Assembly: GCA_014905635.1 (NCBI GenBank)
Contig: JABVCE010000008.1
Span: forward strand, 1,302,001-1,366,000
Reading direction: 5' to 3'
Length of the DNA: 64,000 nucleotides
DNA from: Scenedesmus sp. PABB004
Lineage: Eukaryota
Below the pieces are notes generated by a model. That model made no database searches. It saw only the letters and a list, made by a program, of their open reading frames with translations, and was not told where the DNA came from. The position numbers and the translations under genes are program-made. Shown in pieces: positions 1-64,000 of this stretch (the first letter of the stretch is position 1; each line of letters begins with the position of its first letter).

Positions 1-242
1 TCACCGCCGCCGTCATCGCCGGCCCCGCGCTGTACGAGTACGCGCTCAGCGACCGCCAGAAGGCCGCCATCGCGGCGCGCCTCTCGCGCGGCGGTGGCGG
101 CCGCAGCGGCGCCGGCGCGCGGCCGAAGCTCGCCAAGACGAGCGGCAGCGACCTCGGCAGCCTCGGCGTGCCCGCCGACGAGTTCAAGTCCACGGGCGCC
201 AAGTACGACGGCATCGCCACGCCCGCCAGCCTCGGCCGCTGA
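1..242 (+). CDS. 3' end of an unidentified gene truncated by the window edge
   Basis: Open frame with GC3-biased codons reading TAAVIAGPALYEYALSDRQKAAIAARL...KYDGIATPASLGR, ending TGA at 240-242. Family not recognised. Confidence 0.6.
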   Translation, partial: TAAVIAGPALYEYALSDRQKAAIAARLSRGGGGRSGAGARPKLAKTSGSDLGSLGVPADEFKSTGAKYDGIATPASLGR

Positions 243-632
243 AGGCAGAACCCAGACCCCCCCTCCCCCTGGCAGCGGGGGCAGATGCACCGTCGTGAGA
301 GGCGCCGCGTCGCCTGACGCGCGCGCGAGGAAATTCAACCCACCATTTCAGCGCCGACTTTGTGGCCTGCTGTGCCCGGCGCGCACGTGTGCTAGTAGCT
401 TCCAACCCATGCGCCGCTCCTGCTGCGGTTGCTCCGAGCGGCGGCGCGCAAGTCGCGCGACTGAGGTCGCGCGTGACTGTCGAGGAACCCTACCGTGCAT
501 CCCGCTTGAAACCGCTACCACTGCTGCCCACCACCCCGCACACCACAGCCCCGGAGTCAGGCCGCGCCGACAGGCGGCAGCACACACACGCGCTGCACGC
601 GCCGCGCCAGCCACCGCCGCCAGCGCGGCGCG

Positions 633-2020
633 ATGGCCGCCGCGCTCGCTGAGGCGCGCCTGGCCCGCGCGCTGGCGCCTGGTGTGACCCACCCGACGAG
701 CAGCCTGTCGCGGCCCGCTCAGCCGCAGCCCGTCCCCTGGCGCGGCGGGAGCAGCAGCAGCAGCAGCGGCGGGCTGCGGCGCGGGCGCAGCGCGCGCTCG
801 AGCGTCTACAACGACCCGCAGGTGGGGAGACCGCGAGGCGTGAAGCGTGCAGCACGCCACCGCCGAGCGGGCCCTCACAGCCCCGCGGCCGGCCGCCGCC
901 CCCGCAGGTCGCGCCGCCGCCGCCGCCGCCTCCGCCGCCGCCGCCCCCGCCGCCGCCGCAGCAGCAGCAGGTGCGGGCGCTGCCTCCTCGCCGCGCGCGG
1001 CCCAGCGGCCGCAGCGGCCATGCCCAGCGCCGCTCGCGCCGCTCGCGCCGCTCGCCCCCACCCACACCAGGGCCGCCGCAGCGTGCTGCTGTACGCCGGC
1101 GGCGCGGCCGCCGCGGTCGCGGGCGCCGCCGCGCTGCTCGCGGCGCCGTCGGCACGCGCGCACGTCGCCATCGAGCGTGTGCAGCAGCAGCGACCGGCGC
1201 TCCAGAGCCTGCAGTCTGCGACCGCCGGCTTTGACCCGCAGGCGGCCGCCGCGCGGCACGCGCCGCCCGTCCGCGGCGGCGGCGGCGGCGGCCGGCCGCC
1301 GTCGCCGGTCGCGGCTGCGGCCGCGGAGGCGCTCGCGCGGCTGCGCGCCGCGGAGGCCGCGGCCGCGGCGGGGCAGTACGACGCTGCCCTCGCAGCCTAC
1401 TCGGACGTCGTCGCGGCGCACGGCGACCTCGCGCTTGCCGAGTACGCGCGCCTGGGCCGGGCGCTCATGCTGTACGAGGTGCGGCTGCACGCGCGCCTGG
1501 CTGCAGCCGGGCGGGCGGGCGGGCTGCCCCGCGGCGCGCGCGGGGGAGCGGCGCGCGGGCGCGCGCGCGCACGCGGCCCGCGCCGTGAGCGCCCCGCCTC
1601 CGCGTCGCGCGCGCCCCTCGCCTCCCGCGCGCCGTGCAGGCGGGCGACACGAGCCAGGCGCTGATCGCGCTCGAGGACCAGGTGGGGCCCCGCAGCGCGG
1701 CAGCGCCCCGCAGCGGCCAGCGGCGGCAGCGCCCGGCGGCGGCACCACGCGGCGGCCACACCCACGCCGCCGACGCCGCCGCCGCCGCCGCCGCCGGCGC
1801 CGCGCAGGAGGTGAGCATGCGGGGCGCGCCCGAGGTGCACGCGGCGCTCGCGGCGATGCTCTACGCGGAGCGCCCGGGGCAGCGGCTGCGCGCGGAGCAG
1901 CAGTGGGACATCGCGCAGGAGTTTGACGTCAGGTACAGCGACCCTGCGTGGGTTCGCTCCGAGAGGCACTGGCCGCCGCGCCTGCTGGCGGCGCTGGAAG
2001 CCTTCCTCGCGCTGGCGTGA
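633..2020 (+). CDS. TPR-like helical-repeat protein, possibly plastid-targeted (multi-exon)
   Basis: Exons include ..GQYDAALAAYSDVV..YARLGRALMLYE | AGDTSQALIALEDQ | EVSMRGAPEVHAALAAMLY..RYSDPAWVRSERHWPPRLLAALEAFL*. The DxRYxDxxW..RxWPP C-terminus resembles cyanobacterial/plant plastid TPR proteins. The N-terminus is Ala/Ser/Arg-rich like a transit peptide. Confidence 0.7.
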
Positions 2021-2351
2021 CCGGCGGCTGAGCACTCGCGGCGCACTGGCGCCACTGGTGATGGTGTCTCAGGCTCGTAACCACACGTGCTGCAGCTGGG
2101 AGCTCGCCGCCGCCGACGACCCGGCTTGCGCCCTGGGCCTGCGGCGCCCCACAAAGTCCTCGCCGCCGCTGGCAGGTCAGCCCTTCAGCCCTCGCCGCGA
2201 CCTCTCGGTTGTTTGTCCGTCCACACACTAGCGCCAGGCGCAGAGCGGCGCGCAGACTCGAACGCTTCGCGCGGGCGGAGACGGCCGAGCCACACAGCGC
2301 AGCTCCACGCGGGGAAGCATGGCCGCCGCGCGGTGACCGGTCAGAGAGGCC

Positions 2352-3265
2352 ATGGCGACGTGGATGGAGGTGAGCACGCGCCGGCAGCGAGCGGCAGCGG
2401 GCCGGCAGCGAGAGCGGGCCCGCCCGGGAGCGCGCGGTCGCGCCTGGCCGCGGCAGCCAGCCCGTCATGCCGCGGCCGGGGACGAGCCAGCGAAAGCGCG
2501 CCCGGCGGGCGCCGCGGCGGGCGCCACGGCCGCGCGCCCGCCAGCGCGCCGCGGCGGACGGCGCGGCCACTCGCTGGCCGCCGCCGCCCGCAGACCGTGC
2601 TGGACTCGGCGCTCGCCGGCGCGCGGCCCCTGGGGCCGCCCCGGTGCGACTCGAGCGACTGCCTGGTCTGCCAGGGCCAACGCAGCTTCCCCAGCCAGGC
2701 GGCGGCGGGCGACATGTGCGGCTGGCTCCCGTCGGCGGCGCCGAGCCTGTCGGCGAGCAACGGCGACTCCGTCAGCGCCGCCCCCGCTGCCGAGGAGGGC
2801 GCGGCACGCGCGCTCCGTCTGCCGGCGGCCAAGCGCCTGCGGCGCGTGGCGTCGCAGGGCTCGGCGGACTCGCTCGACGCCGCCGCAGCGGCAGCAGCAG
2901 CGGCCGCGGCCGCGGCCGAGCCCGACGCGCGGCCGCCGCACGCGCGCTGCGTCGCACCGGGCAGCGGCCTGCCGCGCGGTGCGCGCGCGTGGGCGTGGCG
3001 GCGCGAGCACGCGGCGCGCGGCGGGCCAGCGCCGGCGGGCCTGGTCGAGGTCGCCTCGCTGCAGTGCCCGGACGAGTCGCGCGGCGGTGCGAGCCGCGCA
3101 GACATGGTCACGGGCCTCGAGTTCAGCGCCGACGGGCAGCTGCTGGCGACAGCGGGCGTGTCCAAGCAGGTCGCCCTGTACTCGCTCGCCGCGCTGCACG
3201 AGCAGCTCGCGGCGCGGCGGGAGCGGCAGCCGGGGCAGCTGCTGGAGCACCAGCAGCCGCGGCTG

Positions 3266-3307
<42 letters not shown>

Positions 3308-4547
3308 GAGCAGCAGGCGCCGCCGCCGCGCCTGCCGCCGGTCGCGCTCGTGCGGCTGCCGGGCAAGGTCAGCAGCATCGCGTGGAGCCCCGACATGGAG
3401 GGCGTCGTCAGCGTCGGCGACTACGACGGCACGCTCACGCAGGTGACCGCGGCGCGGCGCGGCGCGGCGGGGCGTTGCGCGGCGGGCGGGCGGCACTGCG
3501 GCGGCCCCGGCGGCGCAGCGGCCGGCGGGTCCGCGCAGGCGGCGGTGCGGGGCGCGCGCTCACGCGCCGCCGCGCGCGCCCCGGCCCCAGGTGCACGTCG
3601 CGTCGGGGCACTATCTCAGCGAGGTGGACGCGCACGGCGGGCGGCGCATCTGGTCGGTCTGCCACAGCCGCCTGCGCCCGCACCTCGCCGCGACCGCGAG
3701 CGACGACGCGACCGCGCGGCTGTGGGCGGGGCGCGGCTTCTCCGCGTCGGTCGCGACGCTCACGCTGCCGGGCGGCGCTGCCGTGTGCGGCGTCGACTTC
3801 AGCGCCGCCGACGCCAACCTGCTCGCGCTGGCTGGCGCCGACGGCCGCGCGTACGTGTTTGACCTGCGCCGCCTGTCTGAGCCGGTCGCGGCGCTGTCGG
3901 GCCACCGGCGCGCGGTGTCGTACGCCAAGTTTTTCGGCGCGGGGCACCTGCTGACGGCCAGCACCGACGGCACGCTCGCGCTGTGGGACCTCGGCGCCGC
4001 GCTCGGCGGCGGCGCGGCGAGCGGCCGCGCCACCAGCAGCAGCAGCAGCACCGGCCTGAGCTGCAGCGACGGCGCCGCGGCGGCGGCGACGGCGCAGCCG
4101 GCGCCGCCACGGCAGGCGCCGCCGCCGTGGGCGGGCGGCGCCGGGCCGGCGCCGCACGCGGCGGCGCAGCCCTGCAAGGTGTTCTCGGGGCACACCAACG
4201 AGAAGCACTTTGTGGGGCTCGCGGTGCAGCCGGCGGCGGGCCTGATGGCGGTCGGCAGCGAGGCGAGCGAGGTCGTCGCCTATCACACGAGCTGGAGCGA
4301 CCCGCTCGCGCGCTACGGCCGCTTTGGCGCCGCGCCGCAGCAGGCGGCGGCGGCCGTGCAGCAGCTCGCGGCGCCGGCCGTGGTGCCCTGGTCTGCGCAG
4401 CCGCAGCCGCAGTCGGTGTGCGCGGTGGCGTGGCAGCCGCCGGCGCCCGCCTGCGGCGCCGCGCCGGCTGCCTGCGGCGCGGCGGCGCTGCTCGCCGCCG
4501 CCACGACCGCGGGGGAGTGCCGGCTGCTGGCGCTGGTGGAGCCGTGA
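2352..4547 (+). CDS. COP1/SPA-type WD40 protein, RUP (repressor of UV-B photomorphogenesis)-like
   Basis: Exons ~2352-2369, 2594-3442, 3591-4547. Motifs DMVTGLEFSADGQLLATAGV, VGDYDG, HGGRRIWSV, SGHRRAVSYAKF, TASTDGTLALWD and SGHTNEKHFVGLAV match the COP1-family WD40 domain. No RING, coiled-coil or kinase domain is seen, which fits RUP. Confidence 0.85.
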
Positions 4548-5121
4548 GGCGCGTGGAGCGGCGAAGCGTGTGAGAGCGGCGCTGCGGGCACCCGCAGCGG
4601 GAGAGAGCGAGAGCGAGTGTTGATTTGCGCCGCCGCCGATGTGTGTCTGCGCGCGCGGTCGCTGCAGCTGCTGGGCACTGCCCCTGGCCTGATACATTCC
4701 TTGTGTATGGGGAGCCAACCTCTTGGTCGGCGCGTCCCGGCGCGTGTTGGTGGCTTCCTTGGTCTCTGGGCTTTCGGACAGTCGCGCGCGCGCCCCCGCG
4801 CACCACCAGCCGCCGCGGGCCGCGCCTGTTGACTGTGCCGCGCTGGCGCCGCGACGGTCGCCCTTCCCCTCTCTTGTCTAGGCGTTGCCGCCTTCGTGTG
4901 TGACAAGCAAGCCATCCCTTGCTAAGAGCTTGCAGGGCGCGGCGCGTTGCCGCGCGGCTGCAGGCCGCTCGGGGCCGGACGTGCGCGTTGTCGTGGTGTT
5001 GAGTGGTCATCTCTGGTCGCAGTGCAACCAATCGAGCGCTCCCCCGGACCCGGCTGGCCACGGCAGCCCGTCCGCCCACGCCGCGCGCCCGTGTGCGGTG
5101 CGCAGCTATCAGCCCAGTGAA

Positions 5122-5272
5122 GCGCGGCTGCCGCGCGGGCGGCGCCGAGCGCGCGTGCCTGCCCGGCGGCAGCATCCTCGCGCTGCCGGCGCTCGCGGCG
5201 GCGCGGCAGCGCGTGGCTCAGGCGGGCGCGGCGCGCACGGCGGCGGGCGGCGGCGACGCGGGCGGTTGGTGA
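5122..5272 (+). pseudogene. Duplicated 3' fragment of the ZGRF1-like gene
   Basis: Encodes RGCRAGGAERACLPGGSILALP..GDAGGW*, matching the C-terminus at 9979-10129 (-), with no upstream exons. Confidence 0.8.
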
Positions 5273-5636
5273 GGAGCGCATGCGCTGCGCGCAGCGTGTG
5301 TGTAATGACGCGACGGCGGCTGGTCGGCAGTGCGTGCGCCCTACTCCCCCGCTCCCCCGCTCTCTCTCCCGTTGGCCCAGGCGTGATCGCTGCCGGTTTC
5401 CTTGTTGTCTCTTTCATTGTGTGTGTTGTGTTGTTTTGTGTTTTGTGTTTGGCGTGTCATTTTTCGCCCCCGGGCGGAAAATAAATCTGGTGCCAGGCGT
5501 GGTTTGCCTATTTTCGCGCGGTGTTCCAGTGGGCGAAAATCTGCGATCGGGCGTTTGTCGTTTGAGCCACGCTGTATATGTTCAATGTGCACTCGCTCCG
5601 AGCCACGATGGTCATGACAGCCCGCTCCTGCGGGAT

Positions 5637-5709
5637 GGCTTGATAGCTCAGCTGGGAGAGCGTTAGACTGAAGATCTACAGGTCCCCAGTTCGATCCTGG
5701 GTCAGGCCA
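5637..5709 (+). tRNA. tRNA-Phe (GAA)
   Basis: 73-nt cloverleaf: acceptor GGCTTGA/TCAGGCC, D arm GCTC/GAGC, anticodon loop CTGAAGA, T arm CCCAG-TTCGATC-CTGGG. A TTTT Pol III terminator follows at ~5715. Confidence 0.97.
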
Positions 5710-6051
5710 ACCGTTTTGGGGTTTTACTTCGTCGTCTGGGCCTCTTCCCGACCCCGCCGCACTCCCCGCGCGAGCAGCCGCCCTGGGGCCCGCCGGGGCT
5801 CTCCGAGGCCGCCCGCGCAACCACCGAGGCCCGGGCCGCGCCGCCGGTCGCTCGCGCGCCCGCGGCCGCCGGCGGGCTCGCAGCGCCCCGGGGCCCCTCT
5901 CACCGCCCGCGTCACACGCGCGGCCTGGCAACCGCGCGGCGGCCGCAGTGCCGCCCGCCCGCCCCGCCCGGCCCCGCCCCGCCCTGCCGCCCGCTGCGCT
6001 GCCCGCCCGCTCCCCCCAGCTGCCCCGCCCGACCCGCGCTGCTGCATGCGC

Positions 6052-6234
6052 TCAGCGCCGTCTGCTGGCCTGCCTGGCTGCCTCGGCCGCCTGCTTCTCC
6101 ATCTCGGTGAAAAACTCCTGCGCACGCGCGCGGGCGGGCGGGCGGCTGCGTGGGCGGCGGCCCGGCCGCCCACGCCGCGCGCGCGGCTCGCGGCTGCGTG
6201 CCGCCGTCCGCCCACCTGGAAGCGCAGCCCCGTG
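6052..6234 (-). pseudogene. Duplicated 3' fragment of TIM9 (end of exon 3, last intron, last exon)
   Basis: TGLRFQ | EFFTEMEKQAAEAARQASRRR*, identical to the TIM9 C-terminus, but lacking both CX3C motifs. Confidence 0.8.
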
Positions 6235-6342
6235 AGGGCAGACACACGCGTAAGCCATCGCGGAAGTCGAGACATCCAGCGCGGCGCGCACCCACCAGCG
6301 CATGCGCGTGCGCTGCCGACGCCTCTGCTGCTGGACACCGCG

Positions 6343-8145
6343 TCAACTGCCCTCGCCGCCGCCGCCCGCCTCCGCCGCGCTGCCAGCGGCGCAGCAGGCC
6401 TCCAGCCCCGCCAGCAGCTCGGCCGCGTCGAGGCGGCGCCCGATGAGCACCAGGCGCGTGAGCCGCCCGCGCTCGCCGGGCCCGAGGCGGCGCTCCAGCG
6501 CCGCCCACGGCGCGCCGGGCGCGACGTCGTACAGGTCGCACACCGCCTGGAACATGTGCGCGGCGTCGCTGCCCGCCACGTGCAGCACGCCCTTCATGCG
6601 CAGCAACTCCGGCCGCGCCGCGCCGCCGCCGCCCGCGGCGGCATCGGCCGCGCCAGTAGTGGCGTGCTCCTGACGCGCCGGCTGCTGGAGCGCCGGCTCC
6701 CATATCAGCGCCTCGACCCAGGCCCGGAAGCGCTCCAGGCTGAGCGGCCGCGCAGTGCGCAGCGAGACGGTGCGCACGGTGCCGTCGTGCGCCGCGCAGG
6801 GCTGGCCCGCGCCGTGGGCGTGCGCGGGGTCGCTGCAGCCGGGCGCGCCGCAGCCCGCGCCGGCGCCCGCCCCAGCCGCGCCCGACAGCGGCGCCGCCGC
6901 CGCCTCGACCTCGCCCAGCCACTGCAGCGGGCGCTGCAGCGCCGCCAGGCCGTCCGCCGCGCTGCTGCCTGGCTGCTGCGGCGCGAGCTGCTCCGCCAGG
7001 CGCAGGCGGTACGCGCCGCGGTTGAGCAGGCGGCCGAGGTCGACGACGCTGTGCGTCGTGCGCAGGATCGTGGCGGCAGCATTGATGCACCGCAGCTGCG
7101 CCTCCACCGCCGCCAGCGCGTCCGGCGTGAGCAGGTCGACCTGGCGGCCGGCGGGGCGGGGCGGGGCGGCGCGGCGGGGCGGGGCGCCGTGAGGCGCACC
7201 GCCAGCGCGGGGCCCGGCGCCGACCCCGCGCTCCCGCAGGCGCCGCACCTTGTTCAGCAGTATCACGTCCGCCAGCGCCACCTGCAGCTGCGCCTCATTC
7301 GCGGCGCCGCCGGGGCGCGCCTCGGCGAGCTGGCGCGGCAGCTGGCGCCCGTCCACGACCGCGACCACGCCGTCCAGCGCCACCGCCGCCTCGAGCTCCT
7401 CGTCGGTCCACAGCTCCGCCATGATGGGCCCAGGGTGCGCCAGGCCTGCGCCCAGCGGCGCGGCGAGCTCGGCGGCGGCGCGTGCGCGCGTGCGCGGTGC
7501 CCGGGTCGGCGCGGGCCCGCCAGCCGGCACCGCCGCCGGCACCGCCGCCGCACACCCGTGGTCTCCACCAGCACGTGGTCGAACTTCCCGGCGTGGCCCG
7601 ACCCCTCCGCCATGAGCGCCTCCAGCGCCTGCACAAACTCGGCCTTGACGCTGCAGCAGAGGCAGCCGTTGGCGAGCTCCACCCACTGCGGCACCTCGGC
7701 GCGCCCGCCCCCCTCGTCCTGCACAAACGCGCTCTCCAGCCCCGGCTCGCCGCCGTACTCGTTGAGAATGACGGCGATGCGGTGGCCGTGCGCCGCGGTC
7801 AGGATGTGCCGCACCAGCGTCGTCTGCCGCAGCGGCGCGCAAGGGGGTGCGCGAGCGGACGTGTGGGCTCCGCTGCCGCCGCCGCCGCCGCCGCTCCGCG
7901 CCGCACGCCGCGCGCCGCACCGCACCTTGCCGGCGCCGAGGTAGCCCGTGATCAGCGTAACGGGCACGGGGGCCTGCGGCGGCGGCGGCGGGGCCGGCGC
8001 GCGCCCGGCTGCGGCGGCGGGGCCGGCTGTGAGCGGCGCCGAGCCGTGGGCCAGCGGATGCGCCAGGCCATCGGGCGCACGCACCGGGCACCTCCAGGTC
8101 CAGCGCCACCGCCAGCGGCAGCTCCTCGTCGTCGCTGGCCTCCAT
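6343..8145 (-). CDS. ZNG1: COG0523/CobW-family G3E GTPase zinc metallochaperone, ZNG1/CBWD-like (multi-exon)
   Basis: [15 protein letters not shown] (Walker A), [18 protein letters not shown] (CxCC), [20 protein letters not shown] and a CobW_C domain with [20 protein letters not shown]. The acidic N-terminal DEELPLAV motif is typical of eukaryotic ZNG1. Confidence 0.9.
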
Positions 8146-8490
8146 CGCAGCCGGCCGCGCAGCGGCGCCCAGCCGCTGCTCGCGGGCGCACGCGCTCTGG
8201 CGCGGTTCGGCGCTGCGCAGTGCGCCTTGATGGAGAGGGACGCAGGATATGCGAGATAGAGGGACTGAATGGCGCAGGAGTGGCCCCGCTGGGCAAGCGC
8301 GGCGCGCGCTGAATCGCCGCCGCTGCGACGCCGCGCCGTGCGCCGCCCGCAGCCCCTCGCGCCGCAGACGGCAGGCCAGTCCTCACACGCAGCTCACGCG
8401 ACCTGCCTCGCCCAGGGCAGACCCCAGCCGCGCCGCGACCGTCGGCCCCGGAGCGCGCCCGCCGGGCGAGCCCGCACCCCGCCCGCCAGG

Positions 8491-9199
8491 ATGAATTTCC
8501 CGGTCGAGGCGATGGCGGACCTGCCCGATGAGCACAAGGCGTCCTTCCTGGCGCAGCTGGAGCACATGCAAGTCCGCGACAGGTGCGCGGCGGCGCCGCG
8601 CTCGCCAGCAGCAGCAGCTGCAGCCGCCGGGCGCGCCGCCCGCGGCGCCAGCCAGGCTGGGCTGGCGGCAGAGCCTGGCGTGGCTGCGCCGGCCGTCTCC
8701 GCACGGTGCAACGGCGTCAGCGGCGCGGCGCGCCGGCATCGCGCCCCGACCGCCGCGGTGCCGCGCCGCCGTGCCTCGGTCGGCGCAGCCTGCGGCTGTA
8801 CAACGCGCTCGTGGAGCGTTGCTTCAAGGACTGCGTGGCCGACTTCCGCAGCAAGAACCTGGCCAAGGACGAGGAGAAGGTGGGGCGGCCGCCCTGGCGC
8901 GCGCGCAGCCGCTCCCTGCCAGCGGCGCGTGCTGACCGCTGCTGCTGCCGCCGCCGCCCGTGTGCTGCGCAGTGCGTCCAGAAGTGCTGTGAGAAGTTCA
9001 TGAACGTCTCTGCGCGCACGGGGCTGCGCTTCCAGGTGGGCGGACGGCGGCACGCAGCCGCGAGCCGCGCACGCGGCGTGGGCGGCCGGGCCGCCGCCCA
9101 CGCAGCCGCCCGCCCGCCCGCGCGCGTGCGCAGGAGTTTTTCACCGAGATGGAGAAGCAGGCGGCCGAGGCAGCCAGGCAGGCCAGCAGACGGCGCTGA
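8491..9199 (+). CDS. TIM9: Mitochondrial intermembrane-space small Tim chaperone Tim9
   Basis: Exons ~8491-8582, 8789-8879, 8973-9035, 9134-9199 give MQVRDSLRLYNALVERCFKDC..KCVQKCCEKF..GLRFQE, with twin CX3C motifs. Confidence 0.93.
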
Positions 9200-10129
9200 G
9201 CGCATGCAGCAGCGCGGGTCGGGCGGGGCAGCTGGGGGAGCGGGCGGGCAGCGCAGCGGGCGGCAGGGCGGGGCGGGGCCGGGCGGGGCGGGCGGGCGGC
9301 ACTGCGGCCGCCGCGCGGTTGCCAGGCCGCGCGTGTGACGCGGGCGGTGAGAGGGGCCCCGGGGCGCTGCGAGCCCGCCGGCGGCCGCGGGCGCGCGAGC
9401 GACCGGCGGCGCGGCCCGGGCCTCGGTGGTTGCGCGGGCGGCCTCGGAGAGCCCCGGCGGGCCCCAGGGCGGCTGCTCGCGCGGGGAGTGCGGCGGGGTC
9501 GGGAAGAGGCCCAGACGACGAAGTAAAACCCCAAAACGGTTGGCCTGACCCAGGATCGAACTGGGGACCTGTAGATCTTCAGTCTAACGCTCTCCCAGCT
9601 GAGCTATCAAGCCATCCCGCAGGAGCGGGCTGTCATGACCATCGTGGCTCGGAGCGAGTGCACATTGAACATATACAGCGTGGCTCAAACGACAAACGCC
9701 CGATCGCAGATTTTCGCCCACTGGAACACCGCGCGAAAATAGGCAAACCACGCCTGGCACCAGATTTATTTTCCGCCCGGGGGGCGAAAAATGACACGCC
9801 AAACACAAAACACAAAACAACACAACACACACAATGAAAGAGACAACAAGGAAACCGGCAGCGATCACGCCTGGGCCAACGGGAGAGAAAGCGGGGGAGC
9901 GGGGGAGTAGGGCGCACGCACTGCCGACCAGCCGCCGTCGCGTCATTACACACACGCTGCGCGCAGCGCATGCGCTCCTCACCGACCGCCCGCGTCGCCG
10001 CCGCCCGCCGCCGTGCGCGCCGCGCCCGCTTGAGCCACGCGCTGCCGCGCCGCCGCGAGCGCCGGCAGCGCGAGGATGCTGCCGCCGGGCAGGCACGCGC
10101 GCTCGGCGCCGCCCGCGCGGCAGCCGCGC
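9017..10129. repeat. Inverted repeat, right arm (the copy contiguous with intact TIM9 and ZGRF1)
   Basis: Reverse complement of 5122-6234. Confidence 0.95.
9541..9613 (-). tRNA. tRNA-Phe (GAA), second identical copy
   Basis: Exact reverse complement of 5637-5709. Confidence 0.97.
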
Positions 10130-13100
10130 ACGAGGTCGCGCAGCAGCGGGCTGGGCGCCTGGCTCAGCACGTCCGCGGCGCCGAGCACGACAAGGTGGCG
10201 GCGCGCGCGCGTGAGCGCGACGTTGAGCCGCGCGCTGTCCGAGGCAAACTCGCTGCGCGGGTTGGTGGTGGTCGTGGCCAGCAGGATCGCCTCCTTCTCG
10301 GCGCCCTGCGCAGCACGGGGTGCGTGTGGGGGGGGGGGTGACCGGCGGGGGCGCAGCTGGCCTGGACTGGTCTAGCCCGACCCCGTCGCGCTGCGCGGCA
10401 GGGCTCGGGGGGCCAGCGCTGCTGGCCGCCGGCCGCGGAGGCGGGCGGTGCGCGCGCCTGGAACGAGTCGACCGTGGCGACCTGCACGTCCGCAGCGCCG
10501 GGGCAGGCGGAGCCTGCCGGGCCGGTGCCGCCGGGCGGCGCGGCGCAGCGCAGGGGGCAGGGCGAGGTCGGGCGGTCAGGCGGCAGCCGAGGGCCCGGCG
10601 GCGCGCTGGCGCGGGGCGCAGCGGCGCGCCGCGCCGTCTCACCCGCTGCTGCCAGCATCTGGCTGATGAGCGCCGCCTGGCCCCGGAAGAAGCAGATCAC
10701 GCCCAGCTGGTGCGGCGCGAGCGCCGGCCGCTCGTCGTCGCCCGCGTCGCTGTCGCTGGCCTGGCTGTCGCGCGCCGGCGCCTGCGCCGGCGCCGGCGCC
10801 GTACGCGCGGCCAGCAGCGCCGCGACGAGCTGCACCACGAGCTGCGCCTCGGCGCGGTTGACGCTGCTGCGGCCGCCGCCCGCCGCAAACTCCGCCCGCC
10901 CGCCCGCGACGTCGCAGAGTACGAGCGGCGGCAGCCCCGGCAGCAGCGGGCCGCGCTGCGCGGCCGTCACGCCGTCCACGAGCAGGCCGTTGTAGCAGTG
11001 TCGGTTGCTCAGCGCCGAGAGCGCGGGGTGGCACCTGCGCGGCGGCGGCGGGGTGCACCAGGCGCGCGTCGGCGGCACCGCACGCGCGCCAGCGGCCGCG
11101 CTGCAGCACCACCGCGGCCAGCGCGCTGACCTGTACTGGTGCGTGAGGAGGTGCTCGCGGTGCCCCAGGTGGCACAGCCGCACGAAGAGCGGCCGCAGCA
11201 GGCCGTACACCACGCCGCCGCCGCCGCCGCGCTGCTGCGGCGTGTGCTCCGGCCCCGGCGTCACGCCGGTGGGGCTGGTCAGCACCGGTGGCAGCTGGCA
11301 CGGGTCGCCCGCGGCGATGAGGAAGCTAGCGGCGGCGGGCGCGGGCGCGGCGGTCGGCGCGGGGCGCGCGGCGCGCAGCGACGGGGCGGAGGAGGCAGGG
11401 CGGCGAGGGGGGCCCGCGCCGCCTCGGCGCCCCCAAACAGAAAATAAGCCCACCTGGGCTTGGCGCGCAGCAGCGCCACAAGGCTGGTCGGCTCGGTCAT
11501 CTGGCTGCTCTCGTCGAGCAGCACCACGTCAAAGGCCTGCCCCTCCAGCGTGGCCTGCAGCGCCGAGCAGCACGTCACGCCCACGACCGCCGCCGTGGAG
11601 AGGCGGCGGCGGCGCTGCCGCTCCGCGCCGGCCTGCAGGTGCGCGATCTCAGACCTGCGGCGGCGGTCGCGGCCTCGGCGTCGAGCCGCGCGCGGCCTGG
11701 GCGGGGTGCCGGCGCCCGCTCCCGACCCCCCCCCCCCCGGCCGCCGCTCCCCCGGCCTCACCTGATCATCTCGGCCTCGCCGCCGGCCGCGTTGCCGAGC
11801 ATGGCCTGGAGCTGACTGACAGCGTCGCGCGAGTCCTCGGCGCTGTGCAGCGAGTGGCCGAGCAGGCGGCGCGCGATGCGCGGCAGCGAGCCCACGCGCA
11901 GCATGTCGGTGAAGCCCGAGTCGAGCAGCGCCAGCAGCACGCGGTCGACCGCGACGTTGGTGTGCGCCGCGACGAGCAACCGCACGCCGCGCGCCGCGCC
12001 GGGCAGGCCCGCCGGGCGGCGCGCGCGCCCCGGCGGCGGCGCCGCGCCGGGCGGCGGCGGCGCCTGCGCGGCGGCGGCGCGCGCGCGGGGCGGAGGGGTC
12101 GAGACGCGAACCGAGCAGCAGGGCAGGGCGGCGGCGCCGCGCACGGGCCGGGAGGACCGGCGCCGCACCTCGTCCAGGCCGGTTAGCAGGTGGATCAGCG
12201 CGACCAGCAGGCTGGACTTGCCGCTGCCAAAGGGCCCGTGGATCAGGCAGACCGGCGGCACGGTCGGCGAGGCGGCGCCGCCCGCCGGCGCCGCCGCAGC
12301 GGGCGCGCCGCCCGCGGCCGGCGCGCCGCGCAGGCCCGCCGCCGCCGGCTTGCGCGCGCCGCCCGCCTGCTGCGTGCGCGACTCCAGCAGAGGCAGCCAG
12401 GCAGCCACGTGCGCGGCGACGCGCGCCTGTGCGGCGTTCAGGCCGAACCGCGCGCACACCTGCCCCAGCAGCGCCTGCGCCTGCAGCGCCACCGCGGCCG
12501 GCCCGTCGTTCGCGGCCGGCCCGTCGTTCGCGGCCGCCGGCGGCTGCCCGCGCCGCGCCGCCGCCGGTCCAGGCGGGGCAGCGGCAGCGGGCGCGTGCCC
12601 GTCCGATTCCCAGCCGTCCTCGTTGTCCGAGGCTGCCGCCGGCGGGGCGGGGGCGGCGCCCGCCGCCGCGTCTGACGCCGCCTCGTCGCTGTCCTGGCTG
12701 TCGAGCCGGGCGCGCTTGGCGGCCGGGCGCGCCTGGCGGTGCCTGCAGGCGGCGCCGTCCTCAGAGGAGTCACTGTTAGGCTCGCCCCCGCCGCCGTCCT
12801 GCGCGGCGACGTCCGCGCCGCCGCTCGCGCTCCCGTCCTCGCTCTCACTGCTGGGGCTCAGGCTGCCGTCAGCGGCGGCGCCGAGCTGCTGGCCGCCAGC
12901 TGGCGTCCGGCACGCCTGCTGCTGCTGCTCGCCGGCCGGCGCTGCGCGCCCAGCTGCCGCCGCCGCCGGCGGCGCCGTGGCGGCGGCCGCCTCTGCTGGC
13001 GCGGCCTCTGGCGCGGCCGGCGCCGCCTCTGGCGCGGCCGCGGCCGACGGGTGCGCCGCGGCGTGCGGCTGCGGCTGGGTGAGGCTCGGCAGCAGCGACC

Positions 13101-15953
13101 AGCCTGCCAGGTCCGCGGCCTCGATGAACGCAGCGACCTGGACCTCCGTGGCGACGTCCGGCGCCTGCAGCGCCGCGACCTCCTGGCTGCGCTGCCACGC
13201 GTGCCCCGGCGGCAGGCCCTCCTGGCCGCCCGGCAGCAGCTCCACCTCGAACTTGCCGTCGCGGTCGGGCGCGTGCCACACGCTCCTGCGCGCGGGCGGC
13301 GCAGCGGGCGCGCGTCGGCGGCGGCGGGCCCGCGCATGCGGCGGGCCAGCGCGCGACACGCACGGCCACGCCTAAACCGCACCGCGCCAGCACCGTCCAG
13401 GGCTGTGCGCGGCGGTCGCGCGGGCCGTCGCCGGCCGTGCCGCGGCCCCCCAGCGTCGCGTCGCTGCCCAGGATCCACAGGTCGTGCTTCCTGCGAGCGC
13501 GCGAGCACACATGTGAGCGCGTGGGCGGCCGGACGGGCGGGCGGGAGGCAGCCGCGGCGCCGAGCGGCCTGGACGACGGCCGTGCCGCCGAGCGCGCCCG
13601 GCTCGGGCTCCGCCCCCCGCGCGTCCGCACCGGAACTTGCGCCGGTCGAGCTTCCCCGCCGCCGGTATGGTCAGGTACATGCTGGCGGCCTTGCGCTCGC
13701 CGCCGCCGCCGCCGCCGGCGTCGCCGTCGCCGTCGTCGTCGTCCCCGCCGGCGCGGCCGCGCTTGCCGCCGCCCTTGGCCCTGCCAAACGCGCGGCCCGC
13801 GCTGCCAGAGCGCGGCTGCCACACGGTCAGGCTGCAGCTGGGGTGGAAGTGCAGCCCGGCGCGGCCGCACGCCGCCGCGAGCGAGGCCGCGCCGCCCGGC
13901 CGGCCACCGCCCGCGGCGGCGCCGCGGGCCGCCGGCTGCTGCTGCGGCCTGCCGGCCTGCGGCCCGCCCTGCGCGGCCGCCTGCTGCGCCTGCTGCGCCT
14001 GCGCCGCCACGAGGCCGTGAAACGTCCGCGCCGTCTCGCCGACCTTGAGGTTCACCTCCTCCACCAGCGCCGCCAGCAGCGCCGCCCTCCACGCGGCCGC
14101 GTTGCCGGGCGCGGTGGGCACCGCGGCGCGGCGCACAGGCGGCGGCGCGCCCGGGGGCGGGAACGCGTAGCCCGGCGCCGGCGCTGCCCCGAGCGGGCCA
14201 GGGGCGCCCGTGCCGCCGCCAGCGAGGCGCGGCGCAGCGAAGCCGCCGAGCGCGTGCTTGCCGCCACCGAGCGCCGCCGGCGCGCCGGGCCCGCGCAGCT
14301 CGCCGTTGCGCGGCAGCGGCTGCAGCGGCTGCCGCCACTGCACAGCGCTGACGCCTCCCGCCAGCGGCGCCTGCCACTTGTGCCGCGCAGCAGGCGCACC
14401 GCTGGGCGGCCCGCTACCGGCGGCCTGCGGCTGCTGCTGCGGCGGCGGCTGCGGCCGCGACCGCGGCTGCGGCTGCGCTCCGCTGCAGGCCTGCCGTTCG
14501 CTGGGCAGCGCCTGGCTCTGGTGCAAGCTGATCATTGTGCTCTTGCTGCTGGACCGCCCCCCGTGCTGCTGCTCCTGCTCCCGCTGCTCCTGCTGCTGCT
14601 CCTGCTGCTTCGGCTGCTGCCGCCAAGTGATGTGCTGCTGGGGCCGCTCCTGCTCCTCCCCGGCCACTGGCTGCTGCTGCCAGCGCTGCCACCCGAGCTG
14701 CGGCGGCGCGCCAGGCGGCCCCTGCGCGTCGGCGCCGGCGCGTGAGTTTGCTTGCGCCGCCGCGCGGGGCGCGTGCGGAGCACGCCGGGCGCCGGCCGTG
14801 CGGAGCACCCGGCCCACCTCATGATGCGCGCCCTCGCGCGGCTGCACCCGCCCCTGCCAGCTGCTGACGCTGCAGCTGCGGCCGGCGTCGGCCCTGGCGG
14901 TGATGCTGTCCAGCAATGCCAGGATGGTCATGTCTGTGGCGGCGGTGCAGGGGCGGAGGGTGGTCGGCCGGCGCGGGGGCGCGCGCATCTCAGCTGCAAC
15001 GCACGCCCTCCTGCTGGGGCGGCGCGAACACGCAACGACCGCCGCGGCGTCGCCGGCGCGCACCCGAGTTGCATGCGGCGCCGCCGCCGGCCGGCGCGGC
15101 CGGGCGCGCCGCCTCGCATGGCGCCGCCTGCTCGCCCCACGGCTCCCCGCCCGGCTGCGCCTGCTCGGCCCACGGCGCCGGCGGCGGCTGCTGCGGCAGC
15201 TGCGCGGGCGGCGCCAGCTGCGGCGGCGGCTGCCAGGGCTTGCGCTGCGGCGCCGGCTCGGGCGCGGCGGCCTGCGGCCTGGCGGCGGTCGCGCTGCGCC
15301 GGCGCACCACGCGCGGCACCACCGGCGCCGGCCGGTCCGGCTGCTGCTGCAGTCGCACGGCCAGCGCGGCAGCGCCGGCGACGGCGCCCGGCCACGCGCC
15401 CGCCAGCCCGCCGGCGCCAGGCTGCTGCTGCTGCTGCTGCTGGTGCTGGTTCTGCGGCGGCGGCGCGCCGTAGCCGCTGCCGCGCCCACCCGGCAGCTCG
15501 CTCGGGTGGCACGCACAGTCCCCCTGCACAACGAATCCCTCAAACCTGCGCGGCGCGGGCGAGCGCGTGGGCGCGGGACGGCGCGCGTGCGCGCCGCGGA
15601 TCGCGGCCCCCCGCGCTCACTCCCGGAGGTCCTCCGCCGTCGCCGGGTCGGCGCCGCGCGGCAGCCGCGCGGCGGCGAGCTCGCGGCCCTCCTGCGCCCG
15701 CAGCGGCGGCCGCAAGGGTGGGCCGCGGCGCGCGCGGTGCCAACCGCACGCGCAGCCGGCCGGCGGCGCGGGGCAGCGCTCGGCGGCGGCGCGCCTCGTC
15801 CAGCAGCAGCGCCGCGCCGCCGGCCGTCACGAGGACGAAGCCGTCGGTCCAGGACTTCTGCTTCTTGGTGAGCTGCTTGGTGTAGAGCACCCGCGCCGCC
15901 GCGGCGGCGGCGGCGGGCGCGGCGCGCTGCTGCTGCTGGCGCGGCGCCGCCAT
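9979..15953 (-). CDS. ZGRF1: ZGRF1-like protein: N-terminal DUF2439 plus C-terminal Upf1/DNA2-NAM7-like SF1 helicase (multi-exon)
   Basis: N-terminal RVLYTKQLTKKQKSWTDGF is the DUF2439 signature. Helicase motifs: IHGPFGSGKS, AAHTNVAVD, LDESSQ, AGDPCQLPP, QYR|CHP, VATVDSFQ|GAEKE, RRLNVALTRARR. A TGTAA lies on the minus strand at ~9945-9949. Confidence 0.88.
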
Positions 15954-16057
15954 CACGCGCCGCGGGCGCGGGCGCGGCTCGCTCCGCGTGTGGTTGTGCC
16001 CGCGGGCCGGAAGCGGGCTGACCCGCAGGCGCGCGCCCCGCGCAGAATCTGAACGGC

Positions 16058-16207
16058 GCCCCGACAGACGTGACGTAACGCTAGGCGGTGGGACTCGAGG
16101 CGAGGTGCTGCCTAGCGGGGCGCACGAGGATCGAACCGTACTTACCGCCGTCTATGGCGCACGTCTCTCGCACCCCTTGCTGGGCCGCCTGGCGTTATTG
16201 TCGGGGC
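16058..16207 (+). other. Intergenic long imperfect hairpin (candidate structured RNA or MITE remnant)
   Basis: 16058-16067 pairs with 16198-16207 (10 bp) and 16076-16089 pairs with 16184-16197 (14 bp). The non-Watson-Crick pairs are G-U on the + strand, and further inner pairing is present. Confidence 0.5.
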
Positions 16208-16750
16208 CGCGGCCGCTCGGCGGCCCGGCCAAAGATTGCCGCACACGCGATGCGGTGGCGACAGAGTCTCAACAGAGTTCAGGCGCACGCGGCGGTGGGC
16301 CGGCTGTGCCAGCCAGCCACGCCGCCGACGTGCGGGGCGCGCGCCAGCGGGTCAGCCCGCATGGCGACGCCCGTGTCGTGTGGTGTATTTTGTGTAGGGG
16401 GGGGGGGGCTCATCTAGAGAGAGAAGGCAAGCGCGATCCTTCTGGCGGGCGGCGCACGCCGCGCCTCGTGCTCCGCAAAGAGCAGGCAAACCGACGCGCG
16501 CACGCCGCCGCGGCGCGCTCGGCGCGCGGGCGACGGAGAGAGAGGGCAGCGCTCCCACGCCCCCAACCCCACACAGTCCCACACACCGGGGCCCAGAGAG
16601 AGTGCAAGCTGCGACAGCAGCGCCGCGGCTGCGGCACAGGGCGCGCAGCGGCCAACTCGTCGCCCGCCGCCGCATCAACACGGGGGGATCAGCTAGGTCT
16701 TGGCGCGCGCGCGCGCAAGCACAATACACAAACGCGGGGGGCGCTCGCGC

Positions 16751-19730
16751 TCAGGGCTTGAGCACGGTGTTGGCCGTCTGCAGGTCGAGCGCGCTCTGGA
16801 AGCTGCTCTGGATGGCGTTGCCGCTGACCCAGGCCTTGCCGTTGGGCTTGAGCGCCTCGAACGAGGCCTGCTGCGCCGCGACCTCCTGGCCGAGCGCGGC
16901 GTTGGGCGCCGCGGCGGCGGCGTTCATGGCGGCGAGGTTGTTGAGCGTCGCGTTGGTGTTGGCCACCGCAAAGCCGCGCGCGCTGATGAGCTCCTTGGCC
17001 ATGGGCTGGCTGGGCGTGTACGCGCCGAGCGCAAAGATGAGCGCCGACACGCAGCCCGCGGCGATGAGCGTGAAGATCCAGCCTGCAGGGGGGGGGGGGG
17101 GCGCGGAGAGGGGGCAGGACAGGAGGGAGGAGGTCAGGGGGGAGGGGCGCGGTCGGTCGCGGCGCGCGGATGGGACGTGCGCGCGCGCTCGCGCGGGCGC
17201 GCAGGCGCGCGCGCGCAGGCGGCGGCGGCGCACCGAGGAGCATCTTGCCGTACAGCGCCCAGTTGAGCGCCTTCCAGCGGCCCTCGGCGATGCCGCCGCC
17301 CGCGGTCGCGCCGGTGATGGTGTGCGTGGTCGAGAGCGGCAGGCCGAGCGCGGAGCCGACGCTGATGACAAACGCGGTCGAGGTCTCCATGCAGAAGCCG
17401 CGGCTGGGCGTGATGTGCGCGCACTTGACGCCGAGCACGCGCATGATGTTGTAGCCTGGCCGCGGGCGGGGCGCGGCGGCAGGGCGGTGAGCGGCAGGGC
17501 GGGGCGGCGCTCACGCGCCCTCGCGCGGGCGCGCGCGCGGCGCGCGCGGGCCGAGGGCGGGCGGGCGGGCGGGCGGGGCGGCCGCGGGCGGCGGCGCTCA
17601 CCGTAGGTCGCGAGGCCGATGACGATGCCGGCGCCGCCGAGCGCGAGCACCCAGAGGTACACGTCCGAGTTGGAGCCGGGGACCTGGAGGTTGTTGTACA
17701 CGTACAGCGCGGCGCAGAAGGAGCCGATCGCGTTGGCGACGTCGTTGGCGCCGTGCGCAAAGCTCATCGCGCAGGCAGAGATGACCTGCGCGGCGGTGTG
17801 CGGCGAGCGGCGCGCGTGAGCGGGGGCCAGCAGGCGCAGAGGCGCCGGGCGCGGGCGCGCGCGGCGGCGCAGGGCGCGGGGCGGCGCGCGGGGTGGCGGC
17901 GCGCGCGGCGGGCTGGGCAGCGCCGGCGCGCACCTGGAGGATCTTGAAGACCTGCTCGGTGCGGGGGTCAAACTTCTCGGCCGACTCGTGCATGGCCATG
18001 ATGTGCTCGTCGTTCTTGACGTCGGCGTGGATGTCGTGCGTCACGCCCGAGAGCGCCGCGTTGCGCGCGCGCTTGAACATCGCGCCGATGCTCCTGTCCG
18101 CGGCGTCGACGTGCGTGGGCTTGAGCTTGTCCGCGACCGCGCGCTGGAAGGCGTCCTCCTCGACAAACACCGACTGCGCGCCGTCCTCGCCCTTGCCGGT
18201 CGCCGCCTCGACCGCGTTGGCGGCGCGCTCGTCGTAGCGCTTGAGGCTGCGGCGAATGAGCGGGATGATGACCGCGCAGCCCACGACCGTCGCGCCGCCC
18301 GCGGCCGCGGCCGACAGCCACGCGGCCTTGGTGGGCGAGATGGTGACGATCGACTTGACGCCCTTGGTGAGGATGAAGAAGAGGTTGATGAAGAAGGTCA
18401 GCAGGATGAGCACCGGCAGCACCCACACCGCGACCTTGGTGCTGTTGGCGCGGCGCAGCACAAAGGTGCGGACGACGAGGAAGAGGACGAGCGTGATGAG
18501 CGCCGCGAGCAGCGGCGAGAGGAACCAGGAGATGATGACCGGCACGATGCCGCCGACGTAGGGAAAGTCGGCCTGTGCCGCGCGGGCGCGGCGGGGCGCG
18601 CGCGGCAGGGAGGGAGGCGGCGCGGGGCGGGGCGCAGCGCGCTCAGTGCGTCGGCGCGACGGCTCGGCGGTGCGGCGCGCGGGCGGCGCGCGCGCGCCCG
18701 GCCCGCTGCACGGCGCTGCGCGGCGCGGACGCGGGCGCGCACCTTGGGCTCGTACCACACCACCGCGCCGCCGCCGCCAAAGACGAGGGCAAAGCCGATG
18801 ATGCCGCCGATGATGGCGTGCGTGGTCGAGACGGGGAGCTCCAGGTAGGTCGCAAAGAGGATCCACATCATCGCCCCCGTCTCGGCGGTGAGCATGCCAA
18901 ACATAAAGAGCTGGGGCGTCGCCGCAAAGGTCTGCGCAGCGCGGGCGCGCGCGTGGGGCGTGGGCGCGCGGGCGCGGCGCGGGCGCGGCGCGGGCGCGGC
19001 GCGGGCGCGGCGCGGGCGCGGCGCGGGCGCGTGGGGAGCGGGCTCGCGCAGCGCGCGCGGCGGCGCACCGAGGTCTTGGCGATGCCGCCGGCGATGGTCT
19101 TGGTGACCTGGCCGCCGAGGAGCATGGCGCCGAGGAACTCAAAGATCGCGGCGATGACGCACGCGGACCACATGCTCAGCGTCTTGGACCCCACGCTCGT
19201 GCCAAACGCGTTGGCCACGTCGTTGGCTGCGGCGGCGGCGGCGGCGGTGCGGGCAGGGGCATGAGCGCGCGGCGGCGGCGGCGGGGCGGGCCGCCGGCGC
19301 GACGTCGGCGCGGCGCGGCGCCGCCCGGGTGCGTGTGCGGTCGCCGCTGCGGCGGCTGGCTGCGCGGCGCACCGCCAATGCCGTAGGCGTCCATGAACGC
19401 CACGATGCCGTGGACCACGATCATCCATGTGTACTCCTGCGGTGAGGGCGGCGACCAGGCGGCGGGCGTGAGGTGAGGAGAGCTGGTGACGAGAGGCGCT
19501 AAGAGATGCTGGCCCTGAGCAGCATCTCAGGAGCGCGCGGGTCCCAGGCGGACGCGCCGCATGCGCGGGTGGCCTCGCTGATCGACCTCGAACGCCACGG
19601 CAGCGCGGTCGGCCCAGAACTCCACCGCAGGGCTAAGATTCTCCGCGTGGCAGCAGCATCGGCGGCCACCGCTCGCCCTGCGCGCTCGCCGCCTGGCGCC
19701 CGGTGCGCCGCCGCTCACCGGCCACGCCAT
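16751..19730 (-). CDS. PHO4/PiT-family (PTB-type) Na+/phosphate symporter (multi-exon)
   Basis: First coding exon MAWP (19719-19730) joins [30 protein letters not shown]. Also [12 protein letters not shown], a second repeat [14 protein letters not shown], and [17 protein letters not shown]. Confidence 0.93.
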
Positions 19731-20670
19731 GGCGCTCGGCTTCTCAGGGCGGGCGGGGAGGGGTTGGGGTGCGCGGGCTGCGGCGCTGGCGGCGGGGTGC
19801 TGCCGGTGCCGAGGGAGCGAGGGGGAGGGCGCGTGGCGGGTGGCGGGGTGGGGGCGGAGTAGTACGACCGCGCGAGCGCGAGGCCTTGGGCCAGGCGGCG
19901 GCGCCTGCGGCGAGCGCCGCCTCGAGAGTATATGCTGTCAAGTCGATGTTGTGACAGCCGCCGCAAAAATCAGCTGCAGGGCTGCAGCGCGCCCTCCGCA
20001 CGCCAGGCACGCGCTGCACACCCCGCGCGGCAATGCACCGATGCACCGGCGGTGGCGCGACCGGGCGTCGCGACGGGGGCGTCGCCGGCGCCCGGCGGCG
20101 CCCACCGCCTGCGGGCGCGGGCGCGAGCCTGGCCGCCTGACCGGCGATGGGCGCGAACGCCTGCCGCCGCCGCCGCACTGCCGGCGGGCGCGGGCTGGCA
20201 GGCCGCGTCGCAGGTGCGCCAGGCGACTCGCAGTCGACCGCCGGGCCGCGCCGCTGAACCCCCGGCCAATCGAGGCCGGGCCTGCGCCGCCGTGCCACTC
20301 GCGCGCGCCGCTGAACCCCCCGCCGTCACGCATCGCCCAGCTGCGGCTCGCGTGCGGTGCGCCACACACGCAGCTGTTGACCGGGCGGCGAGGCCCGCGC
20401 CCCCTGCCGCCGCGCGAGCTCAGCCAGCGCCGGCAGCGGGGCGGAGCAGCGGCGCCGGCGCAGGGCCGCTCGGCCTGGCCGCAAGGGCGCGCCAGCGGTA
20501 GCAGGCCGCGCTCGCGTGGGCGGCTGGGCGAACGTGCTGCGAGGCCGCCAGCTTCGGCTCGCGCCTCCTGCGGCGCCCGCGGCGGCCATGGCGGCCGAGC
20601 AGCAGCCGGCGGCGCCGCCGGAGAGCCCGGCCGGTGGCGGTGCTCGCTCCCAGCACGTCGCAGCCGCGCC
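19687..20670. repeat. Tandem duplication copy 1 (PTB exon 1 + bidirectional promoter + truncated BCD1 start)
   Basis: Near-identical to 20776-~21775 (offset 1089-1090). The 3' end degenerates after ~20628. Confidence 0.93.
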
Positions 20671-20775
20671 GCCGGCACCTCAACCCTGAACCCCCACATA
20701 AACCCTCGACCCGAGGCAGATTTCGCGGCAGCTCTGCATCGCCGGCCGGCGCCGCCCTAGGGGAGGCCTCCTGCG

Positions 20776-21775
20776 CGCCGCCTGGCGCCTGGTGCGCCGC
20801 CGCTCACCGGCCACGCCATGGCGCTCGGCTTCTCAGGGCGGGCGGGGAGGGGTTGGGGTGCGCGGGCTGCGGCGCTGGCGGCGGGGTGCTGCCGGTGCCG
20901 AGGGAGCGAGGGGGAGGGCGCGTGGCGGGTGGCGGGGTGGGGGTGGAGTAGTACGACCGCGCGAGCGCGAGGCCTTGGGCCAGGCGGCGGCGCCTGCGGC
21001 GAGCGCCGCCTCGAGAGTATATGCTGTCAAGTCGATGTTGTGACAGCCGCCGCAAAAATCAGCTGCAGGGCTGCAGCGCGCCCTCCGCACGCCAGGCACG
21101 CGCTGCACACCCCGCGCGGCAATGCACCGATGCACCGGCGGTGGCGCGACCGGGCGTCGCGACGGGGGCGTCGCCGGCGCCCGGCGGCGCCCACCGCCTG
21201 CGGGCGCGGGCGCGAGCCTGGCCGCCTGACCGGCGATGGGCGCGAACGCCTGCCGCCGCCGCCGCACTGCCGGCGGGCGCGGGCTGGCAGGCCGCGTCGC
21301 AGGTGCGCCAGGCGACTCGCAGTCGACCGCCGGGCCGCGCCGCTGAACCCCCGGCCAATCGAGGCCGGGCCTGCGCCGCCGTGCCACTCGCGCGCGCCGC
21401 TGAACCCCCCGCCGTCACGCATCGCCCAGCTGCGGCTCGCGTGCGGTGCGCCACACACGCAGCTGTTGACCGGGCGGCGAGGCCCGCGCCCCCCTGCCGC
21501 CGCGCGAGCTCAGCCAGCGCCGGCAGCGGGGCGGAGCAGCGGCGCCGGCGCAGGGCCGCTCGGCCTGGCCGCAAGGGCGCGCCAGCGGTAGCAGGCCGCG
21601 CTCGCGTGGGCGGCTGGGCGAACGTGCTGCGAGGCCGCCAGCTTCGGCTCGCGCCTCCTGCGGCGCCCGCGGCGGCCATGGCGGCCGAGCAGCAGCCGGC
21701 GGCGCCGCCGGAGAGCCCCGCCGCCGGGCCGGAAGGTGTGGCGGTGCTCGCGCGCCCAGCACGTATCAGCCGCGA
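20776..21775. repeat. Tandem duplication copy 2 (extra PTB exon 1 at 20808-20819, intact BCD1 start)
   Basis: Near-identical to 19687-20670, with about 2 substitutions and 1 homopolymer indel in the core. Confidence 0.93.
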
Positions 21776-23782
21776 GCCGCGCAGCTGGCACGGCGGCGCG
21801 GCGCGGCCTGGCCGCCGCTGCTGCTGCGGCCTGCTGCGGCGGCTCACGCCGCGCGCCGCGCCCGGCGCGCCCCCTGCAGGCGGCCCCGCGGGCGCGCCGC
21901 CGCCGTCGTGCCAGGTGTGCCAGGCTGCGCCGCACAAGTACCGCTGCCCCGGCTGCGACGCGCGGACGTGCAGCCTCGGGTGCAGCCAGGCGCACAAGGC
22001 GGCGAGCGGGTGCAGCGGCAAGCGCGACAAGCTCGCGTTTGTGCCGCTCAAAGACTTCACCGACCGCCACCTGCTGTCGGGTGCGCATGAGCGAGCCGGC
22101 GGGGCGGCGGGCGCGCCGGCTGGCCGCCAGCGGCGGCGCGCGTGCGCGCACGTCGCACGCCCGTGCCCCGCCGCCGCGCCGCGGCCGCAGACTACCGCTG
22201 GCTGGAGGAGGTCTCCCGCGCAGACGACAACGCGCGCCGCCTGCGCCCGCCCACGCCGCGGCGCGAGCTGCCGCAGCACCTCGCGTCGCTCGTGCACCAG
22301 GCGCGGCTGCGTGGCGTGCGCCTGCTCATCATGCCGCCTGGTGCGCACGGCGGGCGGGCGGGCGCGTGCGCGCGCGGGCGGCGGCGCGCGGGCGGCGCGC
22401 GGCGGCGGGTGGCGGGAAGAGCGGAAGCGCAGGGCGAAGTGGAGGGGGCAGCGAGGCAGCCGCGGCGGCCGGGCGCGCGCCATGGCCCCCTTCGCCCCCC
22501 CCCCCCCGCCCCGCGCGCGCCCGCAGGCATGCAGCGGCGCCAGGCCAACAGCACCCGCTACGACTTCCACGCCCGCCGCATGGCGTGGCGCGTCGAGTGG
22601 CGCTTCCCCGGCGCGGCGGCGGCGGCGGCGGCGCCCGCCGCGCCCGCCGCGGGCCAGCCGGCCGCGGGCGTGGCGCCGCCGGGTGCGGCGCCGTCGGTCG
22701 TGGACGGCCGCGTCGACGAGGGCGCGCTGCTGGGCGACGTGCTCACGCGGCACCTGGACTACGCGCCCGGCGGCGGCGGGCAGGCGCTGGCGTTGCGCGC
22801 GTACAGCGCCGCCGGCCTCGCCGCGCTGACCGTGGTCATGCGCCGCGAGCGCTGCGCGGTGCGCGCGCGCCGCCGGGCTGCTGCGCCTCTCCCTCCCTCG
22901 CGCTCCCGCGCGGCTGCTGCCCGGCCGCCTCACACGCGCGCCGCCTCCGCCGCCGCCGCCCCCCAGGCCAACGCGCCGCGCTTCTACGAGCTCGACCTGG
23001 CCCAGCCGCTGCGCAGCCAGCTGGCGGGCAAGACTGTGGTCGAGTTCCCCAGCCTGCTCGTGCTGCTGCCGGGCGAGGCGGCAGCGTACGACGTCATCAG
23101 CCTGGCAGAGCAGGCGGACGAGCGCGAGGCCGCGGCCGCGCAGCGCAGCGCCGGCGGCCGCGGAGGCCACGGCCGCGGCGGCGGTCGCGGCGGGGGTCGC
23201 GGCGGCTACGATGGTGGCGGCGGCCGCGGTCGCGGCGGCGGTCGCGGCGGCTACGACGATGGCGGCCGCGGTCGCGGCCGCGGCGGCGCCCGAGGTGGCG
23301 GCCCCGGCGGCCGCGGCGGCTACCAGCAGCACCACGGGCTGGGGCTGCCGCCCCCGCCGCCGCCGCCGCCGCCGCGGAGGTCGGCGGAGCAGCAGCAGGA
23401 GCAGCAGCAGCAGGAGCAGCAGCAGGACGCGTGGCCGCACGCAAATGGTGAGCCGGCGATGAAGCGGCAGTGCCTTGAGGCGGGGCAGCAGCAGCAGACA
23501 CAGGGTCAGGATCAGGAGCAGCAGCAGCAGCAGGAGCAGCAGGAGCAACAGCAGCAGCAGCAGCAGCAGCCAAAGTACTTCTACTTTGACCCCGCCGCGG
23601 CCGACGTGGACGACAGCGACGACGAGGGCAGCGGCGGCGCTGGCGCCGAGGCGGCAGCAGGCGGCAGCCCGCGACGCGCGCAGCCGGCGCGGCAGCAGCC
23701 GGGCGCGGCGGTGCCAGCGGGCGGCAGCGCTGCGGCGATGCTGTCGCTGCTGGCCGCGTACGGCGACGACGACGATGAGTGA
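21678..23782 (+). CDS. BCD1: Box C/D snoRNP assembly factor Bcd1/ZNHIT6-like (zf-HIT), multi-exon
   Basis: CQVCQAAPHKYRCPGCDARTCSLGCSQAHKAASGCSGKRD (HIT zinc finger), then LLS|DYRWLEE, MPP|GMQRRQANST, WRVEWRF and LAGKTVVEFP. Confidence 0.9.
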
Positions 23783-23852
23783 GCGCGCGCCCCGACTGAG
23801 CGCCGCGCTCGGTAACACGCCCGCGGGGCCGTCCCGGGCTCCCCACCGCCCG

Positions 23853-25483
23853 TCAGCTCGGCGCCGTGGTGCCCGCGCCGGCGCAGCGCACGACGTAGTG
23901 CTCGCCGCGCTGGGTGACCTCGAACCGCGCCGCGGGCAGCAGCTGCTGCGCGACCGCAATCGCGGTGCGCGTGTGCAGGCTCAGCTCGCCGGTGAGCATC
24001 GCGCTCTGCCCAGCCGCCAGCGCCATGAAGATGATCAGCTGGTCTTGCAGCCTGCGCCCGGGGCGGCGGCCCGCCGCCGCGGCGGGGGCGTCCGTGTGTG
24101 AGCACAGGAACGCGCCGGCAGGCAGCGCCACGCGCGCCCGCGCGCACCACTCGTCGACGGCCGCGCCGCTGCGCGCCGCCGCCAGCAGGTCGCGCGCCGC
24201 CACGGCGCCGACCGCCTCGGCCGGCACGCCGCGCTCCGCGAGCGCGCTCGCGCCCAGCAGCACGCCGTTGTCGGTGGACGCCACGAGCACGACGCCGCCG
24301 CCGTCGCCCACGGCCGCGCCGGGTGGCTCGTGCACGGCCCGGACGTCCAGCTCCACGGCGGCGACCTTGCCGCCGCCCGCCGAGCTGCAGCCGGCCCCGG
24401 TCGCCGCCGCGGCGCCGCCGCCCCAGAGCACCGCCGGGTCGCCGAGCGCCGCGCGGACGTCGTCCGCGGCCGCGCGCGCCATGGCGCGCGCCGCGTCCGC
24501 CCCGACGCGCCCCGCGGCGAAGGCCCAGCCGTCGACGCGGACGAGGCGGCCGCGGCGCGTGAGGTCAAACGCGGGGAGCGCCGCCCCGCGGGCAGGCTGC
24601 GGACCGTCAGCACCGCCTCCCCGCCGCCCCGCGGGAAAAAGCCGCGGCGCACCACCCGAAACGCCACGCCTGCCGCGGCGGCGCCGAGCAGACGGCGCAG
24701 GCTGGGCAGCAGCACGTGCTCCACGTAGCCGATCGGCGGCGCGAAGGCCGCGTCGGTGCCGCCCCGGAGCGTCAGCGTGGACACCGTGCTGCAGATGGCC
24801 GGCGCGTGCGGCGCGGCGGGCCGTGAGCGGGGTGTGAATGGCGGACCGGGGCCGTTCGCGCGGTGCCAGCGGTGACGGCACCTCGGCGGGGACGCGAACA
24901 GCAGCACCGGCAGCGCCTGCTGCACCAGCAGCGTGCACGAGCCCGCCGTGTGCGTGTCGGCGACGTAGGCGCCCGCCGCGGCGCCGCCCGCGCCCGGCGT
25001 GAGGGCGATCGCGGTCGAGCGGGCGGCGCCGCCGTCCAGCTCGGACCGGGCGATGTCCGCGACGAGGCGCAGGCCCGTGAGGTGCTGCGGCGAGAGGCCC
25101 GGCTTCGCCCGGCCGGCGCGGATGCGGTGCACATAGAGTGCGGCTCGCTCAATGGCCGCCAGGGCGGCCGCGTTGCGCAGGATCTGCCCGCCGCCCTCCA
25201 GCTGCGAGCCTGCGAGACCGGCGCGCAGCGCCAGCGTCGCCGCGTGCCGCGCCGCGTGCCGCGCGCCGCGCGCCGCGCCGCGTGCCGCGCCGCGTGCCGC
25301 GTGCGCGCCGCGTGCCGCGTGCCGCGTGCCGCGTGCCGCGTGCCGCGCCGCCGCCGCCGCCGCCGCCGCCGCCACAGCGTCGTCGCCGGGTGCAGGGCCG
25401 CGTGCCGCACCATCGACGTGCACCGCGCCGCGCGGCGGCACCACATGCTGCTCCACTCCGGCGTTCGGCCTGGCGGAGCTCAT
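23853..25483 (-). CDS. RTCA: RNA 3'-terminal phosphate cyclase (multi-exon; one apparent 1-nt frameshift near 24587)
   Basis: VDG|SQLEGGGQILR, IRAGRAKPGLSPQHLTG, TAGSCTLLVQ, LRGGTD, RRGFFPRGGG, AVDEW|LQDQLIIFMALA and LSLHTRTAI. Confidence 0.9.
25236..25346. repeat. Intronic GCCGCGT/GCCGC minisatellite in RTCA intron 1
   Basis: Tandem imperfect gccgcgt units. Confidence 0.7.
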
Positions 25484-25665
25484 GCAGGGTGCTCGGTACG
25501 CCGAGCAGGCGCCGCGGCGGCGGAGCGGCAGCGGATTCGCGGCAGCAGCGGCACGGCGCGCGGCGCAGCTGGCCCCTGCTCTGCTGCTCTGCCGGAACGA
25601 GCACTCGCACGGCGAAGATGCAGACGCGAATGATGGCGAGCACACCACTCTGTTACTCGTGGTTT

Positions 25666-26136
25666 TCAGGCGCCGAGCGCCGCCGTGAGTCGGGCCCGCT
25701 CGGCGGCCAGGGCGGCCGCGAGCGCTCCGTGCAGCGCCGCCGCGTCGCCGGTGCTCGCCGCCGCCGCCTCAAGCGCCAGCGCATGCTCGGCGCCGAGCCG
25801 CAGGAGCTTGGCGCGCACCGCCGCGCGCTGGCGCGCCCCCAGCACCAGCCGCTGCGCGCCCTTGGCGCCAGCGCCGCCGACCACCAGCACGCCGTCGCCG
25901 CCGCAGCCCTCGCAGCGCCGCTCCATGCGGCGGTGCTCGTAGGTGGTGGTCAGGCGGCCGCTGCCGCTGCAGGCGCCACACAGGCGCGCTGCACTCGCGC
26001 TTGGCGCGACGCTGGCGGCCGCGGGCGGCTGGTCGTCTGCGCGCCCCGGGCCGCCTGGCACGACGTTCTGCTGGTACTTGGCACGCAGCTGCTCCAGCGT
26101 CGCGCGATCGTCCTGGACGCTGACGCCCGGCTCCAT
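25666..26136 (-). CDS. Small protein with a DnaJ-type CxxCxGxG zinc finger (DnaJE-like, no J domain seen)
   Basis: MEPGVSVQDDRATLEQLRAKYQ..CGACSGSG-x13-CEGCGGDG, followed by a helical C-terminus. Single exon; start codon uncertain. Confidence 0.65.
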   Translation of the reverse strand: MEPGVSVQDDRATLEQLRAKYQQNVVPGGPGRADDQPPAAASVAPSASAARLCGACSGSGRLTTTYEHRRMERRCEGCGGDGVLVVGGAGAKGAQRLVLGARQRAAVRAKLLRLGAEHALALEAAAASTGDAAALHGALAAALAAERARLTAALGA

Positions 26137-26640
26137 CGCGACGCGTTTGACCCGCGCGCGTTTGCGCTGCGGCCGGCCGCTGCAGCTGGTTTGCTGGTGC
26201 GGCTGAGGCGGGAGGGCGGGGGCGGGGCTCCAGGTGTGGGGGCCAGCCCTGGGCGCGGCCGCAGTGCGCACTGCGCTTGGGCCGCCTGCGCCGCCGCGCG
26301 CGCCGCTGAACCGCCACTTTCCCGCCTTCACGCCGTCGCGGGCACGAACCCGCGTGATCGCGTGCGGTGCCACACACGAAGCTGTCGACCGGGAGGAGGC
26401 GAGGCCCGCGCCCCTGCCGCCGCCCGAGCTCTGCCGGCGGCAGCGGGCGGCGGAGCAGCGGCGGGGCGCAGAGCCGCGGAGGGGCGCTCACAGGCCGAGA
26501 GCTAGCTGGCGCGCGTGTGGGTTGAACGTGACGATTGGACGTGCTGCGGAGCCGCCAGTGGCGCCGATCCGGCAGCCGGCGGCGGCGCGGCAGCGGCCGA
26601 CGCAGCAGCAGCGCGCGGCGCAGCGCGGACCGGCCCAAGC

Positions 26641-29600
26641 ATGGCGCAACCGGCCGCCCCCGGCTGGCAGGACTTCGGCCAGAAGGTGGGCCCCGCGCGC
26701 GCCGACTGGGCCGCGGCCCGCGCCGGCGGCAACCGCGCGCAACCACTTGCGTGCGCTGCTCGGCGCCGCCAGGTCGACCTCACGGCCCGGCTGCGTGAGA
26801 TTCTCATCAACTATCCCGAGGGCACCAGCATCCTCAAGGAAATCCTGCAGGCGCGACCCGGCTGCGCGCGCGGCCCGGCGCGCGCGCTTGCAGGACGCGC
26901 CGCGCGCGGCGAGCGCCGCCCCGCCGCCGCCGCCGCCGCAGAACGCGGACGACGCCAAGGCGACCGTCGTGCGCTTCTGCCTGGACCGCACGAGCCACCC
27001 AGCCGACTCGCTGCTGGCGCCGAGCATGGCCGGCTTCCAGGGCCCCGCGCTGCTCGCCTACAACGACGCGGTGCGCGGCGGCGGACCAGGGCACCCGCGC
27101 GCGCCGCGCGCCGCGCCGCTCCATGCCGCTCCGCTCTGCGCCGCGCCGCTCCGCGCCGCGCCGCGCGGGCCGAGTGCCCTCGCCCCTGCCGCGCCGCGCC
27201 GCGCAGGTGTTCACGGAGAAAGACTTCGAGTCAATCAGGCGCGGGCGCGGCGCCAGGGCGGCCGGCGCAGGCGGGCGGCGCGGGCACCCCGCGGTGCGGG
27301 GCAGGGCCCAGCGCGCCCGCCCGTGCCCACGCGCTGCCCGCGCCCGCACCCTGCAGCCGCATCGGCGACTCGAAGAAACGCGAGCAGCTGGGCAAGACGG
27401 GGCGCTTCGGGTGCGCGCAGCACGCAGACGGGCGCGGCGGCGGGCGGGGGGGGGGGGGGGGCGCCGCGCGCCGCAGGGCTGAGCGCGCCCTGTGTCCCGC
27501 GCCCTGTGCCCCGCCTGCACCGCAGCGTGGGGTTCAACGCGGTGTACCACCTCACAGACCTGCCCAGCTTCGTCTCCGGCGAGCATCTGGTGCGGCGCGC
27601 GCGCGCGGACGGCGCGCCCCGCACGCCCACGCGCGCGACGCGCCCCGCGGCGCCGCGGCCGCCCCTGCCGTCGCCGGACGCGCTGCCCGCCGCCGCCGCG
27701 CCCGTCTGCCGCGCGACGCGCCCCGCGGCGCCGCGGCCGCCCCTGCCGTCGCCGGACGCGCTGCCCGCCGCCGCCGCGCCCGTCTGCTGCGCGCCCCTCG
27801 CCGCACGCACCCTCGACGCGCACGCCCCCGCGCCGCCGCAGGCGATCTTTGACCCCCACTGCCGCCACCTGCCCGCGGTGTCGGCGGCCAACCCGGGCAA
27901 GAAGCTCAACTTCTGCGCGCACCCCATCAACGACTCGCTGCGCGACCAGGCGGCGCCGTACCATGTCTTTGGCTGCGACACCGCGCAGCCCTTTGCCGGT
28001 ACGCTCTTCCGCTTCCCCCTCCGCACGCCGGCGCAGGCGGCGGCGAGCGCGATCAGCAAGCAGGCGTACAGCGCCGACGCGATCGCCGCGCTGCTGGCGG
28101 AGCTGGCGGCCGAGGCGCCGCTGCTGCTCCTCTTCCTCAAGAGCGTGGCCGGCGTCGAGGTGTACAGCCGCGAGCACGGCGACGCGGCGCCGACGCTGCG
28201 GTTCAGCTGCGGCGCCGCGCGCCCGACCCCGGCGCTGCTGTGCGACCGCGCGCGCTTCCTCGCCGCCGCCGCGGCGCCGCCGGACGACCACGCCGACTTT
28301 TCCGGCACGTACGCGCTGGAGCTGCTGGCGCGGTGAGGGGCCGGCCGCCGCCACCGCGCCCGCGCGTGCCTGGGCGCCAGCCGGCGGCGGCAGCTCGCGG
28401 ACCGCGCGCGAGCCCCCACCGCCGCCACGCCCGCGCCGCCCGCGCTGCAGGGACGCGGCGGCCGACAGCGAGGCGCGCTCGACCTTCCTGGTCGCCCAGC
28501 GGCGCGGCCCGCCGCAGCTGATTGCGATGGCAGCGGAGCTGAGCCGCACGCTGCAGGCGCCGCTCGTCCCCTGGGGCGCCGTCGCGGCGCAGGTCGGCGG
28601 CGGCGGCGGCGGCGACGTGGCGCCGCAGTCGGACAGCGACGGCGGCGGCGGCGCGCCGAGCGGGCGCGCGTTCTGCTTCCTGCCGCTGCCCGCCGCGACG
28701 GGCCTGCCGGTGCACGTCAACGGCTACTTTGAGCTCTCGAGCAACCGGCGCGACGTCTGGCACGGTGCGGACATGGCCGGCGCGGGGCGGCTGCGCGCGC
28801 AGTGGAACGAGGCGCTGCTGCAGCTGGTGGTCGCGCCGGCATACCTCGACCTGCTCGCCGCGGCCGCCAAGCTGCTCGGGCCGGGCCCCGAGTTCGCACG
28901 GTGGGTGCACACGGTCGGCGCGGCGGCGGCGGCGGGCAGCGCCGCCCCCGTCCCCTCGTCAGGCAGCGCCGTGCGGCGCCGTCGCCTGCCTGCCTGAGCG
29001 CGCCACGCCCACCGCGCCGCGACGCAGGCTGTGGCCAGCGGCTGACGCGCCGCCGCCGTGGGACGGCGTGGCTCGGCAGCTCTACGGTCGCCTGACTGGC
29101 CGCCCACTGCTGTGGACGGCGGCGGACGGCGGCCGCTGGCTGAGCCCGGCTCAGGCCCTGTTTCCTGACGCCGCCTGCCTGCTGCAGCACGCCGCTGCGC
29201 CGACGGAGGCGGGCGGCGACGGCGCCGCGTCGTCGGCGCCCCTGGAGGAGGCCCCAGGCGCCGCTGCGCTGGCGCCGCGCGGCAAAGGCCTGGGCCCCCT
29301 GGGCGAGGCGTTGCTGCTGTTCGACCTCCCGCTCGTGGACCTGCCGGGCGGCGTGCTGCGCATGATGCTGAAGCACCTGGTGCGCGCCTGCTGACCGGGC
29401 CGAGCGCCGCGGCGGCGCAGCGGTGGTCGGTCGCCGCAGCCCTGACGCGCGGCCCGCGCCGCGCCGCCGCGCAGCCGGAGCCGCCGCACGCCTGCACGCC
29501 CGCGACGGCGCGCCGAGCTGCGAGCAGCCACCCCGAGCGCGCGGCGCTGCTGTGGCGCGCGGAGCAGCTGGTGCCGTTGCTGGGCTACGTGCTGGCAGAC

Positions 29601-30694
29601 CTCGACCTCGCGGCGGGGCCGGCCGCGTGCCAGGCGCTCGTGCGGCTGCGCCTGCTGCCGACCGCTGACGGCGGGGTCGCGGCGTTTGCCAGCGACGCGG
29701 GGCAGCACGTGTTTGTGGTGACGGAGGAGCTGGAGCTGCGCCTGGTCGGCACGCAGAGTGAGCGCCGCGCCCCCCGCGATCGCCCGTCACCTACCGCGCG
29801 GCGCCGCGCGGCGCGGCAGCCGCCGGCGGCTCACGCCGCTGCCCCCGCCTGCCGCCCGCCCGCCGGCCGCAGAGGCGCTGCTGCTGGACCACGCGCTCCT
29901 CGGCCCCGCACTGACCAGCAGGCTGTCGCTGGTCGCGAGCTACGAGTCGACCAGCCTGCGCCACCTCGCGGTGCAAGACCTCGTGACCCACTTTCTGCCC
30001 GGCCTGCTGCCGCCCGAATGGCATCACGCCGCGACGGTGGACTGGCGCGGCGCCGGCGCCGGCGAGCACGGCGACGTCGCGGCGGCAGGCAGCGGCCCCC
30101 TGGTCACCTGGTGCGCAGCGCGGGCCGACGCCGGCACCTCGCCCGGCACTTGCGTGGGGGCGCCCTGCGCCACTCGCTCCGCCCCGCCCACCGCCGCACG
30201 CTGCAGGGAGTGGCTGCAGGCGCTGTGGCAGTTTCTGGCGGCGCGCCGCGCCGAGCTGCCGCTGCTGGTGTCCTGCGGCTGGCCGCTGCTGCCGGTCCTC
30301 GGCGGCCGCCTGGTGCCGCTGCGCACGCTTGCGGCGTCGCCGGTGGTGTCGCCGGGCGCGGAGAGCTGGCCCGCTGGGCTGGAAGCCGTGCTGGCCAAGC
30401 TCGGCGTGCACGTGCTCGACTCGGCGAGCTTTGAGCTGCCGAGCGAGCAGCTGCTCCAGCTGAGCGTGCACCGCCCCGGCGGCGCGGGCGTGGCGGCCGC
30501 GCTGTGCGCCGCGCTGGGCTGGCGCGACGGTGTTGGCGGCGCGGGCGAGGACGTGCGGCTGGGCGTGGCCGACGCGCGGCTCCTTCGCTCCTTCCTGCTG
30601 CAGCAGCGCTGGTTCTCGGGCGTCGCGGGCGACGGCGGCGATGCGCAGCTGCTGGTCGTCTGCCGGCGGCTGCCGCTCTACGAGCGCGCCAACC

Positions 30695-30740
<46 letters not shown>

Positions 30741-31338
30741 CGGGGAGGAGGAGGAGGGAGAGCAAGCATGGCACGAGGAGCAGCAGCAGCAGGAGGAGCA
30801 GCATGGCACGGTCGCGCTGGAGCCGGGCAGCTGCCTCGCGCCAGCAGGTGCGCCGCCGCGCCTTGGCCGCGGCCGCGGGCGTGCGCCGCCCAGCCGCGTC
30901 GCCGCCGCCGCACCTCCCCCCCTCACGCCGCAACCCCGACACACCGCCGCCGTGCAGGCGTGCACGCGCCCGCGCTGGACGACCGCTACCTGGCGGCGGG
31001 CTCCGCCGACGAGGCGGCCGTCATGTCTGGCCGCCTGGGCGTGGCCGCGCCGCGCGCGGCGCAGGTGTACCGCGAGGCCGTGCTGCCGCGCCTGGCGGCG
31101 CTCCTGCCGCGCGTGCGCGACGCGGCGATGCTGCGCATGCTCGCGGCGCTGCCGGAGCTGCTCGCGCAGGACGGCGGCCTCCTGCGCTGCCTCGGCGGCA
31201 CGGCCTTTGTGCCCAACTGCGCCGGCGAGCTGCGGCCGCCGTGCGAGCTGTACGACCCGCGCGTGCCCGAGCTGGTCGCGCTGCTCAACCCGGACACCGC
31301 ATTCCCCGCGCCCGCCTTCTGCGGCGGCGAGCAGCCAG

Positions 31339-31372
<34 letters not shown>

Positions 31373-31880
31373 GCTCGCCGCGCTGCAGCAGCTCGGCCTG
31401 CGCGCCAGCCCCGACCTCGGCACGCTCGTGCAGGCGGCGCGCTTTGTGGAGCGCACCGCACGCGAGGGCGACGTCGACATGGCGGTGGCGCGCGGGTTCG
31501 CGCTGCTGGCCTACCTGGACAGCGAGGCGGAGCGCCTGGTCGGCGGCCACACCGCGATCAGCGCCGCCGCGGTCGCCGCGGTGCGGCTCGGCGGCTCGCC
31601 GCGCAGCAGCCTGGACGGCTCGCCCCGGCGCCGGCGGGGGCACGGCCTGTTCTCGGCGGTGCAGGGTCTGCTCAGCGGCCTCGGCCGCGGCGGCGGCGGC
31701 GGCGGCGGCGGCGGCCACCGCGGCGGCCGCGAGCACCACCCCGACGCGGACGCGGGGCTGGACGAGTTTGGTGCCGAGAAGGCGGCGGCGGCGGCCCTCG
31801 GCCGGCAGTGGGCGGAGCTCGCGCGCACGGCCTGGTGCCCCGTGCTGGCGTCCTGCCCCGACCCCGCGCTGCCCTGGCAC

Positions 31881-31911
<31 letters not shown>

Positions 31912-34472
31912 GCGGCGGCGGCGGCGCGGAGCGCGGCGAGGGCGGCCGCGCGGCGGCGCGGCTCGCGGCGCCGTGCGCGGCGCGGCCGCGCGGCGACCTG
32001 TGGCTGGTGTCGGCGACCATGAGCGTGGTGGACGGCGACGTCCGGTGCGCGCGCGGCCGCCGGGGTGGGGACGCCAGGCGGGGCCGCGTCGGCGCGCGCC
32101 TGCGCGCACCCTCAAGCCACTCCCGCCGCCGGCGCCGCGCCCGCAGGTCGCCCGTGCTGCTTGCCGGCCTCGGCTGGGCGGGCGCGCTTCCCGGCGCCGT
32201 GCTCGGCGCGCAGCTCGCGGCGCTGGGCGACGCGCACCGGCGCGTGGAGGACGCGGCGCTGGCACGGACGCTCGCGCGCGTCGCGCCGACGCTCTACGGC
32301 GCCCTCGCCGCGCTGCCGGCGCAGGAGCTGGGCGCCGCCGCCGCGCTGCTCGAGCGTCGCGCCACAGTGTGGGTTGGCGACGGCTTTGTGCAGGCGGAGC
32401 GCGTTGCGTTCCGGGTGCGCGCGCCGGCAGCGCGCGCGCGCGAACGCGGCGCGGCAGCCGTAGCCGCCGCGCGGCGGCTCACGGGCGGGTGCGCCGCACG
32501 TGCGGGCGCGGCCGCAGGGCGCGATGGACCTCAGCCCCCACCTCTACGTCTTGCCGCTGGAGCTCAGCCCGTTTCGTGAGCTGCTCGCGGTGCTGGGCTG
32601 CACGCAGGCGTTCAGCGCCGCGCAGTACACCGCGCTGCTGCAGGTGCGGCGGGGCGCGACGCCGCGTCGCGCCGCTGCTCCGCCGCGCCCGTGCGGCGGC
32701 GCTCGCGAGCCCCTCGTGCCCCGCCCGTCCGCACGCCCCGCGCAGGACCTGAGCCGCGCCGCGGCCGGCAGCCCGCTGCCGGCGGCGCAGCTCGCGCAAG
32801 CGCTGGCTGTCGTGCAGGCCCTGGCTGACGTCGTGGGCGCCTCTGGCGGCGGCGCCACCGCGGGGCGCACGGCGCTCGCCGGGGGCCGCGGCGGCCGAGA
32901 GCCCGACGCGGCGCTCGTGCCGGACACGGGCGGCGTGCTGCGCCCCGTGGCTGAGCTCGTGTACGATGACGCGCCGTGGCTGGACTCGCCCACGGCAGGC
33001 GCGCCGCGCCGCGCGGCAGGCAGGCGGCCGTCGCCGCATGGCCGCCGCGGCGCGGCCGGCGCCGCGTGCTGCGCGCTCCCAACCCCCGCGTCCGCCGCCC
33101 CCAGGTCTGGACGCGCAGCTGCGCCTGGTGCACCCGCGCGTGTCGGCGCCGGTCGCCGAGGCGCTGGGCGTCGCGTCGCGACGGCGGCTCATGCTCGCTG
33201 CGTCTGCCGACTGCCTCGCGCTCGGCCTGGTCGGCGGCGCGGTGGAGGCGTTTGGGCAGAGCGAGGCGCTGACCACGCGCCTGCGGCACATCATCCAGGC
33301 GCGCAGCGCCCGGCGGGCGGCGGGCGGGCGGGTGCGCGCCGGCGGCGGTCGCAGCGCACTGACGGCTCGCCCCGCCCGCCCGGCGCTCGGCCGCGCCGCG
33401 GGCACGCGCAGGACTATCCCGAGGGGCCCGGCGTGCTGCTGGAGCTCCTCCAGAACGCGGACGACGCCGGCGCGTCGGCGGCGGCGTTCACGCTCGACCT
33501 GCGGCACCACGGCACGTCGTCCCTGCTCGGCCCGGGGCTCGCGGCCTGGCAGGGCCCCGCGCTGCTGGCCTGGAACGACGCAACCTTCTCGCCCGGCGAC
33601 CTCGCCGCCATCGCGCGCATCGGCCAGGACGGAAAGATGAGCCAGCCGGCCGCCATCGGTCGCTTCGGGTGCGCGCAGCACGCAGACGGGCACGGCGGCG
33701 GGGCGGGCGCCACGCGCCGCGCGCCACAGGGCTGAGCGCGCCCCGCGCCCCGCGCCCCGCGCCCTGTGCCCCGCCCGCGCCGCAGCGTGGGGTTCAACGC
33801 GGTGTACCACCTCACAGACCTGCCCAGCTTCGTCTCGGGCGAGCACCTGGTGCGGCGCGCGAGCGCGCGCGTGCGGACGGCGCGCCCCCGCACGCGCGAC
33901 GCTCGGCGCCGCGGCCGCCCCTGCCACCGCCGGACGCGCCGCCCGCCGCCGCCGCGGCCGTCTGTTGCGCGCCCCTCGCCGCACGCACCCTCGACGCGCA
34001 CGCCCCCGCGCCGCAGGTGCTGTTCGACCCGCACGCGCGCTACCTGCCCGGCGCGTCGCCCGCGCAGCCGGGCCTCCGCATCAGCCTCGCGCGCGGCGCA
34101 CTGCTGCAGCAGTTCCCCGACGCCTTCAGCCCTTACATGCTCCACGGCTGCACCATGGAGGTGCGACGCGCGCCGCGCGCGACGCGCACGCTCCGCGCGC
34201 GACGCGCACGCTCAGCGCGCAGCCTCGGCGGCGCCACGCCGGGCGGCGCCGCGCGACCCCCTGCCGCCCGCGGCCGCGGCCCGGCGCCGTCAGGGCTCGT
34301 ACCCGGGCACGCTCTTCCGCTTCCCGCTGCGCACGCCCGACGCGGCGGCGGCGAGCGAGATCAAGGGCGCGCCCACGGCCCCGGGCGAGGCGCTGTCGCT
34401 GCTCGCGTCGCTGGCGGGGCTGCTGCCCCAGGCGCTGCTCTTCCTCAAGGGCCTGCGCCGCGTGGAGGTCGC

Positions 34473-34541
<69 letters not shown>

Positions 34542-37500
34542 TGGCGAGGGCGAGCCCGGCGGCGACGCGCCGCGGCTGCTCTTCCGCGCGAGCCTGGAGC
34601 CGCTCGACGGTGGGCGCGCGGGCGCAGGCGCAGGGCGCGGGGTGCGCGCCGCGCGCTGCCGCCGACCCCCCCCCCCCCTCGGCGCCCCGCAGGCGCCGGC
34701 TCGCTGCAGTCACCCATCACGCGCTTTGTCGCGTCAGGCGGCGGCGGCAGCGGCGCGCAGCAGCTCGACGCGCTGTTCCGACGGCTCGCCGGCACGGCCG
34801 AGGGCGAGCTGCCGCGCAGCACAGGCCGCGTGCAGCTCACGCTTGCAGCCGCGCCGGCGCGCCTGGCTGCGGCCGCGGCGGGGGACGCGGCGGCGGGCGC
34901 GTGCGAGGCAGCGCAGGAGGTGCTGCGCGAGGACTGGCTGGTCGTCAACGCCCTGGGCGCGGGCGCCGCGCGCGTGCTCGCGCTGCGCGCTTGGAAGGAG
35001 GAGCGGACCAAGATGGTGCCCTGGGTTGGCGTTGCCGCGCGGCTGCCGGCGCGCGGCGGCGGCGACCCCGCGTCGGACGGCGGCGCCGGCGCCGCCGGCT
35101 CGCTCAGCCTCGTGCCCGGGCGCGGCGGCGCGCCGAGCGGGCGCGCGTTCTGCTTCCTGCCGCTGCCCGCCGCGACGGGCCTGCCGGTGCACGTCAACGG
35201 CTACTTTGAGCTCTCGAGCAACCGGCGCGACGTCTGGCACGGCGCCGACATGGCCGGCGCGGGGCGGCTGCGCGCGCAGTGGAACGAGGCGCTGCTCTCG
35301 GATGCCGTGGCGCCGGCCTACGTAGAGCTGCTCGCCGCGGCCGCCAAGCTGCTCGGGCCGGTCCCAGAGTTCTGGGCGCTGCTGCCCGGAGGCGCCGGCG
35401 CCGTGCCGGAGCCCTGGCTCCGTGTGGCGACGGCGCTCTACGCGCACCTCTCAGCCCTGCTGTGGAGCCCCGTGGGCCACGGCAGCTGGCTGACACCGCG
35501 CCAGGCACTGCTGCCAGACGCCGCGTGCTTTGTGGCGCCGGCGGCCAAGGCGCCCGCCTCCGAGGAGGGCGCGGGCGGCGGCGAGCCGGCGGCGGCGCCG
35601 CTGCCGCTTGGCTTCATCGCCCGCCCTGGTGGCTGCAGCCGGCTGGCGCAGCTGCTGGTGGCCTGCGGCGTGCCGCTGGTTCTGGGCCTCACTCAGGAGC
35701 AGCAGCGCTGCCTGGCGGAGTGGGCGCCAGGGACGCAGCAGGTGCGGTGTGGGCGTGCCCAGCTCTGAGCGGCGCCTCTCTGGCTCCCTCTGCGGCGGCC
35801 TGACCTGACGCGCGCACCGGCCGCCGCAGGTGACCCCTGAGCTCGTGCGCAAGCTGCTGGCCTCCAACGCTGCCCTGCTCGCGCAAACGCTGGCGCGGCA
35901 GCAACAGCAGCTCGTGGACGACGAGCCCGCGGCGGCGCTCCTGCTCGGCTACTGCTTGTCTGACTGTGCCGACAGTGCAGGTGACGAGCCGACGGCAGCG
36001 GCGTTGCTGGCGGCGCTGCGGCAGCTGCAGGGGCTGCCCCTGCTGCCGCTCGATGACGGCAGCAGCCAGCACGTCGTTGCGGGCGGCGCCGGCGGCAGCA
36101 GTCGCGGCAGGCCCGATGCGGCCGCGCCACCCCAGCCGGCGCGTGTCTTCGTGCCTGGCAGCGAGCAGGAGCGGCAGCTGCTGGCGGCGCTGCCGGGCCA
36201 GCTGCTGCACGCGCGCGCTGGCGCGGCGCTGCAGCAGCAGCTCGCGCTGGTCGCGGCGGCGGCGCCCGGCGCCACCAACGTCAGCGGCGTCCACTGCCGC
36301 GCGCTGGACGAGCACATCCTGTCCCAGCTGCTGCCGGCAGCGTGGGCGGGGCAGCTGGAGGTCGATTGGCTAGAGCAGTGCAGCAGCGAGCGGGGGCAGG
36401 GCGGCGCTGTGCAAGCGTCGGAGCAGCAGGGTCAGCAGGCGCAGGATGAGCAGACGCAGGATGAGCAGACGCAGCAGCAGCACCACCAGCCAGAGCAGCC
36501 AGCGCAGCCAGAGCATCAAGAGCAGCGCGCGTGGCGGCCGCCGAGCCGCGCGTTCATCAGGCTCCTGTGGCGCTGGCTGGCCGACCGCGGCGACGCAGCC
36601 GACGTCGCGAGCTGGCCCCTGCTGCCCCTCGCCGGCGGTCGGCTGCGGCGCCTGCAGCAGCCGGCGCAGGTGGGAGGGGGGGGCACGTGCGCACGTGTTG
36701 TGCCTCAATCTGCCGCTGCCGGCGCGCGCAGCCACCAGCCCGCCCGCCCTGCCCGCACCCGCCGCCCGCAGGTGCTGCGGGGTGGCGGCCTGCTGACCGA
36801 GCAGCTGGCCTCAGCGCTGCAGAAGCTCGGCTGCCGCCTGCTCGACCAGCAGCTCCTGGACTTCCCGTGCCCTGCGCTGGAGCCGTTTGTGCAGCAGCCC
36901 ACGGCGGCCGGCGTGCTCGATGCGCTGTTGGCCGTGGAGGCGCGCGCGGCGGCCGCGGCGGCGACCGCGGCCGCGTCGGCCTCGGCTGGCCAGCTCGCGC
37001 AGCAGGGTGCGCCGCCGCGCCTGCAGCAGCTGCTCGCGGGGCTGAGCGGCGCGGAGCGCCACCACCTACGCGCGTTCCTGCTGCAGACGCCGTGGTGGGC
37101 GCCCGGCGCGGAGCCGCTGGGCGCGCTGCAGATGCAGATGCTGCGCTCCCTGCCCATATATGAGGTCCACACGCTGCCCGGCGAGGAGGAGCCCGCGGCG
37201 GCGCAGCCCGGCGGCGGCGCCGCGCGGCACGTCGCGCTGGCGCAGCCCGGCCGGCCGCCGCTGCTGCTCGCTCCGCGCGGCGTCGCGGGCGCGGTGCTGG
37301 GCGGCCGCTTTCTGCGCTGCGAGTCGGTGGCGGAAGAGGAGCTGCTGGTCGCGCACCTCGGTGTGCAGCGCCTGCGCCTCAGCACGTTCCTGGCGGAGCA
37401 CCTCGCGCGCGCGCCGGCGCAGCTGGACGCGCGCGCGCTCGCCGCCACCCTCGTGCACGTGCTGGGTGGGCTGCAGCAGCTGGCGCAGGCTGACCCGGAG

Positions 37501-40500
37501 CTGCCGGGCGTGCTCGGGTGCGTCCGGGTTTTGCGGACAGCCGCGGAGCGGCCGAGCCGTGAGCTGGGCGTCCCGCTCACGCCCAGCCCGCCGCCTGCCC
37601 GCCCGCCCGCCCGCTCGCCCGCTCGCCCGCCCGCCCGCCCGCCCGCCCGCCCGCCCGCCCGCCCGCCCGCCCGCCGCCCGCCCGCCCGCCCACTGCCGCA
37701 GCGCCCTGCCCCTCGTGCCCACGCGCGCGGGGCCGCAGCACCTGGCGGCGCCGCAGCAGCTGTTTGACCCCCGCGAGCCGGCGCTGGCCGCGCTGCTCGA
37801 CCCCGATGCCCACTTCCCGGCGCCGCCGCTTGACGGCAGCGGCGCCGGCGGGCCGGCGCTTCTTGACGCGCTGGCGCTGTGCGGGCTGCGGCGGCAGGTC
37901 GACCTGGAGGTGCTGCTCCTCGGGGCGCGCAGCATCGGGGACCGCGCGCCGGACGACCCCGCGCCGCACGGCCGCGCCGAGGCGCTCCTGCGCGAGCTGG
38001 ACGCGTGGGCGGCCGTGCACCCGCAGCCCAGCGCCGACGAGCAGGCGCTGCTCAAGGCCCTGGCCGGCGTTCCTTGGTGCCCCGTTCTCGTGGCGCCGCC
38101 GGAGCCGGGCCTGCCCTGGCCGCACGCGGTGCCGGCCGGCGCGCCGCCGCCGCCGGGCGGCAGCCCCGGCGAGCAGCAAACAGCCGTGCTTCGCATGCCG
38201 CCCAAGCTGGTGGCCCCTGCAGAGCTGGCGTGGCTCGCCAGCGCGCCGCTGCGCCTGCTGGCGGGTGCGCCGCCCGGGCCGGACCTTCGCGGGCTGCTCG
38301 GCTGGAGCGACGACGCCGTGCTGCGGCCCAGCGTGGCAGTCGCGCAGCTGCTTGAGCTTGGCCGGCTCTACGCCGCAGGTCAGGTGCGCGACGCGGCGCT
38401 CGCGGAGCAGCTGGCGTGCGCGGCGGGCCGGCTGTACGCCAGCCTCGCCTCGGCGGCGGCGGCGGGCGACGACGAGCAGTCACAGCTGCTGGCTGCAACG
38501 CTCGCCGTGGCTCCGTCGGTGTGGGTCGGCAGCGGCTTCGCGTTCCCTGCGGTCTCGGCGCTGCAGGGCAACGCCCACGAGCCGGACGGCTCGTGGGCGG
38601 AGCACGTGCTTGCGGGCGGCACGGAGCCCAGCGACGGTGCTGCCGAGGGCGCAGCCACTGTCGGCGGCGGCGGCGGCGCGCCGCTCGCGGCGCAGCTGCA
38701 GGAGCGCAGCCTGCTCTGGCTGGTCCCGCCGGAGCTGCTGGCGCAGCACCCCGGCGCGCTGGGCGCGCTGCGCGCGGCCGGCGTGCAGCAGCACCACGAC
38801 TTTGCTGCTTACGCCATCGCACTGGCTGTGCTGGGCGAGCGCGCGGCCGGCCAGCCGCTGGCGCCGCCCGAGCTCGCGCTCGCGCTGCAGCTCGCCGACG
38901 CGGCAGCGGCGGCGGCGCTCGCCGGCCGCGGCGGCGCGGGGCAGCTGCAGGCCCCGGGCGTGGTCGCGGCCGCCGCGGCGTTGCAGGCGGACGCGGCCGC
39001 CGCGGCGGGCAGCGCCGCCATGGCGGCCGCGGGCGGGCCGGACGTGCTGCTGCTGCCAGATGAGTCGAGTGTGATGGCGCCGCCTGGCGATCTCTTCTTT
39101 AGTGACGCGGCTTGGCTGGGCACGGAGGGACTGCGCCTCGCGCACGCGCAGCTGAGCCAGGCGACCGCCGAGGCGCTCGGCGTGCGCTCCGTGCGGTGCG
39201 CGCCGGGGGGCTGCGCTGCCCGGCTGCCGGCTGGCGCGGCCCGCGCTGTCGCTCGTGCTGAGGGCGGGCCGCCGCCGTACGCCCCGCAGGTATCAGCACG
39301 ATGCTGCTGGACCGCAGCTGACGAGCCAGATTGCCTGCCCCAGCCTCAGCGACGCCGCGACTGCCGCGGCGGCGCTGCTGGGCAGCTGTGCCGCCGGCGG
39401 CGGCGGCGCCGAGGGGGTCGATGCGGTCGACGTGCTGGTCGGCCCGGCTGCGGAGGCGGCGGCTGGCCCCGTGCTCACGGCGCTGCTGGCGCTGCTCGCG
39501 TGGGCCGACCAGCTGCGGGCCAGCAGCGCCGTGAGCAAGGGGCCGGCCACCGCGATGAGCGTGGTGCTCGACGAGCGCCAGCACGGCACCCAGAGCCTGC
39601 TGAACCCTGGCCTTGCCAAGCTGCAGGGTGAGCGTGCGCGCGCCCGCGCGCCCACCCGCGCGCCCGCCTACACGCTGCGCGCCGGCCGCCGCTGAGGCGC
39701 CGACGCGCGTGCGCCCGCAGGCCCCGCGCTGGTAGTCACGCTGCGGGGGCTCTCGCTCTTGCCCGCCCAGCTGGCGCAGCTGCTGCAGCCCGTGCGCAGC
39801 GACGCCGCCGCGCGTGTGGGCACCGGCGACGGCGCGGTGTCTGCCGTGCAGCTGGGCCTGCGTGCCGTCTGGGCGGTGTGCGACGTGCTGCAGGTTTGCG
39901 AGCGGCGGGGGCGGCCGGCGTCGCTGGCCGCCGAGCGTGCGTGCCGCCGCCGCCGCCGCCGCGGCCTGCTCACGCACCTTGACCACCGCCGCCCGCCGCT
40001 CAGGCGCGCACGCTCGGCGGCACCACGAGCTACTTCGACCCCGCCGGCGCGGCGCTGGCCCAGAGCGCCGCGGAGCTGCGCACCCCCGCGCCGCGGGGGC
40101 GGTCGGTGCGCCACACGGAGCCGGGGCTGCGGCAGCGCTTCGCCGACCAGTGGAGCGTCTGGGATGGCCTCGGCGTCGTCGCCGGCGGCGCCTCGTCCGA
40201 GGCGGCGGCGGCCGGCCAGGCCCCCGCGGACACGCTCTGCCTGCGCCTCCCGCTACGGCTGCAGGACGCCGCTGTGGGCCACGGCTCCGCGCTCGCGGCT
40301 GCGGCGGGCTCGCAGCTGGGCCGCCCGGGCCGCGCGCTCGCGCTGCAGCTGGCCGACGTGCGGCGCCAGGTCGCCGCATTTGGCCCCGCGGCGACGCGCA
40401 GCCTGCTCTTCCTGGGGCACATCGCGCGTGTGTCGGTCAGTCACCTGCCGACGAGCGGTGGCGACGCGCTGAGCGTGTGGCAGGGCGCCGTGGCGCCGAG

Positions 40501-43500
40501 CGTCGTCGGCGACATGCCGCCGCGCACGGGCGCGCTGGCGGAGCAGGCGCTGGCGCGACACCGGGAGCGCGAGCACGGCCGCGGCGGCCTGCTCGCGCGC
40601 GTGGCCGCGGGCGCGCGCGGAGGCCGGCCCGTCGGCGGCAGCAGCTACAAAAACGCGTGGCATGTGCCACTGCGCACCGCGTCGCGGCCCGCCGCGCTGG
40701 CGCGGCTGGCGGCCGGCGCGCAGCCGCAGCAGGCCGACGTGGCGTGCGGTGACGGCAGCGACGGCAGCGGCGGCGACGAGGTCCAGGTCCAGCGCAGCTA
40801 CGCCTTCACTGTCAGCGCCGTGTGCGAGGTGGTCTCGAGCGCGCAGCCGGGCTCCGCGCACGCCACCCTGGCGCAGCCGGCGTGCGTGGTTGCCGCGGTG
40901 GCGGCCTGCACGCGGGCGGGCGAGGCGGGCGACGCCGCCGCGCCCGGCATCACGCCCTGCGGCGGTGAGGCGGGGGCGCCGCCGCGGTCGGCGCAGCCCG
41001 CTGCCGCCGACCTCGCTGCTGCGCGCCGCCGGCGCCCGATCCCACCTCCCCTGCTGCCGCGCGCCGCAGGCCTGTACGTGCTCGCGGCGGCCCCCGGCGC
41101 GCAGAGCCTGCTGGCGCGGCAGTCGTTCATGGTGGGCCTGCAAGGCGTCCCCGGTGCCCTGCTCGCGCCCGGCCTGCCCGGCCCCTCGCCGCCGACCTCG
41201 GGCGGCGGCGCCGCCGCGCACGCCGCCGCCGAGGACCCGCACCCGAGCAGCCCGCGCGGCGCCGCCCCGGGGGCGCAGCAGCTCGCGCCGCAGCACGACC
41301 CGCGACGGCGGGCGGCGCTGGCAGGCGTGGCGGCGGCGTGGGGCGAGCTCGTGGTGCTGCTCAGCGGCATGCGCCTGCCGGGCGGGCTGTGCGCCCTGCT
41401 GCCCGACCTCATCGCGGCACACGCAGCGGGCGACGGCGGCGCGGCGCACGCCTTTGCGCAGGTGCGTGCGCGCCGGCGCCGCGCGCCTCCGAGGGCCGAG
41501 CGCGCCAGCGCCGCTGAGCGCTGCGTGCCGTCGCCGCCACCGCCGTCGCCGTCGCCGTCGCCGCGGCCGCCGCGCAGATGTACCAGGTCGCCGCCGGCCT
41601 GGCGATGTGGACGCTGCACAGCGGCCGGCCCGTGCACCTGCAGGAGGGCGCATTCCTGCCCCCGGCGACGCCGCAAACGGACGCGCCGCCGGTCGCGGGC
41701 GCGGCGGGCGCGCCCGGCGGTGGCAGCGACGGCGGCGCGGCCGCGGCGGCCACGGCAGGGCTGGGAGCGGACGCGCGGAGTTTTCTGCTTCACCACCTGC
41801 CCCTCTTCTGCCCTACGGCGGTGCCCTGGGCGTTGGTCGCCCAGCTCGCGGCGGCGCACACGCCTGGGCGCGTCGTCAGCCCTCTCGTGCTGCGCCCGCT
41901 GCTGCGCCGCCTCGGCGAGCGCCCCGGCGAGGGTGCGCGTACGCACCCATTTTCTCAACTCACCCCGCTGCAGGCGCGGCAGCTGCTTGAGTTTTGCTGC
42001 AGCGACCTGATAGATGGCGGCGGCGCCAGCTCCGACGACGGCGGCGCGGGCGGCGCGGCGCCAGTCGCAGCGACGCCTGCAGCAGCGCCGAGCGCCGACG
42101 AGCCGGGCGGCGCGCCGCGCGACCTGGCGCCCGCGCCGGCAGCCGCCCCGGGCGCGCTGCAGGTGCCCGAGGCCGCGGCCGCCGCGGTCGGGGAGCTGCT
42201 GGGCCCGCGCGGCCTCGCCGTGCTGCGCGGCCTCGCCGGGCAGCTGCAGAGCCAGGGCGCCTCGCTGGTGCAGGGCGTGGACGAGATACTGAACACCGTC
42301 ATTGACGCCATGAGCGACGCGCCCCAGCACGGCGCCGACGCCGCGCCCGCGAGCAGCAGCGGCGCGGTGAGCGGCATCGCTGCGGCCCAGGCGGCGGGCG
42401 GCGCCGCCGACGCCGCCGCCCCCGGCGCGCTCAACATGGGCCGCGTGGCCTGGCTGCGCGGCCTGCCGGCGCCGACCGCCGCCGGCAGCGTCGTCGTGCT
42501 GGGCGCGCAGCGCCTGCTCGTCGTCCCGCCGGCGGCGGCCGCCGCGGTGCACGCGCTGCTGCCCGCGCACCTGGCGGCCGAGTTCCTGGCGCCGGACTGC
42601 GCCGCGGCGCTGGCCTGGGCGCTGCGGCAGGCGCCGCTGCGCCGCGAGCTGCGGCTGGTCTTCTACGGCCTGCCGCAGCTCGCGGCGCACCTCGGCGAGG
42701 CGCTGGGGCCGACGTGGGAGTTCTCGGGCGCCGACGCGGCCGCGGCCGGGCCGGGCGCGGTGCCGTGGTCCGACGGCGCGGCGGGCGGGCCCTACCTGGA
42801 GTGGCTTCAGCGGCTGTGGGCCGCCGTGCTGCACGTGCTGTCCGCCGCCCCCGCCTGGGGAGAGGAGGCGCTGCCCACGCTGCAGGCCGCCCCGGCGCGG
42901 CCGGGCGGCGGCCTGGCGGCGGGCGCGCGGCACCTGGGCCGCGGCCTGGCCGGCGTGCTGGCAGCGGAGCTGCTGGGCCCGGGCCACGCCGCCATTGCGC
43001 TGCAGGCAGAGGCGGCCGAGGGCGGCGCGGCCGCGGGCGCGGGCGCAGGCGCCACCGCCGCACTGTGCTGGCAGCCGCTCGCGGACTGGCCGCTGCTGCC
43101 GCTGGCCGACGGCAGGCTGCTGCGGCTGCGCCACCGCGAGCTCGTGCTCGCAGCGCTGCCAGAGCACCGCCAGGACGGCGCGAACGTCGGCGACGCGGTG
43201 GGCGGCGACTGGGTGCGAGCCGCTGCGCCCCGCGGCGAGGCGGCGGCGCCGCCGCTGCCACCGACGCGCCGACGTGCTGACGCCGCGCCGCCCCGCCGCG
43301 CGCAGGCCGCGGGCTTGGCCGAGCCGTGGCGCTGGCTGCTGCCGGCCGCCGTCGGGGCTGGCGTGCCGATGCTCGACCCGCGCTTTGGCCACCTCGTGGC
43401 CTCCGGCCCCGGCGCCGGCGCGCGTGACGGCGGGGATGGCGATGCCGAGCCCGCCGCGCCGCCGCTGCCCGTGGATGCGCTCCTGGGGCCGCAGCCGGCG

Positions 43501-45356
43501 CTCGGGCGGCCGCCCTTCCTGGGCCCGCTCGTGCGCAAGCTGGCCGGCGCGGCGCGCGCGCTGGGCGCGCTCGAGCAGCCGGCGGCCGGGTGGCCGCGGG
43601 GCACGTGGGCGGCGCTGTTTGCGCTCCTGGCCGACCACCCGCCGCGCGACCTGCAGCCTCACGACGTTGCCTTTCTGCGCAGCTGCCCCATGTATCGCCG
43701 CCTGCCTGCGCCGCCGGGCAGCGGCGGCGCCGGCCCAGTCGGCGGGCCGCAGCTGCCATCCGGCGGCGGCACCGGGGACGAGGGCGGCGAGCTGGTTGCG
43801 CTGGGCGACGGCGGGGGCTGGGTGCTGGCGCCGCAGGCCCTGCTTCGCGAGTGCGCAGGTGTGTGGCGGCGCGGCACGCGGCGCGCAGCACGCAACGCTG
43901 CCGGCGCGCCACACGCCTCTGCCCCGCTGAGCGGCACGCGCCGCGCCGCGCCGCGCCCCGCAGACCTGCTGTCGCTGCCGTCGCTGCCTGCGGGCGCGGC
44001 GGCGCGCGTGCTGGAGCACCGCAACACGTGGGGCGAGCTGTATGCCATCCTCGGGCTCCAGCCGGCCAGCCTGGCAGACCTGCTCGCGTCTGTGGTGCTG
44101 CCGCACCTGCTGGAGCTGGCGCCGCGCGACCGGCGCGCCGCGCTCGCGTTTGTGCGCCGCCACTGGGCCGCGGGCGGCGCGCAGGCGCTCGGCCGCGACG
44201 ACGCCTTTGTGGCCGCGCTCGCGCGCATCGCCTGGGTGCCCGCGCGCGCCGCGGCGCCGGCGGGCGTCGGCGCGGCCGCGCGCGCGGCGGCCGCGGCCGC
44301 CGCCGAGGCGCGCGCGTCCGGCTGCGAGGCCGCGGGCGAGCGGCTGTGCCTGGCGGGGGAGCTGTTCGACCCGAGCGTCCCGCTCTTCTTCGCCACCGCC
44401 CTGGGCGCCGCGGCGCTGGGCGGTGGAGGCAGCGGCGGCGCGCTGTTCCCCGCGCAGCCCTACGACGATGCCGACTGGCTGCCTGTGCTGCGCGTGCTGG
44501 GGCTTCGCGACCGCGTCACGCCGCAGATTTTTTCACAGCTTGCACGCACCGTGGCCGCCTCGGCCGCGGACCTGGCTGGCACGGCGACGGCGCCGCTCGA
44601 CGTGTCGGGCGCAGACCCGCCGCGCCTGGCGGCGCTGCTCGCTGCGTCCGGCGCGCTGCTCGCGCACCTGCGCAGCCACGGCGCGGGCCTGGGCCCCGAC
44701 CGTGCCTTTTGGCAGGAGCTGGGGCGCACGCCGTTTGTGCCGGCGCGGCTCGGCCTGCCAGGTGGGCGCCCGCGGGCGGGGCCGGCTGCCAGCCGCGGCG
44801 GCCGTGGGGCGCCGCTCACCGCTCACCGCGCCCTTGCCGCCGCCGCGCAGGCGCGCGCTCGTCGCGCCAGGTATTCACCTCGTTTGCGCACGCCGCGCTG
44901 CACAAGGACTGGCCGCTCGTGTGGAGCGCGGTGCCGCTGCTGGCGGACGACGCCGCGCCGCCGGGCGTGCTGGGTCAGCAGCTCGGCCTGCGCAGCCCGC
45001 CGCCGCTGTCGGCGGTGCTCGAGCACCTGCAGACGGTGGGCGCGGACGGCGGCGAGGAGCTGCTGGCGGCGTGGCCGGAGGGCCTGGAGCCGGCGGAGGC
45101 GGCCACGCAGCGGCTGATCGCGCACCTCGACCGCGAGGGCCTGAGCCCGGGCCAGGCAGAGCAGCTCGGCGACGCCGCGTTCATCCCGGTCGCGCACGGC
45201 AGCCGCCTCGTGGCGCCCCGGCAGCTCTACATGCGACTCGGCGGCGCCGTGCTCGCGCCGCTCGCGTGGGAGGTGCCCGGCCAGTTTGCGGGCCACGCCG
45301 CGCTGCTGCGCCAGCTGGGCGTGCGCGACGAGGCGCGCGCTGAGGACCTGGTGCGT

Positions 45357-45387
<31 letters not shown>

Positions 45388-47241
45388 TTGCACAGCGTGC
45401 CCGGCCACCAGCGCCGCCGCCGCCGCGCCGCCCGGCCCAACCACCGCCGCCGCCGCCGCCGCCGCCGCGCAGGTGGGCGCGCTGCAGCGCTTCGCGGCAC
45501 AGCTCGCCGGGCGGCGCATGAGCCCGAACGAGCTCCTCGCCACGCAGCGCCTGCTGGCCTTCCTGTGCAGCCGCAGCGGCGCGGGCGACGCGGCCTACCT
45601 CGCCGCCGCGCGCCGCGCCGGCGACGCGCTGCTGGTGCCGACCGCGGGCGGCACGCTCGCGCACGCGGGGCGCGTCGTGCACGTCGGCGGCGCCGGCGGC
45701 GGCGCGGCGGCGTCACGGCTGCTGGGGCGCGCCGACCCGCAGCACCTGGTCCTTGCCCACCCCGCCCTGCCCGACCACGTCTGCCGGTGGCTGGGCGTGG
45801 CGAGCCTGTCCGAGGTGCTCGCCGAGGAGCTGGACCCGAGCGTCAGCCTCGCACCGCTGCCCGCCATCGGCGGCACCAGCCTCGCGAACCTGCGCGCGCT
45901 GCTCGCGTCGCCGCACTTCCAGGCCGGCGTGGCCGGCGTCGCGGCGGCGCACGCGGCGGCGGTGCCCGCGCTGCGCGGCGCGACGCCCGGCGCCGTCGCC
46001 GCGCTGTGCGACGCCGCCGCGGCGGGCGGGCGGCTCGTGCTGGTCGAGCGCCTCGCGACCCGCGTCGTGCTGCGCGCGAGCGGGCGCGACGTCACCCGCG
46101 ACGGCGCCGCGCGGCGCGTGTATGACTACCACGACGCCGCGAGCGGCGCGCTCTACGTCGCGGCGCCGCCGCCGGGGCTCGCGCTCTCGTCGCTGCTCGC
46201 GCAGGTGCTCAGCCGCGCGCTCGGCAGCCCCGTCACGCTGCCGCTGCAGCCCCTGCTGGACGTGCCCGACCTGGGGCAGCTGCCGGGGCTGGCGGCCGTG
46301 ATTCAACTGGGTGCGCGGAGCCGCGCGCGCGGCGCGCGCGGCGACGGCAGCACCAGCGCCGCGCCCGACGCGCCGCCCGCCGGCGGCGCGAGGCTCACCC
46401 CCGCCCCGCGTCTGCCCGGCGCTCCGCAGGGGGGCACGACCCGGAGCTGGAGCTGGCGCTCACCAGCGGCAGCGTGGGCTCGCCCGTGCAGCCCGCGGAC
46501 CGCGCGCTGCTGCGGCTGCGCCCGCTGCGGCACTACGCCGCGGGCGAGCTGGTCGCGGTCAGGCGCCGTGCCGGCGGCGGCGGCGCTGCCGCCGGCGGCG
46601 GCGAGGAGGGCGCCGACGGCGGGGCCATGGTCTATGGCCGCGTCGCCGTCGACGCCGCGCCCGCGCCGGGCGCCGCCGCGTACCGGCTGTCTGTTGAGGT
46701 CGCGCCGGGCGCGTTTGAGACGCTGCTGTCGACGCAGGTGCTCTGCTTCAGCAGCGGCGCCGGGGGCGCCGCGCCCGCGCCCGCGGCGCCAGGCGCCGGA
46801 GGCGAGCCCGCCGGCGGCGCGGCCGCGCCCGGCAACGCCGGCGTGCCCGGCGGCGCCGGCGCGCCCGGCGGCGGCGCCGAGCCCGGCGGCGGCGCGGCGG
46901 GCGCGGGCGAGGTCGCGAACGCAGTCGCTGAGATGCTGCGCGCCGCCGGCATGCCGCTCGACCTGGATCGCCAGAATCTGCTCGCGCGCGCGCTCGCGGC
47001 CGACCAGGAGGCCGCGGCGGCGCGGGCGGCGGTCGCGGCGCTGCGCGAGGAGGCGGCCGCGCGCGCGGCCGAGGCCGACGCGGCGCGCGCGGCGTGGCAG
47101 TGCCGCGTCTGCTTCGCGGCCGACGTGAGCTGCGCGTTCACCGGATGCGGGCACATGTACTGCGCATCCTGTTTCCCCGCCCTCGGCGGCCGCTGCGCGG
47201 TGTGTCGCAAGGCGAGCGCGGGCATAAAGCTGTTCCGGTGA
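26641..47241 (+). CDS. Sacsin-like giant protein (plant/algal type): three sacsin repeat regions with Hsp90-like ATPase folds and a C-terminal C3HC4 RING
   Basis: SRR1: [77 protein letters not shown]2 repeats these from ~33250. A degenerate SRR3 starts near 39290 ([24 protein letters not shown]). C-terminus is [22 protein letters not shown]. Confidence 0.92.
27632..27787. repeat. 78-bp tandem duplication inside a sacsin intron
   Basis: cgcgcgacgcgccccgcggcg...cccgtctgc occurs twice in tandem. The paralogous intron at 33850-34016 has only one diverged copy. Confidence 0.9.
37596..37691. repeat. (GCCC)n intronic microsatellite
   Basis: About 20 imperfect GCCC units. Confidence 0.85.
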
Positions 47242-47362
47242 CGCTCGACGGCGGGCGCGGGGCGCAAACGTGCGTGCGTGCGCGTGTGCGGGGGAGGGGC
47301 GGAGGGCGGCTTGCGGGCTGGGGGGCCCGGGGAGCGACGGACGGCCTCGCTCGCTGTGACTT

Positions 47363-47679
47363 TCAGGCCACCATGACCGCCGCGCCGCCGGTCGCGAGCG
47401 CAGCTGCCGCCGCCGCGGCGGCCGCGCCGTCCGCGAGCTGCGCGCTGATCGCCTGGCTGCGCCGTCGCAGCACGTCCGACAGCGCCGGGGCGTGCTCCAC
47501 GCCGCGCCCCGCGCGTGAGGCGAGCCAGCGGCCAACATCGCCGAGCCCCGACAGCCCGGCCGCGACGCCGCCGCCCCACAGAGGGTGGGGCGGCGCCAGG
47601 CCGCTGCTGCCGCCGCTGCTCGCCCGCTCTGCTCGGTGGTCCCACCAGGCGCGCAGCGCCGCCCCGCCGCCTGCCTCGG

Positions 47680-47710
<31 letters not shown>

Positions 47711-50700
47711 GGCCAGCTCCTGCGCAGCCGCGTGCGCCTGGTCTGCGAGGTGCTGCTGCGGCGCCGCCGCCGCCGCAGAGAAGCGCCGCCGCGGCGCGCC
47801 CAGAGCCGCGCCCTGCTCCCGCACCGCACGGCCGCCAGCCTGCTGCGTGCGCGGCGGCGGCGGCGGAGGCGTGCGCCGCCGCCGCCGCTGGCCGGCAGCT
47901 TCGCCGCCGCCGCCGCCGGTCTCCGCAGGCTCCGCGGCGGTGGCGGCGGCGGCGCGCGCTGCAGGCTGCGGCGCCTGTGCGCGCGCGCGCTCCGCCTCCT
48001 TGGCCGCCGCCGCGGCCGCCTTGGCCACGAGCGCTGGCGTCCAGCCGCTGCCCTCCGGGTCGCGCGCCAGGTGCTCCAGGCGCAGCGCCGCCCAGCTCGC
48101 ATAGTCCGGGAAGCGCGCGGCCCACTCCCCCGCCGCCTGCTTGTGCGGCGCCGCGAGCGCGACCTGCGGCGCCGGCGGGCGGCGTGGGAGCGGGGCGGGC
48201 GGCGGGAGCGTGCCGCTGGCGGCGCCGCGCGCGCGCGCGCGCGCACACAGACACACACCTCCTCCTGCCGCCCCGTGGCCAGCAGGTATTCGAGGCGCAG
48301 CGGCAGCCGCCCGCTGCTGTTGCACGAGTAGGCGGCCTGCCACGCCGGCGCGCGCCCGCCGCCGACGCTGCCGCCGCCGCTGCCGCCTTCGCCGCCGGCG
48401 CCGCCGCCGCCGCCGCTGCTGTCCCCGCCACCGCCGGCGCCAAGCAGCGCGGCGCGGCGCGAGCAGTGGCGCGCGGCGCCGTCGGCCCAGCGGCTGCTGG
48501 CGGCGACGAGGCGGTTCAGCAGGCGCATGTGGGCCACGACCGCGGCGGCGTCGCTGACGAGCAGCCGGGGGTAGGACTGCGGGGAGGGCGAGGGCGCGGG
48601 AGCGCGGGGGCGTGGGGTGTCGCGCCGCGCGCGGGGAGCCGCGCGCGCGCGCGCGCGCGCGCGTGCGTGCGCGGGGAGCAGGGCGGCGGCCGCTCACCGC
48701 GACCGCGTGCAGCGCGTCGTCCCGCGTCCAGCCCATGCCGGCGCAGATGGCGCCAAGCTTGCGCGACACGCTGGCTGGCGAGAGCGTGAGCAGCTGCGGG
48801 TCGGTGCGGGCCATCGCCAGCAGCGTCTCGCGCGCCACGCCCAGCGCCTGCGCGGGGGAGCGAGCGCGGGGGCCGCTCGTGTGGGCGGGCGCGTCGCGCG
48901 GCGGCGTCGCGGCGCCGCCGCCATCGCCGGCGCCCGCCACGCGGCGCGCCCGCCCCGGGGCGGCCGCTCACCGCGCTGTGCGCGTCCACCTGGGCGGCGA
49001 CGTAGTCGGAGCTCACGCTCAGCAGCGACGCGGCGCGCACGGTGAGCGCGAGCACGTCGCGGCGGCGCAGGGCCAGCAGGTCGCCCAGCGCGTCGACCTT
49101 GGCGTCGAGGCTGTCCGGCGAGTAGTTCAGCAGGCTCGGCTGCGCGCGCAGCAGGTAGGGCAGGCGGTGGCTGTACGGCCCCAGCACGCCCTGCGGCGGC
49201 GCGGCGGCGCGGCCCCGTGTGTGTCAACAGGAGGGGAGGGCGAGGCGGCAGACGGCCGCGCGCGGCGCCGGCGCGGCACCTGCAGCGCTGCGAGCTTGGC
49301 CTGCAGGCTGACGGGGTTGGCGGTGATGATCAGGGGGTACTTGACCGCCAGCGCCGACACCTGGCCCGCGCTCAGGCCGACGCACTGCAGCGCGCCGCGG
49401 TTGGCCGCCAGCTGCGCGGCCAGCGTGCGCGGGTTGGACGTCAGCACCCTGCGGGGGCGCACCGGGGGACGCCGGGGCGGGCCGGGTCAGCGCCGGGAGC
49501 CGGGGGCGCGGCAGCCGCTGGCCGTGGCAGCACAGCGCGGCGCGGCGGGGCGCACCTCGGGGAGCGCCTGACAATGCGCTGCATGTCGGCGTCGCTGAGG
49601 CCCAGCAGCTGCTGCAGCAGCGCCGCGTTGCTGAGCATGGTCGTGGCGCTGGAGCTCAGCAGGTGCGGCTGGGCCGACACCGCGCCGTGCACGACATCGG
49701 CGCCAAACCTGGAGTGGGGCGGCGCGAGGCGGCGGCGCGCGCGTCGCCCGGGCGCGGGCGGGCGGCAGGAGCCGCCCGCGCGCCCCCGCCGCGCGCCCTC
49801 CAGTAGCGCACCTGTCCGCGAGGCGCGTCAGCTTGGCGCGGACGGTGGCCACGCTGTTGCGCGTGAACGAGCTGCTCGCGGCCGCGAGCGTGGTGGGGCG
49901 GGGCGGGCGGCCCAGGACGTCCTCGTATGCGGCAGCAATGCCGGCGAGCCGCTCCGGCGCGCGCTGCCGGCGCAGCTGCGTGGTGAGCTCGGGGCAGCCC
50001 TGCACAAACGCCGCCGCGCTCGCCGGGCCCAGGACCGCCGCGAGCTCCGACAGCAGCCGGTCGAGCGACGCGCCGAGCGCGCCCGGCGGCACCTGCCGCG
50101 GCGGCGCCGGGGCAGCGGCGGCGGCGGCGGCGGCGCGGCGGGGGTGCGTCCCAGGCTCGGCGGCGCGGGGGCCCGGGGCCAGCGCGCGGCGCACTGCCAG
50201 GCGTGGCGCGGCGCGGTGCGGCGGCGCACCAGCACCACGCCGGGGTCGCGCGCCAGCAGCGCCTGCACGTCCAGCGCGCCCCACGTGCCCGCGCGCGCCG
50301 CGGCCGGCGCCGCCGCGGCGCGCGCGTGCGCGCGCAGCAGGCGCCGCGCGCACGCCGCCACGCGCGCCGCCGAGGGCTGCAGCTCGCGCCGCGGGCAGCC
50401 GGGGCGCGTCCAGAAGCGCAGCGCCGCGGCCGCAAAGCCCCCGGCCACCGCCTGCGCGCGGGCGCGGCGGGCGCGCAGGGAGCGCACTCAGCAGAGGGGC
50501 TGACCGAGGGGGCCCGCGCGGCCACCCGGCACACGCGCGCGCGCCCACCTTTTGCACGGCAAGCGCCGCGTCGCGCTGCAGCCCCAGGCCCTGCAGGCGC
50601 GCCAGCAGCTGCTGGCGCGCCGCAGCCTCGCCCGCCTCGCCGCCCCCAGGGTCCACTGCGGCGGCGGCGGGCTGCTGGCAGGCCGCCGCCTGCTCCGCCG

Positions 50701-51111
50701 TGCCGAACGCCCGCGGCGTCGCCGCCTGCTGCGGCCACGCCGGCACGGCGTTCGCGGGGCTCCCTGCCGCAGCGGGCGGGGGCGAGCAGCGGGGGCGGGC
50801 GGCGCGCGCGCGGCGCGCGTGAGCACCTGGCGGCGTGCATTGCCCAGTGCGGCCAGCGCCGCGCGGCCGCCGGCGCATGCGCCCGCGCGCCGAGCCGCCG
50901 CCGCACCGGGCGCCGCTGCCGCCGCTGCTGCCGCGTGCGGGCCGCTGCCACCGCCGCCGCCGCCGCCGAGGCACAGCGCACCGGCCGGCCAGGCGCCGGG
51001 CGCGGCGCGCAGCAGCGCCAGCAGGCCGCAGGCCTGGCCGGCGCCGGCGGCAGCGGCGCCGCTGCCGCCTGCCAGGGCCGCGCCCGCCAGGCGCCCGCCG
51101 GCCCGCAGCAT
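47363..51111 (-). CDS. mTERF-like organellar helical-repeat protein (multi-exon)
   Basis: Repeated motifs QPHLLSSSATTMLSN, VKYPLIITANPVSLQAKL, AQPSLLNYSPDSLDAKV and DPQLLTLSPASVSRKL. The N-terminus MLRAGGRLAGAALA resembles a targeting peptide. Confidence 0.7.
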
Positions 51112-51411
51112 CGTGCTCCCACGCCTCAGTGAGATTGTGGCGCCGCGCGGCACGCGCGCGCGGTTGCGGGTTGGCGGCGGTTAAAGCGCTTGAACGCGCC
51201 GGCGCGGCGCTGGCGGCACCCGCCGCGCCCCGAAGGCCCGCCACACACCGGCGTCCCCGTGATCGACCGCGCCGCCGCAGCCGTCGGCCGAGCAGCGGCG
51301 CAGCGCCGGCGGCGGGGGGCAGCGCAACGAACCGGCGCCGCGCCCGGCGCGCCGGAGCCGCGGCTCGCCCCCAGATCATGCGCAGCGCGTAGGCGCCTGC
51401 CGCACGGCCAC

Positions 51412-58485
<7,074 letters not shown>

Positions 58486-58752
58486 GGGGGTGTGAGACGA
58501 CGGGACCGCGCACAGTGAGGACGTGTGAGAGGACCGCTGCGGACTGGACCGCGAACAACGGCGGCGCCGCCGGCCGACGCACGCGCTCCCGCCGCCTCCA
58601 CCCGCTCGCCGTTTGCGGCAGCAACGATCCGCGCGCCGCTCCGAGTGCAGGGCGCTCCAGCCGCGCAGGAGCGGCGCCAAACGGCGGCGCGCCCAACGCG
58701 AGGCGCAGGCCCACGCTCACGTCGCCTGGCCCGCACGCACTGACGTGCTCGA

Positions 58753-60124
58753 ATGGCAATTTCTTATCTGTCTCGGGCGTGCGGCGGTCTCAGCTGCAAC
58801 GGCGGCGACGGCAGCGGCCGCGGCGCGCGGCAGCCTGGCGGCGCCGGCCCGCAGCGTTCGCCCCGTGCCGGAGCACGCGCTCCGCGTGCCGTCGTGAGTC
58901 GCGCGCTGCTGCTGGTGGCGATGGCGGCGCTCGCGGCGGCCCCGGCGGCGGCGGACGGGCGCGTGAGCAGCGGCGTGCCGTTGGGCCTGCGCAGCCAGTG
59001 GCTGTTCGGCGGCGGCTACTGCGGCGAGCTGTGCATCCAGATGACCGCGCTCACGCACGGCGCCTGGGTCAGCCAGTGGAGCGCGCGGTGCGGCGGCGCC
59101 AGGCTGCGCGCGCGCCGCGCGCCGCGGCCCCACGCTCCGCGCCCCCGCCCGCAGAACGCTCGGCGGCGGCGAGCTGCTGGTCGGGGGCAACCTCGAGGGC
59201 GTCGTGCGGAAGCTCGGCTTCGGCCTGCAGCGCTGGCCGTCGGCCGGCCCGCCGCCGCCGGGCAGCGCCGACTACCGGCGCGCGTTCCAGGTCTGGGCCA
59301 AGGGCCAGCTGATGGCGGGCAACGTCGTCATTGCTGGCGTGCGGCTGAGCGCCGCCGACCTGGACGGCGTGAAGCCTGATGACACCTACGACCACATCAT
59401 CCCCTTGTTTGACGGTGAGTCCCGCGCCGCGCCGCGCCGCGCCGCCGGCTGCAGCCCGCGCGGGCGCGGGGGCGCGGGGCCGCGCCGCAGCACGCGGGGC
59501 TGCGCCGCCGCAGCAGCACGCGGGCGCCGACGCCCCCGCGCCCGCGTGCGTGCCCGCGCAGTGAGCCGCGACCCCGCCGCGGGCGGCGCGTGGGACGCGG
59601 CCGACGTTTTCACCTGGGCGGACGATTTTGGCGGGCAGTCGCGCATGTCCGCGGGCGACGCCGCGTTCTTCGCGCCGTTCAAGGGCTGCGTGCGCACCGG
59701 CGGCTGCCTGCCGTCGGACAAGCCGATCTATTCGGCCGCGATGGCCGGCCCCGCCGACGGGGCGGGCGTGATGCTGCCGGCGCGGCTCGACATCCTCGGC
59801 TGGTCCGACGGCACGCCGCCGACGCGCGAGCCGTCCACGCGCGGCGCGCGGCGCGCGTGGGCGCGGTACCGGCTGGACCTCCGCGCCGCGGGGCTGGCGC
59901 CGGGGGAGACCTTCACCGTGTTCCGCTGCGACGGCGCCGGCTCGCTGCCCGCCAACCCGGCCTCCGCGGCCGACCTCGCGGGCGCGGCGCGCTGCCGCGC
60001 GATGGGCAGCTGGGTCTGGGGCGAGCCGGGCGCGGCGGAGGGGCTCACGCAGGACAGCCTGGGCCGGCTCTGGTCGGCGAGCGTGGCCTACTTTGTCGCG
60101 CTGCGCGGCGACGGCGCGGCGTGA
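58753..60124 (+). CDS. Uncharacterised, probably secreted protein with a papain/C39-like Q..C..H arrangement
   Basis: Exons ~58753(or 58921)-59087, 59155-59414, 59562-60124. Hydrophobic leader ALLLVAMAALAAAPAAA, then SQWLFGGGYCGELCIQMTAL..WVSQ..R and VIAGV..YDHIIP. The start codon is uncertain and peptidase function is an inference. Confidence 0.65.
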
Positions 60125-60436
60125 GCGGCCGGGGCCCGCGCGCGCGCACGCAGCGAGCAGGAGTTGTTGTGGCGCTTGTGGGCTGGTGCACGGGCTGCAA
60201 CGGGCAAACAGGCACGGTCGGCGCAAGCCGCCGCCGCGCCGCAGCGCGCTGCTGAGCCCCGATACCCGAAGCCGCATGAACAGCGCGCCGCGCCCTGCTC
60301 GTTCGTCAGACCACCTGCACAGCGCGACCCGCGCCAGGCACTCGGCTGCCGCACGCCGCTCGCTGCCGCCTCCGCTGGCGCGCCGCTGCTGCTGCTGTCG
60401 CCGAATCGCAGCCGCCGGAGCGCCGCGCCTCCCGGG

Positions 60437-63978
<3,542 letters not shown>

Positions 63979-64000
63979 GTCTGCGACCCGTCGGCATAGG

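Follow-up and report, generated by a model that had tools for sequence, protein, structure and literature searches.

A 1.1-kb inverted repeat around a ZNG1-type gene and the 5' part of TIM9 in Scenedesmus sp. PABB004: probably a recent inverted segmental duplication

Is a pair of near-identical inverted repeats around two genes an invertible cassette, as an initial annotation of this locus proposed, or the trace of a duplication? The locus lies in a gap-free window (the whole 64-kb stretch of DNA that was analysed, no N, ~80% GC). Our analysis indicates that the structure is a duplication of an ordinary kind, probably a real and recent inverted segmental duplication that acts as a passive substrate for repeat-to-repeat recombination.

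A repeat search identifies three collinear inverted pieces (5460-6016/9234-9790, 5122-5481/9770-10129 and 6013-6245/9006-9238) of 98-99% identity, the only inverted pairs across the window at a minimum length of 90. No other long inverted repeat occurs in the window, so this one is not a chance match of GC-rich sequence. Gapped alignment merges the pieces into a single repeat (5122-6242 versus 10129-9009), in which 5122-6234 and 10129-9017 are reverse complements of 1,113 bp per arm, with 6235-9016 as the interior between them. The arms had been described as reverse complements with about six differences, and the count agrees: four substitutions (5221 G/A, 5267 T/C, 5362 C/T and 6180 C/T) and two one-base differences in the length of C runs (at 5467 and 6012), an arm-to-arm identity of 99.5%. 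Each of the four substitutions is a transition, the pattern that genuine mutation would give. The two homopolymer-length differences resemble errors of the consensus, and the assembly is thus not free of mistakes. Between the differences lie identical blocks of 99, 45, 94, 104, 544, 167 and 54 bp. Substitutions occur only in the outer 241 bp and the inner 55 bp of the arm, and the central 817 bp is free of them (max-gap P = 0.025 under uniform placement, post hoc and with four sites only).

The arms are bordered by unique sequence on both sides. The outer edge is sharp, between 5121 and 5122. The inner edge is marked by two further mismatches (6235 and 6237) and is fuzzy, with matches at 8 of 11 positions past 6234 and weak extra matches until 6245; the chance probability of such an edge match is ~0.01 before post hoc correction (hand calculation, per-base match rate of 0.34). 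No homology was found past either arm edge, the flanks aligning with scores of 36 and 45 where shuffled sequences reached up to 44 and 42.

Each arm contains a tRNA-Phe (GAA) gene, the 3' end of TIM9 and the terminal 49 codons of a gene for a ZGRF1-like SF1 helicase. The tRNA genes, located by ARAGORN (anticodon gaa) at 5636-5712 on the plus strand and at 9538-9614 on the minus strand, both score 61.4 bits against Rfam RF00005 (gathering score 29) and are identical, since none of the arm differences falls inside them. The gene lies no more than 4-5 bp from the exact centre of the copied segment. A T run (5715-5718) follows the left copy.

Going inwards, the right arm (9017-10129) passes into TIM9 exon 3, and going outwards into the helicase reading frame; it is continuous with the splicing pattern of TIM9 and with the helicase ORF. 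The left arm (5122-6234), an orphan copy with the body of neither gene, is placed in the intergenic region in which the 3' ends of a WD40-repeat gene and the ZNG1-type gene converge, with unique WD40 3' flank on one side (to 5121) and the ZNG1 3' UTR on the other (from 6243). Its helicase tail (5122-5272, plus strand) shows one synonymous and one R/W difference from the right-arm tail and has no helicase body upstream, and the left-arm ORF 5003-5269 matches no Pfam family. Its TIM9 3' end (6052-6234, minus strand) comprises the last 19 nt of exon 3, intron 3 with one base different, and exon 4 with the stop codon. The initial annotation had listed the tRNA, the ZGRF1 3' end and the ‘TIM9 3' exons’ as arm contents; the first two stand, whereas of the TIM9 exons only exon 4 is whole.

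The 2,782-bp interior holds the ZNG1-type gene and TIM9 exons 1-3 head to head on opposite strands, just as first described, with start codons 345 bp apart. The ZNG1-type gene (6343-8145, minus strand; start codon at 8145, stop codon 6343-6345) is entirely interior and has at least four introns (GT..AG). Its product has a P-loop (GYLGAGK) and a GCLCC (CxCC) motif, and matches Pfam cobW (PF02492, E = 6.1e-22) and CobW_C (PF07683, E = 3.9e-17); at the level of type, it is predicted to be a ZNG1/COG0523 CobW-type GTPase. TIM9 (8491-9199, plus strand) was modelled by hand with exons 8491-8582, 8789-8879, 8973-9035 and 9134-9199, the last inside the right arm. The model encodes 103 aa plus stop with all introns GT..AG, has the twin CX3C motifs (CFKDC, CVQKC) and matches zf-Tim10_DDP (PF02953, E = 1.8e-11). 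Compared with solved chains, exon 2 alone matches Tim9 at E = 3.6e-6 to 5.9e-4 and Tim10/Tim8 at 0.059-0.35.

Beyond the right arm lies the body of the helicase gene (10130-16151, minus strand), with AAA_11 (PF13086), AAA_12 (PF13087) and, at 15543-16151, ZGRF1-like_N (PF10382; 25.8 bits, cut-off 23). Its tail (9979-10129, minus strand; last 49 codons and stop) belongs to an ORF (9979-10371) that passes the arm edge at 10129 uninterrupted, and the AAA_12 match extends to just outside the arm. No zf-GRF match for a GRF-type zinc finger was found among the 36 minus-strand ORFs scanned in 12861-21414 or among the ORFs searched for the other domains, a search that a short exon could escape, and we therefore call the gene ‘ZGRF1-like’. 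On the other side, the 3' part of the WD40-repeat gene (3447-4547, plus strand; Pfam WD40, E = 2.2e-11; stop codon read) has a 3' flank (4548-5121) that abuts the left arm. The labels ZNG1, TIM9 and ZGRF1 are thus supported by Pfam domains and by the Tim9 structure matches.

On the reading as a recent inverted segmental duplication, the ancestral order would have been WD40 (+), ZNG1 (-), TIM9 (+), tRNA-Phe (-) and helicase (-). The segment copied in reverse would have been 1,113 bp long, starting 19 nt short of the 3' end of TIM9 exon 3 and reaching into the helicase gene as far as 49 codons ahead of its stop; it spans the convergent 3' ends of TIM9 and the helicase gene with the tRNA-Phe gene between them. 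The reverse copy would have been inserted 2.8 kb away, between the convergent 3' ends of WD40 and ZNG1, likely by a replication template switch or copy-and-paste break repair. Directly, this would have produced an additional intact tRNA-Phe gene along with orphan fragments of two gene tails. Both breakpoints lie inside coding exons of two genes, and therefore no functional unit is respected. The window contains another local duplication, a direct pair (19687-20668/20776-21774) that is ~99.5% identical, as well as an older direct pair of 87-93% identity; with local duplications of different ages in one window, local duplication is a continuing process here.

The sequence would allow the interior to flip. 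When 6235-9016 is replaced in silico by its reverse complement, the TIM9 coding sequence and protein are identical, and intron 3 remains GT..AG with one base different. As ZNG1 is all interior and the helicase body is outside the right arm, the proposal that a crossover leaves the genes intact is borne out. Homologous recombination needs uninterrupted identity of a few hundred bp, and the 544-bp block exceeds this. The arms are thus a predicted competent substrate for non-allelic homologous recombination (NAHR), by which ZNG1 and the 5' part of TIM9 would change orientation, with junctions and coding sequences unchanged. Such a flip appears possible and neutral, not a regulated switch. Of the ‘invertible cassette’, we therefore retain a gene arrangement that would survive a flip but not the idea of a device: the anatomy, with its arbitrary breakpoints, fits a passive by-product of duplication. 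No relatives at the DNA or protein level were found in the collections searched; when sequence words were sought in sequencing runs, only two metagenome runs matched (~6% of words).

How old the repeat is, and whether it is active, depends on how the differences between the arms are read. The clustering of the substitutions near the arm edges is better explained by ongoing gene conversion between the arms than by a repeat that is just young, and with such conversion the repeat would be older than the simple reading has it. Gene conversion together with recurrent NAHR inversion could then maintain both isomers in cells or populations. The perfect 544-bp block in a 1.1-kb arm, the restriction of substitutions to the arm ends, the sequence equivalence of the two isomers and the fuzzy inner edge, which could reflect erosion, all agree with this, and in human the FLNA-EMD inverted repeats recombine measurably, somatic cells included, according to one report (bioRxiv 10.1101/2020.04.20.051185). 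The clustering test is, however, post hoc and uses four sites, the figure of ~0.01 for the inner-edge match does not yet allow for its post hoc choice, and an old eroding repeat should leave a gradient of homology past the edges, where none was found; we regard an active flip-flop as unlikely. Very improbable is its extension, in which the tRNA-Phe gene, as a replication-fork barrier, made the duplication and keeps driving arm exchange, giving a nuclear flip-flop with converted arms and both orientations in the population. An inversion with staggered breaks (Ranz et al., 2007) could have left a similar anatomy: breaks flanking the 1.1-kb segment, together with a simple break where WD40 borders ZNG1, would duplicate the segment at both ends of the inversion, and NAHR would later have flipped the interior back to its present orientation. 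That study reports, at the breakpoints of 17 of 29 Drosophila inversions, inverted duplicates of unique genic sequence that are 46 bp to ~1.9 kb long and often stem from just one of the breakpoints (PMC1885836). The present repeat is likewise a 1.1-kb, one-sided duplication of ancestrally unique genic sequence, two gene ends and a tRNA with only two copies in the window. The direct product of staggered breaks, however, has an inverted interior and a TIM9 completed by the new arm, whereas gene continuity gives the present interior the orientation of an intact single-copy ancestor, the TIM9 5' part lying beside the helicase-adjoining arm. A re-inversion has to be added, two events instead of the one needed for direct inverted duplication, which makes this history improbable.

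We also give little credence to an assembly artefact, in which the left arm would be absent from the genome, its sequence stemming from a second haplotype joined in error or from read chimerism. Six differences are about what haplotypes would show, two of them are homopolymer lengths typical of consensus error, and the second ~1 kb near-identical duplication in the window could hint at an assembly-level cause. Against this, two precise false junctions between non-homologous sequences would be needed in a gap-free stretch; fold-back chimeras are spacer-less palindromes, unlike 1.1-kb arms with a 2.8-kb unique spacer; and the duplications of 87-93% identity in the window cannot be artefacts, so local duplication does take place in this DNA. 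In shape, with a cargo between inverted arms, the locus also recalls a composite transposon whose terminal inverted repeats would be 1.1 kb long, or a site-specific invertible segment with its recombinase. Such elements are contradicted by the locus and have a negligible probability: the arms are host gene ends, the right arm being continuous with the helicase ORF and with TIM9 splicing, no target-site duplication is seen (flanks ...AGTGAA and ACGAGG...), and no recombinase or transposase was found by Pfam among the 58 ORFs (≥60 aa) overlapping 4548-10129, four of which have matches (cobW/CobW_C, cobW, Tim10 and AAA_12).

If the inverted segmental duplication is real, the locus shows neatly and on a small scale how inverted copying at short range sets up a neutral, junction-silent substrate for inversion and, incidentally, doubles a tRNA gene. 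It does not open up any long-standing question. Inverted pairs of 1.1 kb and 99.5% identity are error-prone spots for assembly and annotation: orphan pieces of TIM9 and of the helicase may appear in the output of gene callers, and a hidden inversion here would escape short reads.

Several known systems resemble the locus in part. The inversion of FLNA-EMD at human Xq28 is roughly ten times larger than this locus. There, near-identical inverted repeats surround two intact genes, and exchange between the arms reportedly flips them without loss of function (bioRxiv 10.1101/2020.04.20.051185; 10.1101/2021.12.20.472354), as is predicted for our locus. Here, in contrast, arms of 1.1 kb surround 2.8 kb and cut two genes, TIM9 always being completed by the adjoining arm, and a single orientation is known, from one assembly. 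Like the duplications of Ranz et al., the repeat consists of ancestrally unique genic sequence from one breakpoint region and falls within their size range, but the continuity of the genes implies that its interior has the orientation it had before the duplication, and its arms are 99.5% identical against a Drosophila mean of ~88% in that study (PMC1885836). Near-identical inverted arms with a unique spacer are also described for sex-chromosome palindromes (PMC8327919). The placement of our substitutions towards the arm ends would be compatible with gene conversion as in those palindromes; their arms, however, exceed the present ones in length by a factor of tens to hundreds and contain entire gene families.

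The plastid large inverted repeat and the yeast 2-micron plasmid have isomers of identical gene content that are interconverted by inverted-repeat exchange. The present locus is instead chromosomal and of nuclear type, with spliceosomal introns; no dedicated recombinase was found among its 58 ORFs, its arms are far shorter and one isomer is known. FoSTeS and MMBIR are replication template-switch models for inverted duplications, and forks stall at tRNA genes. No microhomology was found at the outer junction, and the inner junction may have an imperfect one (GCAGA..AC). The local inverted copy a few kb away, its sharp junctions, any such inner microhomology and the tRNA gene at the centre of the segment are features shared with template-switch duplications, and this shape suggests that the present repeat may have arisen by such a mechanism.

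The inverted repeat pair is confirmed. A repeat search of the window (minimum length 90) returned three collinear inverted pieces of 98-99% identity and no other inverted pair in the 64 kb, and gapped alignment merges the three, so that 5122-6242 pairs with 10129-9009 as a single repeat. Homology stops abruptly on the outer side (5121|5122); the inner boundary, at 6234, is followed by 11 positions, 8 of which match. The whole window is ~80% G+C, so that short GC-rich matches are common, but this repeat is far beyond such matches. Alignment scores past both arm edges are not above those of shuffled sequences. Within the left arm (5122-6234; right arm, 9017-10129) there are four substitutions, all transitions (5221 G/A, 5267 T/C, 5362 C/T and 6180 C/T), and at two places, 5467 and 6012, the length of a C-run differs by one base between arms. 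The gapped alignment therefore bears out the count of about six differences in the initial annotation.

Each arm carries a tRNA-Phe(GAA) gene (ARAGORN; Rfam, 61.4 bits), at 5636-5712 on the plus strand in the left arm and at 9538-9614 on the minus strand in the right. A hand-built model of TIM9, a small-Tim gene on the plus strand, has four exons (8491-8582, 8789-8879, 8973-9035 and 9134-9199) separated by GT..AG introns and encodes 103 aa. Pfam identifies a zf-Tim10_DDP domain in it, and exon 2 matches solved Tim9 chains (E = 3.6e-6) much more strongly than it matches Tim10 or Tim8, for which E is 0.059 or worse. Divergent from TIM9, with 345 bp between the start codons, is the gene of a CobW/ZNG1-type GTPase (minus strand, start 8145, stop 6343-6345) with cobW and CobW_C domains. 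The repeat is flanked on the left by a WD40 gene (plus strand, WD40 domain) that ends at 4547, and on the right by an SF1 helicase gene (minus strand; AAA_11, AAA_12) whose ZGRF1-like N-terminal domain is encoded at 15543-16151. The helicase is called ZGRF1-like because no GRF zinc finger is seen in it. Searching its C-terminus against longer proteins gave five matches (42-52% identity, 40-63% query coverage, roughly as much as the conserved core part takes up). These matches reveal no conservation of the 49-codon tail, and the protein of the organism itself is not among them.

One boundary of the repeat falls in TIM9 exon 3, of which the repeat takes in the last 19 nt; the other falls in the helicase gene, of which it takes in the last 49 codons and the stop. 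Both genes run continuously into the right arm; the left arm has neither gene body and is an orphan copy of the two tails. Gene labels and layout had been assigned correctly from the outset, except that each arm had been credited with the TIM9 3' exons, where it actually holds one whole TIM9 exon and 19 nt of another.

From the helicase stop to the tRNA gene (5272-5635; mirror 9615-9978) the G+C content is markedly lower, with G/T-rich runs, and a TATA-like 'TATATG' is located ~50 nt upstream of the tRNA. No Rfam family matches this stretch or its mirror, which probably comprises the 3' UTR of the helicase gene and the sequence upstream of the tRNA gene. The motif TGTAA, considered as a poly(A) signal, occurs ~30 nt past the helicase stop in both arms; it carries no weight in this role, as the window total is only 4, a number reached in 23 of 100 shuffles. 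At the inner end of the left arm, only 100 bp (6243-6342) separate the arm from the ZNG1 stop codon. ZNG1 transcripts probably extend into the orphan TIM9 3' fragment, which has the same sense as ZNG1, and may end at signals supplied by this fragment.

The pair is most likely a passive inverted segmental duplication and does not have the anatomy of a device: two coding exons are severed at arbitrary points, the left copy lies in intergenic DNA between the facing 3' ends of the WD40 gene and ZNG1, no target-site duplication was found at the repeat, and Pfam shows no recombinase or transposase among the 58 ORFs of 60 aa or more in 4548-10129. Only four of these ORFs have Pfam matches, all to genes named here (ZNG1, TIM9 and the helicase). 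The readings as a composite transposon, for which neither a target-site duplication nor a transposase was found, and as a site-specific invertase system, for which no recombinase was found among these ORFs, were rejected. A single inverted copy-and-insert event would account for the whole structure. Since an intact single-copy ancestor needed the TIM9 5' part beside the helicase-adjoining arm, the present interior orientation (6235-9016) is the ancestral one.

That the repeat pair was instead created during assembly is quite unlikely on internal grounds. Both differences in homopolymer length do resemble consensus noise, but an artefact would require two exact false joins between non-homologous sequences within a stretch that has no gaps; chimeras of the fold-back type yield palindromes without a spacer, and the substitutions separating the arms are exclusively transitions. 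The sequencing runs listed as sharing words with the window are two freshwater-metagenome runs of one study, with some 6% of the sampled words each, a share too small to count as evidence; none of the runs listed is RNA. An exact scan of metagenome contigs with a 24-mer taken beside the junction, in the unique left flank, gave no match, and neither did exact scans of prokaryote genome contigs and of viral contigs with a 29-mer of arm sequence. For the last ZNG1 exon there are 280 pattern matches in metagenome contigs, none of which tblastn confirmed as a relative, and a protein search with the ORF that spans the novel outer left junction found no match among 8,000 scored candidates.

An inversion was modelled by putting the reverse complement of 6235-9016 in place of the interior. 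After this in-silico flip the TIM9 coding sequence and protein are identical, intron 3, now supplied by the other arm, still has GT..AG ends and a single changed base, ZNG1 remains wholly interior and the helicase is still joined to the right arm. The proposal that a flip breaks no gene is thus structurally sound, and the segment is plausibly invertible as far as its sequence indicates. Because the same arm sequence abuts both interior ends, inversion alters no junction and would be detectable only through long-range linkage.

None of the four substitutions falls in the central 817 bp of the arm; they are confined to its outer 241 bp and inner 55 bp (P = 0.025 for such a gap under uniform placement, calculated post hoc from only four sites). 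Clustering at the edges, together with the fuzzy inner edge, would fit gene conversion from arm to arm, again on four sites and post hoc. The tRNA-Phe gene is centred to within 4-5 bp in the copied segment, with flanks of 514 and 522 bp (chance ~0.01-0.02, post hoc). Genes for tRNAs are known fork barriers; a tRNA-centred origin of the duplication is conceivable but unsupported.

Local duplication has evidently occurred repeatedly in this genome, given two direct pairs in the window. One, of ~1 kb and ~99.5% identity (19687-20668 and 20776-21774, period 1089 bp), sits immediately upstream of the minus-strand gene for a PHO4-family phosphate transporter and is similar in size and identity to the inverted pair; its copies differ by two C/T transitions and, close to the 3' edge, by indels and mismatches. 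The other (27461-28895 and 33721-35372) is older and dispersed, in several pieces of 87-93% identity, 6.2-6.5 kb apart. A supposed telomere-like 8-bp repeat near 62.5 kb is actually an (AC)81 microsatellite (62496-62657); the stretch that contains it has a strongly negative GC skew and a positive AT skew.

In the staggered-break model of inversion (Ranz et al. 2007; PMC1885836), unique genic sequence is left as an inverted duplicate at the breakpoints, often from only one of them and 46 bp to 1.9 kb in size. The repeat described here has this shape; however, the direct product of staggered breaks would be the flipped isomer, unlike the present interior orientation, so a second event would be required. 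By their orientation, their identity and the length over which they match perfectly, the arms are inverted low-copy repeats, and the pair is a further case of this already known kind. Its closest counterparts are inverted low-copy repeat pairs that permit inversion by non-allelic homologous recombination, here known from one sequenced orientation; between the inverted repeats around human FLNA-EMD, exchange occurs at a measurable frequency (bioRxiv 10.1101/2020.04.20.051185).
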